A stretch of 32,220 nt of DNA from contig CAIPMZ010000066.1 of assembly GCA_903866285.1 (NCBI GenBank), positions 1 through 32,220 on the forward strand, in the 5' to 3' direction. The notes beneath the pieces were generated by a model. That model was not told where the DNA came from and did no database searches. It worked only from the letters and a program-made list of their open reading frames with translations. Positions 1 through 32,220 of this stretch are shown here, one piece after another. This DNA comes from an uncultured bacterium. GTDB lineage: Bacteria; Patescibacteriota; Minisyncoccia; Moranbacterales; GWC2-37-73. The position numbers were made by a program, and so were the translations under genes. Position 1 is the stretch's first letter. Each line of letters starts with the position of its first letter.

Positions 1-34
1 GAGGCTCGACCTCCCTAATGGAGGTCGAGCCTCC
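1..34. repeat. hairpin family A copy (15-bp GGAGG...CCTCC arms, 5-nt loop), left arm clipped by the window edge
   Basis: GAGGCTCGACCTCC-CTAAT-GGAGGTCGAGCCTCC, arms perfectly complementary. Confidence 0.85.
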
Positions 35-162
35 AACGTCTTTCTGCTACTGATTAAGTTGATTCCGTATGATATTGCTAAATTGTTGAAAAAATATTTT
101 GGCAAATATAAAAAAACAGGACCCTTGAAAAAGTTCTGTTTTTTTGTGATTAGGTTGGAAAA

Positions 163-711
163 CTATTGCTCAACTGGAACTTTTTCTCTTTTGTCACCAG
201 GCCAGATTGTTTGTTTGCAAGCGATGAACAAAGCGAAATTGCTAAAAAATTTATGTTCTTCTCCAATGAGCTGGTCAAGTTCAGTTTTCAGTTCAATGGC
301 TGGTGCTTGCCCAATAGCCTCTATAATCTCTGGTAAATCCTGCTTAATAGCGTTTTCAAGCGCGGTGTGCCAAACTGCCTGGTCTTCGTTCCATTCCTTC
401 ATATATTCAAAGCTGTCATCTTTAAGAGGATCAAAGCCGACAATACAATCAGCAAAGCACTCGGCGCTTTCGAGAATACGTTCTTTAGTCTGGGCGTAAT
501 TATTTTCTGGCAAGATTAAAGCTAGCCAATCGAAAAAATCTATTAGCGTATCGTATTTATTGGAAAAATCTGCTAAGTTTTCTGACTTAAGCTTTTCTAA
601 GGTCTTAGCTATTTTCGGATATTTTTCAAGGCGTTCTTTAGCAGATAATTCAAAGGGATGCGGGCTAGGAAGCTGGCTACCCAAACCTTCAAAGTTAAAT
701 TTTTCAAACAT
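163..711 (-). CDS. hypothetical acidic protein, no family recognised
   Basis: 182-aa ATG-initiated ORF. The overlapping + strand ORF 59..499 has antisense-type Ser/Cys/Leu-rich composition. No motif I can name. Confidence 0.5.
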   Translation of the reverse strand: MFEKFNFEGLGSQLPSPHPFELSAKERLEKYPKIAKTLEKLKSENLADFSNKYDTLIDFFDWLALILPENNYAQTKERILESAECFADCIVGFDPLKDDSFEYMKEWNEDQAVWHTALENAIKQDLPEIIEAIGQAPAIELKTELDQLIGEEHKFFSNFALFIACKQTIWPGDKREKVPVEQ

Positions 712-924
712 ATGTTTTAGTTAAAGATTATTTACGCTTTTATTATAATCTTTTGGCTAAAAAATAAAAGAGGGGATAAAAAAGAGGCGAGACATAAGCG
801 ACAATTTCTGGGAAAGAAAAAATGGCCAGCATTATTGAGTCCAAAGAGCTGGCTGATCTTCAAAAACTCATCTTCAATTTACTTTGGGATACGTTGCCGA
901 GGAAATAAAAAGCCGATGCAAAAC

Positions 925-1022
925 TACCTGCCCGCAATGCTGCGCCCGCCAGCAACGCTTCGCGTAGCGATGCGGACTGGCATAGCGTTGCAGGCGGGCC
1001 TGCCCTGGCGGCAGGCGGGCGA
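925..1022. repeat. GC-rich hairpin cluster related to the CCTGCC...GGCAGG module
   Basis: GCCCGCCAGCAACGCT (944..959) pairs with AGCGTTGCAGGCGGGC (984..999) with 1 mismatch, followed by CCTGCC-CTGGC-GGCAGG. It generates two spurious overlapping ORFs. Confidence 0.7.
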
Positions 1023-1157
1023 ATGAAATACGAATTTACGAAAATGGATCTTTGCACTGGGACGGAGCTAAGCTCCGGAATAGTAAATTACGAATGATTA
1101 AGTTAGTTTGGCATAAGATGTAAACCTTTCGTGTTGAAGTTATTTTAAAAAGTATTG

Positions 1158-1195
1158 CAAATTCTTGCATATGCGACTTTTTGCAATACTTTTTT
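1158..1195 (+). repeat. 38-bp direct repeat, left copy (part of an A-run/hairpin/T-run terminator-like structure)
   Basis: CAAATTCTTGCATATGCGACTTTTTGCAATACTTTTTT. The full hairpin is AAAAAGTATTGCAA...TTGCAATACTTTTT (1147..1195). Confidence 0.85.
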
Positions 1196-1363
1196 AGTGT
1201 GAGTAAATAGAAATATTCCTAGCATCGCAACTTAGGCCATATGGGCATGGTTGCAATGCGTATACTCAAGCATTTTTCAAGTGTGTCAAAAAAATGCATA
1301 TGCATGAAATTGACACGCTTATTATGGCTAATACTAAATCAAATAAAACACTGTTAGTTACAA

Positions 1364-1398
1364 GGAGGCTCGACTTCCCTAATGGAGGTCGAGTCTCC
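1364..1398. repeat. hairpin family A copy
   Basis: GGAGGCTCGACTTCC-CTAAT-GGAGGTCGAGTCTCC. The two arm differences from copy 1 are at wobble-compatible positions. Confidence 0.85.
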
Positions 1399-1439
1399 AG
1401 CCCTCCTTAATCTGGACAAAAAGCAAAAAGCATGCTAAA

Positions 1440-2003
1440 ATGAACTTAAGTTCAGAATTATTAAACTTAAGTTCAAAAATGACTAAACTTGAGAAAAAAA
1501 TCATCATCCTGCTGTCGAACTACCCAGAAAATGAATTTTATGGGCAAGAAATAGCGAAAAAAGTGGCCTGTAGTAAGGCTTCGGTTAGTGGTATCTTGAA
1601 AACGCTTGCTGAAAAGAAACTTGTTTTAAAGAAAATCAAGGGCAATATGAAATTTTATCAAATCAATCAAGAAGCTATCGAGCTGAAAAAGTTCAAACTG
1701 GACTTGATTTTGGATGGGATAAAACCGGTTATTTTCAAATTAGAAAAATTTTCAAAGAAAATCATTCTTTTCGGTTCGGCTAGCAGAGGCGAGCAGATGT
1801 TCAATAGCGACATTGATTTATTTGTGTTGACTAATGAAAAAGAGGAAGTTAAAGAGGAATTGAAAAAAATAAATTCAAAATTGCAAATCAAAGCCGTGCT
1901 GAAAACCCCTGGTCAGTGGTCGGAAACAGAAGTGACTGATCCGGAATTCTATCACGAGGTTAAAAACGGAATAACTTTATTTGAATATGTCCCAAGAATT
2001 TAA
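1440..2003 (+). CDS. winged-helix (MarR-like) domain fused to a minimal nucleotidyltransferase (MNT-type) domain
   Basis: The N-terminus (FYGQEIAKKVACSKASVSGILKTLAEKKLV) looks like a wHTH. The C-terminus carries the GS-x-x-RGE...SDIDLFV motif (ILFGSASRGEQMFNSDIDLFVL) typical of polymerase-beta-fold NTases. No adjacent HEPN gene is visible. Confidence 0.7.
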   Translation: MNLSSELLNLSSKMTKLEKKIIILLSNYPENEFYGQEIAKKVACSKASVSGILKTLAEKKLVLKKIKGNMKFYQINQEAIELKKFKLDLILDGIKPVIFKLEKFSKKIILFGSASRGEQMFNSDIDLFVLTNEKEEVKEELKKINSKLQIKAVLKTPGQWSETEVTDPEFYHEVKNGITLFEYVPRI

Positions 2004-2012
2004 AAAATATAT

Positions 2013-2050
2013 CAAATTCTTGCATATGCGACTTTCTGCAATACTTTTTT
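2013..2050 (+). repeat. 38-bp direct repeat, right copy
   Basis: CAAATTCTTGCATATGCGACTTTCTGCAATACTTTTTT: 1 mismatch, offset 855 bp, immediately after the wHTH-NTase gene. Confidence 0.85.
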
Positions 2051-2067
2051 GTTGAAAAACGCGTAGC

Positions 2068-2099
2068 AAAAAACCTTCTCATAAATGAGAAGGTTTTTT
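2068..2099. terminator. bidirectional intrinsic terminator
   Basis: AAAAAA-CCTTCTCA-TAAA-TGAGAAGG-TTTTTT. Confidence 0.75.
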
Positions 2100-2100
2100 C

Positions 2101-2345
2101 GGGAGCAATTGCTAAGTTTTGCGTTGATTGTTCTGTAGACAAGTCCCAGCAGACGGATCCGCCGGGGAAGGAGCAGTGTCGAGGAGGAGCGCAGCCGAAA
2201 CCACCCAACCCATGTCTGGACAAAAAAGCACCCGATACTGAGGACAAAAGATAGAAGCCCCCAGCTGTCTACAGGACAACAAACACAAAATTTAAAAAAA
2301 AACAAATCGGAGCTCTTTTTCCACCCGATAGAACAGTCTAGCACG
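2101..2345. other. GC-rich non-coding island, candidate structured RNA
   Basis: CTGTAGACA (2133) pairs with TGTCTACAG (2266), and GTCC..AGAC (2143) with GTCTGGAC (2213). It contains GGGGAAGGAGCAG, which is reminiscent of, but not identical to, the SRP RNA GGAAGGAAGCAG motif. Only nonsense ORFs are present. Confidence 0.3.
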
Positions 2346-2347
2346 GC

Positions 2348-2376
2348 TTGGATTTTTTGTCAAGGGGTGGTAGAAT
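2348..2376 (+). promoter_or_regulatory. sigma70-type promoter TTGGAT-N17-TAGAAT with TGG immediately upstream of the -10 (ruvB leader)
   Basis: Same architecture as the sites at 8877, 12462 and 14932. The start codon is 265 nt downstream. Confidence 0.5.
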
Positions 2377-2640
2377 GCACACATAGCATGTAACATAGAA
2401 CATGCAACAAGGATCTATAACATTTAATACGTTGAAAATGGTTTTTTGTTTCAACAAAGGTAAATATAATAGAGATAAAGTTGAGATATAATAGAAATAT
2501 GGTAGAAATAGAAAACAATTAATTTCAATTATATTTCGTGAAGCATATTTCTATGTGTTTCTATGCATAAGGGTTTTACTGATTACTATCTCACGTCTGC
2601 ATGCTACGTGCTTTATGTTCCATGCTATGTGATTTAAAAT

Positions 2641-3651
2641 ATGATTACCAATTCCGAAGAACAAATTGAAGATGTCTCCCTAGATAACACCCTCAGGCCG
2701 CAAAGGCTGTCGGAATATGTTGGCCAGGAAAAAATTCGCAAAAATTTGCAGATGTTTATTGACGCTGCCAAAAAAAGGGGTGAATCAATTGAGCATGTGC
2801 TTTTGTATGGACCGGCAGGGCTTGGCAAGACCACGCTGGCGCATATTATTGCCAATGAAATGGGCGTGAACATCAAAATCACTTCTGGGCCAGCTATTGA
2901 AAGAGTGGGCGACCTGGGCTCAATTTTGACGAACTTACAAGATGGCGATGTGCTTTTTATTGATGAAATTCATCGCCTCAACAAGTTGATCGAAGAAGTG
3001 CTTTATCCCGCCATGGAAGATTACAAATTGGATGTAATTATTGGGAAAGGCCCTTCGGCGCGAACTCTTCAACTTGATTTGCCAAAGTTTACTTTGATTG
3101 GTGCCACCACCAGATTGGGCAGCCTTTCCAATCCACTGCGCAATCGTTTCGGGGCAATTCACAGATTGGAATTTTACAATGATGAAGAAATGAAAAAAAT
3201 TATTTCTCGCAGTGGCAAAATTTTGGGCATTTCTCTGGATGAAAGTGGTTCTGGCGAAATTGCGCGCTCTAGTCGAAAAACTCCCCGCGTGGGTAACCGG
3301 ATGATTAAACGGGTGCGGGATTATGCTCAAATTAATGAGCATCCCGTAATTGATAGCGCTATCGCCAGAAAAGCCTTGGACATGATGGACGTGGATCACT
3401 TAGGCCTTGAACCGACTGACCGTTTTATTTTAGAAACCATTATCAAAAAATTCGGGGGCGGGCCAGTTGGAATTTCTACGATTGCGGCGGCCACTTCTGA
3501 GGAAATTGAAACAATTGAAGATGTTTACGAACCATTTTTAATTCAACTTGGCTTTCTAACGCGGACGCCCCGCGGGCGCGTCGTAACCGACAGCGGCTTT
3601 CTCCACATGGGTTATCCGGTGCCTGTCGAGAATCAGAATAAACTGCTATAA
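2641..3651 (+). CDS. ruvB: Holliday junction branch migration helicase RuvB
   Basis: [13 protein letters not shown], Walker [10 protein letters not shown], Walker [10 protein letters not shown] and sensor [16 protein letters not shown], at the full 336-aa RuvB length. Confidence 0.97.
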
Positions 3652-3740
3652 TAAAAATATAAAAAAATTTCTAATATCCAATGCCTAATGTCTAATGAAA
3701 TTCGGTAGCGATATAAGAGAGATAAAATAGAAATAAAATT

Positions 3741-3830
3741 TGTCATCGCGATCCGCCCAGGGCGGAGTGACTGATCCAGAACGTAGCATTGCTCTGGATT
3801 GCCACGCATGATCACATGCTCGCAAAGACA
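3741..3830 (+). mobile_element. MITE-like element family D, copy 1 (90 bp)
   Basis: Termini TGTCATCGCGAT ... CTCGCAAAGACA are inverted repeats. The core GGATTGCCACGCATGAT is shared with copies 2 and 3. It ends 12 nt before the ATG at 3843. Confidence 0.7.
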
Positions 3831-3842
3831 TTATAAAAAACT

Positions 3843-4067
3843 ATGCTCGTTACCATATTCCAAATTCTTTATTTAGTCGTTTTCTTCACGATGTCGCTGA
3901 TGAGCGTCTTTATTGTGTTTCACATTGTTTTCTATGCTTACAGCGCCTTTTCAAAATTAACTATGTTGGCGATTTTTGTGCCAGTTATATTGGTCCTGCT
4001 TTTTACGAACTTTATTTTATTTAGACAAATCCCGCTAGCTAATATTTTTTCAGCGACTTTTCTATGA
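3843..4067 (+). CDS. small membrane protein (two hydrophobic helices)
   Basis: 74-aa hydrophobic ORF whose stop overlaps the next start (ATGA at 4064..4067), suggesting translational coupling. Confidence 0.5.
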   Translation: MLVTIFQILYLVVFFTMSLMSVFIVFHIVFYAYSAFSKLTMLAIFVPVILVLLFTNFILFRQIPLANIFSATFL

Positions 4068-4645
4068 TTAATGGCTTTTCAAAATTTCATTTCAAGGGCG
4101 TCGGGGAAAATGAAGAGATCGTAAAAGTGCTTCATCGAAATTGGTTTTATCTTTTGCAACAATTTTTAATGTTGATTTTTTTGGCAGTAATTTTTCTTTT
4201 TTCCGTGACCTATATCCCGAGATTTTTCCCAGATTTTATGGGCTCACAGTCGAAGGAATTTTTAGCTTTTCTCGAAAATTTCTTTTTACTAATTATTTGG
4301 GTGTACGGTTTTTTAATTTGGATTGATTATTATTTTGATGTTTGGATAATTACGACTGAACGGATCGTGAATATTGAACAACAGGGGATGTTTTCGCGCA
4401 GAGTTAGTGAAATGGAATATTCAAAGATGCAGGATATTACCGCTGAAGTTGTTGGCTTTTTCCCCACGATTATAAATTACGGCGATGTCAGAGTCCAAAC
4501 GGCGGCTGAAGATAAGGAATTTGTTTTTAGAACAATCTCGGATCCGTATCATATCAAGAGTATCATTTTTAATATGCAAAAGCGCGACTCGCTGCAAAAC
4601 ACGAAAGAGCTTGGGGATATGATTAAAGGAAAAATCAGAGCTTAA
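4064..4645 (+). CDS. membrane-anchored bacterial PH-domain protein (bPH_2/YdbT-like)
   Basis: HRNWFYLL followed by two TM helices, then ITTERIVNIEQQGMFSRR...YGDVRVQT...FRTISDP. This is the pattern of DUF304/bPH_2 proteins. Confidence 0.62.
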   Translation: MINGFSKFHFKGVGENEEIVKVLHRNWFYLLQQFLMLIFLAVIFLFSVTYIPRFFPDFMGSQSKEFLAFLENFFLLIIWVYGFLIWIDYYFDVWIITTERIVNIEQQGMFSRRVSEMEYSKMQDITAEVVGFFPTIINYGDVRVQTAAEDKEFVFRTISDPYHIKSIIFNMQKRDSLQNTKELGDMIKGKIRA

Positions 4646-4670
4646 ATTTTCCAACGTAAAAAATTCGGGT

Positions 4671-4716
4671 GTTCCTAGGGACTTAGTCCCCAGCTGGGGA
4701 CTAAGTCCCTAGGAAC
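4671..4716. repeat. perfect 46-bp palindrome (family B)
   Basis: GTTCCTAGGGACTTAGTCCCCAGCTGGGGACTAAGTCCCTAGGAAC is its own reverse complement. It lies between the PH-domain gene and the LTD gene. Confidence 0.9.
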
Positions 4717-4758
4717 CAAATTTAGCCATAGAACTTAATTGCAAGGGGCAAACTTCGC

Positions 4759-6786
4759 GTGAACACAAAGAGAAAAATAAAATACGCGGTTGTATTTTTA
4801 TCACTGGCACTGCCAATTTTTTTGGCAGTGTTTTTTGTTTTTAATGAAAAGGCATGGTCTAGTGAAGGTGGCATAGATAAGGGTGATATTATAATAAACG
4901 AATTAATGTGGATGGGGATGGGTAGCTCCACGAGTGATGAATGGCTTGAGCTCAAAAATACAACAGCCAAGTTAATCAATCTTGATGAATGTCAAACTGT
5001 GAAGGTAATTGATGATAAGGAAATCATAGTAACGGCAAGTTTAAAAGATCAGACAATATCACCCAAAGATTATTTTGTAATATCCTATAAGACAAGAGAT
5101 GACTCGAAAATAAATACTGACACGCACAAGGCACTTTCTTATTTGTCACTTTCAAATACAACCCTAAGGCTTATATTAAAGTGTAGTGGAAATATTATAG
5201 ATACGGCTGGAGACGGAAAAATTCCATTTGCTGGAGAAAATAGTCTTATAAAAAAATCTATGGAGCGAAATGATATTTTTACTGATGGAGCAATGAAATA
5301 TAGTTGGCATACGTGTTCTGTGGCTGAAAATATTGATGCAAATACTACTGACTGTGCAACGCCTGGTGCAGAAAATTCAAAACTCGCAGAAAAAATTCCT
5401 GAGTCGCCAAAAGTTTACTCCGATAAAATTCAAATCACGGAACTTTTCCCTAATCCTTTTCAGGCTCAATATGAAGAATATATTGAACTATATAATGGCA
5501 CGGCGGAAAAGGTTGATTTAGCTGGCTGGACCTTGCACGATGCTTCAAAAACGGGAAAGTATACTTTCCCGGTAGGCTTTCTAATAAAAGCCAAAGAATA
5601 TTTGGCGATTTTTAAAAAAGATTTTAAATTTGCGCTCAATAATTCTGGCGATGAAAGGGTGACTCTTTTTGATCCCAATGGAAAAGAGGTTTCTAAAGCT
5701 TTGTATGACGGTAGCAAGCGAAACCTTTCCTATAACTTCGATGGCAACCGCTGGCGTTGGAGTAAATTTTTAACGCCGGGTGCGGAAAATATTTTAAACA
5801 GTGAGCCGTATGGAACTTTGAAAATTGATGATGATGTGTATGAAAATGTATATGCGAATTTTTCAATTTCAACTGGCGATAGTGATGGCGATAGTGTAAA
5901 AGTGACTTGGGATTTTGGCGATGGGCATAAAAGTTATTTATTAAAAACAAGGCATAAATATCTCGCCACTGGAAAATATTTAGCGAGCGTAAAATTAACC
6001 GATGGCAGCGAGGAGACTTTAAAAGAATTTGAGGTCGAAGTTCAGAAAATTCCGCATCCAAAAGTTGCGCTTGTTGCTGTCAAAGCAAATCCGAAAGGCA
6101 AAGATAGTGAGTTTGAAACTTTGACGATTAAAAATAATTCGAAAAAGAAAATAAATCTCAAAGGTTGGAGCATCGCAACTGGAACTAAAAAGCTTGCAAA
6201 CCACCCAATCAAAGAAAGCGTTGTTATTAAGAAGGGTAAAGCCAAGGAAATCACTCGCCAAGTTTCAAGTTTTTCCTTAAATAATAAAAAGGCGAAAGTT
6301 GAATTGCGTTATCCGGACGGCAAAATTGCCAGCAAATTAAAATATGATCACGGCAAGGTTTCGATTGCGGAAGATGAGGTTTATGAAAAAACAAAAGGCG
6401 GATGGGTTTGGATAGAAAAAATTTCAAATGACAAATCGCAAATTCCAAATAAGAGTCAAGATGCAATAGACAATATACAAAATTCAATAGACAATAGCCA
6501 GGATACAATAGAGGATATTCAAAATACAATAGATAGTGAATGGGAGGGCGAGCGAAAGGGAGTTGGACTCCCTTTGTGGGAGTCCAACTCCCAAGGGGGT
6601 GAGTTGGTAAATATTGAATTATTGAAAAATCAACCAGCTGTACTGGGAGCGGAAATGGTGCGGGAAGTCGGCGGACAATATTTTTTTACCTCACAAGTTG
6701 AGCAGAAACACTACCTGGTTTCGTTTTTTGAAAATCTTCTTGCTAGTTTAAATGTAGGAATGAATCAGATGTTGAATTATTTTTGA
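4759..6786 (+). CDS. secreted or anchored surface protein with three lamin-tail-like (LTD) domains and one PKD domain
   Basis: GTG start and an N-terminal hydrophobic anchor. LTD-like segments are IIINELMWMG..DEWLELKNTT, IQITELFPNP..EEYIELYNGTAEKVDLAGWTL and ANPKGKDSEFETLTIKNNSKKKINLKGWSI. The PKD motif is VTWDFGDGH. The C-terminal third is built partly from repeat-derived sequence. Confidence 0.75.
   Translation: MNTKRKIKYAVVFLSLALPIFLAVFFVFNEKAWSSEGGIDKGDIIINELMWMGMGSSTSDEWLELKNTTAKLINLDECQTVKVIDDKEIIVTASLKDQTISPKDYFVISYKTRDDSKINTDTHKALSYLSLSNTTLRLILKCSGNIIDTAGDGKIPFAGENSLIKKSMERNDIFTDGAMKYSWHTCSVAENIDANTTDCATPGAENSKLAEKIPESPKVYSDKIQITELFPNPFQAQYEEYIELYNGTAEKVDLAGWTLHDASKTGKYTFPVGFLIKAKEYLAIFKKDFKFALNNSGDERVTLFDPNGKEVSKALYDGSKRNLSYNFDGNRWRWSKFLTPGAENILNSEPYGTLKIDDDVYENVYANFSISTGDSDGDSVKVTWDFGDGHKSYLLKTRHKYLATGKYLASVKLTDGSEETLKEFEVEVQKIPHPKVALVAVKANPKGKDSEFETLTIKNNSKKKINLKGWSIATGTKKLANHPIKESVVIKKGKAKEITRQVSSFSLNNKKAKVELRYPDGKIASKLKYDHGKVSIAEDEVYEKTKGGWVWIEKISNDKSQIPNKSQDAIDNIQNSIDNSQDTIEDIQNTIDSEWEGERKGVGLPLWESNSQGGELVNIELLKNQPAVLGAEMVREVGGQYFFTSQVEQKHYLVSFFENLLASLNVGMNQMLNYF
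6558..6592. repeat. hairpin family A-like copy inside the LTD protein CDS
   Basis: GGGAGTTGGACTCCC-TTTGT-GGGAGTCCAACTCCC: perfect 15-bp arms and a 5-nt loop, translated in-frame as ...GVGLPLWESNSQ... Confidence 0.8.
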
Positions 6787-6824
6787 GAGTAATTTAGATT
6801 GAATTCATTTAAGGCTAGTCAGGC

Positions 6825-6869
6825 GTTGGAGGTTGAGCCTTCATTATGGAGGCTCAACCTCCTTGCAAC
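6825..6869. repeat. hairpin family A copy, long form with GTTG...CAAC flanks
   Basis: GTTGGAGGTTGAGCCTTC-ATTAT-GGAGGCTCAACCTCCTTGCAAC, 39 nt downstream of the LTD gene stop. Confidence 0.85.
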
Positions 6870-6968
6870 AGGCAGTGTTTTAATTGATTTGGCGTGATGC
6901 TGAATTGAAAAATTTGACGCATTTTTGACTTAATGATAGAATATCATTATAAGTCTTAAAACAAACAT

Positions 6969-7445
6969 ATGCCAACCAAAAAACCAAAAGAAATCGTGAT
7001 TTTCCAAGCCAAAAATGGCGCAATTGAGCTGAAAGGTGATTTCAAAAAAGAAACTATCTGGGCAAGTCTGCAACAAATTGCGGATGTGTTTGGAGTGGAT
7101 AAGTCTGGTATTTCTAGGCATATTAAGAATGTTTTTAATTCTGAGGAGCTAAATGAAAAAGCAACTGTTGCAAAAATTGCAACAGCTCAAAAAGAGGGGG
7201 GTAGAAGCGTTATTCGTGAAATAGAGTATTTTAACTTGGATGTAATACTATCTGTCGGCTATAGAGTTAATTCAAAACAAGCCACAATTTTTCGTATTTG
7301 GGCAACCAAAGTTCTGCGTCAGCATATAACTAAGGGTTTTAGCATCAACCCAAAAGTAGTTAAACATAATTACGCTGAATTTCAACAGGCACTGGAGAAT
7401 ATCAAAAAACTCTTGCCAAGTTCTTTTACGTATTGCCGAAAGTAA
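6969..7445 (+). CDS. RhuM-family protein, probably C-terminally truncated
   Basis: IVIFQAKNGAIELK...TIWASLQQIADVFGVDKSGISRHIKNVF...YFNLDVILSVGYRVNSKQATIFRIWATKVLRQHITKGF matches the RhuM N-terminal half. At 158 aa it is about half the length I expect for this family. The ORF ends where the composition changes. Confidence 0.6.
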   Translation: MPTKKPKEIVIFQAKNGAIELKGDFKKETIWASLQQIADVFGVDKSGISRHIKNVFNSEELNEKATVAKIATAQKEGGRSVIREIEYFNLDVILSVGYRVNSKQATIFRIWATKVLRQHITKGFSINPKVVKHNYAEFQQALENIKKLLPSSFTYCRK

Positions 7446-7493
7446 CCCCAAGAATAAAGAGCGAATGATCCACTTGGTTTTGCAGTTGCTGAA

Positions 7494-7532
7494 GAAATAA
7501 AAAAACCTCTACAGAAAACCAATCTGTAGAGG
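7494..7532 (-). terminator. intrinsic terminator for the minus-strand island transcript
   Basis: On the minus strand: CCTCTACAG-ATTGGTTTT-CTGTAGAGG followed by TTTTTTTATTT. Confidence 0.75.
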
Positions 7533-7801
7533 TGATGCAAAGTTTTATTCAAGGATAACCCATTGTCGGTTCAGCGTCTCTGACCTGAATCGCACTGTTC
7601 TGGTTTTTCCATCTCTTGAAAGTGCGATTCTTCACGCTATCAAGGATGGGGCCGATTCGGAATTATTCACAAATCGGCCGGGTTGTATTAATTTCCCTTT
7701 AGTCTTTACGGCTCTAAGTTTTTCGATCCGCCTCGGGCGGATCTCCTTCATCCCTCATGTAAAGGGTTCTGTTGCTAATGGGTGAAGTAGCTCGTCCGGA
7801 A
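7533..7801 (-). other. structured, GC-rich non-coding 3' region of the island operon (candidate ncRNA)
   Basis: Three strong hairpins: GAATCGCACT/AGTGCGATTC (7587..7630, flanked by AGCGT/ACGCT), GGCCGATT/AATCGGCC (7650..7679) and GATCCGCC/GGCGGATC (7725..7743). No credible ORF. It ends at the terminator at 7494..7532. Confidence 0.4.
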
Positions 7802-8365
7802 TCACTCAAGCAAATACTTAAGAAGTGCTGCCCAGTTCTTAGCATGAACGAGACCCTCAAAACCACCTCCGTTCTCGAGGTAATTTTTGAGACGACCTGA
7901 TGAGAGGAGGTCGTCCGAGAGGTTGTCGGGAAGAAAATATCCAACCCAGTTTCTCGTATTAGAAAGAATCACCTTGCTTCCCTCGACCGTGAAGACCGTG
8001 GGTTTGCTTTCGCCGCCATTATTAAAAGCGTCGAAACATGCTGATGCTGGGTGGGCATGATGGTCGCTGTCGGTGAAGACGGCGACATATTTAGCCCGAG
8101 ATCGTACGGCAGCCAAGAGACCAATGAATATACCGACGGGCATTTCCTGTCCAGCAAAATGTTCTTTCATGTTGCCAAGCATCTGCGATGAGACTGGGAC
8201 AAGAAGATCTGTCAGTACTACATCAAAAGTTTCCTGAGAAAGAGCTTTCTGCGCCTCGTCATATGTTCCGACGACTGTCAGGTCATATGTACCAAACTGA
8301 GCTTCTGCGACTTTGCGATTATTTTCGTTGTCGTCGAAAACTAAAATTTTAAGATTCTTTTCCAT
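7802..8365 (-). CDS. CheY-like receiver (REC)-fold protein with an uncharacterised C-terminal extension
   Basis: KILVFDDNENNRK (acidic pair D11 D12), FDVVLTDLLVP (candidate phospho-acceptor D53) and YVAVFTDS (beta4 Thr). Strong SD (AAAGGGG, 7 nt upstream). More GC-rich than its neighbours. Confidence 0.6.
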   Translation of the reverse strand: MEKNLKILVFDDNENNRKVAEAQFGTYDLTVVGTYDEAQKALSQETFDVVLTDLLVPVSSQMLGNMKEHFAGQEMPVGIFIGLLAAVRSRAKYVAVFTDSDHHAHPASACFDAFNNGGESKPTVFTVEGSKVILSNTRNWVGYFLPDNLSDDLLSSGRLKNYLENGGGFEGLVHAKNWAALLKYLLE

Positions 8366-8397
8366 AATTTACCCCTTTTTGTTTTTGAATAGCTGTT

Positions 8398-8426
8398 TTT
8401 ATAAATAGATGCGAAGTTTGTATCAA
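8398..8426 (-). promoter_or_regulatory. possible promoter TTGATA-N17-TATAAA for the REC-like gene
   Basis: Minus-strand reading. The -35 is embedded in an ATCCTTGATA motif that recurs at 7639..7648 and, as a variant, at 7548..7557. Confidence 0.4.
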
Positions 8427-8451
8427 GGATAACTTCGCGAACCTTATTCTT

Positions 8452-8703
8452 CTAACAAACAATAGGGTTCATAATCATTTTTATTTCAAACAACCTATCG
8501 TTATGTCCCCTAAGAGAAGCATTTTTGGCATGAAGCTCCTCAATCTCTAGTTTCAAACTCTCTAGAGTTTCTACTTCTCCGCCTGTTTCATTAAGCAATT
8601 CATTGTTATATTCCCTAAGGGAAATATTTTGGGCGCGAAGTGTCTTGATCTCGAGCTTTAAGCTCGCTAGAGTTTCTTCGTGTCCGCATTTTTCTGTTTT
8701 CAT
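8452..8703 (-). CDS. small coiled-coil protein with two internal ~27-aa repeats
   Basis: ETLASLKLEIKTLRAQNISLREYNNEL and ETLESLKLEIEELHAKNASLRGHNDRL. A GGAGA SD precedes the ATG. Confidence 0.5.
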   Translation of the reverse strand: MKTEKCGHEETLASLKLEIKTLRAQNISLREYNNELLNETGGEVETLESLKLEIEELHAKNASLRGHNDRLFEIKMIMNPIVC

Positions 8704-8778
8704 TTTTTCTCCGTTGGTTGCGTTGTTAAATAACTTTTTGTTAGATGATAGGTTATTCCTAATTCATCTTAACGGGCA

Positions 8779-8807
8779 AGTATATACTATTTTTAGTATT
8801 TTATCAA
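8779..8807 (-). promoter_or_regulatory. possible promoter TTGATA-N17-TATACT for the coiled-coil gene
   Basis: Minus-strand reading, about 75 nt upstream of the ATG at 8703. Confidence 0.4.
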
Positions 8808-8876
8808 TGGTAATAAATACTAATATGCCTAAAAATAGCCTAAAAATAGGATAATTAAAATTATTTATCAAAAATG

Positions 8877-8905
8877 TTGACAAATAGAGTAGTTTTTGGT
8901 AGGAT
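8877..8905 (+). promoter_or_regulatory. promoter TTGACA-N17-TAGGAT (TrmB-family gene leader)
   Basis: Consensus -35, a 17-nt spacer ending in TGG, and a TAGGAT -10. Confidence 0.55.
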
Positions 8906-8921
8906 TAAGATAATCTAATTA

Positions 8922-9030
8922 TGTCATTCTGAGTGAATCCGCCAGCAGGCGGAGGAATCGAAGAATCTGGGCTCAGATCTTTCGACTTCGTTTCTCTGCT
9001 TAGGGCAGAGAAACTACGCTCAAGATGACA
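8922..9030 (+). mobile_element. MITE-like element family D variant (109 bp)
   Basis: Termini TGTCATTCTGAGTG ... CGCTCAAGATGACA are inverted repeats. Internal hairpins are CCGCCAGCAGGCGG and TCTCTGCTTAGGGCAGAGA. It lies between a predicted promoter and the TrmB-family gene. Confidence 0.65.
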
Positions 9031-9114
9031 AGAAGGGGATTTAGTAGGTAACTATAATCTAAAATCTAAAATCTAGAATTAAGAATCTAGAATCTAAAAT
9101 CTATTTAAAAACAT

Positions 9115-9858
9115 ATGGACAATGATTTGGTAAAACTTTTGGAAACGACGGGTTTCACGGAAAAAGAGGCTCAAGTATATTTGGCGTTGGTTGAGCTTGG
9201 AACGGGAAACGTGACGGATATTTCAAAAACAACCAAGCTCAAGCGCTCGATTATCTATGTAATCTTGGAAGGCTTAATGAAGAGAGGCTATGCTAGCGAA
9301 CTGCCGAATTTAAAAATCAATACCTATCAAGCCACTGATCCGACTGTCATCTTGTCGCAACTTAAAAATGTGGCGAAAAATTTCTCAGAAATGCTCCCAA
9401 TGATTCGCACACTCGGCAGTAAGGGTAAGAGCAGACCGAAAATCAGTTATTACGACACGAAAGAATCGATCTTGAAGGCTTGGGAGATTATGGGCAATGA
9501 GGATGATATTTTCTATATTTATTCCTGCGAAAGAAGCGAGCAACATTATCCTGGCATAACGGACAAATGGGCCAAGGGGTACAATAAAAAGCTTTATCCT
9601 TTGGGGAATCGACATTTAGTGCCGAATAATAAAAGCGAAGTTGAAATAGCTCAAAAGTTTTTGGCAGTCGGCGAAAGAGTGCGTCTGTTGGATGATTTGA
9701 ATGGCATTAATATGGACTTTACGCTTTTTTCAAACAAAATCTCCATTGTCTCACTCGAGGAGAATCCTTTTATCGTTGTCATAGAGTCTGAAGAGTTGGT
9801 CAAATCCATCCGCCCGATTTTCGAAATCGCCTGGGCAAAAGGGAGGGAGATAAAATAG
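9115..9858 (+). CDS. TrmB-family transcriptional regulator
   Basis: The N-terminus LLETTGFTEKEAQVYLALVELGTGNVTDISKTTKLKRSIIYVILEGLMKRGY is the canonical TrmB wHTH. The 247-aa length fits. Confidence 0.8.
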   Translation: MDNDLVKLLETTGFTEKEAQVYLALVELGTGNVTDISKTTKLKRSIIYVILEGLMKRGYASELPNLKINTYQATDPTVILSQLKNVAKNFSEMLPMIRTLGSKGKSRPKISYYDTKESILKAWEIMGNEDDIFYIYSCERSEQHYPGITDKWAKGYNKKLYPLGNRHLVPNNKSEVEIAQKFLAVGERVRLLDDLNGINMDFTLFSNKISIVSLEENPFIVVIESEELVKSIRPIFEIAWAKGREIK

Positions 9859-9906
9859 TTTTTGCTGGACTTGGCAGGCTTTGTTTGCTAGGATGAAAAT
9901 ATATTT

Positions 9907-10482
9907 ATGGAAAAAGATTTGCAAAAATTGGCGCATACTTGGATAACGACAACACCCGAAAGTGTTGAGGTTGAGGGTGAATTTTATTGTCAGACTCGGG
10001 ATATTTTTCAGGCTAGGTTGGACAGAATGACGAATAATTTATTAAAAGAATTTGGCACTCAAGCAGAAAGAATATACATAGCATCTGCCATGGCAGGTGA
10101 GATTGGCAATAACTCCTTTGATCATAATTTGGGAAGCTGGACAGATGTTGCAGGAATTTTCTTTGGGTACGATTTTTTCGAAGATGAAATAAAAATAGTT
10201 TTGGCCGATAGGGGTAGGGGTGTTTTGGCGACACTCAGAGGCGTGAAGCCAGAACTTAAAAATGATATGGAGGGTTTGCAAACAGCTTTTACGGAAAGAA
10301 TTTCTGGCAGAGCGCCAGAAAGCAGAGGAAATGGCTTGAAATTTGTGAAAGAAAATTTGCAAATCAGAAAAATGCACCTCGTCTTTTTTTCTGGCAATGC
10401 CCAAGCTGATTTGAATGAAAAGATGGAAATAAAAGAAGTCACTGAGAGTGTGAGTGGATGCTTAGCTATTTTAACGTTGTAA
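9907..10482 (+). CDS. GHKL-superfamily ATPase, anti-sigma/serine-kinase-like
   Basis: N-box-like EIGNNSFDH, G1-like LADRGRGV and G2-like GNGLKF, in a 191-aa protein similar in size to RsbW/SpoIIAB. Confidence 0.62.
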   Translation: MEKDLQKLAHTWITTTPESVEVEGEFYCQTRDIFQARLDRMTNNLLKEFGTQAERIYIASAMAGEIGNNSFDHNLGSWTDVAGIFFGYDFFEDEIKIVLADRGRGVLATLRGVKPELKNDMEGLQTAFTERISGRAPESRGNGLKFVKENLQIRKMHLVFFSGNAQADLNEKMEIKEVTESVSGCLAILTL

Positions 10483-10510
10483 TAATAAAAACTTAGTTTG
10501 ATTAGAAAGT

Positions 10511-10556
10511 CGTTGGAGGTTCAAACTCCATTATGGAGGTTGAACCTCCTTGCAAC
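10511..10556. repeat. hairpin family A copy, long form
   Basis: CGTTGGAGGTTCAAACTCC-ATTAT-GGAGGTTGAACCTCCTTGCAAC, 29 nt downstream of the GHKL gene stop. Confidence 0.85.
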
Positions 10557-10587
10557 CGATAGCGACTTAAGTGATTTATAAAATTTT

Positions 10588-10869
10588 ATGAAAATTGAAA
10601 TCAAAAAGTTTGGGGAAATCTTAGTTTCTCGTCCCGCGGGAAGAGAAGCCTATTTAGCAATGTCCGCCTATCTTACAAAAGGAATCAGCAGTGGCGAGCC
10701 AATCGAAATTGATTTCGCTGGCGTAAAAGTACTGGCACCGTCTTGGGCAGATGAAGTTGTTACAAAAATTTTCCAAGAATTTGAAAATGTCAAACTTCTC
10801 AACACCGAAAACTCAACCGTGCAAGCCACGCTGGAAACCTTGAAAGAATATTCAGGGTTGAAAATTTAA
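10588..10869 (+). CDS. STAS-like DUF4325-type protein
   Basis: GEILVSRPAGREAY...IEIDFAGVKVLAPSWADEVV matches the DUF4325 pattern (sR..G...., .DF.gV....sSf.DE). Confidence 0.62.
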   Translation: MKIEIKKFGEILVSRPAGREAYLAMSAYLTKGISSGEPIEIDFAGVKVLAPSWADEVVTKIFQEFENVKLLNTENSTVQATLETLKEYSGLKI

Positions 10870-10900
10870 GTTTTACCATACAACTACATAAGGTAAAAAG
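10840..10900 (+). repeat. 61-bp direct repeat, left copy (last 10 codons of the DUF4325 gene plus hairpin C)
   Basis: Matches 12354..12414 at a constant offset of 1514 bp, with 4 mismatches. Confidence 0.9.
10873..10896. repeat. hairpin family C copy 1 (TTACCATA-CAACTACA-TAAGGTAA)
   Basis: Starts 4 nt after the DUF4325 gene stop. Identical to the copy at 12387. Confidence 0.85.
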
Positions 10901-10912
10901 TCCTAATGTTTT

Positions 10913-12271
10913 TTACAATTTCAAGAGCCATCTCTTCAAACTTACATAACGAACTTTCTTTCCGTCGTAATTTTCTTCTCCTTCAAAATCTTCGGTTATG
11001 ATAAGTCCACTTTTCAATTTAAATTCAGCCATTGCTTTAAGAAGCGCTTTTATTTCTCGCTTTTTTGTCTTGATGTCTGAAAGATTCCAACAAACTTGGA
11101 TCAATTCTTTAATAATAGTATCTTCCTTAATTACAAAATCAACTTCTTCATCAGCCAAACTTTTCCAATAATAGATCGCTAAAAATGGATTAAGGTAGGA
11201 CCTTCTTTTTAGTTCCAAAAAGACGATATTTTCTGCAAGTTTACCGAGATTAGGGCTAAAGCGAAAACCGATCGTATTGGCTATGCCAGTATCCACGGCG
11301 TAAACTTTTCGAGGGCTTTTCTCTTGTTCCTTGAATTTGTAGGAAAATCTTTTCAGGAAGAATACTAAATAGGAAGCTTCGAGATAACCAGAAAAACGCT
11401 CCGTGGTTTCGGCTGACATTTGCAAAAATTGTCCAGCGGAATTGAATGTTATGGGGGAGGAAATATTGCTGAGATAAAAATTTGCCAGACTTTTGAGTTT
11501 TTCAGTTTTTCTGATTTTATAACGCTTGATCAAGTCTCTGTTGACAGTATCATCATAATAATTAAGCAAGAGTTCCTTTTTCTTTTCTTCTTCTAAAACA
11601 ACTATCGGGAAAGAACCGAACTCTGAAAATTCTTGAAACAGTTTTTTTAGTTTTACATTTTTAGCTATTAAATCTGAATTATTTTTGATTGTTAAATTTT
11701 TAAAATTCAAAAATTCTTGAAATGATAGGGGCATTACGGTTACATCTAGGTGTCTGCCTGTCAGGACTGTGGCTAATTCGCCACTCAGGAGTTTTGAATT
11801 AGAGCCGGAAAGCACTAAATTAGCCTTAGCTAGTTCTTGAGTGGTCCTAACCCACTTTTCCCAGCGTGGAACTTCTTGTATTTCATCCAGAAAAAGATAA
11901 ATTGTTCCCTTGGGAGTTTGAGATTCTAAATAAGCGTTAAAAATTTGACTAAGTAGGTCAGTACTTAAATTGACAAAGCCTGGATCTTCAAAATTAACGA
12001 TGAGGATATTTTTTTTATCGACACCAGAAGCAATCAACTTTTTAGCTAGTTGTCGCATGAGAAAGGATTTTCCGCTTCGTCTAGCTCCCGTGATTATCTT
12101 AACCTGTTGACTGGGAAGCATTTTTTCAAGCACGGTTAAGTAGGAATTCCTTCTGATGCCAGAGGCTAAGTCTTTTTTCCAAAAATTCCAATCATTTAGA
12201 ATCCCCAAAAGGTTATTTTTCTCCATATAATTATTGTATATATGATAATTTGTTAATATTTCATCATACAT
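10913..12271 (-). CDS. AAA+ ATPase with C-terminal DUF4143 (PD-(D/E)xK-like) domain, COG1373 type
   Basis: Walker A GARRSGKS, Walker B IYLFLDEIQ and C-terminal EEVDFVIKE...IQVCW. The predicted promoter at 12274..12302 ends 2 nt before the 12271 ATG, so the true start may be the ATG at 12226 (MEKNNLLGILNDWNFW). Confidence 0.85.
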   Translation of the reverse strand: MYDEILTNYHIYNNYMEKNNLLGILNDWNFWKKDLASGIRRNSYLTVLEKMLPSQQVKIITGARRSGKSFLMRQLAKKLIASGVDKKNILIVNFEDPGFVNLSTDLLSQIFNAYLESQTPKGTIYLFLDEIQEVPRWEKWVRTTQELAKANLVLSGSNSKLLSGELATVLTGRHLDVTVMPLSFQEFLNFKNLTIKNNSDLIAKNVKLKKLFQEFSEFGSFPIVVLEEEKKKELLLNYYDDTVNRDLIKRYKIRKTEKLKSLANFYLSNISSPITFNSAGQFLQMSAETTERFSGYLEASYLVFFLKRFSYKFKEQEKSPRKVYAVDTGIANTIGFRFSPNLGKLAENIVFLELKRRSYLNPFLAIYYWKSLADEEVDFVIKEDTIIKELIQVCWNLSDIKTKKREIKALLKAMAEFKLKSGLIITEDFEGEENYDGKKVRYVSLKRWLLKL

Positions 12272-12273
12272 AC

Positions 12274-12302
12274 ATTATATATGTGATAAAATGAGAAGTC
12301 AA
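12274..12302 (-). promoter_or_regulatory. promoter TTGACT-N17-TATAAT internal to the ATPase cassette
   Basis: Read on the minus strand. The -10 ends 2 nt before the ORF's first ATG, implying a leaderless mRNA or use of the downstream ATG at 12226. Confidence 0.55.
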
Positions 12303-12353
12303 GAATTTGAAAATATATGTGAAAATATGGTTTAATTTAGGCTTTTTCTGACT

Positions 12354-12414
12354 TTGAAGGAATATTTAGGGTTGAAAATTTAAGCGTTACCATACAACTA
12401 CATAAGGTAAAAAG
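12354..12414 (+). repeat. 61-bp direct repeat, right copy (orphan gene 3' end)
   Basis: Would still read LKEYLGLKI-stop, against LKEYSGLKI-stop in the intact gene. No homology upstream of 12354. Confidence 0.9.
12387..12410. repeat. hairpin family C copy 2
   Basis: Identical 24-mer to 10873..10896, and part of the 61-bp direct repeat. Confidence 0.85.
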
Positions 12415-12451
12415 AAAAACCGCTTTGCAAACTCGTGTAAAGCGGCTTTTT
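12415..12451 (+). terminator. intrinsic terminator after the orphan 3'-end copy
   Basis: CCGCTTT...AAAGCGG stem followed by CTTTTT, with an A-run upstream. Confidence 0.55.
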
Positions 12452-12461
12452 GAAAAGTAGC

Positions 12462-12490
12462 TTGAAATGAATAATTTAGGGTGGTAGGAT
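12462..12490 (+). promoter_or_regulatory. promoter TTGAAA-N17-TAGGAT (leader of the 12748 gene)
   Basis: CTTGAAATGAATAATTTAGGGTGGTAGGATGAAG is nearly identical to 14931..14964. Confidence 0.55.
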
Positions 12491-12595
12491 GAAGATAGTC
12501 GTAAAGTTGAAAGTAGCAAAGTAATAAAGTAGGGATGCAATAGAAATGCAATAGAAATAATAGAAATGCAATAGAGATATAATGGAAATAAAATG

Positions 12596-12685
12596 TGTCA
12601 TCGTGATCCACCCAGGGCGGAGTGAAAAATGAGTTGCTTGGCAAGGCCCTGGATTGCCACGCATGATTACATGCTCGCAATGACG
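12596..12685 (+). mobile_element. MITE-like element family D, copy 2 (90 bp)
   Basis: TGTCATCGTGATCCACCCAGGGCGGAGTGA...CTGGATTGCCACGCATGATTACATGCTCGCAATGACG is collinear with 3741..3830, including the upstream GAAATAAAAT flank. Confidence 0.7.
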
Positions 12686-12747
12686 GGGAGGGGCAATAAG
12701 GTAATATAGTTATAAGATTATAGATTTTTTAAAAATACTATAAACCT

Positions 12748-14721
12748 ATGTATAAAAAAATAAAGCAACCATGGGAATTCAATTTTAATGTTTCGGATGC
12801 TGGAGTTTACATGATCAAAGTTTCTGCTGTGTGTCAAAATGGTAAATTTCTCGGATTATTTGGAGGAGAAGATTTGAGGGTGGAAATTGATGAGCTTAAA
12901 TTGAGGGAAATTCCTTTAGGAAATAAACCACAGTATTTTGATATTCCCTCAGCTTGGAATGGCTCAGATTTAAAGGGAACAGAAAAAACAAGTGTGTTTA
13001 TTTTGAGGTTGACTGCGGGAAAACATACTATAAAATTTATTCCGAAAAGAGGAGCTGAGCTATTAAGTGAGACGCAGATCAATAAGTTAGATATTGGTAA
13101 CTCATTGAACGTGCTGAAAGACATTCAATCATCAGAAAAAGATCGTCAATCCTGGGTTACTGTTGTGGTTGTTGATTTTCCAGTTAATTTTCTTGATGTG
13201 GAAGTTACTTGTAAAAAGAGAAATGCCTTTGATAGTGATGATATTAAGCTTGTGATTGATGGAGAAATTCAAAAAAATTCCAAGTCTAGCTGGTGGGGCA
13301 AAAACTGGTTTTGGCAAGGAAGGGATCTTCAAGGAAAAACCCAATCGAATCGGTTTTATCTTGGTCTAGTAAAAGGAATCCATTATATTGAACTTTGGGC
13401 AGACAGGAAACCTTTTTTGAATAAACTTGACTTAAATATTTTTGAAAATAATAATAATCAAGATGAAAAAAATAACATCCCAGTTGGGCCGTATGAGAAT
13501 AAAGGACCGCTTGGCAATAGTGACTATAATCGCTACGATGGGATAATTGAGGAGGTCGTCAACAAGTGGAACGAAGAATTTTTACGCGATAAATATCCAG
13601 TAGAAAAACCACTTGATCCAAACTTGGTGAAGGCGATTATTTATCGTGAAAGCAAAATGGGATATTATCCTGGTGGAGAAATTAATGTCATGCAGGTTGG
13701 AAATCCAGGCGATCCATCATTGAAAACGCTTAACGGAGAATTGACTGAATATTGGATGCAGAATGGCACAGAAAAGAAACTTGATTATAATGGCAAAGCA
13801 AATGCTGATACTCCATACGAAAGCATTTACTGGGGTATCAGGTGGCTATATCATAAAGCACAAGGAATAAGCGGTGGGAAAAGATACTGGAAAAATTGGA
13901 AGGAGGCAGTGCAAGCCTATGGACCTGGCCCTGCGGAATATGCTGATAATATCTGGCTTATTTATACTGAGGGTCTTGATAAATCAAATCCTAAGAAAAG
14001 TATAAAATTGTGGTCGTTTATTTTTATTGCTCCACTTATTTTTGGCTTACATGGTTTTTTCAATAATCCTGAAAAAATAATAGATCAAAACAGTTTTATT
14101 AAAAATAAAATATTAAATGAGAATACAACTAATTCAGTTGAATTAAATAATGTTGAGGTTATTTTTTCAGAAAGCGATCCAAAATTATTTTTTGCTATTT
14201 TGGAATGGGAAAAAGATTGGTGGGAAAATTTAAAAATAGGCAAGCTAGAAAATGACAATAATATTAAATGGTTGGCGATAGACAACCCAATAAAACAGCA
14301 ATATATTTTAAGCGCAAAATTCATATATCTGAAAGGTTTTGCAGATCCTATTTTAGAAATATATGGCAAAACGCATGTTGGAAATGGTTCACTATATCTA
14401 TATAAAATTGTTAGCAATCAGGCAGAACTACTTTTGGAAACTCAGGCAATTGATTCTAAAAATGAACTTAGCACTTCGCCCGATAATTATAAGCAATATG
14501 GATATTGGCAGTGCGATGAGGTTTTCAGAGATGGAAAATTGAAAAGCGAATATGCGGATATAAATAAAGATGGTGTTGCTGAAGTTGTGCTAAGCGGTGT
14601 TTCCGACGTTATTTGTGAAGATAATTTAGGGACAGAAAAGAAAGAAGTGGTCGTGCAAACAAATGAAATTAAAAAGGTTTTTTCTTGGAACGGGGAAAAA
14701 TATGAAGAAACTCTAAAATAA
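12748..14721 (+). CDS. large protein with two tandem beta-sandwich-like repeats, an SLT-type lytic transglycosylase motif, one internal TM helix and a C-terminal domain
   Basis: LVKAIIYRESKMG...INVMQVGNPGD...YWGIRWLY resembles the SLT E-S...MQ...Y motifs. TM helix LWSFIFIAPLIFGLHGFF. The C-terminus has an FG-GAP-like DINKDGVAEVVLSG. Confidence 0.6.
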   Translation: MYKKIKQPWEFNFNVSDAGVYMIKVSAVCQNGKFLGLFGGEDLRVEIDELKLREIPLGNKPQYFDIPSAWNGSDLKGTEKTSVFILRLTAGKHTIKFIPKRGAELLSETQINKLDIGNSLNVLKDIQSSEKDRQSWVTVVVVDFPVNFLDVEVTCKKRNAFDSDDIKLVIDGEIQKNSKSSWWGKNWFWQGRDLQGKTQSNRFYLGLVKGIHYIELWADRKPFLNKLDLNIFENNNNQDEKNNIPVGPYENKGPLGNSDYNRYDGIIEEVVNKWNEEFLRDKYPVEKPLDPNLVKAIIYRESKMGYYPGGEINVMQVGNPGDPSLKTLNGELTEYWMQNGTEKKLDYNGKANADTPYESIYWGIRWLYHKAQGISGGKRYWKNWKEAVQAYGPGPAEYADNIWLIYTEGLDKSNPKKSIKLWSFIFIAPLIFGLHGFFNNPEKIIDQNSFIKNKILNENTTNSVELNNVEVIFSESDPKLFFAILEWEKDWWENLKIGKLENDNNIKWLAIDNPIKQQYILSAKFIYLKGFADPILEIYGKTHVGNGSLYLYKIVSNQAELLLETQAIDSKNELSTSPDNYKQYGYWQCDEVFRDGKLKSEYADINKDGVAEVVLSGVSDVICEDNLGTEKKEVVVQTNEIKKVFSWNGEKYEETLK

Positions 14722-14729
14722 TCATATTT

Positions 14730-14753
14730 TTACCATACAACTACATATGGTAA
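14730..14753. repeat. hairpin family C copy 3
   Basis: TTACCATACAACTACATATGGTAA (perfect 8-bp stem), 9 nt after the stop of the 12748..14721 gene. Confidence 0.85.
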
Positions 14754-14760
14754 AGAGGGG

Positions 14761-14832
14761 AAAGTCCTGGTAGCTTATATTGGGGCTTTTTATGTGGTCG
14801 AGATGTCCATGGGAGCCACATAAGGACTTTTT
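14761..14832 (+). terminator. compound hairpin with a T-run after the 12748..14721 gene
   Basis: AAAGTCCT (14761) pairs with AAGGACTTT (14822), enclosing ATGTGG...CCACAT, followed by TTTTT. Confidence 0.5.
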
Positions 14833-14931
14833 AAAAGTAAATATTAAAAAGGAAAATGCGGTTTCCTCCAAAGGCGGACAGGCAAGTCAGAGACATTGAA
14901 CCGACTTGTTGCAGTTTCAGTGCAGTTTCAC

Positions 14932-14960
14932 TTGAAATGAATAATTCAGGGTGCTAGGAT
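14932..14960 (+). promoter_or_regulatory. promoter TTGAAA-N17-TAGGAT (yebC leader)
   Basis: CTTGAAATGAATAATTCAGGGTGCTAGGATGAAA is a conserved 34-mer shared with the site at 12461. Confidence 0.55.
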
Positions 14961-15065
14961 GAAAGTATATAACATGTAACACGTAGCATGTAACATAAAG
15001 AGAGATATGGCTGGTCTTGTTTGAATTTTGCTATATGCTTTATGTTATATGTTTCATGAAAATAT

Positions 15066-15782
15066 ATGAGCGGACATTCACATTGGGCGGGAATTAAACA
15101 GCGGAAAGGCGTTAATGACGCCAAGCGGGCGAAAGTCTTTACGAGGCACGGCCGGCTTATTACGATTGCGGCTAAAGAAGGTGGCGGCAAGCCAGAGATG
15201 AATTTTAAATTGCAGATGGCGATTGATAGCGCGCGGTATATGAATATGCCGAAGGAAACGATTGAACGGGCGATTAAGAAAGGTACAGGCGAACTAAAAG
15301 ATGGCGCGGAAATCGAAGAAATTATTTATGAAGGTTATGGCCCGGGTAACGTGGCGATGCTAATTAAGACCGCCACCGACAATCGCAATCGCACTGGTAG
15401 TGAAATCCGTAGTGTCCTTACGAAAGCCGGCGGCAAGCCGGCTAGCGAGGGCGGAGTTAAATTTATGTTTAAACTAGTTGGCAGTATCGCGGTGGCAGTT
15501 GAGGGTAAAACAGCAGATGACTTGGAAATGCTAGCCATTGAAGCTGGCGCCGAGGATATGACCAGTGAAGAAGAAATTTTCGTGGTTTATACTAAGGTTG
15601 AAGATTTAAAAACCGTTAAAGAAAATCTGGAAAAAGCCGGCCTGAAAATCGAAGGCGCCGAGCTAGTCTACGTACCCCTCCAAAAAACCGAGCTAACTGA
15701 AGACTTTAGGATTGAATACGAAAAACTCCTGGAGAAATTGGATGAGCATGAGGATGTGCAGGAAGTATACGACAATTTATAA
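15066..15782 (+). CDS. yebC: YebC/PmpR-family transcriptional regulator
   Basis: MSGHSHWAGIKQRKG...DAKRAKVFTR...YEGYGPGNVA...TDNRNRT are hallmark YebC motifs. Confidence 0.95.
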   Translation: MSGHSHWAGIKQRKGVNDAKRAKVFTRHGRLITIAAKEGGGKPEMNFKLQMAIDSARYMNMPKETIERAIKKGTGELKDGAEIEEIIYEGYGPGNVAMLIKTATDNRNRTGSEIRSVLTKAGGKPASEGGVKFMFKLVGSIAVAVEGKTADDLEMLAIEAGAEDMTSEEEIFVVYTKVEDLKTVKENLEKAGLKIEGAELVYVPLQKTELTEDFRIEYEKLLEKLDEHEDVQEVYDNL

Positions 15783-16094
15783 TCTTGGGGATTACGAATT
15801 ATAATTTTCAATTTTCAATTCACAATTTTCATTGAATTTTTAATGTCTTAATTTTCAAAATTGCATTTCTGTTTTTGATCATTGAGTCATCGAGATTTTA
15901 TTGGAAATTGAAAATTGGTCATTGGAAATTCCGAGAACCTAATCTTTGATTGTTAAAAACTAATTTGAAATTTGAAATTTTAAATTTTAAATCAAATCTT
16001 AATTCTAAAATGTTTGAAATATTAAAAATTTAGTCATTAAAAATTTATTAAAAATTTATTAAAAATTGAAAATTCCCCTAAACCCCTTAGGGTT
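15783..16094. repeat. mosaic low-complexity repeat block (family E) filling the yebC-ruvC spacer
   Basis: Short-period A/T-rich units (ATTTTCA, GAAATTT, AAAATTTATT) and GATTACGAAT and GGAAATTGAAAATTGG modules that recur elsewhere in the window. Confidence 0.8.
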
Positions 16095-16574
16095 TTGGGG
16101 ATAGATCCTGGCACCGCTATTGTGGGCTGGGCGGTTTTAGAGGAGGTCAAGGGCTGCGTCAAGCCAATCGCCTTCGGACATATTACGACTTCGCCAAAAA
16201 ACAGCACGGGGGAGCGACTTTTGGAGGTGGTGCGGGATTTGGAGGAAATTATTACGAAATTTCAGCCCCATGAGGCGGCCGTGGAGGATCTTTTCTTTTT
16301 TAAAAACCTAAAAACTGTCATGAAAGTAAGCCAAGCGAGAGGCTCAATCCTCTTGACACTCGAGCGATTTTGTGTTAGCATTTTTGAATACACACCGCTC
16401 CAGGTCAAGCAAGCAATCACCGGTTACGGACGAGCTGAGAAAAAGCAAATTCAAATCATGACCCAGAAAATTTTAAATCTCAAAAGCATCCCGAAACCCG
16501 ACGACACTGCCGACGCCCTCGCCATTGCGCTTTGCCATTTAAATAGTCGGAAGATGAAGGCGATCAGGAGTTAG
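16095..16574 (+). CDS. ruvC: crossover junction endodeoxyribonuclease RuvC
   Basis: GIDPGTAIVGWAV, AVEDLFF, QVKQAITGYGRAEKKQI and DDTADALAIALCH. The first canonical start is TTG at 16095, but the in-frame upstream codons read LRVL, which also looks RuvC-like. Confidence 0.9.
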   Translation: MGIDPGTAIVGWAVLEEVKGCVKPIAFGHITTSPKNSTGERLLEVVRDLEEIITKFQPHEAAVEDLFFFKNLKTVMKVSQARGSILLTLERFCVSIFEYTPLQVKQAITGYGRAEKKQIQIMTQKILNLKSIPKPDDTADALAIALCHLNSRKMKAIRS

Positions 16575-16902
16575 GATATGGATAATTTAATTTTTTCTGT
16601 GCTTAGTTGGATTAATAATTTGAAATTTAAAATTTAAAATTTGAATTGAATTTAAAATGTTTTAATTTTTTAAATTTTAAAATTTAGGCATTGATTTCAA
16701 ATTTAAAATTTCAAATTCCAAGATCCGAAATTACAAATCGTTTGAATGTTTGAGTTTTGATTGTTGAATTTTGTTTGCCTGCCTGCCGGTAGGCAGGGTT
16801 ATTGTATCTTGGTTATTGTATCTTTTACTTTGTATCTTTAGAAATTTATTTTATTTAAAAAGATGTGTTACATGCTCTATGTTTCATGTTTTGTGAAATT
16901 TT
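16575..16902. repeat. family E mosaic block with a CCTGCCGGTAGGCAGG hairpin and TTGTATCTT repeats
   Basis: 16741..16839 matches the reverse complement of 31322..31452. Confidence 0.85.
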
Positions 16903-17559
16903 ATGAACAACGTCAGTCCTCTTATCAATTTTTTTATCCAGCAGGGTGTGCCGTTGGAAACGGTTATCCTGCTTTTAATGTTGCCGGTGGTGGTAACGTT
17001 GATTGCTTTTTTCCGCCAGATAGTCGGGATTAAGGCTTTTGGCATTTATACGCCAGCGATTGTGACTTTCGCTTTTTTGGCTGTGCCTCAGCTTCGTTAC
17101 GGCGTAGTAGTTTTTGTCAGCGTTATTTTAGTCGGGATGCTGATGCGCTTTGTGCTGAAAAGTTTTCGCATCTTGTATCTTCCGCGCGTCGCCATCACCT
17201 TGAGTGTGATTGCTTTTTCAATTTTGTTTCTGCTGGGGCTGGGTGGCTATTTCCAGCGAACTGGCCTGGCTAGCGTGACGATTTTTCCAATTTTAATTAT
17301 GATTACGATTGTAGAGAAATTTGTCGTAGTTCAAATCGAGAAAGGTAATAAAGCCGCGGTTATTTTAGCCGTGGAAACCTTGGTTATTTCGCTGGCTGGT
17401 TACTATTTAGCAAGCTGGCCAATGCTAATCAAGGGCATCATCGCTTTCCCATGGCTAATTTTGATTACAATTCCAATTAATATTTTCCTCGGCAAATGGG
17501 ATGGGCTTCGCCTCACCGAATACGTGAGGTTTTGGGAAGTATTGAAGAATCTCAAATAG
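16903..17559 (+). CDS. multi-pass (about 7TM) membrane protein of the type associated with RimK-like ligases
   Basis: Six or seven hydrophobic helices. RQIVGIKAFGIYTP and GKWDGLRLTEYVRFWE resemble the 7TM module usually fused to an inactive transglutaminase (PF14402). No transglutaminase domain is present here. Confidence 0.68.
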   Translation: MNNVSPLINFFIQQGVPLETVILLLMLPVVVTLIAFFRQIVGIKAFGIYTPAIVTFAFLAVPQLRYGVVVFVSVILVGMLMRFVLKSFRILYLPRVAITLSVIAFSILFLLGLGGYFQRTGLASVTIFPILIMITIVEKFVVVQIEKGNKAAVILAVETLVISLAGYYLASWPMLIKGIIAFPWLILITIPINIFLGKWDGLRLTEYVRFWEVLKNLK

Positions 17560-17697
17560 TCCCTACGAAAGTATAAAATTTTTACAAAAGTACAAATATA
17601 CAAAATCATTTCGCGAAGTATGTCACAGTTGATTTTATATTTGCATGCTTTTATGTTTAAATGATCGTATGATTTTATGTTTAAATGATTACAGAAT

Positions 17698-19128
17698 ATG
17701 TTTGAAGAACTGAAAAATGCGCGGAAATTATTAGGACTCAATGCTCGAAATCTTAATTATATTCGGCCTTATAATAAGAAAAAATCTAAACGCTTGGCGG
17801 ATGATAAAATTTCCAGCAAGCGGGTTTTACGCAAGGCAGGGATTCCTGTGCCGAAGCTTTTGGCGCGAATTAAATCGGTAGAGGAGTTGGAAAGTTTTGA
17901 TTGGACGAGTTTGCCAGCCACTTTTGCGCTGAAACCAAATCGAGGTTTCGGCGGCGGCGGAATTTTAGTGGTATACGGGCGAAAAAAATTCTCAAAAAAG
18001 TTTTTGCAAGCTGACTTGGCTGAAATTCCCGATCCAGTTTGGATAAAATCAGATGGCTCAAAAGTAACCGTGCAGGATTTAAAAAACCAAATTCGTAATA
18101 TTTTAGATGGCGCTTTTTCGCTAGCCAATATGCCGGACACGGCTTTTTTCGAAGAGCGCTTAACTTTGCTAAAATTATTTAAACCTTATGCCTATAAAGG
18201 TATTCCTGATATTCGCGTGGTTGTTTTTAATCGGATTCCCGTTATGGCGATGTTGCGACTGCCAACGAAAGAATCTGGCGGTAAAGCCAATTTGCAACAA
18301 GGTGGTATCGGCGTGGGGATTGACCTTATCTCGGGCGTAACAACTTCAGCAGTGTTGGGCGAAGGAAAATTAATTGACTACGTGCCAGGTACACGGATGT
18401 TGCTTTCGGGGATTCGAATTCCATACTGGAAAGAAATTTTGCTCCTAGCTGTCAAAGCTCAAGAAATCTCGGGGATGGGATTTTTAGGCGCTGACGTGGC
18501 TATTGATCGCGAACGCGGGCCAGTCTTTTTGGAAATTAACGCTCGCCCGGGGCTGGGAATTCAAGTTGCTAATTTAGCTGGTCTGCGCGAAAGACTGGAA
18601 AGAATTAAGGGACTAAAAATAAAAACCGCGGCGCGCGGGGTGCGCGTAGGCCGTGATCTTTTCGGGGGCGAAGTGGAGGAAGAAGTAGAAGAAATTTCTG
18701 GACGTAAAGTGATTGGGACGATTGAAAAAATTAAACTGATCGGTCGCAGCGAAAAGTCCGTCGAGGTTGAAGCTAAAGTTGATACTGGCGCTGGCTTTAC
18801 TTCGATTGATACGGATTTAGCTGAGCAACTTGGCTTTGAAGATACCGTCAGAGAATATCAAAAAATCGAGGCCACTTATAAAGATATCAAACATTTGGAC
18901 AAAAAAGAGCGTTGGGATATTTTTAAGCATATTCCGCATTTGGAAAGTATGGTGGTTATTAATTCAGCTAGCGGCTCAACGTATCGTCCGACGATTAAAA
19001 TTACGGTTATTATGGACGGCGTCACGATTCCAACCAAAGTTACCTTAATTAATCGCGCGCATTTAAAATACCCGATTATTATTGGAAAAAGAAATTTAAA
19101 AAAGTTTTTAATTGATGTCAATAAATAG
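17698..19128 (+). CDS. alpha-L-glutamate-ligase-related ATP-grasp enzyme fused to a C-terminal retropepsin-like domain (the family annotated as ATP-dependent zinc protease)
   Basis: Opening LGLNARNLNYIRPYNKKKSKRLADDKISSKRVL, and ATP-grasp blocks ALKPNRGFGGGGI and VFLEINARPGL. The C-terminus, EAKVDTGAGFTSID...RPTIKITV...LINRAHLKYPIIIGKRNLKKFLIDV, matches PF05618-type domains. Confidence 0.8.
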   Translation: MFEELKNARKLLGLNARNLNYIRPYNKKKSKRLADDKISSKRVLRKAGIPVPKLLARIKSVEELESFDWTSLPATFALKPNRGFGGGGILVVYGRKKFSKKFLQADLAEIPDPVWIKSDGSKVTVQDLKNQIRNILDGAFSLANMPDTAFFEERLTLLKLFKPYAYKGIPDIRVVVFNRIPVMAMLRLPTKESGGKANLQQGGIGVGIDLISGVTTSAVLGEGKLIDYVPGTRMLLSGIRIPYWKEILLLAVKAQEISGMGFLGADVAIDRERGPVFLEINARPGLGIQVANLAGLRERLERIKGLKIKTAARGVRVGRDLFGGEVEEEVEEISGRKVIGTIEKIKLIGRSEKSVEVEAKVDTGAGFTSIDTDLAEQLGFEDTVREYQKIEATYKDIKHLDKKERWDIFKHIPHLESMVVINSASGSTYRPTIKITVIMDGVTIPTKVTLINRAHLKYPIIIGKRNLKKFLIDVNK

Positions 19129-19135
19129 TTGGTGT

Positions 19136-20074
19136 ATGAAAAAAATTCTTTTTATTGGGATTGGTAAAGAAGAAAATCAAAAACAGCGCATGCTTAAGGC
19201 TCTCGTTAAGGCTGGGGTAGGCTGCGTTTATGTTAAATGGTCAGAGTTAGCCTTTTTGGGCAATAAGCTTTACGCACAATCTAAGGAAATCGATTTAAAG
19301 CAATTTGGAGCCGTGTTTTTTGATACACCAAGGTTTACCGTTAAATCAGTAAAGAGTAATAAAAAAATAGCTTTTAACTTGGGAAATGAGTTGCAACTTT
19401 TATTGACAAGCTTGAAAGAAAACAATGTTTATACCTTAAACCAAGATTTTTTTCTCAAATATCCTTATTATAATAAATTTTCCCAGGCTTATATTTTTGC
19501 AAGTAATGAAATTCCTTCCATCCCAACCCTGCATCTAGCTGATAATAAGGTTAGTAAAATTTCGGAAATTTTAATTGAAAAGAATTTTAATTTTCCAATC
19601 ATAGTAAAGGAAGGCTATGGCGAGGGTGGCGAAGGCGTTTGGAAGCTTGATAATCAGCTTGAACTAAACAGTTTTATCGCCAAGCGAAGAAGCGAAAATC
19701 TTATCTTCCAACCTTTTATAAAAAATGATGGTGATTATCGGGTGATTGTTGCGAATGGGAAATGTCTAGGGATTATGAAACGGAGCGCTCAGGGTGGTGA
19801 GTGGAAAAATAATTTTTCGTTGGGCGGGGAGGTTGCAAGACATGAGGATGAAGAAATGAAAAAGTTTGCGGTTAAGGCTTGCCAGAAAATGAAACTGGAT
19901 ATGGCTGGTCTGGATATTTTTTCTACGCCAACGGGCTTTTTAGTAATTGAGGCTAATTTATTTTTTGGACTGGACGGTTTTGAATCTGTTTTTGAAGAGC
20001 TAGACGTTTCAGCGGAAATAGTTAAAATGCTGGTTGCAAAACTGGAAGAAGACAATGGGCAAGAAAGTTTTTAA
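19136..20074 (+). CDS. RimK-like ATP-grasp ligase
   Basis: PIIVKEGYGEGGEGVW, QPFIKNDGDYRVIVANGKCLGIMKRSAQGGEWKNNFSLGG and AGLDIFSTPTGFLVIEANL. I chose the ATG at 19136 (MKKILFIGIG) over the TTG at 19112, which overlaps the upstream stop. Confidence 0.75.
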   Translation: MKKILFIGIGKEENQKQRMLKALVKAGVGCVYVKWSELAFLGNKLYAQSKEIDLKQFGAVFFDTPRFTVKSVKSNKKIAFNLGNELQLLLTSLKENNVYTLNQDFFLKYPYYNKFSQAYIFASNEIPSIPTLHLADNKVSKISEILIEKNFNFPIIVKEGYGEGGEGVWKLDNQLELNSFIAKRRSENLIFQPFIKNDGDYRVIVANGKCLGIMKRSAQGGEWKNNFSLGGEVARHEDEEMKKFAVKACQKMKLDMAGLDIFSTPTGFLVIEANLFFGLDGFESVFEELDVSAEIVKMLVAKLEEDNGQESF

Positions 20075-20097
20075 ATAGTACGTTAATAGGTTAGAAA

Positions 20098-20205
20098 TTT
20101 TACGAGCTTATTTACTTTTTAGAGCCCGCACTTGACCGAAAACAATGGTCAAGTGCTTAACTCGCTGTCGCTCATATGGCCTAAAAAGCAAATAAGCTCG
20201 TAAAA
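20098..20205. repeat. 108-nt long-hairpin element (25-bp terminal inverted repeats, inner 10-bp hairpin)
   Basis: TTTTACGAGCTTATTTACTTTTTAG pairs with CTAAAAAGCAAATAAGCTCGTAAAA (1 mismatch). The inner hairpin is GCACTTGACC-N9-GGTCAAGTGC. Confidence 0.75.
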
Positions 20206-20284
20206 ATTCAGAAGTAATCTTTAGCTAGAGTTGTATACTGCGCATGTCTCGGGAATGCTCGTAATTTTTTAAAAAAACAGGGTA

Positions 20285-21226
20285 ATGAAAAAAGTAATGA
20301 TTCTTTTTGGGCGAAGTGACTGGGAAAAAGCGAAACCTTTTGATAATAAGGATTACCAGTATTCCTATGAATATTTTTATGACCTGTGTAGGGAGAATGG
20401 GATTCAAATGTATCGGGCTTCGTATCAGTGGTATGACTATGAAAAAAACCTTTTTAAATATGCTTGGATTTATGAAGGGAGTGGCGGCAAATGGCGCAAA
20501 GTTGAAAATATCGAGCCTGATTTGGTTTATGATAAAACGAAATCGCGGGCTGAGGTTTATTATAAAAAAGAATTGATCGCGCAGACTTACCCTTTCATTA
20601 ATGATTTAAATTTTACTAAAATTGTCGACGATAAGTTTGTGACCAGTTTAATTTTTCCGCAGTGGTCGAAAAAAAGTTATTTAATTAAAACCAAGGCAGA
20701 TTTAGAAAAAATTCTGCCAAAGTTAAAAACCGCTAAGGTGGTAATTAAACCCTTAAGCGAAAGTGGTGGGAAAGGGGTGCAACTTCTGGAAAAAACAGAA
20801 CTTGAAAAAGTTGAGTTTAGCGGCGAAAATCTGGTGCAGGAATTTATTGATTCGGCCAAGGGCGTGCCGGGAGTTAGCGTTGGTATGCACGATCTGCGCT
20901 TGGTTTTTGTTGGCGAGAAATTAAGTTATGCTTATCTGCGAGAGCCGAAAGTGGGAAGTTTCCTAGCTAATTTAGCCCAAGGCGGAAAATTAACTATTGT
21001 GCCCGTGGAGAATTTGCCAAAAGCTTTAGCGCCAATTGTCGAATTTATTAATGAAACTTTTAGTTCTTTTCCTGACCGAATTTTTGCGATTGATTTTATG
21101 TTTGATGAAACTGGCCAGCCTTGGATTGTAGAACTTAACTCCATGCCCGGACTTTTTTTCTCCCCGGAGGAAAAACCGTATATGATTGAAATGTATCAAG
21201 AGCTGCTGAAGGTTTTTAAAAAGTAA
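20285..21226 (+). CDS. third ATP-grasp ligase (YheC/D- or TTL-like)
   Basis: VVIKPLSESGGKGV, VQEFIDS, HDLRLVFVGEKLSYAYLREPKVGSFLANLAQGG and FAIDFMFDETGQPWIVELNSMPG. Confidence 0.65.
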   Translation: MKKVMILFGRSDWEKAKPFDNKDYQYSYEYFYDLCRENGIQMYRASYQWYDYEKNLFKYAWIYEGSGGKWRKVENIEPDLVYDKTKSRAEVYYKKELIAQTYPFINDLNFTKIVDDKFVTSLIFPQWSKKSYLIKTKADLEKILPKLKTAKVVIKPLSESGGKGVQLLEKTELEKVEFSGENLVQEFIDSAKGVPGVSVGMHDLRLVFVGEKLSYAYLREPKVGSFLANLAQGGKLTIVPVENLPKALAPIVEFINETFSSFPDRIFAIDFMFDETGQPWIVELNSMPGLFFSPEEKPYMIEMYQELLKVFKK

Positions 21227-21248
21227 ATTAAACTTGGATTTAAAACCC

Positions 21249-21276
21249 TTGAAAAATAAGTTAGTTCCTGTATAAT
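21249..21276 (+). promoter_or_regulatory. possible promoter TTGAAA-N16-TATAAT upstream of the PBP1A gene
   Basis: The hexamers are good, but an 11-bp-stem hairpin (21277..21302) follows immediately, so it could instead be part of a terminator region. Confidence 0.4.
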
Positions 21277-21484
21277 AAAGCAGCTTTGAAAAAAGCTGCT
21301 TTAAGCGTATAATATATTTGAGACTTATGCATTTGCTCAAAAATTCCTAGAGCGTAATTTTTTTGCTAAGTAAACTGCTCTTGGTCTACTTCAAGTCTTT
21401 TTCACTAAGGGAGTCGCCTGTAAGTAATTTTCTCTCAAACGCATAAGTTCCAAATAAAAGCAATCTTTAGTTGAAATTTCCTAT

Positions 21485-21652
21485 ATGCGACCAATTTTTA
21501 TTTCTCAAAAATTTAAAAAAATTAAAAATATGTCTGCCGGAGAAAGGTGGAAACTTTTCGGTAAAATTATACTGGTTGGTTTTGGGCTGTTGGTCTTGCT
21601 GATTGTGGGGACTTTTTTCTATTTTGCTAAAGATTTGCCGAGCGCTAATTAG
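21485..21652 (+). pseudogene. N-terminal membrane-anchor segment of the PBP1A gene, ending at an in-frame TAG (21650..21652)
   Basis: ATG at 21485 encodes a 55-aa segment, ...WKLFGKIILVGFGLLVLLIVGTFFYFAKDLPSAN, then TAG. It is in the same frame as, and directly abuts, the catalytic ORF starting VDARLVAQSTKIYDRSG. Confidence 0.7.
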
Positions 21653-24031
21653 GTGGATGCTAGGTTGGTTGCTCAATCGACTAAAATTTATGATCGGAGT
21701 GGCCAGCATCTTTTGTATGACGTCCATGGGGAAGAAAAGCGGACGGTCGTACCTTTTAATCAAATTCCGGAGAACGTAAAATACGCCACGATCGCCCTAG
21801 AAGACCAAACTTTCTATACGCATTATGGTATTGACTTAAAATCTATTTTGCGTTCCGTTTTTAAGGATATTATTAGAGGTGGGGCAGTTCAAGGCGGGAG
21901 CACAATTACGCAGCAGTTTATTAAAAAATCCTTGCTGACTGACGAGAAAACGATTACCCGAAAAGTTAAAGAGCTAATTTTATCAATTGAGCTGGAGCAA
22001 AAATATTCTAAAGATGATATTTTGGCGATGTACCTTAACCAAATTCCGTATGGCTCGAGCGCTTATGGGATCGAAGCAGCCTCGCAAACTTTTTTTAGTA
22101 AATCTTCTAAGGAGTTATCTTTAGCTGAAGCTGCTTTACTGGCAGCGCTCCCAAATGCGCCGACGTATTACTCACCTTTTGGCTCACACGTCAAAAACTT
22201 AAAAGCCAGGCAAAATCTAACGCTCCAAAAAATGGCCGAGCAGGGTTACATTACCCAGGCGCAAGCTGACGAAGCGATGGCGGTGGACGTGCTTTCCGCG
22301 ATAGCGCCGAAACAGGATAATATTTCAGCTCCGCATTTTGTGATGTACGTGAAAGATTATTTGGAACAAAAATATGGCGAGCAGGCTGTCGAGCAAGGCG
22401 GTTTAAAAGTTTATACCACCCTGGATTGGGATAAACAACAAGCGGCCGAAAAAGCCGTCGCTGAGGGTGCGGAAAAAAATAAGGCGCAAAATGCTAATAA
22501 CGCAGCCCTGATCGCGATGGATCCGAAAACAGGCCAAATTTTAGCGATGGTCGGCAGTAAAAATTATTTTGGGAAATCCGAGCCGGCTGGTTGTATTTCG
22601 GGAAAAAATTGTACCTTTGAACCGCAAGATAATACCAGTATCCGCGATCGCCAACCGGGCTCATCTTTTAAGCCGTACGTTTATTTAACGGCTTTTACAA
22701 AAGGTTATACCCCAGAAACCTTGCTTTATGACGTAGCAACAAATTTTTCTACGGATGAAGGTAAGGACTATAAACCTCAAAATTATGACGGAAAATTTCA
22801 TGGCGCCCTCCAAATGAAAAATGCTTTAGCGATGTCGCTTAATATCCCAGCGGTAAAAGCCCTTTATCTAGCTGGAGTCAACGATTCCATCAATTTAGCT
22901 AAAAGTCTTGGGATTACCGGCCTTAATCAGCCTGATCGTTACGGCCTTTCTTTGGTGTTGGGCGGTGGCGAGGTAACACTCTTGGACCACGTTAACGCTT
23001 ATAGCGGTTTAGCTGCGGGCGGAATTCAGCACACTAAAACGGCTATCTTAAAAATTCAAGATAAAGACGGCACAACTTTGGAAGAATACAAAAATGAGTC
23101 AGGGCAGCGAGTTGTGGAGGAAAAATATGTAGCGATGCTGGATCATATTATGTCAACTAACGATTATCGCGCGCCCGTTTTTGGCGAAAATAACCCTTTT
23201 AAATTTACGGATCGACCCGTGGCCGCCAAAACTGGAACAACGAATGAATTCCGAGATGGTTGGGCAATGGGCTTTACGCCATCCTTGGCAGCTGGCGTCT
23301 GGGCTGGAAATAATGATAATGCTTCGATGAAAACTGGGGCGGATGGAATTGTGGTCGCGGCTCCAATTTGGCGAGCTTTTATGAATGAAGCTTTAAAAAA
23401 TACCCCGGTCGAACAATTTCCAAAATATGAAAAAGAAGATGCTGGTAAACCGATTTTAAATGGGGAAGTCGATAAAAAAGATAATTTAAAAGTTTGTAAA
23501 ATTCCGGGCACTAAAAGTGAGTATTGTTTAGCTAGCGACGCTTGTCCGTCGGGAGACGTTGAGAAAAAAGACTTTGCGGATTTACATGACATTCTTTATT
23601 ACGTTAAGCGCGATGATCCGCGGGGAGATTATCCCAAAGATCCAACCAATGATCCGCAATATAAAAATTGGGAAAAAGGCCTGCAAGATTGGCTGAAAAA
23701 AGAGGGCAAGAGCAGTAAGAATAAACCAGCCCCAACGGAAGATTGTAAGTTGTCAGATTTTTCGTCCGCTAACCAACCGAAAGTTTCTGTTTCAGCTACG
23801 GGTGGTGTTTTAGCTGGGATGACGCTGCAGGCTAGCGTCGACGCTCCTTACGGCGTGGATAAAGTTAAATTTTATGTGGATGGTAGCGAAATAGGCACGG
23901 CTAGCGCTAGTCCCTATCAAATTTCTTATGCGCCAGACGCGGGCACAATTTCCATTGAAATTAAAGCGACCGTTACTGATAAAAAAGGTAACCAAACTAG
24001 CGATTCGAAAAATATTTCCGTCAGCCCGTAA
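21653..24031 (+). CDS. class A penicillin-binding protein (GT51 transglycosylase plus transpeptidase) with a C-terminal Ig-like domain
   Basis: GT51 motifs ALEDQTFYTHYGID, GGSTITQQ and RKVKELILSIELE. Transpeptidase motifs SSFKP and KTGTT. This ORF lacks its own TM anchor. Confidence 0.92.
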   Translation: MDARLVAQSTKIYDRSGQHLLYDVHGEEKRTVVPFNQIPENVKYATIALEDQTFYTHYGIDLKSILRSVFKDIIRGGAVQGGSTITQQFIKKSLLTDEKTITRKVKELILSIELEQKYSKDDILAMYLNQIPYGSSAYGIEAASQTFFSKSSKELSLAEAALLAALPNAPTYYSPFGSHVKNLKARQNLTLQKMAEQGYITQAQADEAMAVDVLSAIAPKQDNISAPHFVMYVKDYLEQKYGEQAVEQGGLKVYTTLDWDKQQAAEKAVAEGAEKNKAQNANNAALIAMDPKTGQILAMVGSKNYFGKSEPAGCISGKNCTFEPQDNTSIRDRQPGSSFKPYVYLTAFTKGYTPETLLYDVATNFSTDEGKDYKPQNYDGKFHGALQMKNALAMSLNIPAVKALYLAGVNDSINLAKSLGITGLNQPDRYGLSLVLGGGEVTLLDHVNAYSGLAAGGIQHTKTAILKIQDKDGTTLEEYKNESGQRVVEEKYVAMLDHIMSTNDYRAPVFGENNPFKFTDRPVAAKTGTTNEFRDGWAMGFTPSLAAGVWAGNNDNASMKTGADGIVVAAPIWRAFMNEALKNTPVEQFPKYEKEDAGKPILNGEVDKKDNLKVCKIPGTKSEYCLASDACPSGDVEKKDFADLHDILYYVKRDDPRGDYPKDPTNDPQYKNWEKGLQDWLKKEGKSSKNKPAPTEDCKLSDFSSANQPKVSVSATGGVLAGMTLQASVDAPYGVDKVKFYVDGSEIGTASASPYQISYAPDAGTISIEIKATVTDKKGNQTSDSKNISVSP

Positions 24032-24102
24032 GTAATATAAATAATTATATTTTTAGGATAAATGAAGTAACCTTGAAAGCGTAAAAGGATTTTTTTTATT
24101 CT

Positions 24103-24196
24103 TGTCTCTGCGAGGATTTTGTACTCGAAATCCTTGGCAGTCCAGGAGTTTGTAACGTTCTGGATTGCCACGCCTGGTTACAGGCTCGCAAAGACA
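24103..24196 (+). mobile_element. MITE-like element family D, copy 3 (94 bp, divergent left half)
   Basis: Termini TGTCTCTGCGAG ... CTCGCAAAGACA. Shares CTGGATTGCCACGC...GCTCGCAAAGACA with copy 1. It lies in the ruvA leader. Confidence 0.65.
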
Positions 24197-24273
24197 GCTA
24201 AGAAAAGTTTGTTTAAAATAATTTTTTAGCGAGCCCATGCTGCATGTTTCATGTTTCATGTTCTATGTCTTCA

Positions 24274-24846
24274 ATGATAGCAAAACTAACCGGTACAATT
24301 GATTTTCTGCGCGAGGCCTATTTAGTCTTGGATGTCAGTGGCGTCGGCTACAAGGTTTTCGTAACTGCTCACACCATGGGGAAACTAGCGGGCCGAACTA
24401 ATGTCGAGCTTCATATTCATACTTACGTACGCGAAGATATTTTAGCGCTGTATGGTTTTGTGGATTTTGAAGAATTGGAAATGTTTGAACTGCTAATTTC
24501 AATTTCGGGCATCGGCCCGAAGGCGGCGCTCAGCATTCTTTCGATTGCGGATCCGAAAACCGTTTGCGCGGCGGTTTTAAACGATGACGCTACTATTTTA
24601 ACGAGGGTTTCAGGGGTCGGTAAAAAAATTGCCCAGCGGGTAATTTTAGAACTGAAAAATAAAATTCCGAACATGTCCCTTGGCGAAAAAACGCAAGTCG
24701 TTTCCGACAGCGATGCGCTAGAAGCTTTAGTCACAATGGGCTATTCCGTCACCCAGGCCCGCGAAACGCTTAAGGAGATTTCGCCAGAAATTACCGACGT
24801 TGGTCAGCGCGTAAAAATAGCCTTGAAAAATTTAGGTAAGCGGTAG
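24274..24846 (+). CDS. ruvA: Holliday junction DNA helicase subunit RuvA
   Basis: MIAKLTGTIDFL...VLDVSGVGYKVFV...LYGF...ELEMFELLISISGIGPKAALSIL...LTRVSGVGKKIAQRVILELK. I chose the ATG at 24274 over the repeat-derived ATG at 24244. Confidence 0.92.
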   Translation: MIAKLTGTIDFLREAYLVLDVSGVGYKVFVTAHTMGKLAGRTNVELHIHTYVREDILALYGFVDFEELEMFELLISISGIGPKAALSILSIADPKTVCAAVLNDDATILTRVSGVGKKIAQRVILELKNKIPNMSLGEKTQVVSDSDALEALVTMGYSVTQARETLKEISPEITDVGQRVKIALKNLGKR

Positions 24847-24854
24847 TTTTGGAA

Positions 24855-24883
24855 AGTGCAATTTTTATGATTTGTGGTATAAT
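24855..24883 (+). promoter_or_regulatory. possible extended -10 promoter (TGGTATAAT) for the giant surface protein gene
   Basis: TG at 24875..24876 and TATAAT at 24878..24883. The -35 (AGTGCA) is weak. Confidence 0.45.
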
Positions 24884-24945
24884 TTAAGTAAATAGTTTTC
24901 TCGAAGTTAGCTTCGAAATTTTACTTAACAAAAAATTTAAATACT

Positions 24946-27900
24946 ATGCCAAACCAAAAAAGATTGACGTTAATTAAGAAAAATAAACAAGGCTCCGCGC
25001 TAGTTTTTGCGCTTATCATTTTGTCTATGATGCTTACTGTCGCCATGAGTTTATCTACGGCAGCGGTAATGCAAAAGAAAAATGCCAGTTCCACCCAATC
25101 TTCTGTTCAAGCTTATCAAATTGCTGATAGTGGCGCTCAACTAGCACTTCGAATAATAAATCAAAAAATCACCTCGCTAGATATTGACCAACGGAGGGTA
25201 TTAGGTGCCTTCAGTAATTGCACCAATGGGGTAGTAGCTTTTAACGGTGGTAATTTGCCTGCGAATACAACCTTGAGCATTTCTTTTTTTAACGCTGAAG
25301 CTGTACCTAGATTAGTTGCCTGTAATGAACTCATTGATACCGTAGCCTCTATTCATGCAACTGCCCAAAATTTAAATAACGTCCGCGCTGTGGAACTAGC
25401 GGTTTCCAAGGAAGCTTCGCCAGTTGCTTGGTGGAAGTTTGATGATAGCACTGGTCCAACTGCAACCGATTCAAGTGGCAATTCTTTTGATGGAACTTTA
25501 ACTAATTTTCCAAGTTTAACCTCACCCTGGACAACAACAGGCAGATTACTGGGCGCGCTTAATTTTGATGGAAATGACGATTACGTGAATACAAGTTTTA
25601 ATCCTGCTTCTTCTCTTGGCCAAAGCTTTACTATTGAGAGTTGGGTTTATCCTACGGAGGCTGCTAATTATCGCGGAATTTGGGGTGCTCACGGAGCAAG
25701 TCCGTTTACAGGTATTGTGTTACAGCATAATAGGGGCGAATGGATAGCTAGCATTGGGGATGGTAGCACTTGGCATGAAATTGAGTTAGGAGTATTTGAG
25801 CTGAATAAATGGACCCATGTAGCAATAGTTTTTGAAGGTAGCCCGGCTGGGTCGGACGGTTTTTTAAAAGGCTATATTAATGGAGGATCAGGATCGAGTG
25901 GCAGTAGAACAATAGCAGCCACGATTAGTGGTCTCCAAGTTGTCCATGATCCATCTTTTTGGATAGGGCGCGGACATTCAGATTCTAGTAATAGATACTT
26001 CAAAGGTACAATTGATGACGTTAAAATTTTTGACTACGCTCTGTCGGGTCGAGAAATTTATAATGACTATCGAGACGGCTTTTTTAATTGTGTGGGTAAT
26101 TTGATAACAGGCGGAAGTTATTACCCAGGTGATGAAACTGACCCTCCGGAAAATCTTAACCCAGTGTACGATCCAATTGGAACAGATCGAAAATGTGAAT
26201 TTTTTTGTAGCGATTACTTCAACTGGCATGATCCAGATTGCCTTGAAGCAGTCTGCATGGGACTGCCTACAAATGCCACAGGATTTCCTTTACCTGATCC
26301 AGAGCCCTTAAAAGACAAGGCTTATACCTATAGTGGCATTGATAATCTTACGGTTACGTGTGAATTTGCTTGCAATACAGATTATGTTTATTATGCTCCA
26401 ACTAACACTTGCAATACTTGTACTGGGAGCGTGCCTGGTAATGCCGCAATGTATGCAAATGATAAAGATGGTTTGTCCGCAAATACCCCCCATATTAGAA
26501 GCGGCTCAAACACCTCAGCGAATTGTGAATATGAATGTGATGATTACTATAACTGGAATGGCAACAATTGCGAAAATGCAGCAATTTGTACGGGCCTGCC
26601 TGCGAATGCGGTAGCTTTTACTGATACTGGTAATCAAACGCCATTAAAAGACAAGGCGTATACTTTTAGTAGTAGTTATACGCCGGGAGATAAATGCGAA
26701 TTTACTTGCAATAGTGGGTACGTCTATGATAGCTCGGCTAAAATATGCGTAGGAAATCCTCCATCGGTGGAATACTTAGTGGTAGCTGGTGGCGGTGGTG
26801 GAGGTATGGATATGGGTGGCGGTGGCGGTGGCGGTGGCGTACTGAGTAATAGTTATAATGTTTCTATAAATCAAGCTTATACAGTTACAGTGGGTCTTGG
26901 CGGAGCGGGAGCTCCCGCTGCCGGCACGAATGGTCAACCAGCCGGACATCAATATACAGTGCCAGCCAACAATGGTCAGAACTCTGTTTTTGGAGCTATT
27001 ACGGCCGTAGGCGGTGGCCGTGGCGGAAGTTCCGGGAATAGTTATACCCCGGGTTCAGCCGGCGCTATGGGCGGTTCAGGCGGGGGAGCTTCGGGCTATA
27101 ATAATACGGCGGTAGATAGTTGGGTTTATTGCGCCGGCGAAAACGGTACTTGTTCATTCAGCGGGACATATGACGTTAAGTACGGTTGGGGTGGTAGCTG
27201 GGCATACCGATATGGCGTTGTCAATTCAATTTCTTGTAATAATGCTACCTTCGGAGATCCGATTCGTAAAAAAGTGAAGGCTTGTTATTATCATTTAATT
27301 AATTTAAATAACGCCTTGGGCGGCGCTGGAACTTCGGGCCAAGGAAACTCAGGTGGAAATCAGGGCAGTCCTTATTATTCGGGTGGTGGCGGCGGGGCTG
27401 GTGGGGCGGGGGCTAGTGGTAATGGTCAGGCTAATGGCGGAGTCGGATATCAAAGTTCAATTACAGGTGCAAATTTTTATTGGGGCGGCGGTGGCGGTGG
27501 CGCTGGGCATAGTATTACGGGGGGAAATGGTGGAGCTGGCGGCGGTGGCGGCGGGGCAGTCGGGGTAACAAGCGGCGGAGCAGGCCTGAATAATGGGCAA
27601 GCTGGCGGTGGCGGAGCTATTAATAGCTGGGCAAATACTCCCGGGGGAAATGCTGGCGCAAATACGGGCGGTGGCGGTGGGGGTGGCTCTCATTATAACG
27701 CGAATAATAAGGGTGGTGATGGTGGTTCGGGGATTGTGGTAATCCGGTATCCAGATAATTACATTGATTCAGTAACAACTGGGACAGTTGCCTACACCCA
27801 CGTAAATGGTTTTAAAATTTATACCTGGACCTCTTCAGGGTCAATAAATTTCTCGACTCAAGCAATGGCTACTTCTTGCGCAAATATTCTAGCCACTGGA

Positions 27901-28431
27901 AATTCCGTGGGGAATGGTACTTACTGGATTAAACCAACTGGATATACGGGAGCTCCCTTTCAAGTGTATTGCGATATGACTACGGACGGTGGTGGCTATA
28001 CCTATTTGTCAGTTTCAGGCGCGATAACAACGTTTCGAGCAACTGACAATAATTCCTGCAAAGCGCTGGGTATGAATATAGTAATCCCAAGGACGCAAGC
28101 TCAATTTACAGCCCTTTACGCTAAATACGGCGCCGGCTACTTCGCTACTGTCCCAGGCGTCTATGGCACAACCCCTGGAAATTATACTGGTTGTATTATG
28201 CGAAATCCTGCTAGTTATGGCACAGGGTGCGCTAATTGGTTTGCGCTTGATGGTGGAAAATGGTGGCTAGCTGATACGACTCACTCTGAACCAAATGGTG
28301 ACTATACGCCAGGTTGTTGGCTGAGTATGAATATCTGGACCCCTACCGCAAATATTAGTAATATACTGTTTAATGATGAGCTTTGCCATTACTCCACCTC
28401 AGCCTATATTTGCTCTACGAATGATAAATAG
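24946..28431 (+). CDS. 1161-aa PilX-N-like anchored surface protein: LamG + 4 Cys motifs + glycine-rich domain + fibrinogen/C-type-lectin-like C-terminus
   Basis: N-terminus KQGSALVFALIILSMMLTVAMSLST...VQAYQIADSGAQLAL (PilX_N-like). LamG (WWKFDDSTGPTATDSSGNSFDG...ALNFDGNDDYV...WTHVAIVF...FKGTIDDVKIFDYALS). CEFFCSDYFNW / CEFACNTDYVY / CEYECDDYYNW / CEFTCNSGYVY repeats. Poly-Gly runs. SCANIL...GTYWIKP...PFQVYCDMTTDGGGYTYL. EPNGDYTPGCW...FNDELCHYSTSAYICS. Confidence 0.85.
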   Translation: MPNQKRLTLIKKNKQGSALVFALIILSMMLTVAMSLSTAAVMQKKNASSTQSSVQAYQIADSGAQLALRIINQKITSLDIDQRRVLGAFSNCTNGVVAFNGGNLPANTTLSISFFNAEAVPRLVACNELIDTVASIHATAQNLNNVRAVELAVSKEASPVAWWKFDDSTGPTATDSSGNSFDGTLTNFPSLTSPWTTTGRLLGALNFDGNDDYVNTSFNPASSLGQSFTIESWVYPTEAANYRGIWGAHGASPFTGIVLQHNRGEWIASIGDGSTWHEIELGVFELNKWTHVAIVFEGSPAGSDGFLKGYINGGSGSSGSRTIAATISGLQVVHDPSFWIGRGHSDSSNRYFKGTIDDVKIFDYALSGREIYNDYRDGFFNCVGNLITGGSYYPGDETDPPENLNPVYDPIGTDRKCEFFCSDYFNWHDPDCLEAVCMGLPTNATGFPLPDPEPLKDKAYTYSGIDNLTVTCEFACNTDYVYYAPTNTCNTCTGSVPGNAAMYANDKDGLSANTPHIRSGSNTSANCEYECDDYYNWNGNNCENAAICTGLPANAVAFTDTGNQTPLKDKAYTFSSSYTPGDKCEFTCNSGYVYDSSAKICVGNPPSVEYLVVAGGGGGGMDMGGGGGGGGVLSNSYNVSINQAYTVTVGLGGAGAPAAGTNGQPAGHQYTVPANNGQNSVFGAITAVGGGRGGSSGNSYTPGSAGAMGGSGGGASGYNNTAVDSWVYCAGENGTCSFSGTYDVKYGWGGSWAYRYGVVNSISCNNATFGDPIRKKVKACYYHLINLNNALGGAGTSGQGNSGGNQGSPYYSGGGGGAGGAGASGNGQANGGVGYQSSITGANFYWGGGGGGAGHSITGGNGGAGGGGGGAVGVTSGGAGLNNGQAGGGGAINSWANTPGGNAGANTGGGGGGGSHYNANNKGGDGGSGIVVIRYPDNYIDSVTTGTVAYTHVNGFKIYTWTSSGSINFSTQAMATSCANILATGNSVGNGTYWIKPTGYTGAPFQVYCDMTTDGGGYTYLSVSGAITTFRATDNNSCKALGMNIVIPRTQAQFTALYAKYGAGYFATVPGVYGTTPGNYTGCIMRNPASYGTGCANWFALDGGKWWLADTTHSEPNGDYTPGCWLSMNIWTPTANISNILFNDELCHYSTSAYICSTNDK

Positions 28432-28447
28432 CTAAAAGTTGCTAAAC

Positions 28448-28490
28448 AAAAAAGAGAGTCTTAATTTTAACAAGGCTCTCTTTTTATTTT
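28448..28490 (+). terminator. intrinsic terminator after the giant surface protein gene
   Basis: AGAGAGTC-N13-GGCTCTCT followed by TTTTTATTTT. Confidence 0.65.
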
Positions 28491-28516
28491 CTAGGTTTTA
28501 CTGGTATACTTTAAAG

Positions 28517-29638
28517 ATGGAAAAGAAGCTCGAAAATTTAGAATTTTTGCAGTCGGCGCTCTGGCGTCAATTTCAGACTAGCGTGGGACGCAAAACTTTT
28601 TGCTTAGAGCGTGAAGGTTTTTTGGCGAGCGTGATCGAGCATAGTTTGCCATTAGTGGGGAAATATTGGTATTGCCCGAGAGGACCAGTATTTTTTGCTG
28701 AGGTAAAAAAAAATCTCAAATCTCAAATCTCAAATTCCAATAGGACTCAAATTTCAAATGAAAATCAAAAAGCTGAAATTCAAAACACAAATTCCGAGGG
28801 TGCAATAGAAAACGGAATACAGCAGTTAGTTAAATTGGCTAGGAAAGAAAAGGCGGGGTGGATTAGGATTGAGCCGGAAAGTGAAGAAATGCTGAAATAT
28901 ACAAAGGATGTGCTTGAAGAAATCCGCCCAAGGCGGACTGATTACAGAATCGTCAAGGCTCCGCATGATATGCAACCAAAAGAGATTTTCGTGATTGATA
29001 TTACGAAAGATGCGGAAACTTTGCTAAGCGAAATGAAACCGAAGACGCGGTATAATATTAGGCTTTCACAGAAACACAAGGTTTCCGTGAAAGCAATTTC
29101 CAATTTCCAATTTCCAATTTCCAATGAATATGTGGAAGCTTTTTTGAAACTTACGAAGGAAATGGCGAGCCGCCATGGAATTACGGCGCATCCGGAGCAG
29201 TATTACCGTAAGATGCTTGAGACCTTACCAACTGAGATGCTGAAAATTTACGTAGCGGAGTTTGAAGGGAAAATTATTGCGGCTAATTTAGTTTTATTTT
29301 ATGGTAAAACCGCGACTTATTTGCATGGCGCTTCTGGCAATGAACAGCGCAAAGTGATGGCGCCATTTCTGCTTCAATGGCAAGCCATTTTAGATGCAAA
29401 AGAATTGGGTTTTGAGAAATATGATTTCGGAGGTATCAAAACAATGTCCAATAATCAACAGTCAACAGACAATAAAAATACTTGGGAAGGGATTACGACG
29501 TTTAAACTTGGATTTTCGCCGAATACTACGCCGGTTCAGTTTCCAGGCAGTTATGATATTGTTGTTAATCCTAGGAAATATGGGGTGTATCGGGGATTGC
29601 AGAGAGCGAAGGGGTTAATGGTTAGGTTTAGAAAATAA
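28517..29638 (+). CDS. FemAB-family peptidoglycan peptide-bridge aminoacyltransferase
   Basis: FLQSALWRQFQ, YWYCPRGPV, KPKTRYNIRLSQK, ATYLHGASGNE and APFLLQWQAILDAKELGFEKYDFGGI. I chose the ATG at 28517 because a terminator hairpin (28448..28490) lies inside the TTG-28439 extension. Confidence 0.85.
   Translation: MEKKLENLEFLQSALWRQFQTSVGRKTFCLEREGFLASVIEHSLPLVGKYWYCPRGPVFFAEVKKNLKSQISNSNRTQISNENQKAEIQNTNSEGAIENGIQQLVKLARKEKAGWIRIEPESEEMLKYTKDVLEEIRPRRTDYRIVKAPHDMQPKEIFVIDITKDAETLLSEMKPKTRYNIRLSQKHKVSVKAISNFQFPISNEYVEAFLKLTKEMASRHGITAHPEQYYRKMLETLPTEMLKIYVAEFEGKIIAANLVLFYGKTATYLHGASGNEQRKVMAPFLLQWQAILDAKELGFEKYDFGGIKTMSNNQQSTDNKNTWEGITTFKLGFSPNTTPVQFPGSYDIVVNPRKYGVYRGLQRAKGLMVRFRK
28702..28800. 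repeat. family E-type low-complexity segment in-frame in the FemAB-family CDS
   Basis: AATCTCAAATCTCAAATCTCAAATTCCAAT...CAAATTTCAAATGAAAATCAAAAAGCTGAAATTCAAAAC, translated as KKNLKSQISNSNRTQISNENQKAEIQNTNSE. Confidence 0.75.
29093..29125. repeat. AATTTCC x4 module in-frame in the FemAB-family CDS
   Basis: GCAATTTCCAATTTCCAATTTCCAATTTCCAATGAA is translated as AISNFQFPISNE. The same heptamer array occurs in murE at 30968..30991. Confidence 0.8.
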
Positions 29639-29795
29639 GATTTGGAAATTAGTTAGTCACGGTATTTTTTGAGCTTTTAATGTCTAATGACTAATATCTA
29701 ATTCCTAATAAAATCCTAAGGTCAAATGTTAAAATGTTTTTGGTTTTTTTGAATTAGAAATTAATTAGACATTGGAAATTAGGTATTAGAAATTT
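29639..29795. repeat. family E mosaic block (FemAB-family gene to murE spacer)
   Basis: AATGTCTAATGA is shared with 3688..3699. GGAAATTAG and TTAGAAATT units are present. Confidence 0.65.
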
Positions 29796-31256
29796 ATGAG
29801 ATTTATTAAAAAACTGTTTCCCCAATCTTTCAAAAATGTCTATCATCTCCTCCAAGCTCTCTTGGCGAATTTTCGCTATGGTTTCCCTGCCCGCAAGCTT
29901 AAAGTGATTGGGGTGACCGGCACGGATGGAAAAACGACGACGGTGCAGATGATTGCCAAAATCCTGCAAAAAGCTGGGAAAAAAGTTGCCGTGGCTTCAA
30001 CCATTAACTTTGTGATTGACGGTGTGGAAGAAAAAAATCTTTCGCACTATACCACAGAGTCGCCCTTTGCGCTGCAGAAATTTATTCGCCAGGCGGTAGC
30101 AGCTGGTTGTGAGTATTTAGTTTTAGAAACTTCTTCGCATGCCCTTGATCAATACCGAGTCTGGGGGATTGATTTTCAAGTTGCGGTCATCACAAATGTG
30201 ACCAGGGAACATTTGGATTATCACAAAACGATGGAAAAATATCGAGCGGCGAAGAAAATCCTTTTCGAAAATGTGGCAAAAAAAATATCAGTCATCAGTC
30301 ATCAGCCTGCCTCGTCGGCAGACAGGTCATCAGCAATTATTGTTAACGCTGATATGGAGAGACCAGCGGAATTTCTCAATTTTGATGTCAGTAAAAAGTT
30401 TGTTTATTCAGTTAAGGGTAATCAATTACCGATGACAGATGACCGATTGCAATATGTTTATGCGGAGGAAATCGAACTTGGAATAAGTTATTCAAAATTC
30501 AAAATTCAAAATTCAAAATTTGTGTTAAATGTCCCTGGACTTTTCAACGTCGAGAATGCCCTGGCAGCTGTCTGTGTGGCCCTGGGTGAGGGGATTGATT
30601 TAGCCCAGGCAAGTGAAGCTCTTTCGGAAATAAAAGGCGTGGCAGGGCGAATGGAGGCCGTAGAGAACGATTTAGGGGTCAATATCTTAGTTGATTTTGC
30701 CCTCACGCCTAATGCCCTAGAAAAGCTTTACAGCTTACTTTTCAGCGTTAAAAAAGAAGGCGCTAAAATTATTGCGATTTTAGGTTCTTGCGGCGATCGC
30801 GACCAAGGAAAAAGGCCTCTAATGGGCGAAATTGTAGCCAAATATGCCGACCTGATTATACTAACTAACGAAGAGCCTTATCATGAAGAACCGCAAGCGA
30901 TTATAGATCAAATATTTGTGGGAGTCATAGCTGAAGAAAAATGTGAGAATGCTGAGTCAAATGGTTCTTCCAATTTCCAATTTCCAATTTCCCTGCCTAC
31001 CGGACAGGCAGGCAATTTCCAAATAAACCCAAATGACCAAATTTCAAAACCTAAGAAAAAAATGGTTGAAGGGGAAAATTGTTGGAGAATTTTGGATCGT
31101 CGGCAGGCGATTGCTAGGGCGCTGTCGCTTGCTAAAAAAGATGATATTGTTTGTATCACCGGGATGGGAAATTTTGAAACGATGGTCGTCGGCGATGAAA
31201 AGTTGCCTTGGAATGATCGAAAGGTGATTGAAGAGGAACTGGGGAAAATACAATAA
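29796..31256 (+). CDS. murE: Mur ligase, MurE-like (UDP-MurNAc-tripeptide synthetase)
   Basis: IGVTGTDGKTTT, LVLETSSHAL, AVITNVTREHLDYH, GLFNVENALAA, GRME, VDFALTPNALEKL, GSCGDRD and ILTNEEP. It contains three repeat-derived in-frame insertions. Confidence 0.85.
   Translation: MRFIKKLFPQSFKNVYHLLQALLANFRYGFPARKLKVIGVTGTDGKTTTVQMIAKILQKAGKKVAVASTINFVIDGVEEKNLSHYTTESPFALQKFIRQAVAAGCEYLVLETSSHALDQYRVWGIDFQVAVITNVTREHLDYHKTMEKYRAAKKILFENVAKKISVISHQPASSADRSSAIIVNADMERPAEFLNFDVSKKFVYSVKGNQLPMTDDRLQYVYAEEIELGISYSKFKIQNSKFVLNVPGLFNVENALAAVCVALGEGIDLAQASEALSEIKGVAGRMEAVENDLGVNILVDFALTPNALEKLYSLLFSVKKEGAKIIAILGSCGDRDQGKRPLMGEIVAKYADLIILTNEEPYHEEPQAIIDQIFVGVIAEEKCENAESNGSSNFQFPISLPTGQAGNFQINPNDQISKPKKKMVEGENCWRILDRRQAIARALSLAKKDDIVCITGMGNFETMVVGDEKLPWNDRKVIEEELGKIQ
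30287..30335. repeat. ATCAGTC repeats plus CCTGCCT..CGGCAGACAGGTC module in-frame in murE
   Basis: The hairpin module differs by only a few bases from the intergenic copy at 31384..31405. Translated as ISVISHQPASSADRSSAI. Confidence 0.8.
30491..30519. repeat. TTCAAAA x4 module in-frame in murE
   Basis: TTCAAAATTCAAAATTCAAAATTCAAAAT is translated as SKFKIQNSKF. Confidence 0.7.
30968..31050. repeat. composite E module (CAATTTC x3, CCTGCC-N9-GGCAGG hairpin, CAAATTTCAAAAC tail) in-frame in murE
   Basis: Translated as SSNFQFPISLPTGQAGNFQINPNDQISKP, between the conserved ILTNEEP and RILDRRQAIARAL blocks. Confidence 0.8.
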
Positions 31257-31568
31257 ACAAAAGACAATACCCAGAAAGCAATTTTGAAATAATTAAGATA
31301 TGATAAACAATACTATTTAAATAACCAAGATACAGGAAACATAAAAATAAGAAACAAGATACAAGAAACAATAACCCCGCCTACCTGCCTATCGGCAGAC
31401 AGGTCGGCAGACAGGCAAACAAAATTCAATAATCAAAATTTAAATATTCAAACCCTTTGTTTTTTGGATCTTGGAAATTGAAATTTGTTTGTGATTTGTA
31501 TCTTGGTGTTTGTATCTTGGATGCTGGCTTTTATTTGGTATTTGTATCTTGTATTTTTTGTTTTCTTT
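31257..31568. repeat. family E mosaic block, internally palindromic (CAAGATAC ... GTATCTTG) with CGGCAGACAGG hairpin modules
   Basis: It contains the inverted copy of 16741..16839, plus direct-orientation TTTGTATCTTGG units at 31490..31555. Confidence 0.85.
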
Positions 31569-32012
31569 CTAGCCAAGTAGTTGAATAAGCGCCAAGGTTA
31601 AAACAAACCCAAGGATGACCCCGACAATGACTTCGCTGACGCGGTGACCAGTGCGTTCTTTCAGGCGCGGATATTTTTCAGTGTCAATATTAAGCTGTTC
31701 GACTAACATATTAAGGTAGCGTCCTTGGTCGCCAAGGTGCATACGCAGTCGAGTAGCATCGTCGATAATTAGAAAGGCTAACGCAATCGCCACGGCGAAA
31801 GCCCCAGAATCGATGCCTTCAAAATAACCAACGGAAGTAATAATGGAAACCGCAAAAGCCGCGTGGGCGCTTGGCATGTGTCCGTGCGTGAGCATATAGC
31901 GAATATCCCAACCATGTTTCAGGCTGTAGAGAATGAATTTGATTGCTTGCACAATTATCCCAACAACAATAGGGATAATGAAAATGGCGTGGTCGATGAT
32001 AAATTGCAACAT
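31569..32012 (-). CDS. divergent PAP2 / DUF212-family membrane protein
   Basis: GHMPSAHAAFAVSI...IIDDATRLRMHLGDQG matches the acid-phosphatase/vanadium-haloperoxidase-related DUF212 pattern. I chose the ATG at 32012 (MLQFII) because the longer ORF extension runs through a repeat copy. Confidence 0.8.
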   Translation of the reverse strand: MLQFIIDHAIFIIPIVVGIIVQAIKFILYSLKHGWDIRYMLTHGHMPSAHAAFAVSIITSVGYFEGIDSGAFAVAIALAFLIIDDATRLRMHLGDQGRYLNMLVEQLNIDTEKYPRLKERTGHRVSEVIVGVILGFVLTLALIQLLG

Positions 32013-32061
32013 AGTTTTTGGTTGTTTAAGAGTTAAGATATTTTCATTATAGCACAAAAAT

Positions 32062-32082
32062 TTCCTAGGGACTAAGTCCCTG
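32062..32082. repeat. half-copy of palindrome family B
   Basis: TTCCTAGGGACTAAGTCCCTG shares the CCTAGGGACT(T/A)AGTCCC core with 4671..4716. Confidence 0.7.
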
Positions 32083-32121
32083 CACTCGCCCATGTCATAC
32101 TTAACACTCTGACATGCCTAA

Positions 32122-32220
32122 AATGGAAAAATACAGTATCATCTCTAGATTTACTCAATTAATCATTGAAGACCCTAGAGATTCTATGCAAATAATAGCA
32201 GAAAACATCCTTAACCCTCA
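32122..32220 (+). CDS. possible 5' end of a gene running off the window
   Basis: ATG at 32122 is followed by 32 open codons to the window edge (MEKYSIISRFTQLIIEDPRD...). No other support. Confidence 0.25.

What the first reader, a model, noticed from the sequence alone, without database searches (positions are those of the whole stretch)
7446..8870. Compositionally foreign two-gene island (coiled-coil protein plus atypical REC-like protein) inserted next to a truncated rhuM
The RhuM-family ORF stops at about half the expected length at 7445. From there to about 8870 the DNA is visibly more GC-rich than its surroundings. Both genes on the minus strand have clear Shine-Dalgarno sequences (GGAGA, AAAGGGG), whereas most genes in the window have none. 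Both have TTGATA-N17 promoters, and the unit ends in its own strong terminator. The 187-aa protein has the REC signature residues (DD at 11-12, D53 in FDVVLTDLLVP, T in VAVFTDS) but no DNA-binding or enzymatic output domain that I recognise. Instead it has a His-rich segment (DSDHHAHP) and a ~70-aa tail. Its partner is a two-repeat coiled-coil protein. There is no histidine kinase nearby. This looks like a horizontally acquired module of unknown function, possibly a phage- or defence-related switch.
Basis: partly seen in the sequence, partly recalled or inferred. Interest (0 to 1): 0.65.

Follow-up and report, generated by a model that had tools for sequence, protein, structure and literature searches.

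The report
Conserved orphan receiver gene in swap-prone slot
The GC-rich gene is not foreign DNA but a member of a large, undescribed family of stand-alone receiver (CheY-like) proteins with a histidine cluster, found across ultra-small (CPR) bacteria beside a TrmB-type regulator; here it sits in a slot where related genomes carry an unrelated gene, and the neighbouring rhuM was broken by a separate internal deletion.

Summary
Most of the raw observations hold. There is a GC bump, two Shine-Dalgarno sites, a strong terminator, REC signature residues, a two-repeat coiled coil and a half-length RhuM ORF. The "two-gene foreign island that truncated rhuM" reading does not hold.

- **Composition:** the GC bump covers only 7608-8365 (REC-like gene plus 3' non-coding DNA). 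The coiled-coil gene is at background. The REC gene (GC 0.465) matches the core genes of this genome (RuvB, YebC, RuvA, RuvC).
- **Family:** the 187-aa protein belongs to a Patescibacteria-wide family (182 clusters at 50% identity with E<=1e-30). The receiver residues D11/D12, D53, T98 and K176 are conserved, as is an HHxHP cluster, and there is a ~60-aa insertion. High GC and an SD are traits of the whole family.
- **Partner:** the recurrent neighbour is the divergent TrmBL2-like regulator (9115-9858), not the coiled coil.
- **Relatives:** close relatives keep the synteny but carry an unrelated 163-aa gene in the REC slot and, independently, another gene in the coiled-coil slot. The slots are bounded by conserved non-coding elements. 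Synonymous divergence shows recent recombinational exchange.
- **rhuM:** it lost codons 151-303 by internal deletion. Its last 22 codons and stop survive at 7432-7500.

The function (a phospho- or metal-dependent switch acting on the regulator) is inferred, not shown.

The parts
6969..7419 (+). rhuM, first 150 codons. 96% amino-acid identity to the full-length 326-aa RhuM+Fic gene at the same position in relatives.
7420..7431 (+). Deletion junction inside rhuM. About 12 nt of filler replace codons 151-303. The reading frame shifts, so the ORF stops at 7445.
7432..7500 (+). Out-of-frame remnant of the last 22 codons and stop of rhuM (IAESNPKNKERMIHLVLQLLKK*).
7505..7533 (-). Intrinsic-terminator-like hairpin (11 pairs) followed by a T run at 7504-7495. 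It ends the minus-strand transcription unit.
7534..7559 (-). P': a partial second copy (85% identity) of the P element. It lacks the 5' arm of the hairpin.
7563..7607 (-). X element (CAGGTCAGAGACGCTGAACCGACAA core). It is shared with L046 and L041, and more weakly with L001, in other gene contexts.
7608..7684 (-). H2 element: a GC-rich hairpin (GGCCGA...TCGGCC, one compensatory pair among relatives) plus a conserved 45-nt tail. It follows either the REC gene or the unrelated 163/165-aa gene in relatives.
7685..7801 (-). Structured, GC-rich 3' region specific to the REC cassette (includes the hairpin GATCCGCCCGAGGCGGATC). Shared only with L001. No Rfam match.
7802..8365 (-). 187-aa stand-alone atypical receiver (REC-like) protein with an HHxHP cluster and a ~60-aa insertion before beta5.
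8379..8445 (-). P element: conserved 5' non-coding block with the hairpin GCGAAGTT-N12-AACTTCGC (8411-8438). In other genomes it is followed directly by a type III hammerhead ribozyme. The ribozyme core is absent here.
8452..8703 (-). 83-aa two-repeat coiled-coil protein. It is lineage-specific and occupies a second, independently variable slot.
8704..8932 (-). Promoter region of the minus-strand unit (TTGATA-N17-TATACT at 8807-8779). 89% identical to relatives whichever gene follows.
9115..9858 (+). TrmBL2-like regulator (winged helix plus PLD-fold C-terminal domain). It is the conserved divergent neighbour of REC-like genes across CPR bacteria.

Best explanation
**What is shown**
- The 187-aa gene (7802-8365, minus strand) encodes a member of a large, uncharacterised, Patescibacteria-wide family of single-domain receiver proteins.
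- The family keeps the complete phospho-acceptor set of CheY-type receivers: DD after beta1, Asp after beta3, Thr after beta4 and Lys after beta5.
- It adds a nearly invariant T-D-x-x-H-H-x-H-P-A-S motif in the beta4-alpha4 loop, next to the phosphorylation pocket, and a ~60-residue beta-rich insertion before beta5.
- The gene is typically encoded divergently from a TrmBL2-like DNA-binding protein, as it is here.
- The gene occupies one of several recombination-prone slots between core genes. The slot is bounded by conserved non-coding elements (P on the 5' side, H2 on the 3' side).
- Close relatives carry an unrelated 163/165-aa gene in this slot.
- The coiled-coil gene sits in a second, independent slot.
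- rhuM next door was inactivated by its own internal deletion.
- High GC, high GC3 and a strong Shine-Dalgarno site are traits of the gene family, not marks of a foreign island.

**What is inferred**
- The protein acts as a stand-alone switch, like CheY, Spo0F, DivK or FixT.
- It would be phosphorylated on D53 by a distant kinase or a small-molecule donor, and possibly gated by a metal bound to the His cluster.
- It would act by protein-protein contact, most likely on the TrmBL2-like regulator.

The confidence of 0.6 is for the whole statement. I put the descriptive and evolutionary part at about 0.85 and the inferred mechanism at about 0.35.
For: **Family and fold**
- 262 homologues at 43-95% identity, from CPR phyla wherever the source names an organism.
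- 182 clusters at 50% identity with E<=1e-30.
- AlphaFold model with pLDDT 92. The best Foldseek PDB hits are receiver domains (probability 1.0, E from 1.6e-3).
- A profile search of the PDB hits receiver domains (2e-6).
- hhalign puts D11/D12 on CheY D12/D13 and D53 on CheY D57.
- Across 100 cluster representatives K176 and W178 are invariant. D11, D12, D53, P57, T98, H102, H103, H105, P106, S108 and D112 are at least 90% conserved.
- One relative fuses a canonical receiver to the N-terminus. Two relatives carry C-terminal coiled coils.

**Partner**
- A TrmB-family gene lies within 3 kb in 17 of 36 loci, nearly always divergent.
- TrmB is the only strongly recurrent Pfam family among 150 neighbouring proteins (17 members). 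No kinase family appears in the 25 listed.
- The window's copy matches TrmBL2 over its full length (Foldseek 7e-13).

**Family traits**
- The gene is GC-richer than its flanks in 33 of 34 loci, and the excess is limited to the coding sequence.
- GC3 is 0.62 against 0.45 in neighbouring genes.
- An SD is present in 26 of 32 loci, against 17-31% of neighbouring genes.
- Within the window its GC and GC3 equal those of RuvB, YebC, RuvA and RuvC.

**Slots**.

**rhuM deletion**.
Against: - No experiment or transcript data exist; no RNA runs hold the stretch.
- The Pfam receiver model matches only residues 7-57 and stays below its cut-off (18.9 against 30.2 bits).
- T98 and K176 are equated with CheY T87 and K109 from the predicted secondary structure and sequence pattern, not from a residue-level superposition.
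- No kinase is linked to the family, so phosphorylation may not occur.
- The TrmB-type neighbour is missing in about half of the loci.
- Pairwise distances of the REC and TrmB proteins do not co-vary beyond close pairs (Spearman 0.09).
- The metal-binding role of the His cluster is a guess from residue chemistry.
- The family-wide GC3 excess (up to 0.81 against 0.30) is larger than expression bias usually gives. It could mean frequent lateral transfer after all.
Confidence: 0.6

Rival explanations
1. One reading: a horizontally acquired two-gene module (coiled coil plus REC-like, 7446-8870) inserted beside rhuM and truncated it. It might be a phage- or defence-related switch.
For: - The REC gene is replaced by an unrelated gene in the closest syntenic relatives.
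- Both the REC and coiled-coil segments are far less diverged from L001 at synonymous sites than the adjacent TrmB gene: 0.12 and 0/24 against 0.43.
- The surroundings are rich in accessory or defence-type genes: RhuM/Fic and AAA_14/DUF4143, which matches PADLOC PDC-S01.
Against: - The two genes assort independently among relatives.
- GC is raised only in the REC part and equals that of the core genes.
- rhuM keeps its own 3' end and was cut by an internal deletion.
- There is no integrase, tRNA or target duplication.
- The conserved P motif has no match in the viral contigs. The PADLOC hit is confined to the N-terminal REC half.
- The REC family is CPR-wide and usually sits beside a TrmB-type gene.
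Confidence: 0.12
2. The REC-like protein is an enzyme, not a switch. The acidic pocket plus the His triad (D11, D12, D53, D99, H102, H103, H105, D112) would form a metal site for phosphoester hydrolysis or phosphotransfer on a receiver scaffold.
For: - The density of invariant Asp and His residues around the beta1, beta3 and beta4 loop ends.
- The order DD ... D ... DHH resembles the motif order of DHH phosphoesterases (my own recollection, not tested).
- Weak structural hits to phage proteins named cyclic-phosphate processing Receiver domain proteins.
- HD-domain proteins occur among the neighbours in 5 cases.
Against: - The top 50 Foldseek hits are overwhelmingly receiver domains. No DHH, HD or phosphatase fold appears among them.
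- The invariant Lys after the last strand and the Thr after beta4 fit a receiver.
- No substrate-binding second domain is present.
Confidence: 0.2
3. It is a pseudo-receiver. The Asp pocket is structural only, and the protein senses a metal or redox state through the His/Cys cluster, as the Fe-S-binding receiver FixT does, without being phosphorylated.
For: - No kinase family appears among the 25 most frequent Pfam families in the neighbours of 33 loci.
- The His cluster is as conserved as the Asp pocket.
- There is a precedent for a metal-cluster-binding single-domain receiver (title and abstract of PMC7078487, found).
Against: - All five phospho-chemistry residues are kept at 90% or more over 100 divergent clusters. 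That is unusual for pseudo-receivers.
- C110 is not conserved in distant members.
- A relative with a canonical receiver fused upstream suggests a phosphorelay context.
Confidence: 0.15
4. The slot genes (REC-like, the 163-aa acidic protein, the coiled coil, the 75-aa and 79-aa proteins) are interchangeable cargo of a small-gene cassette system. The conserved RNA elements (P hairpin, hammerhead, H2, X) would process or mobilise the cassettes. The REC-like gene would then matter here as cargo rather than as a partner of the regulator.
For: - The non-coding elements are 80-94% identical between genomes whose neighbouring LTD/PKD gene is only 65-73% identical.
- P is followed by five different downstream contents.
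- A type III hammerhead lies directly 3' of P in three loci.
- The mosaic identity pattern includes a breakpoint inside the REC gene.
Against: - No recombinase or integrase is nearby. No attC-like consensus was seen by eye.
- Outside this clade the REC-like gene is found without these elements (blastn of the 3' region against 32 loci gave nothing).
- Plain homologous recombination in conserved regulatory DNA explains the same pattern.
Confidence: 0.2

Closest known systems
Single-domain response regulators (CheY, Spo0F, DivK, CpdR)
   Same: - Stand-alone (beta-alpha)5 receiver fold.
- DD, D, T and K phospho-acceptor residues.
- No output domain, so action would be by protein-protein contact.
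   Different: - A ~60-aa insertion between alpha4 and beta5.
- An invariant HHxHP cluster after the conserved Thr.
- The Pfam model matches only the first half, below its cut-off.
- No linked kinase.
- Restricted to CPR bacteria.
FixT, an Fe-S-binding single-domain receiver of Caulobacter (PMC7078487)
   Same: A stand-alone receiver that carries an extra metal or cofactor site and modulates a signalling partner.
   Different: FixT uses Cys ligands for an Fe-S cluster and works inside a known two-component system. Here the candidate ligands are His/Asp, and no binding has been shown.
TrmBL2 / TrmB family (the partner gene, 9115-9858)
   Same: - Winged-helix TrmB domain (Pfam 5.5e-14).
- Full-length structural match to TrmBL2 (7e-13).
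- PLD-fold C-terminal domain.
   Different: It is bacterial (CPR) rather than archaeal. Its pairing with a receiver gene has not been described, as far as the searches show.
RhuM/Fic (Doc-like) proteins
   Same: The N-terminal 150 residues are 96% identical to a 326-aa RhuM+Fic protein in syntenic relatives.
   Different: In the window the gene is a pseudogene with an internal deletion and a frameshift.
Integron gene cassettes / variable small-gene arrays
   Same: One gene per slot, same orientation, and conserved structured elements at the slot boundaries.
   Different: - No integrase.
- No attC consensus.
- The slots have their own promoter-like DNA.
- Exchange looks like homologous recombination.

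Membership tests
Response-regulator receiver domain (CheY-like, PF00072) | (beta-alpha)5 flavodoxin-like fold | tested here: met
   AlphaFold model with pLDDT 92. Nearly all of the 50 best Foldseek PDB hits are receiver domains (TM on target 0.45-0.62 for the single-domain hits). The core is interrupted by an insertion.
Response-regulator receiver domain (CheY-like, PF00072) | Acidic pair after beta1 and phospho-acceptor Asp after beta3 | tested here: met
   D11/D12 and D53 align with CheY D12/D13 and D57. They are at least 90% conserved in 100 representatives.
Response-regulator receiver domain (CheY-like, PF00072) | Thr/Ser after beta4 and Lys after beta5 | tested here: inconclusive
   T98 (at least 90% conserved) ends predicted strand 93-97. 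Invariant K176 ends strand 173-176, before the last helix. The equivalence is inferred from topology, not from a residue-level superposition.
Response-regulator receiver domain (CheY-like, PF00072) | Score above the curated Pfam threshold | tested here: not met
   18.9 bits against a cut-off of 30.2. Only residues 7-57 match. A few relatives pass.
Response-regulator receiver domain (CheY-like, PF00072) | Cognate histidine kinase or phosphodonor; actual phosphorylation | not testable with these tools
   No kinase gene in the window. No kinase family among the 25 most frequent Pfam families in 150 neighbouring proteins from 33 loci. Biochemistry is needed.
Horizontally acquired genomic island | Composition unlike the host genome | tested here: not met
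   GC 0.465 and GC3 0.457 equal RuvB, YebC, RuvA and RuvC. 5.5% of equal-sized windows are as GC-rich or richer. The coiled-coil gene is at background.
Horizontally acquired genomic island | Mobility genes, tRNA target, flanking target duplication | tested here: not met
   No tRNA and no integrase or transposase. The only flanking repeat is a 26-nt partial copy of a regulatory hairpin.
Horizontally acquired genomic island | Presence or absence among close relatives, and lower divergence than the flanks | tested here: met
   This holds for the REC gene alone. It is replaced by a 163/165-aa gene in L037 and L042-L046. Fourfold-site divergence from L001 is 0.12 against 0.43 in TrmB.
Horizontally acquired genomic island | The two genes behave as one unit | tested here: not met
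   L046 has the coiled coil with the 165-aa gene. L042-L045 have a 75-aa gene with the 163-aa gene. L001 has an extra 79-aa gene between the two.
TrmB family regulator (partner gene) | TrmB winged-helix domain plus C-terminal effector-type domain | tested here: met
   Pfam TrmB 5.5e-14. Model with pLDDT 82. Foldseek matches TrmBL2 at 7e-13 and Nuc (PLD fold) at 6e-6.
Type III hammerhead ribozyme (RF00008) | Catalytic core CUGAUGA...GAAA with three helices | tested here: not met
   Absent from the window. Present directly after the P element in L038 (47.1 bits against a gathering score of 48.5, E 1.6e-9). The same sequence occurs in L039 and L041.

The most novel reading that the evidence does not exclude
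The REC-like family would be a CPR-specific, highly expressed signalling hub. It would be a receiver whose phosphorylation pocket is fused to a His-ligated metal site, controlling a chromatin-like TrmBL2 regulator without a dedicated kinase. Its genes would also be exchanged between lineages as single-gene cassettes bounded by structured RNA elements (a hairpin plus a hammerhead ribozyme). That would explain why the gene is both unusually conserved and compositionally out of step with nearly every host genome.
Probability: 0.15. Interest if true: 0.8.

Novelty: new variant of a known kind. Interest (0 to 1): 0.5.

Why it matters
- CPR/Patescibacteria have few recognisable signalling systems and very many proteins of unknown function.
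- This family averages 52% identity across CPR classes, while its neighbouring regulator averages 25%.
- It has its own ribosome-binding site in genomes that mostly lack them, and it uses GC-rich codons. It is therefore probably abundant and important.
- It offers a tractable entry point (a small soluble protein with a confident model) into regulation in these organisms, and into how receiver domains can be rebuilt around a metal site.
- The locus also shows how small-gene slots are reshuffled between core genes in very small genomes.
- It is a caution that a local GC rise and a strong SD need not mean foreign DNA.

Tried and rejected
- **Rfam.** The whole window at gathering scores and 7300-9150 at E<=10 gave no credible family for the structured 3' region. 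Six related loci at gathering scores gave nothing.
- **tRNA/tmRNA.** None found.
- **3' region in other loci.** blastn of the 3' non-coding region against 32 distant REC loci found no conservation beyond close relatives. A family-wide "downstream RNA" is rejected.
- **Curated protein libraries.** NCBIfam, PHROGs and PADLOC gave only sub-threshold N-terminal receiver matches for the REC-like protein.
- **Transcripts.** No RNA runs hold the stretch.
- **Co-divergence of REC and TrmB.** Pearson 0.57 is driven by two close pairs and Spearman is 0.09, so the test is inconclusive.
- **ATCCTTGAWA as an operator.** 12 matches against 7.8 expected, so it is not significant on its own.
- **Exact look-ups.** Look-ups of the coiled-coil and TrmB proteins gave no new contexts.
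- **DHH-phosphoesterase reading.** Considered from the motif order, but not supported by the fold search.
- **191-aa neighbour (9907-10482).** Its motifs looked to me like a GHKL-type ATPase, but Pfam, NCBIfam and PDB sequence searches gave nothing.
- **Integron/attC reading.** No integrase and no consensus.
- **Literature.** Nothing found on this family or on hammerheads in Patescibacteria.
Full report
**Setting**

The window is a chromosome piece of a CPR/Patescibacteria bacterium. Core genes are spread through it: RuvB 2641-3651, YebC 15066-15782, RuvC, RuvA, a class A PBP, FemAB and a Mur ligase. The closest named relatives of its TrmB-type gene are Moranbacteria MAGs. The runs that hold the stretch are lake, freshwater and marine metagenomes.

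On the minus strand, the finding interval contains an 83-aa gene (8452-8703), a 187-aa gene (7802-8365), about 270 nt of non-coding DNA and a hairpin terminator (7533-7505). It is flanked on the plus strand by a 158-aa RhuM-family ORF (6969-7445) and a 247-aa TrmB-type gene (9115-9858).

**Check of the observation**

- **GC.** GC rises to 0.43-0.49 only between about 7400 and 8400. By segment:

| Segment | Coordinates | GC |
|---|---|---|
| REC coding sequence | 7802-8365 | 0.465 |
| REC-specific 3' region | 7685-7801 | 0.470 |
| H2 element | 7608-7684 | 0.481 |
| P region | 8366-8451 | 0.302 |
| Coiled-coil gene | 8452-8703 | 0.377 |
| Window | 1-32220 | 0.394 |

- **The bump is real but modest.** 5.5% of equal-sized windows are as GC-rich or richer. 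It excludes the coiled-coil gene.
- **The gene is composed like the core genes of this genome**:

| Gene | GC | GC3 |
|---|---|---|
| REC-like | 0.465 | 0.457 |
| RuvB | 0.451 | 0.451 |
| YebC | 0.464 | 0.477 |
| RuvA | 0.449 | 0.463 |
| RuvC | 0.481 | 0.569 |

  The AT-rich neighbours are the accessory-looking genes: the RhuM fragment (0.363), AAA_14/DUF4143 (0.345) and a 657-aa hypothetical gene (0.342).
- **Shine-Dalgarno sites.** The two sites are there, and they are rare among the 25 genes of the window.
- **Terminator and promoters.** The terminator is confirmed. One of the two proposed promoters passes the scan.

**The 187-aa protein**

- *Homologues.* It has 262 homologues at 43-95% identity, from CPR phyla wherever a source names the organism. 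An exhaustive profile search found 182 clusters (50% identity level) at E<=1e-30. Almost all are stand-alone proteins of 160-250 aa.
- *Curated libraries.* No curated library covers the family. Pfam Response_reg matches only residues 7-57 at 18.9 bits (cut-off 30.2). NCBIfam, PHROGs and PADLOC give the same partial, sub-threshold matches.
- *Fold.* The AlphaFold model is confident (pLDDT 92). Its best matches in the PDB and in the viral structure library are receiver domains. A profile search of PDB sequences also hits receiver domains (2e-6).
- *Alignment with CheY.* hhalign places D11/D12 on CheY D12/D13, and D53 with P57 on CheY D57 with P61.
- *Conservation.* In 100 cluster representatives (34-64% identity) K176 and W178 are invariant. 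D11, D12, D53, P57, T98, H102, H103, H105, P106, S108 and D112 are at least 90% conserved.
- *Topology.* In the model, T98 ends strand 93-97 and K176 ends strand 173-176, just before the last helix. That is the topology of the receiver Thr and Lys. This equivalence is inferred. Residues 114-172 form an extra beta-rich insertion.
- *Fusions.* One relative carries a canonical receiver at its N-terminus. Two others have a C-terminal coiled coil.
- *Reading.* The protein is a receiver whose phosphorylation pocket is intact and whose alpha4-beta5 region is rebuilt around a His cluster. Whether it is phosphorylated, and whether the cluster binds a metal, is not shown.

**What travels with it**

I examined 36 loci: 32 from one genome per species and the rest from metagenomes.

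- The gene immediately upstream is different almost everywhere. The coiled coil occurs only in the closest relatives.
- The only recurrent neighbour is a TrmB-type gene. It is found in 17 loci, nearly always upstream and divergent, and directly adjacent in six.
- A Pfam scan of 150 neighbouring proteins confirmed this: TrmB 17, methyltransferases 6, HD 5. No kinase family appears among the 25 most frequent.
- The window's TrmB-type protein models as a winged helix plus a PLD-fold domain. It matches TrmBL2 over its full length (7e-13).
- The REC proteins average 52% pairwise identity and the partners 25%.

**Composition and SD are family traits**

- The REC-like gene is GC-richer than its flanks in 33 of 34 loci. 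The mean excess is 9.4 points, against +0.7 (sd 4.3) for other genes.
- The excess begins and ends with the coding sequence.
- About half of the excess comes from synonymous codon choice. GC3 is 0.62 against 0.45, with both C and G raised.
- An SD precedes the gene in 26 of 32 loci, against 17-31% of neighbouring genes (p=4e-7).
They fit a strongly expressed, strongly constrained gene. The extreme cases (GC3 0.81 against 0.30) remain unexplained and leave room for repeated transfer.

**The locus in close relatives**

Genomes whose TrmB-type protein is 85-87% identical keep the same order: bPH, LTD/PKD, RhuM, small genes, TrmB, a 191-aa gene, DUF4325, YebC, RuvC. Compared with them:

| Position | Window | Relatives |
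|---|---|---|
| REC slot (7685-8356) | REC coding sequence plus 117 nt | Unrelated acidic 163/165-aa gene (GC 0.384) in L037 and L042-L046 |
| Coiled-coil slot | 83-aa coiled coil | Homologous coiled coil in L046 and L001; unrelated 75-aa gene in L042-L045 |
| Between the two slots | Nothing | L001 has an extra 79-aa RNA-polymerase alpha-CTD-like gene |

The slots therefore vary independently.

The slot boundaries are conserved non-coding blocks:

- **P** (8379-8445, with the hairpin GCGAAGTT-N12-AACTTCGC).
- **H2** (7608-7684, a GC-rich hairpin with one compensatory pair plus a 45-nt tail).
- **X** (7563-7607).

These blocks are 80-94% identical between genomes whose neighbouring LTD/PKD gene is only 65-73% identical. 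A scan of metagenome contigs for the P motif found it in front of still other contents. In three loci it is followed directly by a type III hammerhead ribozyme (47.1 bits against a gathering score of 48.5, E 1.6e-9). The window lacks the ribozyme core.

**Recent exchange**

- Between the window and L001, identity is 99-100% over 7700-8199, 79% over 8200-8299, about 96% over the coiled-coil gene and about 84% over the TrmB gene.
- Divergence at fourfold sites is 0.12 (REC), 0/24 (coiled coil) and 0.43 (TrmB). The differences from TrmB are significant (p about 1e-5).
- Parts of this region have therefore been exchanged recently by recombination, with a breakpoint inside the REC gene.

**rhuM**

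- The relatives carry a 326-aa RhuM+Fic gene at this position. The window matches it at 96% amino-acid identity for exactly 150 residues.
- Then come about 12 nt of filler. After that, 7432-7500 reads IAESNPKNKERMIHLVLQLLKK*, which is the last 22 codons and stop of the same gene, out of frame.
- The gene thus lost codons 151-303 by internal deletion. Its original 3' end still abuts the terminator. Nothing was inserted into it, and 7446-7500 belongs to rhuM.
- L037 keeps only the same 3' remnant.
- Short RhuM ORFs that end just after the same KxLLP motif are very common in CPR genomes. This looks like a recurrent break point.

**The downstream RNA**

- The minus-strand 3' region folds well (z=-4.8), but it is a mosaic. 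It consists of a REC-specific part (7685-7801, shared only with L001), the H2 and X blocks (shared with loci that lack the REC gene), a partial copy of P, and the terminator.
- It matches no Rfam family.
- It is not conserved downstream of REC-like genes elsewhere.
- No transcript data could be found.

**Verdict**

- The object is ordinary in kind (a receiver-domain protein) but belongs to an undescribed, widespread and well-conserved CPR family with unusual features.
- The locus is a neat example of slot-wise gene replacement.
- The island interpretation is mostly wrong in its boundaries, its logic (composition) and its link to rhuM. It is right that the DNA has moved recently.
- The functional model, a phospho- or metal-dependent single-domain switch acting on the TrmBL2-like regulator, rests on conserved residues, fold and gene neighbourhood only.

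Noticed in passing
L038:2456-2510 (also L039 and L041, directly 3' of the P motif); the corresponding place in the window is 8379-8410: A complete type III hammerhead ribozyme (RF00008, 47.1 bits against a gathering score of 48.5, E 1.6e-9) follows the conserved P hairpin in three CPR metagenome contigs. The window, L001 and L037 have ATTTATAA in place of the ribozyme core. A full-text search found no paper that mentions both hammerhead ribozymes and Patescibacteria.
   Followed up: partly
window 10901-12350 and 12748-14721: The AAA_14/DUF4143 ATPase gene (PADLOC PDC-S01, 2e-118) and a 657-aa hypothetical gene are insertions relative to the syntenic relatives L042-L045, where DUF4325 is followed directly by YebC. 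About 64 nt (10837-10900) are repeated at 12351-12414 and flank the first insertion.
   Followed up: partly
window 8926-9079: A multi-copy element (gtcattctgagtgaatc...cgaagaatc...) has word depth 45 against about 7.5 for its surroundings in the source metagenome. Several variant contigs exist. It is a dispersed repeat of this genome or community. Its only Rfam hit is noise (Chlorobi-RRM, E 0.26).
   Followed up: no
window 9045-9103: Tandem 14-nt repeats (CTAAAATCTAGAAT-like, 3-4 copies) lie just upstream of the TrmBL2-like gene. They may be an operator array.
   Followed up: no
window 9907-10869: A 191-aa gene and a STAS-like DUF4325 gene follow the TrmBL2-like gene. Over this stretch the DNA is 93% identical to L042, against 82% over TrmB. 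By eye the 191-aa protein has N-box and G-box-like motifs of GHKL ATPases, but Pfam, NCBIfam and PDB sequence searches found nothing. Only PHROG 3364 (unknown function) matches, at 7e-8.
   Followed up: partly
REC-like genes in L004-L035 (for example L034:1003-1641 and L014:4001-4621): There is a family-wide excess of GC3 over the host (0.62 against 0.45 on average, up to 0.81 against 0.30). It is confined to the coding sequence, and both G3 and C3 are raised. The cause is unresolved: expression bias or repeated transfer.
   Followed up: partly
window 6969-7500; proteins P0267-P0386: More than half of the best RhuM homologues in CPR are 150-200 aa long. They end within about 10 residues after the same KxLLP motif, each with a different tail. 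This suggests a recurrent deletion or recombination point at the boundary between the RhuM domain and the Fic domain.
   Followed up: partly
L001:2883-3122: A free-standing 79-aa protein made of an RNA polymerase alpha C-terminal domain (PF03118, 34.4 bits) is inserted between the coiled-coil and REC genes in the closest REC-bearing relative.
   Followed up: no
window 8200-8299: A 100-nt patch inside the REC gene is only 79% identical to L001, while the adjoining 500 nt are 99-100% identical. This marks an intragenic recombination breakpoint.
   Followed up: partly
L042:8268-8633 and L046:7880-8236, compared with window 15783-16094: Relatives carry a 118-121-aa bAvd / 23S_rRNA_IVP-like gene between YebC and RuvC. 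The window has only about 310 nt there.
   Followed up: no

Follow-up and report, generated by a model that had tools for sequence, protein, structure and literature searches.

A compact, fused relative of the Rlo system in Moraniibacteriota: a candidate membrane-docked machine for acidic-peptide synthesis and trimming with variable accessory ligases

Positions 16903–21226 of the window (the whole 32,220-nt stretch of DNA analysed here) carry four genes which, judged from their sequences, appear to constitute a compact, fused version of the Rlo stress-tolerance system supplemented with two extra ligases. Our main reading, to which we assign a probability of about 0.5, is that the locus encodes a membrane-docked machine that synthesises and trims an acidic peptide and is diversified by accessory ligases. 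The gene order is a stand-alone 7TM protein (g1), a ligase–retropepsin fusion (g2), a RimK-family ligase (g3) and a divergent RimK/YheCD/TTL-like ligase (g4), and an ORF check placed all four on the plus strand at the following coordinates:

16903–17559, plus strand: g1 (218 aa), stand-alone 7TM protein, an RloB-type module without the extracytoplasmic pseudo-transglutaminase domain (PF14402)
17698–18663, plus strand: N-terminal domain of g2 (residues 1–322), RloC-type ATP-grasp amidoligase (PF14397, TIGR02291)
18664–18714, plus strand: acidic linker of g2 (residues 323–339), GGEVEEEVEEISGRKVI, predicted from low pLDDT to be disordered or flexible
18715–19128, plus strand: C-terminal domain of g2 (residues 340–476 and the stop codon), predicted cytosolic retropepsin-like aspartic peptidase of the RimB/RloA family (PF05618)
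19136–20074, plus strand: g3, accessory RimK-family ATP-grasp ligase of a rare subfamily (PF08443)
20094–20209, no strand: palindromic (MITE-like) hairpin in the g3–g4 spacer, from its inverted arms and RNA fold
20285–21226, plus strand: g4, accessory divergent ATP-grasp ligase (RimK/YheCD/TTL-like, from Pfam)

Searches with Pfam and NCBIfam HMMs bore out every domain call that the original prediction had made for g1–g4, and the ATP-grasp Lys, Asp and Glu-x-Asn residues can be read directly in the sequences of g2, g3 and g4. Compared with the conspecific strain L004, the dN/dS ratios are 0.02–0.03 for g1, g2 and g4 and 0.26 for g3, showing that the four are not chance ORFs. Purifying selection acts on all four genes, which are real and widely conserved.

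The 7TM protein g1 matched PF14402 (7TM_transglut) with an E value of 4.4e-29, while the RloB model NF052267 was matched over its positions 307–507 of 508 only (79.5 bits, cut-off 900), and a Legionella RloB-like protein aligned through its residues 310–500 (29% identity, E 2e-21). The AT-rich, 328-nt spacer upstream of g1 does not code for protein and so conceals no transglutaminase domain. Thus, the claim that the 7TM gene stands alone holds, in that only the 7TM half is matched and coding capacity is absent upstream. Such PF14402-only proteins form more than 120 clusters, nearly all of 217–233 aa. The protein contains seven hydrophobic segments, with 14 Lys/Arg residues in the predicted inside loops versus 3 in the outside loops, suggesting an N-out/C-in topology. 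Its AF2 model (pLDDT 70.5) found no match among PDB folds at E<1, and with no solved structural relative a role as an exporter is a guess.

The fusion gene g2 (17698–19128, 476 aa) contains PF14397/TIGR02291 followed by PF05618, in agreement with the originally proposed fusion of a ligase to a DTG-containing retropepsin-like domain. Residues 17–304 matched PF14397 with an E value of 3e-63 and 214 bits (cut-off 31.4). TIGR02291 was also matched (E 2e-79), with a score of 266.8 bits that lies below the equivalog cut-off of 314.2, so g2 is a member of the family rather than a certified equivalog. A Legionella RloC-like protein shares, along its full length, 41% identity with the ligase over 295 aa (E 1e-72), and K79, D266, E279 and N281 are invariant in the ligase domain. 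The best Foldseek matches of the modelled domain were ArgX/LysX, RimK, cyanophycin synthetase (CphA) and PsnB, suggesting that its fold is closest to enzymes that use peptide or protein carboxylates. In the linker, residues 325–339 have pLDDT values below 50, and the pattern FGGE[IV]EEExE[ED]xSG is kept, with occasional substitutions, in 81 Moraniibacteriota loci. The Glu content of the linker follows the presence of an intact DTG (4.3 vs 2.5 Glu; Mann-Whitney p=2e-5 among 50%-identity representatives, uncorrected for phylogeny).

The peptidase domain was matched by PF05618 over residues 338–475 (E 3e-10) and by the RloA3 model (E 5e-11), with the RloA1–3 models scoring 26–43 bits against cut-offs of 210–280; PDB entry 9g58 was matched with an E value of 0.0016, and an RloA-like protein gave two collinear matches. 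The motif quoted in the original prediction, KVDTGAGFTSID, was located at residues 360–371, and the catalytic DTG (18781–18789) is intact. From 9g58 and the spacing in a Legionella RloA-like protein, K360, D362, R430 and R453 correspond to K46, D48, R114 and R137 of RloA, and all four are kept in 81/81 loci (K360 as K or R). The g2 peptidase thus keeps counterparts of K46, R114 and R137, through which RloA coordinates poly-glutamate. A sequence scan of the domain found no signal peptide, TM segment or Cys, and the peptidase is predicted to be cytosolic, like RimB.

Conservation was assessed in Moraniibacteriota at 81 distinct species-level loci, 80 of which had flanking sequence available and 68 of which had both anchors found. 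The ligase–retropepsin fusion is present at every one of the 81 loci and also in other lineages, and the 7TM gene adjoins it at essentially all 80 loci with a flank, as well as in L084 (a short contig) and L089 (an unrelated gene context); the expected co-conservation in related genomes is thus observed for these two genes. The conserved core is made up of these two genes alone. The extra ligases lie in a variable island of 0.3–4.9 kb that holds 0–3 ligases drawn from 24 subfamilies, with at least one extra ligase at 66/68 loci and two or three at 36/68, and which in relatives also carries MATCAP peptidases (10/68 loci), GT1 glycosyltransferases, YdjC deacetylases, GNAT proteins and Mur-type ligases. 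The four genes do not form a single fixed unit: g3 and g4 belong to the variable accessory set, and their types occur at 3/68 and 14/68 loci, respectively. The fusion, the loss of the transglutaminase domain and the multiple ligases had been described as unusual, yet all three are the usual state across this phylum.

Natural fusions join the core proteins further. Single proteins combining 7TM and ligase exist (P0260 and P0269), 92 of the 150 top-ranking 50%-identity representatives have the ligase–retropepsin architecture, and ligase–retropepsin–MATCAP and ligase–retropepsin–second ATP-grasp proteins also occur. These independent fusions support, at the level of sequence, a physical coupling of 7TM, ligase and peptidase. 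The DTG is kept in 43/50 two-domain forms versus 5/19 forms with an additional MATCAP metallopeptidase; by these counts, the ligase is always accompanied by a predicted peptidase activity. No description of the CPR architecture, the variable ligase island or the link between retropepsin decay and MATCAP was found in the literature searched.

The first accessory ligase, g3, matched PF08443 (RimK) with an E value of 2.4e-25 and TIGR00768 with 107 bits, which is under the cut-off of 143, and its best PDB matches were RimK structures (E about 1e-11). Its start was correctly anticipated at the eighth base past the g2 stop, the ATG lying at 19136 with 7 nt between the two genes, and the listed TTG (19112) is an improbable start codon; the orthologue in L004 begins with MKKILFIGIG and lies about 195 nt past g2 there. 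In comparison with L004, residues 1–205 of g3 show dS 1.33 and dN 0.25, versus dS 0.08 for residues 206–312, and the N-terminal two-thirds of g3 are a recombinant divergent allele relative to this near-identical strain. The second accessory ligase, g4, scored 43.8 bits for RimK, 36.1 for ATPgrasp_ST, 33.5 for GSH-S_ATP, 33.1 for YheCD and 28.7 for TTL, all above the Pfam cut-offs, although only short C-terminal stretches were matched by TTL (residues 259–297) and YheCD (residues 243–307). The proposed label "YheC/D- or TTL-like" is therefore acceptable, as both families pass their cut-offs, but RimK is the top-scoring family. Orthologues of the g4 type, with 52–99% identity, make up the commonest accessory subfamily, and its dN/dS against L004 is 0.023.

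An association of ATP-grasp ligases with a 7TM–inactive-transglutaminase protein and with peptidases was reportedly predicted by Iyer, Abhiman, Burroughs and Aravind (Mol Biosyst, 2009), who are said to have proposed, as a prediction only, that such sets make or modify peptides. The Pfam family names used here presumably derive from that work. The original prediction, which had described the product and target of such associations as uncharacterised, is partly superseded on this point, since the triad corresponds to RloB/RloC/RloA, with known stress phenotypes (PMC12239564), and RimBK has also been studied (PMC11957791). In the rloABC operon of Pseudomonas aeruginosa and Gammaproteobacteria, RloA cleaves poly-Glu, the otherwise lethal loss of the proteases is suppressed when RloB or RloC is missing, and the phenotypes of Pseudomonas mutants involve cell shape, sensitivity to beta-lactams and lysis under hypo-osmotic conditions (Lormand et al., mBio 2025, PMC12239564).

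The present locus resembles Rlo in bringing together a PF14402 7TM protein, a PF14397/TIGR02291 ATP-grasp ligase and a PF05618 retropepsin in one operon, in the catalytic DTG and the poly-Glu-coordinating Lys/Arg residues, and in pairing a cytoplasmic ligase with a 7TM module in the membrane. However, g1 lacks the periplasmic inactive transglutaminase domain of RloB (some CPR relatives have PKD domains in its place), extra ATP-grasp ligases follow the core, and the host is a monoderm-like bacterium of the CPR, whose members are for the most part uncultivated. Moreover, RloA is a separate, secreted protein with disulfide cysteines, whereas the peptidase here appears cytosolic, lacks Cys and is fused to the ligase C-terminus; because the Pseudomonas protease acts outside the cytoplasm and the g2 peptidase inside, the logic of the two systems may differ. 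All three components (g1, the g2 ligase and the g2 peptidase) score under the NCBIfam Rlo/TIGR02291 equivalog cut-offs. A further parallel is offered by tubulin tyrosine ligases (TTL/TTLL) and the carboxypeptidase MATCAP, writer/eraser pairs in which residues attached to a C-terminus by an ATP-grasp ligase are taken off again by a peptidase devoted to them; g2 relatives are fused to a MATCAP-family (PF08014) domain and g4 has its short TTL match, but the window contains no MATCAP gene, the TTL match spans only ~40 residues, and tubulins, the eukaryotic substrates, are absent.

In the proposed machine, the core proteins g1 and g2 would cooperate on the cytoplasmic side of the membrane. The g2 ligase would use ATP to extend a peptide or protein acceptor at its carboxyl end with amino acids, of which glutamate is the likeliest, giving an acidic, poly-alpha-Glu-like chain, and the retropepsin, which would need to dimerise for activity, would trim or release this chain in cis, as RimB does for RimK. 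The 7TM protein would dock g2 and either export the product or be the site where it is used. The ligases g3 and g4, recruited from the strain-variable pool, may add other residues or use other acceptors and so diversify the product. No candidate acceptor gene was found within the cluster. We infer the identities of the amino acid and of the acceptor, the export step and the physiological role; by analogy with Rlo, that role is probably tied to envelope or osmotic stress, and we take poly-Glu from the in vitro specificity of the protease in Pseudomonas. The broader original idea, that a peptide or poly-amino-acid tail would be built up step by step at the membrane, is a reasonable hypothesis.

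A bolder version, which we consider doubtful, is that the locus is a self-contained, non-ribosomal acidic-peptide machine whose exported product forms a hypervariable peptide on the surface or in the envelope of CPR bacteria. Here, Glu would be polymerised by the RloC-type ligase while docked to the 7TM protein, perhaps with the ligase's own Glu-rich linker as primer or regulator, the chain length would be fixed by the fused retropepsin, and interchangeable accessory ligases would add strain-specific residues. If true, the locus would be the peptide equivalent of a capsule or O-antigen locus, and the same chemistry would identify the long-sought RloB/RloC product in Pseudomonas and Vibrio.

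Tailoring of the cell wall or an envelope polymer, in which the ligases would load amino acids onto peptidoglycan precursors or a glycopolymer and the 7TM protein would be a flippase or scaffold, is unlikely, although it has several points in its favour. An ATP-grasp D-Asp ligase adds peptidoglycan side branches or cross-bridges. The cluster lies directly upstream of PBP1A in the window and at the 68 Moraniibacteriota loci, genes for a FemAB-family protein and a Mur ligase follow 5–9 kb downstream, the island of relatives carries the GT1, YdjC and Mur-type genes noted above, and what is altered in Pseudomonas Rlo mutants relates to the envelope (PMC12239564). However, the PBP1A adjacency reflects shared ancestry within one phylum and is not seen in other lineages that have the same core (L089, L091 and the Legionella plasmid), and PBP1A has its own strong promoter-like sites. 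In addition, no ligase passes the cut-offs of the Ddl, Mur and pseudomurein models, and a cytosolic poly-Glu-type endopeptidase would have no obvious role in such tailoring.

Less probable still is a regulatory modification of a cytosolic protein of the RimK/RimB type, such as poly-glutamylation and trimming of the S6 tail, without export. The likeness lies in the pairing or fusion of an ATP-grasp alpha-L-glutamate ligase with a retropepsin-like, cytosolic endopeptidase, which trims the poly-Glu made by the ligase; RimB and RloA both cleave poly-Glu and RimB stimulates RimK (PMC11957791, PMC12239564), and a proteolytically active RimB–RimK hybrid has been characterised (Little et al., JBC 2025, PMC11957791). 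The RimK membership and PDB matches of g3 point the same way. However, RimB is N-terminal in RimBK whereas the peptidase is C-terminal in g2, the peptidase-fused ligase is RloC-type (PF14397) rather than RimK, and RimK–RimB acts on ribosomal protein S6 and has no membrane partner, in contrast to the near-universal coupling seen here to a 7TM protein, covalent 7TM–ligase fusions included. On the RimK equivalog model NF007764 (cut-off 331 bits), g3, g4 and g2 scored 48.6, 20.6 and 12.7 bits, respectively, and a housekeeping modifier would not swap between strains as the rare g3 subfamily does.

A RiPP (graspetide-like) or small-peptide pathway, in which an ATP-grasp enzyme modifies a precursor, the protease cuts the leader and the 7TM protein exports the product, is very improbable. 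PsnB, a graspetide ligase, ranks high among the fold matches and the ligase content varies between strains, as in natural-product loci, but no conserved small ORF that could be a precursor-peptide gene was found in or beside the cluster, the spacers of relatives differing in length and sequence and the genes there abutting or overlapping. The Pfam families are those of amidoligases (RimK/ATPgrasp_ST) rather than graspetide macrocyclases, and no defence or conflict signatures were found at the locus.

A chance cluster of primary-metabolism ligases (glutathione, cyanophycin, D-Ala-D-Ala, Lys/Arg carrier-protein or cofactor glutamylation) is effectively refuted by the HMM scores, for the family matches are weak and far under the curated NCBIfam cut-offs (best ligase bits vs cut-off: GshB 46 vs 272, CphA 20 vs 850, Ddl about 16–17 vs 245–246, LysX/ArgX 60 vs 276, MptN 76 vs 350, CofF 56 vs 300, RimK 49 vs 331), no LysW-like carrier or other pathway gene lies nearby, and the ligase repertoire differs between conspecific strains. 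Together with the domain HMMs and the co-conservation of the core, these scores leave the original prediction standing on the three points on which it could have failed.

The hairpin between g3 and g4 has arms of 29 nt that are 93% complementary, and the RNA fold of the spacer has an energy of -62.4 kcal/mol (z -4.9), with no match of the spacer to Rfam. In more distant relatives the hairpin is missing and the two genes abut, whereas L004 carries a second copy between g2 and g3. The hairpin is no component of the enzyme system but marks the variable region.

Profile and residue comparisons show g1 and g2 to encode a predicted Rlo-like module, in which a ligase and a putative poly-Glu-type endopeptidase occupy one cytosolic polypeptide. 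Across the loci compared, this polypeptide is shown to be in apparently obligate partnership with a 7TM protein that has a predicted cytoplasmic C-terminal tail, and the additional ligases are variable. The four genes are as follows.

16903-17559, + strand: g1, 7TM protein of 218 aa; PF14402 '7TM_transglut', E 4.4e-29
17698-19128, + strand: g2, 476 aa, two domains, an ATP-grasp ligase and then a retropepsin-like domain
19136 (ATG) to 20074, + strand: g3, RimK-family ligase; PF08443, E 2.4e-25
20285-21226, + strand: g4, divergent ATP-grasp protein passing the Pfam thresholds of RimK (best), ATPgrasp_ST, GSH-S, YheCD and TTL

The ligase domain of g2 matches PF14397 (E 3e-63) and TIGR02291 'alpha-L-glutamate ligase-like' (E 2e-79), and the second domain, with the motif KVDTGAGFTSID at residues 360-371, matches PF05618 (E 3e-10) as well as the RloA1-3 retropepsin models. 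The HMMs support all the families named in the original prediction, whose domain reading was accurate for g1 (PF14402), g2 (PF14397/TIGR02291 and PF05618), g3 (RimK) and g4 (passing YheCD and TTL). The Lys, Asp and Glu-x-Asn of active ATP-grasp enzymes, as read off the sequences, are present in g2, g3 and g4, none of which has a TM segment or signal peptide. An AF2 model of g2 (pLDDT 77.7) contains two folded domains with a low-confidence acidic linker, residues 325-339, between them. In a fold search, the ligase domain came closest to ArgX/LysX, RimK, cyanophycin synthetase and PsnB, enzymes whose substrates are peptide or protein carboxylates. The top 50 fold matches for g2 were ATP-grasp only, and the retropepsin fold therefore rests on sequence evidence.

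The g1 protein covers only the C-terminal 7TM part (307-507 of 508) of the NCBIfam RloB model ('osmotic stress tolerance membrane protein RloB'), and the 328-nt spacer on its 5' side is non-coding and AT-rich, indicating that the transglutaminase domain is truly absent and that the 7TM protein stands alone, as had been predicted. Its seven hydrophobic segments are accompanied by 14 K/R in alternate loops and the C-tail vs. 3 in the other loops, a distribution that fits an N-out/C-in topology. The AF2 model of g1 (pLDDT 70.5) found no PDB match with E<1 in a fold search, and the fold therefore says nothing on transport; NqrD/RnfA-like matches were marginal (TM 0.34-0.42) and were discounted as evidence. 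On the 5' side of g1, positions 16617-16721 are an AT-rich run of repeats of the AAATTTAAAATTT type, both inverted and direct, with 50-nt arms of 74% complementarity, after which comes a GC-rich hairpin at 16774-16797, downstream of RuvC; the repeats and hairpin may be a promoter/terminator region or another repeat element. The g1-g2 spacer carries a ~20-nt direct repeat (TGATTTTATGTTTAAATGAT and a near-copy, window 17620-17690), and in most relatives this spacer is far shorter or the genes overlap.

The same triad is held by the rloABC operon of Pseudomonas aeruginosa, whose RloA proteases are secreted retropepsins cutting runs of at least 8 Glu (PMC12239564). Hypo-osmotic medium kills a triple protease mutant, which also has shape, biofilm and beta-lactam defects; these defects are suppressed by deletion of rloB (7TM protein with an inactive transglutaminase) or rloC (ligase) (PMC12239564). 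Thus, the term "uncharacterised" used in the original prediction has been overtaken in that the system has meanwhile received a name and a genetic characterisation in Proteobacteria, and it still holds for the product and substrate, which the authors describe as unknown (PMC12239564). In Pseudomonas, RloB and RloC bear on stress tolerance and sensitivity to beta-lactams, as well as on biofilm formation and virulence screens.

A canonical rlo-type operon on a Legionella plasmid (L087) served as the reference for direct comparison. The g2 ligase domain is 41% identical to the Legionella RloC-like protein over 295 aa (E 1e-72), g1 is 29% identical to residues 310-500 of the RloB-like protein (E 2e-21), and the g2 peptidase domain gives two weak collinear matches to the RloA-like protein. 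The residues assigned to poly-Glu binding in RloA by mutagenesis, K46, R114 and R137 around D48 (PMC12239564), correspond to K360, R430 and R453 around D362 in g2, with spacings from the catalytic D of +66/+89 in RloA, the Legionella protein and 9g58 (the PDB structure matched by the g2 C-terminal domain) and of +68/+91 in g2. K360 (as K or R), R430 and R453 are kept in 81/81 distinct Moraniibacteriota loci. In contrast to RloA, the g2 peptidase domain lacks a signal peptide and cysteines; it is like RimB in being cytosolic, so that trimming need not be periplasmic. RimB trims the poly-Glu product of RimK, an enzyme that it also stimulates, and an active RimB-RimK hybrid exists (PMC11957791); in g2 the domain order is reversed relative to this hybrid, and the ligase belongs to another family. 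Overall, the CPR version misses several defining features of RloABC, namely the transglutaminase domain, the secreted protease and the equivalog cut-offs.

The g2 linker, FGGE[IV]EEExE[ED]xSG, is kept with occasional substitutions across 81 Moraniibacteriota loci. Among distant representatives, the mean number of Glu per 30 linker residues is 4.3 with an intact DTG catalytic motif (n=46) and 2.5 with a degenerate one (n=21; Mann-Whitney p=2e-5, a statistic without phylogenetic correction), suggesting that the linker acts as a pseudosubstrate or dock in contact with the peptidase's basic substrate channel. Autoprocessing at the linker was considered, but the linker has at most 3 consecutive Glu, a poor match to the runs required by RimB (5-6; PMC11957791) and RloA (8; PMC12239564), and a docking or pseudosubstrate role seems more likely than self-cleavage.

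The coupling of the three activities is further illustrated by natural fusions, which constrain the mechanism of Rlo systems. The 150 best g2 representatives (50% identity) comprise 92 ligase-retropepsin proteins, 36 of these with a C-terminal MATCAP domain too, 9 ligase-MATCAP proteins without detectable retropepsin and 48 with the ligase only; one ligase-retropepsin protein among the 150 bears a C-terminal second ATP-grasp domain. The DTG motif is intact in 43/50 two-domain proteins vs. 5/19 of those also carrying MATCAP. The ligase seems to need one active peptidase beside it, of either kind; the decay of the retropepsin motif when MATCAP is fused argues for a product-trimming peptidase as an obligatory partner of the ligase. 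Single 7TM-ligase proteins also occur among the relatives (P0260, P0269), and these covalent links, together with the ligase-peptidase fusions, argue for one membrane-associated complex. The 7TM and fusion genes overlap by 4 nt in L084 (a short contig of unknown origin), and the pair is found in an unrelated context beside heliorhodopsin and two-component genes in L089 and without PBP1A at that position in L091, from another CPR lineage. In L085, the 7TM protein carries N-terminal PKD domains where the transglutaminase would sit, which fits an extracytoplasmic N-terminus that tolerates differing domains.

A one-genome-per-species scan turned up relatives encoded on at least 563 stretches, of which the 80 best are all from Moraniibacteriota and all have the full-length fusion; the g1 and g2 homologues are labelled Candidatus Moranbacteria/Moraniibacteriota (Patescibacteria, CPR) in the source records. 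The order YebC-RuvC-7TM-fusion is essentially invariant in these best 80 loci, bearing out the co-conservation of the 7TM and fusion genes. Both anchors could be located in 68 loci, and in these a variable island of 0.3-4.9 kb lies between the fusion gene and the downstream PBP1A; the island contains no extra ATP-grasp module in 2 loci, one in 30, two in 28 and three in 8. When grouped at 40% identity, these accessory modules form 24 subfamilies, with the g4 type in 14/68 loci and the g3 type in only 3/68. Other recurrent island genes encode MATCAP/DUF1704 metallopeptidases (10 loci), GT1 glycosyltransferases (10), YdjC (8), GNAT (3) and Mur-type ligases (2). Because the island is so variable, g1-g4 is better described as a conserved two-gene core plus two interchangeable accessory members than as one fixed four-gene unit, and the fusion, the transglutaminase loss and the multiple ligases, previously regarded as unusual, are all standard in Moraniibacteriota. 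In the searched literature, no description was found of this CPR architecture (stand-alone 7TM, cytosolic ligase-retropepsin fusion, variable ligase/peptidase island). CPR bacteria are streamlined and symbiotic, and the strain-variable island points to a source of diversity in their surface or metabolites that had gone unnoticed. DUF3541 adjoins or is fused to RimK-like ligases in L020, L025, L035, L059, L090 and L091 (fusions in 4 Moraniibacteriota loci, separate genes in L090 and L091) and is a conserved partner domain in these clusters.

Comparison with the near-conspecific contig L004 (amino-acid identity 99.6% for YebC and 98.7% for RuvC) gave dN/dS of 0.026 for g1, 0.033 for g2 and 0.023 for g4, next to 0.017-0.021 for YebC and RuvC; judged by these ratios, g1, g2 and g4 are under strong purifying selection. 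For g3, residues 1-205 show dS 1.33, dN 0.25 and dN/dS 0.19, and residues 206-312 show dS 0.08. The divergent tract (window 19136-19750 vs. L004 4602-5225) has 55-70% amino-acid identity, with flanking genes at 98-100% and dS of 0.08-0.31 in the flanks. From this pattern, g3 is clearly a mosaic, its N-terminal two-thirds replaced through recombination with a divergent allele; this part includes the region by which ATP-grasp enzymes normally specify the acceptor. Positive selection on g3 in situ was rejected in favour of recombination because dS in the divergent segment is saturated too and dN/dS there is 0.19. A palindromic element of 116 nt lies in the g3-g4 spacer (20094-20209; 29-nt arms 93% complementary, a perfect 10-bp inner stem GCACTTGACC/GGTCAAGTGC, RNA fold z-score -4.9) and has no Rfam match. 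It occurs once in the window and twice in L004 (4442-4570, 5569-5684), at separate intergenic sites, with one L004 copy between g2 and g3. More distant relatives lack the element, which resembles a small mobile (MITE-like) repeat marking the recombining region.

In the scheme favoured here, with a probability of roughly one half, the ligase would build an acidic peptide, probably alpha-linked and Glu-rich, on a carboxylate acceptor, the fused peptidase would trim or release it in cis, and the 7TM protein would dock the complex and export or receive the product, while g3 and g4 may attach further kinds of residue or act on other acceptors, making the products strain-specific. Glu as the residue used is held with less confidence than the general scheme. 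Envelope or peptidoglycan tailoring is doubtful; PBP1A adjacency was downgraded as a functional clue because other lineages with the same core (L089, L091) lack it. RimK-like modification of a cytosolic protein tail is improbable, and a RiPP pathway is highly so, no small acceptor or precursor ORF being conserved in the cluster spacers. A role of the ligases in primary metabolism is very improbable, being effectively excluded by the NCBIfam scores. PADLOC defence models matched none of the four proteins. In the search for the Rlo product, the compact four-gene CPR cluster makes a tractable construct, suited to heterologous expression combined with mass spectrometry.

An Rfam scan of the whole window returned no family, and no tRNAs were found. 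A promoter/terminator scan was near background except for two 11/12 promoter-like sites at 21249-21313, 5' of PBP1A, and the hairpin after RuvC; this weak evidence fits a g1-g4 unit distinct from PBP1A. PBP1A itself (window 21485-24031) has an in-frame TAG at 21650-21652 that separates the N-terminal membrane anchor (MRPIF...FYFAKDLPSAN*) from the glycosyltransferase/transpeptidase part, with a restart GTG at 21653; the gene is intact in the related locus L001 (851 aa) and split elsewhere in L002, and the TAG could be a sequencing error, a pseudogene mutation or a read-through site. Genes of the ruv group lie scattered on both sides of the cluster, with RuvB at 2641-3651, YebC-RuvC directly upstream (15066-16574) and RuvA after PBP1A (24244-24846). 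In L091, the ligase cluster is flanked by YebC-RuvC on one side and RuvA-RuvB on the other. These arrangements make the cluster look like an old insertion into a ruv neighbourhood. A 657-aa ORF at 12748-14721 has no Pfam match. A PilX_N/Laminin_G protein of 1161 aa lies at 24946-28431, and a few kb 3' of PBP1A are a FemAB-family protein of the peptidoglycan interpeptide-bridge type (28439-29638) and a Mur ligase (29796-31256). Upstream of the cluster, a RhuM-family fragment (158 aa, the first third of the profile only) and an AAA_14/DUF4143 ATPase (6969-7445 and 10913-12271, - strand) suggest that mobile or defence-related DNA has left remnants there.

Follow-up and report, generated by a model that had tools for sequence, protein, structure and literature searches.

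Repeat modules in two adjacent cell-wall genes

The DNA analyzed here, a stretch of 32,220 nucleotides referred to below as the window, comes from an uncultured, ultra-small CPR bacterium that is Moranbacteria-like. Both repeat-bearing genes are cell-wall genes, and they are neighbors in a conserved gene order (PBP1A-RuvA-large protein-FemAB-MurE-DUF212). The first, whose start is most likely the ATG at 28517 rather than the TTG at 28439, encodes a protein that scores 118 bits against Pfam family PF02388 (FemAB; curated cut-off, 24; E = 6e-34) and matches Weissella FemX when compared with the PDB by sequence (E = 1.4e-17). Its AlphaFold model (pLDDT 77, pTM 0.75) has the two-GNAT-lobe FemX fold, with FemX 1xe4 as the top Foldseek match (E = 8e-21) and TM scores of 0.65 to 0.72 for Weissella FemX. 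The protein encoded by the second gene matches Mur_ligase_M (7.7e-44) and Mur_ligase_C (1.5e-24). Among the 22 ORFs of the window that we annotated with Pfam (FemAB, murE, and 20 others), there was no transposase, reverse transcriptase, or RAYT, and an Rfam scan of 28000..32220 at a permissive threshold returned one chance-level match and no family for the modules. The features of the two genes are as follows.

28517..29638, + strand: gene for a FemAB/FemX-family aminoacyl-tRNA-dependent peptidoglycan bridge transferase (373 aa)
28700..28801, + strand: S1, a heptamer-derived tract of ~14 units (residues 62-95), inserted by comparison with short orthologs
28711..28735, + strand: perfect AAATCTC x3.6 array inside S1 (TRF, 100%)
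29094..29125, + strand: S2, the AATTTCC module (CAATTTC = AATTTCC x4.6), 32 nt (TRF, 100%)
29456..29476, + strand: S4, decayed heptamers CAACAGT CAACAGA CAATAAA in a variable, low-confidence loop
29796..31256, + strand: MurE-type Mur ligase gene, neighbor of FemAB (486 aa; orthologs, 415-497 aa)
30287..30333, + strand: murE site a, an ATCAGTC array split by the 21-nt hairpin B, encoding SVISHQPASSADRSS
30306..30326, + strand: hairpin B, CCTGCCTCGTCGGCAGACAGG, within murE site a
30490..30520, + strand: murE site b, a perfect ATTCAAA x4.4 array, encoding YSKFKIQNSKF
30968..31050, + strand: murE site c, an AATTTCC array (30968..30992 and 31014..31022) split by hairpin A and followed by a heptamer-like tail
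30993..31013, + strand: hairpin A, CTGCCTACCGGACAGGCAGGC, read as LPTGQAG

A preliminary description of this DNA had reported repeat arrays in both genes. The arrays are real and had been translated correctly: Tandem Repeats Finder (TRF) returns period-7 arrays with 100% matches at 28711..28735, 29094..29125, and 30968..30992, the last two being the AATTTCC array described as common to FemAB and murE. The window holds 11 perfect period-7 arrays of at least 2.5 units, compared with a mean of 0.01 (maximum, 1) in 200 Markov-1 simulations, and none with a period of 5, 8, 9, or 10. At 0.3 to 0.5% of positions, the same 7-mer is found again at a distance of exactly 7 nt, while the values for other periods are 0.005 to 0.05%, the exceptions being period 6 in a Gly-rich protein and a single period-11 array. 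The window therefore contains heptanucleotide tandem repeats, with 7-nt units arranged head to tail in numbers that exceed chance and are specific to period 7.

In FemAB, S1 sits immediately C-terminal of the YWYCPRGPV block, and its residues 64-94 read KKNLKSQISNSNRTQISNENQKAEIQNTNSE. The stretch at 28702..28800 had been described as a short-period array throughout; this holds for the perfect array at 28711..28735, but the following ~65 nt (28736..28800) consist of degenerate heptamers, with stops in their other two frames. The ortholog alignment shows S1 to be missing from P0003, P0024, P0027, P0036, and P0099. L001, L002, and L028 share it, with 33- and 69-nt indels. The AAATCTC array recurs in L028; in L001 and L002, the third unit is substituted and the length is unchanged. 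S2 is ~6 residues longer than the corresponding region of FemX and the short orthologs. Its core, AATTTCC x4 plus AA at 29095..29124, encodes ISNFQFPISN, and residues 193-204 are AISNFQFPISNE. S4, which the preliminary description had not mentioned, falls where the alignment shows length variation. Perfect arrays in the FemAB ORF of four relatives (AAACAAC in L004, AAACAAG in L012, AAAATTC x4.9 in L018, and AAAAAAC x4.7 in L021) were assigned to S4 by ORF position, not by explicit alignment. In the model, residues 62-91 (S1; predicted to be disordered) and 308-329 (around S4) are the two internal segments with pLDDT below 50, and S2 is a strand-helix connection (strand 190-194, loop 195-200, helix 201-219) modeled at a pLDDT of ~81. 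All three segments are extra relative to the 317- to 336-aa orthologs and to Weissella FemX.

For murE, we aligned 22 orthologs. The insertion at site a is confined to the window, L001, and L028, and that at site c, where TRF reports TTCCAAT x3.6 at 30968..30992 and the peptide is SSNFQFPIS, to the window and L001. Site b shows no gap in any of the 22 orthologs and is thus a segment of native length, in which the array replaces native sequence at unchanged length and the encoded segment is predicted to be structural. The identical 31-nt array is present in L001, L002, L013, L014, and L028; L006 and L007 have other units; and every unit in L005 reads TTCGAAA in place of TTCAAAA, so that the units of an array can change in concert. 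Site b demonstrates that arrays are not always insertions and not always confined to loops. Insertion, as proposed earlier, is therefore only part of the picture: murE site b is not an insertion, and S2, as described below, is not a recent event in this genome.

The AATTTCC block in relatives and across phyla

The 30-nt S2 module of the window occurs at the same codon in L024, L266, and L011 and one codon offset in L009, in relatives whose core identity is only 60 to 72%. The window, L024, L266, and L009 agree in all 10 codons, as does L011 by its nucleotide listing. Elsewhere in the gene, identical residues share a codon in 47 to 53% of cases for L024, L266, and L009 (the range among all relatives is 44 to 58%, apart from L001 with 81% and L020 with 32%), and the chance of a 10-codon identity at S2 is ~1e-3 per pair. 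Because the module lies at the same codon in distant relatives, it is old or recurrent, rather than a recent event in this genome. Its perfect conservation amid saturated synonymous sites is not what a neutral passenger predicts and calls for ongoing homogenization, reinsertion at a hotspot, or a nucleotide-level function.

S2 also turns over. L001, which has the highest core identity among the compared loci (80%; codon identity, 81%), carries an unrelated S2 with a hairpin, and orthologs at 76 to 80% core identity have unrelated sequence or nothing there; L003, L008, and L013 have short nonrepeat sequence at this position. The survey of relatives for empty sites that had been proposed thus found three states at module sites: no insert, the window's own repetitive nucleotides unchanged, or another repeat module. 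The pattern that had been named as the sign of ancestral linkers, a peptide kept with diverged, nonrepetitive nucleotides, was seen in one lineage, L398, whose S2 copy is decayed, of equal length, and encodes a related peptide. Together, these comparisons support assigning the FemAB and murE segments to one family of DNA-level repeat modules, over a reading of the former as ordinary ancestral linkers.

Exact AATTTCC x4 plus AA was found in at least 118 species across phyla, cultured Bacteroidota among them, often in frame in conserved genes. The lengths of AATTTCC arrays peak at 30 to 31 nt, and 32 of 35 30-nt arrays begin exactly at AATTTCC, a count made on the 30-nt subset, in which three phases are detectable, and on loci fetched for other reasons. 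In loci that were not fetched by the AATTTCC pattern, all 10 uninterrupted arrays are 30 to 32 nt long; of the 12 listed, the other 2 are one segment (25 nt) of an array split by a hairpin and a locus also picked up by the AATTTCC scan. AATTTCC arrays longer than 35 nt are few, and no coding array of another unit exceeds 34 nt. Copy number was 4.3 to 4.6 units in every array-bearing lineage examined, with no out-of-frame allele. The AATTTCC arrays accordingly do not show the variable copy number and arbitrary phase and ends of microsatellites. This AT-rich module is also present in GC-rich contigs (Nitrospirae, Chthoniobacterales, and Gemmatimonadota). It lies in unrelated genes at unrelated positions, in forward (99) and reverse (28) orientation, and intergenic copies often directly follow a terminator-like palindrome. 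The array is predicted to be structure free (0 kcal/mol; 200 of 200 shuffles fold at least as well).

Since 7 is not a multiple of 3 and three heptamers make 21 nt, or seven codons, an array cycles through all three frames; any frame of the AATTTCC array gives the cyclic peptide NFQFPIS, and FemAB and MurE consequently share SNFQFPIS. The suggestion that a shared frame argues for insertion or reveals a frame preference therefore has no force: every frame of a heptamer array yields the same peptide, and the 95 forward AATTTCC arrays in long ORFs use all three phases (27, 24, and 44). Because 7 and 3 are coprime, an array can persist within a gene only when its seven cyclic triplets are all sense codons. 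The suggested selection for stop-free frames is borne out: the sense strand of coding arrays has no stops, and on it the units are C rich and G poor (C>G in 85 and G>C in 18, where the background is G>C). Freedom from stops in all six frames is a property of only 39 of 265 AT-rich heptamer classes, one of them AATTTCC. Programmed frameshifting was also considered, AAATTTC being a slippery-type heptamer, and was rejected as a general explanation: most units, AATTTCC, AAATCTC, and AAAATTC among them, are off pattern, and downstream frames would be lost.

Twenty-one-nucleotide hairpins within and outside arrays

Hairpins A and B of murE have intergenic counterparts in the window.

16778..16797, - strand: hairpin variant CCTGCCTGCCGGTAGGCAGG, family A reversed and one base shorter, adjoining heptamer arrays (-8.0 kcal/mol)
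31384..31415, + strand: family-B-type hairpin with a 12-nt duplication (TCGGCAGACAGG x2; -8.8 kcal/mol)

The latter lies at the center of inverted heptamer arrays between the convergent murE and DUF212 genes. Hairpin A itself forms a 7-bp stem around a 7-nt loop (-6.3 kcal/mol). Hairpins are found within heptamer arrays at 30968..31022 and 30287..30333 of the window, at S2 of L026, and in L044, L083, L120, and L122. S2 of L026 consists of the window's array and, in addition, two 21-mers (exactly 2 x 21 nt) read in two frames, and S1 of L028 contains a 21-mer nested inside a 21-mer; the window provides the empty site for both. Nested hairpins were seen in L028, L035, L078, L102, L145, and L146. 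Two further in-frame copies are a 7-aa insert in Ohtaekwangia GlyA (...DLRSKN[LPTGQAG]LTGK...) and one in a Membranihabitans marinus ORF (...LLD[LSADEAG]GVEVV...). The net insertion is exactly 21 nt, with an ambiguity of at most 1 nt, and position -1 is C in 130 of 134 copies.

Exact hairpin A occurs in at least 120 species genomes and exact hairpin B in at least 118, each in many phyla. Among the matches listed, the 21-mers span CPR, Bacteroidota, Nitrospirota, Latescibacterota, Planctomycetota, and others, and none of the ~240 listed matches to either exact 21-mer is cyanobacterial. Modules are present in cultured isolates (Arenibacter, Flagellimonas, Dokdonia, Membranihabitans, and Gelidibacter) and in frame in unrelated genes (FemAB, MurE, GlyA, an amidohydrolase-like ORF, and pyruvate kinase). 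Frame use is skewed: of the readings of hairpin A, 37 give LPTGQAG, 15 and 11 fall in the two remaining forward frames, and 9 are in reverse. For hairpin B, PASSADR accounts for 27 and LSADEA for 32, and each remaining frame for 5 or fewer. An ORF outside CPR was any open stretch of at least 150 to 200 codons, a rule that overcalls genes (overlapping spurious ORFs) in GC-rich contigs, and coding calls in such contigs carry no weight here. Across 37 hairpin variants, the 3' arm hardly varies, position 5 opposite G forms 18 C-G and 17 T.G pairs, and there is just one double compensatory change (A-T). A tRNA or SRP-RNA origin of the hairpin was considered by eye and not retained.

Origin of the modules and comparison with known repeats

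We favor, with a probability of roughly 0.6, the reading that the FemAB segments are in-frame, stop-free dispersed DNA repeat modules in tolerant surface loops, and not functional peptide domains. The modules may be selfish or neutral passengers. One type would be the heptanucleotide array, of which the AATTTCC version is a discrete block of ~30 nt, or 10 codons; the other would be the 21-nt hairpin of 7 codons, found here in murE and, in relatives, in FemAB, which probably enters precisely between heptamer units or into its own loop. Selection would retain copies whose length is a multiple of 3, whose sense strand is stop free, whose peptide is benign, and whose position is a loop. Arrays would then be kept perfect or remade in concert instead of drifting, with occasional decay, replacement, or loss. 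As a leading guess, arrays could be written when one heptamer is copied reiteratively via slippage or template switching, and hairpins by copy-paste of a single-stranded hairpin intermediate through a trans-acting activity. A bolder proposal, to which we would give somewhat under even odds, is that hairpin A, hairpin B, and the 30-nt block are at least three ultra-small insertion elements, identical to the letter across phyla including Dehalococcoidia, and written and kept identical by a trans-acting, template-directed activity working in 7-nt steps. Their lengths, multiples of 7 and/or 3 (21 = 3 x 7; 30 = 10 codons), and their stop-free sense strand would then adapt them to the coding genes of gene-dense genomes, and pairing that may be kept on one strand only would suggest a single-stranded RNA or DNA hairpin intermediate.

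We weighed these ideas against other explanations. The modules could be local microsatellites, formed by slippage in ancestral linkers, whose likeness across genes and phyla reflects convergence on the few stop-free AT-rich heptamers (39 of 265 classes open in six frames, AATTTCC included) and involves nothing mobile or templated. Bacterial simple sequence repeats (SSRs) are reported to be enriched in heptanucleotide units, for which slippage linked to the polymerase footprint has been hypothesized (PMC4692102); moreover, units vary by lineage at a single site, the one-base change in all units of L005 fits homogenization in place, and L398 looks like the classic decay of an interrupted array. 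A free-running repeat should vary, however, whereas the AATTTCC block has defined ends and size, and the same AT-rich 30-mer lies within GC-rich contigs of other phyla. Slippage by 7 nt in either direction would be lethal in a coding region, so homogenization at constant length needs something else, and slippage leaves the 21-nt hairpins unexplained. We consider this account unlikely. Distinctly unlikely, in our judgment, is a DNA or RNA motif under selection (a phased protein-binding site, unstructured mRNA that adjusts translation or mRNA decay, or a signal for recombination or replication) for which the peptide is secondary. It would fit the identity of all 30 S2 bases among lineages with saturated synonymous sites, the size of ~30 nt fixed in and outside genes, the intergenic position right after terminator-like palindromes, and the predicted lack of structure, but the closest relative has an unrelated S2 and many orthologs have nothing there, units at the murE site differ among lineages, the block sits in many unrelated genes in both orientations, and no Rfam family matches.

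Selection at the protein level, with ISNFQFPIS and the S1 peptide functional in a Moranbacteria-specific FemX and the nucleotide repeats incidental, is very improbable. The peptide ISNFQFPIS(N) does occur at one position in several orthologs, L398 keeps a related peptide with diverged nucleotides, and S2 is modeled with reasonable confidence; yet the same block gives the same peptide in the unrelated MurE and pyruvate kinase, the L026 peptide is broken by two hairpins in different frames, orthologs at 76 to 80% core identity lack the segment or have an unrelated one, S1 is predicted to be disordered, and codon identity is far above what amino acid conservation would produce. Contingency loci, as in Haemophilus and Neisseria, classically consist of repeats within genes, and gain or loss of one 7-nt unit would shift the frame and could switch FemAB or MurE on or off. 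The constant copy number, the absence of out-of-frame alleles in the lineages examined, the short arrays, the core cell-wall enzymes as hosts, and the abundance of the same blocks in intergenic DNA make phase variation exceedingly improbable. An assembly or sequencing artifact, to which low-complexity repeats are prone, is scarcely credible, given that independent assemblies produced by many studies place the modules in frame at orthologous positions and that the cultured isolates carry them as well.

If the dispersed-module reading is correct, many of the puzzling insertions that lengthen CPR proteins and hamper their alignment would be footprints of tiny elements, not lineage-specific adaptations, and annotation, phylogeny, and structure prediction would read them differently. 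On the bolder proposal, the class of mobile or templated DNA involved would be smaller than any established, and loop insertions in bacterial proteins could generally arise from it. Identity of 21- and 30-nt sequences across phyla, remade at one codon while substitutions saturate the rest of the gene, would point to a new mechanism of mobility or templating or to an unrecognized nucleic acid signal. The heptamer rule, under which all three frames are read and all must be open, predicts which units can invade genes and could be used for genome screening. Neither the 21-mers nor the AATTTCC array turned up in full-text literature searches, nor did the peptides SNFQFPIS and LPTGQAG, and a search on heptanucleotide repeats in CPR/Patescibacteria returned nothing relevant.

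Several known repeat classes resemble the modules in part. Rickettsia palindromic elements (RPE) are selfish sequences of ~100 to 150 bp that lie in frame in many unrelated housekeeping genes of essentially one genus, Rickettsia (Ogata et al. 2000, as summarized in PMC10969869 and PMC3733652). Like them, the modules are in frame in many unrelated protein genes, occupy fold-compatible low-pLDDT or loop positions, and have a conserved peptide; unlike them, they measure 21 and 30 nt and extend across phyla, and the heptamer block is nonpalindromic and structure free. REP sequences are described as dispersed, GC-rich palindromes of 20 to 40 nt with GTAG or CGTC tags, mobilized by RAYT and occasionally intragenic (PMC3733652, PMC3116915). 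The hairpins resemble them in size, GC content, and dispersal. Hairpin B has CGTC and the reverse strand of hairpin A has GTAG, but these tetranucleotides lie in or beside the loop and not at the end of the palindrome, the window has no RAYT gene, and REP families are lineage specific while the 21-mers are identical across phyla. Contingency SSRs likewise are short tandem repeats in a reading frame with a unit length that is not a multiple of 3; the constant copy number, core-enzyme hosts, and lack of observed out-of-frame alleles set the present arrays apart. MITEs differ in having terminal inverted repeats, a target-site duplication, and a length of 70 to 300 bp, compared with 21 to 30 nt and a net insert of exactly 21 nt here.

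The nearest analogues, along with RPE, are cyanobacterial. In 2008, Elhai et al. reportedly described SDR elements of the Nostocaceae as 21- to 27-nt hairpins within tandem heptamer repeats that are self-nested, recently mobile, and without an encoded enzyme, and these are said to be confined to a subgroup of cyanobacteria, a restriction also stated for SDR5. By that description, the 21-nt hairpins studied here are similar in lying in heptamer arrays, in being self-nested, in forming filled and empty pairs, and in showing signs of recent mobility with no enzyme of their own, and they differ in that exact 21-mers cross many phyla, sit in frame in conserved genes, and have noncyanobacterial hosts. 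Vioque is said to have found, in 1997, heptanucleotide repeats (STRR) inside the RNase P RNA gene of heterocystous cyanobacteria. As with STRR and heptamer SSRs, the arrays described here have a period of 7, are abundant genome wide, and are tolerated in a functional gene; in contrast to STRR, they are protein coding and pass a three-frame stop filter, the AATTTCC block is fixed at 30 nt with defined ends, and the hosts are CPR bacteria and noncyanobacterial phyla.

Period-7 arrays and variable sites in FemAB and murE

Judging by the names and loci matched, the window comes from a CPR bacterium related to Candidatus Moranbacteria. A FemAB/FemX-family transferase gene, whose most likely start is the ATG at 28517 (373 aa), is followed by a gene for a MurE-type ligase, and the gene order around FemAB-MurE is kept in relatives. 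The AlphaFold model of the transferase (pLDDT 77) has FemX as its best Foldseek match (E=8e-21). The three arrays listed below with their copy numbers have 100% matches in Tandem Repeats Finder.

28517..29638, FemAB/FemX-family transferase (Pfam E=6e-34; PDB FemX match E=1.4e-17)
28711..28735, AAATCTC x3.6 array in FemAB
29094..29125, AATTTCC array in FemAB (rotation CAATTTC, x4.6)
29456..29476, third FemAB heptamer tract, decayed
29796..31256, MurE-type ligase, the next gene (Pfam)
30306..30326, hairpin B, CCTGCCTCGTCGGCAGACAGG, splitting the murE ATCAGTC array and read as PASSADR
30968..30992, AATTTCC x3.6 array in murE
30993..31013, hairpin A, CTGCCTACCGGACAGGCAGGC, splitting the murE AATTTCC array and read as LPTGQAG

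Tandem Repeats Finder thus bore out the repeat arrays that the preliminary description had placed in both genes, and their translations were correct. Its longer array at 28702..28800 held in part: 25 nt are perfect, and 28736..28800 consists of degenerate heptamers. Perfect period-7 arrays of at least 2.5 units number 11 in the window, where 200 Markov-1 simulations averaged 0.01; the excess is specific to this period, with no perfect arrays of period 5, 8, 9 or 10.

We aligned 28 FemAB orthologs (317 to 418 aa), in which length variation clusters at four hotspots.

S1, after PRGP, holding the heptamer-derived tract with the AAATCTC array
S2, after the GVxV strand, holding the AATTTCC module
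S3, with a GC-rich palindrome in other orthologs encoding GPxSTRGNDRSSTRG
S4, before a conserved W

Weissella FemX and the shortest of these orthologs have no counterpart of the window's S1 and are ~6 residues shorter at S2. The model has two internal segments with pLDDT below 50, residues 62-91 (nucleotides 28700..28789, S1) and 308-329 (S4); within S2, strand 190-194 finishes and a loop of six residues leads into the first turn of helix 201-219. At S3 (EFEG^GKII), the palindrome is a 45-nt element in several orthologs (L026 881..946; P0009, P0026, P0072) and is not present in the window FemAB.

Arrays are not always insertions, since a murE array at 30490..30520 (ATTCAAA x4.4, encoding YSKFKIQNSKF) occupies a segment of equal length in all 22 orthologs. 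The 31-nt array is identical in five relatives (L001, L002, L013, L014 and L028). In L005, one base is changed in every unit, giving TTCGAAA with the length unchanged, and L006 and L007 have still other heptamer units. In L005, then, all copies have changed in concert while the site and its length stayed the same. Elsewhere in MurE, palindromes related to a GC-rich cluster at window 915..1030 are inserted in-frame near the N-terminus in L003, L028 and L015 (PACNAMRSIAGRPS and similar). In L001 (7511..7564), L002, L004, L005 and L012, ILEKAG is followed by a 30-nt insert that encodes NPxxxGxHGAR and is not present in the window MurE.

S1 and S2 in relatives and the reading of the arrays

To compare S1 and S2 among relatives, we read the orthologous sites at the nucleotide level. 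The 30 nt of S2 are identical and begin at the same codon in the window, L024 and L266 (A ATT TCC AAT TTC CAA TTT CCA ATT TCC AA); in the nucleotide listing, L011 is likewise identical, including the flanking codons, and L009 carries the same 30 nt shifted by one codon. L024, L266 and L009 have 60-72% core amino-acid identity to the window and share the codon at 47-53% of identical-residue positions elsewhere in FemAB (44-58% for all relatives except L001 and L020). Given this background of 47-53%, 10/10 identical codons at S2 would be a ~1e-3 event per pair. L001, which has the top core identity of the loci compared (80%, with 81% codon identity), carries a wholly different sequence at S2 that holds a 21-nt hairpin; a TCATCAG array with hairpin B fills the site in L028, and what L003, L008 and L013 have there is short and not repetitive. 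The same peptide segment encoded by diverged, non-repetitive nucleotides, the pattern proposed to mark ancestral linkers, was found in one lineage only, L398, whose same-length copy has decayed by ~11 substitutions. Overall, the picture at S2 is of an old or recurrent module that several lineages have preserved or restored in perfect form, that has decayed in one, and that has given way to other sequence or disappeared elsewhere. The window shares S1 with L001, L002 and L028; the indels there, of 33 and 69 nt, are divisible by 3.

Because three heptamers make 21 nt, or seven codons, translation of an array runs through every register. Whichever frame of S2 is taken (AISNFQFPISNE, QFPISNFQFPM or NFQFPISNFQ), the cyclic peptide is accordingly one and the same, and SNFQFPIS is common to FemAB and MurE because the nucleotides are shared, with nothing further needed. 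The argument that a shared frame indicates insertion therefore fails, and the suggested frame preference was not borne out, as 95 AATTTCC arrays that run forward in long ORFs use all three phases (27, 24 and 44). The part of the claim concerning stop-free frames stands, in that an intragenic unit must have no stop among its seven cyclic triplets. AATTTCC is among the 39 of 265 AT-rich heptamer classes that are open on both strands. In 136 other coding arrays, the sense strand is C-rich rather than G-rich (85 versus 18), contrary to the sense strands of the genome overall, which are G-rich.

21-nt hairpins and a 30-nt block across phyla

Exact copies of hairpin A (loci L029-L148) were found in at least 120 species-representative genomes, and of hairpin B (loci L280-L359) in at least 118, where the chance expectation for one 21-mer in 596 Gb is <1. 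Hosts among the matches listed include many CPR groups, Bacteroidota, Nitrospirota, Ignavibacteria, Latescibacterota, Planctomycetota, Dehalococcoidia and others. Cultured Bacteroidota are represented by Arenibacter, Flagellimonas, Pleomorphovibrio, Dokdonia, Membranihabitans and Gelidibacter, the last three with hairpin B, which also occurs on closed Latescibacterota chromosomes. Hairpin A is found on 13 viral-contig stretches as well, and its contexts are of three kinds: between units of diverse heptamer arrays, at the centre of other palindromes, and inside genes. It is predicted to fold into a 7-bp stem with a 7-nt loop (-6.3 kcal/mol). The reverse complement of hairpin B matches hairpin A at 16/21 positions and pairs fully with one G.T wobble.

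Several loci provide evidence that the 21-nt hairpins may be mobile. S2 of L026 equals the window's array plus exactly two 21-mer copies, read in two frames (PAYRTGR and CLPDRQA); S1 of L028 has a 21-mer nested in a 21-mer, for which the window is the empty site; and nested copies occur in several further loci. Hairpin A is a clean in-frame insert in Ohtaekwangia GlyA (L074 1244..1264, ...DLRSKN[LPTGQAG]LTGK...), and an ORF of the cultured Membranihabitans marinus contains hairpin B (...LLD[LSADEAG]GVEVV...). The base preceding hairpin A is C in 130/134 copies. Long ORFs strongly favor the frames that give small, polar, Cys-free peptides: hairpin A is read as LPTGQAG in 37 cases, in the other forward frames in 15 and 11, and in reverse in 9, and hairpin B as PASSADR in 27 and LSADEA in 32, with none of the other frames above 5.

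The exact AATTTCC x4 sequence was found in at least 119 species genomes (L149-L266); among the matches listed these are mostly CPR, of many groups, along with Nitrospirae, Verrucomicrobiota, Gemmatimonadota, Acidobacteriota and Bacteroidota. Perfect run lengths peak at 30-31 nt, with 35, 34, 22, 13 and 10 arrays at 30, 31, 32, 33 and 34 nt and few above 35 nt, and 32/35 of the 30-nt arrays begin exactly at AATTTCC (three phases are detectable). All 10 uninterrupted arrays in loci fetched for other reasons are 30-32 nt. In many phyla, AATTTCC x4 + AA (29095..29124 in the window) behaves as a discrete block of 30 nt whose ends are fixed. It remains AT-rich between GC-rich flanks, is predicted to have no secondary structure, and, when intergenic, is often found immediately 3' of a terminator-like palindrome. 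A degenerate tail (…AAATCCAAATGACCAAA…) is recurrent, frequently after the block.

Origin of the modules and neighboring repeats

These comparisons show DNA-level modules whose size is defined (21 and ~30 nt, each divisible by 3), which insert into or overwrite gene segments, evolve in concert and are filtered by selection on frame, stops and peptide quality. We infer that FemX carries them as passengers, not as working parts; the perfect conservation of S2 leaves room for a live alternative, in which that module is kept for a nucleic-acid function. As to how the modules are written, our leading guess is that arrays would arise by reiterative copying of one heptamer through slippage or template switching, and that hairpins would be copy-pasted as single-stranded hairpin intermediates by a trans-acting activity; no candidate writing enzyme was found among the window genes.

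The closest analogue is the heptamer and SDR system of the Nostocaceae, in which Elhai reportedly described, in 2008, tandem heptamer repeats with 21-27-nt SDR hairpins nesting in themselves. That system is said to be restricted to the Nostocaceae. Rickettsia RPEs (PMC10969869) have the in-frame lifestyle in common with the modules but differ in being 100-150 bp. Like REPs (PMC3733652), the hairpins are GC-rich palindromes that are occasionally intragenic, but they lack the terminal tag and lineage specificity that define REPs. Full-text searches of the open literature returned no paper with the 21-mers, the AATTTCC array, or the peptides SNFQFPIS and LPTGQAG, and Rfam has no family for the modules. 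There is a substantial chance that these elements, identical in sequence across phyla, have not been described before.

Other repeat features lie nearby. Near FemAB-MurE, L026 encodes a reverse transcriptase with bAvd-like genes of the diversity-generating retroelement type (4245..5640 and 8542..8913); in this one relative, no evident link to the repeats was found. The cluster at 915..1030, where there is no ORF of at least 100 aa, consists of nested GC-rich palindromes (CCTGCCCGCAATGC…GCATAGCGTTGCAGGCGGGC…CTGCCCTGGCGGCAG). The spacer between the convergent murE and DUF212 genes (31280..31560) has inverted heptamer arrays, AAGATAC/AAGAAAC types versus GTATCTT types, around a central family B-type hairpin with a 12-nt duplication (31384..31415). 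A 1161-aa protein (24946..28431), PilX-like at its N-terminus and fibrinogen-like in a C-terminal segment, has a Laminin_G_3 domain and long Gly-rich tracts (GGTGGC repeats), with local GC up to 0.52. CATGTTT x2.9 (24243..24262) overlaps the RuvA start codon and so places ATG triplets 7 nt apart in all three frames; the first ~10 residues of RuvA lie before the Pfam RuvA_N match. In L001, a 207-aa ORF, taken from its length and position to be a putative RuvA ortholog, has ATGTTCC x2.9 (2737..2756) close to its 5' end.

Follow-up and report, generated by a model that had tools for sequence, protein, structure and literature searches.

In-frame loop insertions composed of heptamer arrays and a dispersed 21-nt palindrome in a Moranbacteria-like murE gene

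Selfish palindromes that colonise genes in frame are known among elements of at least 100 bp, in single lineages. Smaller units are the small dispersed repeats SDR1-8, which Elhai and colleagues reportedly described in 2008 (Genome Res 18:1484) within the heptameric STRR of Nostoc punctiforme and its relatives. These SDRs are said to be 21-27 nt long, hairpin-forming and self-nested, with filled and empty sites and no encoded enzyme, and were reportedly limited to one cyanobacterial subgroup. The mobile GC clusters of yeast mitochondrial var1 are GC-rich palindromes in AT-rich genomes. In Rickettsia, the genus to which they are restricted, RPEs of about 105-146 bp add 30-50 residues to proteins (Ogata et al., 2000; PMC3184786). 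REP and REPIN sequences are GC-rich imperfect palindromes of 20-40 nt that reach high copy number, are mobilised by RAYT and are thought to move as single-stranded hairpins (PMC3116915; PMC3733652). Other small repeats in or near open reading frames (ORFs) include MJRE2 of Methanocaldococcus jannaschii (Suyama et al., 2005), BOX/RUP/SPRITE and BRE (in part from PMC3184786), and the Coxiella MITEs provide a further in-frame comparison (PMC5896051). Tandem heptanucleotides have been described as the STRR of Calothrix and Nostoc and as GGGAATC of Xanthomonas (PMC4692102).

The window analysed here, the whole 32,220-nt stretch of DNA, hosts repeats of this kind in a murE-type Mur ligase ORF of 486 amino acids at 29796..31256; this and the following features lie on the forward strand unless noted. 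Pfam matched both Mur_ligase_M (PF08245) and Mur_ligase_C (PF02875) in the ORF, the TIGR01085 murE profile scored 366 bits against a family cut-off of 257, and the predicted fold resembles that of Staphylococcus aureus MurE 4c13, with a TM of 0.75 (Foldseek). The TIGR01085 match starts only from profile position 71 and the match to PDB MurE 4bub at residue 87 of 4bub; in the alignment, the usual MurE N-terminal domain is largely absent from this ORF and likewise from all homologues of the clade. These homologues carry the name Moranbacteria MurE in the protein search, the closest orthologue (P0001) being 92% identical, and a profile search of genome contigs with the MurE alignment gave relatives of up to 53% identity among the matches listed. 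Profile match and modelled fold identify the ORF as a true MurE-type ligase, in agreement with the earlier sequence-only reading of this DNA. The gene neighbourhood (femAB, PBP1A) is consistent with cell-wall synthesis. The same reading had located three repeat stretches inside the ORF, each translated through without stops, and all three were recovered at those positions with the quoted peptides, the ORF translation being uninterrupted.

Two of these stretches are, from the orthologue alignment, lineage-specific insertions in frame. Insertion 1 (30285..30332, amino acids 164-179, ISVISHQPASSADRSS), delimited by orthologue alignment and pLDDT, consists of a heptamer array and a palindrome. The array, ATCAGTC repeated 2.7 times at 30287..30305 (TRF and period scan), is followed at 30306..30326 by the 21-nt palindrome variant CCTGCCTCGTCGGCAGACAGG, which splits a heptamer unit between ATCAG and TC, is read PASSADR and is predicted to form a DNA hairpin of -4.6 kcal/mol; beyond it the array picks up again as TCATCAG (30327-30333). 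Array and palindrome occur together at this site in the window and in the relatives L001 and L083, while L002 has the same array uninterrupted, with an exact 21-nt gap at the position of the palindrome. The insertion is missing from L084, L085 and the basal orthologues in the alignment, and its residues 166-176 have a pLDDT below 50 in the predicted structure. A 37-nt composite of the insertion-1 palindrome is also present in femAB of L001 and L083.

Insertion 3 (30927..31052, amino acids 378-419, again from alignment and pLDDT) comprises a left flank, heptamers, a palindrome and a right flank. The heptamer TTCCAAT (= CAATTTC) is repeated 3.6 times at 30968..30992 (TRF and period scan), and the 21-nt palindrome E, CCTGCCTACCGGACAGGCAGG, occupies 30992..31012; E is read LPTGQAG, and has a 7-bp stem and a 7-nt loop, the hairpin being predicted at -6.1 kcal/mol (z = -3.2). 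The right-hand part of a composite module, CAATTTCCAAATAAACCCAAATGACC, follows at 31013..31040 and was recognised by its similarity to L085: the 69-nt composite of heptamers, E and CAATTTCCAAATAAACCCAAATGACC tail is 94% identical to L085 3582-3650, a different murE site. The region spans 55 residues here versus about 9 in 4bub, and residues 382-417 have a pLDDT below 50. The insertion is missing from L001, L083 and the basal orthologues, L002 has 3 extra amino acids only, and graded forms are found in L085, L086 and L084. The window has 3.6 heptamer units at this site, L085 about 1 and L086 4, and the four units of L086 stand without the palindrome, with an exact 21-nt gap. At each of the two murE sites, exactly 21 nt separate the filled from the empty form in the orthologues. 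Exact copies of E also occur in the relatives L083, L084 and L085, in L085 at that different murE site (3602) and in femAB (2427). As had been proposed, insertions 1 and 3 lie between conserved Mur ligase blocks, and many orthologues lack them.

Short repeats are able to mislead assemblers and the source is a metagenome assembly, both of which would favour an artefact of assembly or sequencing (an adapter, a chimera or a repeat mis-join). However, the same inserts are present in independent ENA, JGI and NCBI assemblies (P0001, L001, L083, L084-L086), both flanks of each tested insert stay in register with the orthologous protein, and a diverged copy exists (LPTGQTG in P0241). An artefact also predicts no reading-frame bias, and such an origin is extremely improbable.

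The remaining stretch, segment 2, is an ATTCAAA array of 4.4 units at 30490..30520 encoding SKFKIQNSKF. The proposal that it too reflects in-frame colonisation did not hold, as alignment and model both point to a native beta-hairpin. Of the 24 aligned orthologues, 23 match this region in length and have homologous residues, the sole exception being P0017 with 8 additional amino acids; the corresponding L085 DNA is equally long but not repetitive, and the model places strands at 233-237 and 240-244 with a pLDDT of about 88-90. The description of lineage-specific loop insertions accordingly applies to segments 1 and 3, both in low-confidence loops, and not to segment 2. At the DNA level, segment 2 is still a genuine repeat.

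Repeats of both types occur elsewhere in the window. The window contains 11 perfect arrays with a period of 7 and a length of 18 nt or more, versus 0.04 in shuffles, and the same scan found none at periods 5, 8, 9, 10 and 12, four at period 4, two at period 6 and one at period 11. The pattern CCTGCC-N3-15-GGCAG gives 10 matches at 5 places, versus 0.08 expected. The sequence-only reading had derived segments 1 and 3 from modules of the intergenic spacers, and the same heptamer and palindrome modules were indeed found in intergenic DNA. They include the nested pair CCCGCCTA[CCTGCCTATCGGCAGACAGG]TCGGCAGACAGG at 31376..31415, in which a 20-nt copy lies within the loop of another copy, with the previously noted copy CCTGCCTATCGGCAGACAGGTC at 31384-31405 falling within the same span, and the 20-nt copy CCTGCCTGCCGGTAGGCAGG at 16778..16797 (no strand assigned), flanked by heptamer-like repeats. 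The neighbouring femAB ORF contains two arrays (TRF and period scan). One is CAATTTC repeated 4.6 times at 29094..29125 and read SNFQFPIS, in a loop where orthologues have SHQPASSADKSSVISH (L001) or YLPTGQAG (L002, L085). The other is AAATCTC repeated 3.6 times at 28711..28735, part of a low-complexity insert that is absent from L001, L084 and L085. Tandem heptamer arrays are abundant across the Moranbacteria-like clade, in spacers and genes alike. Pfam scans of 24 ORFs in the 32-kb window gave RuvA/B/C, YebC, PBP1A, ATP-grasp genes and others, and no transposase, RAYT or reverse transcriptase.

Recurrence of the modules outside murE, claimed earlier for this locus, extends beyond intergenic DNA and femAB to metagenomes. 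The exact CCTGCCTACCGGACAGGCAGG 21-mer is present in at least 120 metagenome stretches, with 121 unique-context copies among the matches listed, on contigs whose median GC is 0.41 among those matches. Identical copies occur in at least three bacterial phyla (Patescibacteria-, Ignavibacteria- and Chloroflexota-type contigs), in proteins of unrelated function (IleRS, UvrD, LigA, MoaA, a peptidase). Members of the palindrome family are 20-21 nt long and GC-rich; their 7-bp stem encloses a loop of 6-7 nt with CGG or CCGG at its centre. An Ignavibacteria-type S46 peptidase with the palindrome is exactly 7 amino acids longer than 11 homologues, and a Chloroflexota-like MoaA likewise has exactly 7 additional amino acids, the insert being shared at 96% identity and lacking at 89%. 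Copies are nested within their own kind in the window (31376-31415), L083:6-47, L196, L298 and L300. A degenerate scan of IMG/VR returned mainly unrelated GC-rich hairpins, with CCGG-centred loops dominant and more nested examples. A full-text literature search found no published description of this palindrome or of LPTGQAG inserts.

The surroundings of the copies show several regularities. In the metagenome sample, 5.9% of copies stand in period-7 arrays versus 0.2% of control positions, flanking inverted repeats are present at 5.9% versus 0.5%, and fragments of the element's own arms at 14.9% versus 2.9%. A pyrimidine occupies +1 in 94% of copies, the only regularity in flanks -6..-1 and +1..+6 among the matches listed, and no REP-type tag was found at the ends. 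A regular target-site duplication was not found either: flanking 7-nt direct repeats accompany only 7.4% of copies, in array contexts, and a 7-nt target-site duplication was rejected as the origin of the heptamer arrays. Build-up by substitution, as for DNA uptake sequences, was also rejected, since the copies are indels that alter sequence length.

Both repeat layers might instead have arisen locally without mobility, with polymerase slippage acting on proto-repeats and hairpins priming template switches; the likeness between copies would then reflect convergence under mutation bias. The heptamers conform to such an origin, as their arrays grow and shrink in place at the insertion-3 site, the ATTCAAA array arose inside a segment of constant length, and excess heptamer repeats have been ascribed to slippage in the literature (PMC4692102). 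The palindrome does not: identical 21-mers stand in at least 121 unrelated contexts in three phyla, the 69-nt composite is common to two different murE sites, and nested copies exist. It is not credible that 21 specified bases would have converged in this way. For the heptamers, slippage may be the explanation; for the palindrome it is not, and a local origin of the whole is decidedly unlikely.

Within genes, the palindrome is biased in frame and in length. Among the matches listed, 51 of the 121 copies (about 42%) lie within open frames of at least 200 amino acids, and 34 of these 51 are read LPTGQAG (p = 6e-13). Ten of 14 21-nt variants are located in ORFs, versus 5 of 25 20- or 22-nt variants (p = 0.002). 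Such a strong bias to a single frame and orientation, together with the recurrence of the peptides in loops of many enzymes, would suit a selected peptide module, with LPTGQAG, PASSADR and the heptamer-coded peptides serving as functional linkers or surface motifs, their benefit to the proteins driving a spread by recombination, and palindromy being incidental. Against this, about 36-58% of the listed copies fall outside long open frames, depending on the cut-off (44 of 121 in frames below 100 amino acids, 70 of 121 below 200). The element also has other readings, PASSADR/PAYRTGR and CLPDRQA, even within murE, its copies lie within one another and at the apexes of hairpins, and the host proteins are unrelated, with close orthologues that lack the insert. 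Selection for the peptide as the driver of spread is thus unlikely.

The frame and length biases also bear on whether the segments reach the mature enzyme. They could be intervening sequences, cut from mRNA or protein or bypassed by the ribosome, and the stable predicted hairpins and the placement between conserved blocks of a presumed-essential enzyme would be compatible with this. However, removal needs no stop-free frame, no length in multiples of three and no preferred frame, all of which are observed; the segments show none of the features of an intron, an intein or ribosomal bypass, Rfam gave no family match anywhere in the window, and no self-splicing unit anywhere near as short as 21 nt is known. 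Because biases in frame and in 21-nt length are expected only under translation, the inserts appear to be translated and not removed, and intervening sequences are very improbable. Of the two alternatives offered by the sequence-only reading, a mechanism that removes the segments is accordingly disfavoured by the 34/51 frame bias and the 21-nt length class, while a coding-tolerant mobile repeat gains support from the dispersed, in-frame behaviour.

We consider it likely, from these sequence comparisons, that segments 1 and 3 are two-layer loop insertions and that the palindrome is a dispersed, ultra-small, non-autonomous mobile-like element, filtered by selection and translated within genes. 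The first layer is an array of tandem 7-nt repeats within a murE loop, and the second is the 20-21-nt palindrome, seated in one heptamer unit and present or absent between orthologues as an exact 21-nt unit. The palindrome is found in heptamer arrays, at the apexes of other hairpins, within its own loop and in ordinary coding DNA. Within genes, selection would retain only copies that preserve the frame and encode a harmless peptide; the survivors are 21-nt forms, mainly LPTGQAG, in variable or disordered loops, where they would be translated and tolerated. Actual transposition, its enzyme and its intermediate are what we infer; one guess is an agent acting in trans on single-stranded hairpins or loops, with none encoded in the window. 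The filled and empty sites fit insertion or precise excision equally, and the two cannot be told apart by such comparisons. Two empty sites already resemble the left arm of the element, CCTGCCTG in the S46 gene and CTGCCGGG in moaA, a resemblance that could point to templated or recombinational copying instead of transposition. The heptamer arrays may be landing pads or footprints of the palindrome, that is, its targets or its by-products. It is possible, though doubtful, that the palindrome is a currently active cross-phylum element, among the smallest known, which targets single-stranded loops (hairpin apexes, slipped tandem repeats and its own loop) and, together with slippage in a 7-nt register, generally lengthens protein loops by steps of seven residues in CPR bacteria and beyond.

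The unit considered here, 21 nt, equals seven codons and three heptamers, and close orthologues differ by exactly this length. If the palindrome truly moves, the class of smallest mobile elements would be broadened beyond cyanobacteria, a concrete source would be at hand for the inserted loops and low-complexity stretches by which CPR proteins are enlarged, and the one-frame bias would amount to a natural experiment on tolerated 7-residue peptides. In practice, such repeats can mislead metagenome gene calling, alignment and assembly, and perfect heptamer arrays within murE are potential frameshift hot spots.

Compared with the known systems, the analogy with RPEs drawn by the earlier reading stands for behaviour, as both are palindromic, intergenic as well as in frame within genes, and leave those genes functional. 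It does not stand for size or setting: RPEs have no link with heptamer arrays, the palindrome at 20-21 nt lengthens a protein by just 7 residues, and even the 69-nt cross-site composite is shorter than the RPE range of about 100-150 bp. Membership in the RPE family is impossible because of this size. REPs share with the palindrome a short GC-rich palindromic form but are extragenic and carry a GTAG/CGTC end tag, whereas the palindrome is tagless, with 51 of 121 listed copies in open frames of at least 200 amino acids. REP/REPIN membership was rejected on the absent tag and the intragenic copies; no RAYT (IS200/IS605-like Y1 transposase) gene was found in the 32-kb window. MITE membership was also rejected, the palindrome being just a stem-loop, with flanking direct repeats in 7.4% of copies, in heptamer contexts.

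MJRE2, BOX/RUP/SPRITE, BRE, the Coxiella MITEs and the var1 clusters resemble the palindrome as hairpin repeats that sometimes extend or interrupt ORFs in frame, but they are several-fold longer and lineage-restricted; to our knowledge, none has been reported with identical sequence across phyla. The heptamer arrays share with STRR and GGGAATC an excess of period 7, a chiefly intergenic location and variable length among relatives, and differ in that their units are AT-rich, highly varied, in frame inside enzyme genes and palindrome-hosting. Compared by description, the SDRs agree with the palindrome in its length of 20-21 nt, predicted hairpin, self-nesting and placement in heptamers at both murE sites, whereas its Moranbacteria-, Ignavibacteria- and Chloroflexota-like hosts lie outside their reported cyanobacterial range. 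As far as we know, a heavy in-frame presence in housekeeping genes and a single-frame bias are not part of the SDR description. By analogy, the palindrome appears closest to the cyanobacterial SDR/heptamer elements, and resembles the RPEs in behaviour only.

The ORF at 29796-31256 (plus strand, 486 aa) encodes a Mur ligase: it contains the Pfam domains Mur_ligase_M and Mur_ligase_C and scores 366 bits against NCBIfam TIGR01085 (murE), above the cut-off of 257, while its predicted structure (AlphaFold2) superposes on S. aureus MurE 4c13 with a TM of 0.75. Its homologues carry the annotation Candidatus Moranbacteria MurE and usually span 413-450 aa, and the usual N-terminal domain is missing from the window protein as from all close homologues. 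Its upstream neighbours, a femAB-family gene and a PBP1A gene, place it in a cell-wall context. Downstream, the genes lying between murE and DUF212 are different in each relative (loci L001, L002, L083, L085, and L086): small ORFs, an ABC transporter, Bro-N and AbiEii, a DGR-like RT with bAvd, or GIY-YIG. This interval is a putative accessory-gene hot spot.

Three repeat stretches had been reported in this ORF, starting at 30287 (site 1), about 30490 (site 2), and about 30968 (site 3); all were confirmed at these positions, and every one is read through without stops. Chance is ruled out as their origin. The window contains 11 perfect arrays with a period of 7 and a length of 18 nt or more, versus 0.04 in shuffles; perfect arrays of periods 5, 8, 9, 10, and 12 number zero, and those of periods 4, 6, and 11 number 4, 2, and 1, respectively. 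In addition, CCTGCC-N3-15-GGCAG occurs in five places, or 10 strand-wise matches, with 0.08 matches expected. Perfect heptamer arrays are a clade trait: their density per 100 kb is 34 in the window and 40 in close relatives, and drops to 13 in Moranbacteria-like loci at greater distance, to 3 in loci of other CPR (Patescibacteria) and of Chloroflexi, and to 1 in viral contigs. A heptamer excess as such is already known (PMC4692102). Elsewhere in the window, a CATGTTT array (x2.9; 24243-24262) overlaps the start codon of ruvA, and CAAAATACAATAGACAATATA is repeated 3.7 times with a 21-nt period at 6457-6533, in frame near the C-terminus of an LTD/PKD surface protein ORF (4759-6786).

Aligning the window MurE with 24 orthologues (92-51% identity) bore out the proposal of lineage-specific inserts for segments 1 and 3. 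Segment 1 (aa 164-179, ISVISHQPASSADRSS) and segment 3 (aa 378-419) both lie opposite gaps in basal orthologues, and they correspond to two of the four model stretches predicted with pLDDT below 50 (166-176 and 382-417, the remaining two being 1-5 and 458-469). Both are patchily present among close orthologues; segment 3 is absent at 72-77% identity (BLASTP), yet occurs in graded forms in other orthologues at 64-67%, and in its region the T. maritima MurE crystal sequence has about 9 residues opposite 55 of the window protein. Segment 2 (SKFKIQNSKF, encoded by ATTCAAA x4.4), in contrast, does not fit colonisation, as 23 of the 24 orthologues have equal length and homologous residues (S-x-F/Y-x-I/V-x-N...F), the exception being P0017 with an extra 8 aa, and the model predicts two confident beta-strands (233-237 and 240-244; pLDDT about 88-90). 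The hairpin here is native to the protein, and the DNA that encodes it has turned heptamer-periodic. The reading of a coding-tolerant mobile repeat within murE is supported for segments 1 and 3 and not for segment 2.

The ATTCAAA array itself (30490-30520) is nucleotide-identical or one base off in L001, L002, and L083, whereas the codons on either side differ at about 5 of 30 positions, a sameness that hints at homogenisation or DNA-level constraint. Other murE orthologues (P0001, P0003-5, P0009, P0010, P0012, P0017, P0019, and P0022; protein alignment A1) carry other short modules in other loops, such as NPTGPGNHGA, RRSYAPSVAGEPS, HPELVSGSGFRIPP..., and QPKADPPREE, and one such module sets P0001 apart from the window protein at 92% identity.

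In the DNA of six orthologues, with codons threaded onto the protein alignment, filled, partial, and empty versions of sites 1 and 3 show that both insertions are built in two layers, first a heptamer array and then a palindrome. At site 1, L084 and L085 have no insert, L002 has an ATCAGTC array alone (about 4.4 units), and the window, L001, and L083 share the array and register of L002 and have precisely 21 nt more, CCTGCCTCGTCGGCAGACAGG, within a unit (between ATCAG and TC). At site 3, L001 and L083 have no insert, L002 has three extra residues only, L085 has the flanks and about one heptamer, and L086 has four TCCAATT units, while the window has TCCAATT units plus exactly 21 nt within a unit, CCTGCCTACCGGACAGGCAGG (palindrome E, 30992-31012), and L084 has a diverged 21-mer. 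Precise gain or loss of 21 nt, equal to seven codons or three heptamers, is thus directly visible. The palindromes are laid out as a 7-bp stem, 7-nt loop, and 7-bp stem, with predicted DNA hairpin energies of -6.1 (E) and -4.6 kcal/mol (site 1), and their reading frames differ (site 1, PASSADR; site 3, LPTGQAG).

Among relatives, the identical palindrome recurs at unrelated sites. The murE of L085 contains exact E at another site, again within CAATTTC units and in a third frame (CLPDRQA), and its femAB contains an E variant flanked by caagatacaaaata direct repeats; in L084, exact E lies between genes. Window site 3 and the L085 murE site share a 69-nt composite of heptamers, E, and tail at 94% identity, and the 37-nt site-1 composite is found again in femAB of L001 and L083. 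At one femAB loop the modules vary: L001 has SHQPASSADKSSVISH, both L002 and L085 have ...YLPTGQAG..., and the window has SNFQFPI. The palindrome also nests in itself, mostly inside the loop, as does exact E in L083. The intergenic copy cited by the sequence-only reading is itself nested, CCCGCCTA[CCTGCCTATCGGCAGACAGG]TCGGCAGACAGG.

An 83-nt intergenic repeat at 31405-31486 of the window is 87% identical, inverted, to 16706-16788, and a palindrome copy adjoins each; this arrangement suggests a larger composite module in the spacers. The stretch at 930-1020 is GC-rich and strongly self-complementary, ends in CCTGCCCTGGCGGCAGG, and lies in a spacer of otherwise 36-40% GC; it has no match in Rfam. 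The genes at 16903-21226, a 7TM_transglut gene followed by three ATP-grasp genes (RimK-like/ATPgrasp_ST), one fused to a Zn_protease domain, look like a putative peptide-modification cluster.

Scanning metagenome contigs for exact E returned at least 120 stretches, with 121 unique contexts among the matches listed, on contigs of GC 0.30-0.72 (median 0.41). The palindrome prefers sequences able to expose single strands: among these listed matches, 5.9% lie in heptamer arrays of many different units (0.2% of control positions), 5.9% at the apex of other hairpins, judged by a flanking inverted repeat of 6 bp or more (0.5% of controls), and 14.9% near its own arm fragments or copies (2.9% of control positions), and some contexts are plain unique sequence. 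Stop-free frames of at least 200 aa enclose 51 of the 121. Their apparent hosts include IleRS, UvrD, LigA, YebC, TatD, LpxB, and a T9SS-type protein, assigned by motif reading around the insert alone, and an S46 peptidase and MoaA, assigned also by homology search. The S46 peptidase clusters with proteins of Ignavibacteria and at the insert carries exactly 7 residues more than 11 homologues. MoaA groups with Chloroflexota/Dehalococcoidia proteins, and its 7-residue insert is found in a 96%-identical protein (mutated to LPTGQTG) and is missing in an 89%-identical one. Together with the Moranbacteria-like cases, E is therefore found as a precise indel in three phyla or more. The IMG/VR contig L196 (GC 0.59; region 2700-3980) encodes LPTGQAG three times in frame in one glucosaminidase-like ORF (domain by eye), with nested copies in the adjoining ORF beside an apparent gene for an M15-type peptidase, which places the element on putative viral DNA as well. 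The Chloroflexota-like MoaA (L253, P0241-P0250) has a second, nested 8-residue indel pair, RPDGR[PQTGARPG]PSG versus RPDGRPSG versus none, which points to a possible further small-insert family of like behaviour.

A mechanism that removes the segments had been proposed as the alternative to a coding-tolerant repeat. E is open in five of six frames, and equal tolerance would put about 20% of genic copies in each; among the matches listed, 34 of 51 read LPTGQAG (p = 6e-13), and several of those outside this frame are in doubtful ORFs of GC-rich contigs. On contigs of GC below 0.5, ORFs of at least 150 aa hold 10 of 14 family variants of 21 nt versus 5 of 25 of the 20- and 22-nt forms (p = 0.002), and in the window both intergenic palindromes are 20 nt and both genic ones 21 nt. 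These frame and length filters disfavour removal and indicate that ribosomes read the inserts, which then stay in the protein. The base 3' of E is a pyrimidine in 94% of the listed copies, coding or non-coding alike, and this reflects the element or its target rather than coding selection.

Comparison of flanks found no regular target duplication around E copies, flank composition showed no REP-type GTAG or CGTC tag beside E, and domain scans found no transposase or reverse transcriptase genes within the 32-kb window. At two empty sites the DNA already looks like E's left arm (CCTGCCTG and CTGCCGGG), so templated or microhomology-guided copying is a possible route. We propose that heptamer arrays grow by slippage and would serve as landing sites for the palindrome, on whose single-stranded hairpins an enzyme supplied in trans may act.

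In wider terms, an identical 21-nt palindrome is found as a unit of 7 residues in proteins from several phyla. Full-text literature searches with the palindrome sequences, LPTGQAG, and CPR plus repeat terms returned no description, which does not in itself prove novelty. Cyanobacterial small dispersed repeats (SDRs; Elhai et al. 2008) are reported to be of a similar small size, embedded in heptamers, and nested in themselves. The palindrome agrees with SDRs in all three, and its hosts are other than cyanobacteria. Unlike REP sequences, it has no end tag and is not confined to extragenic DNA, and thus fails two defining REP features. The Rickettsia palindromic element (RPE) is likewise a palindromic repeat tolerated in frame (PMC3184786). 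The window palindrome is five to seven times smaller, with a host in another phylum, and identity as an RPE was rejected on these grounds; the shared in-frame tolerance is a functional parallel.
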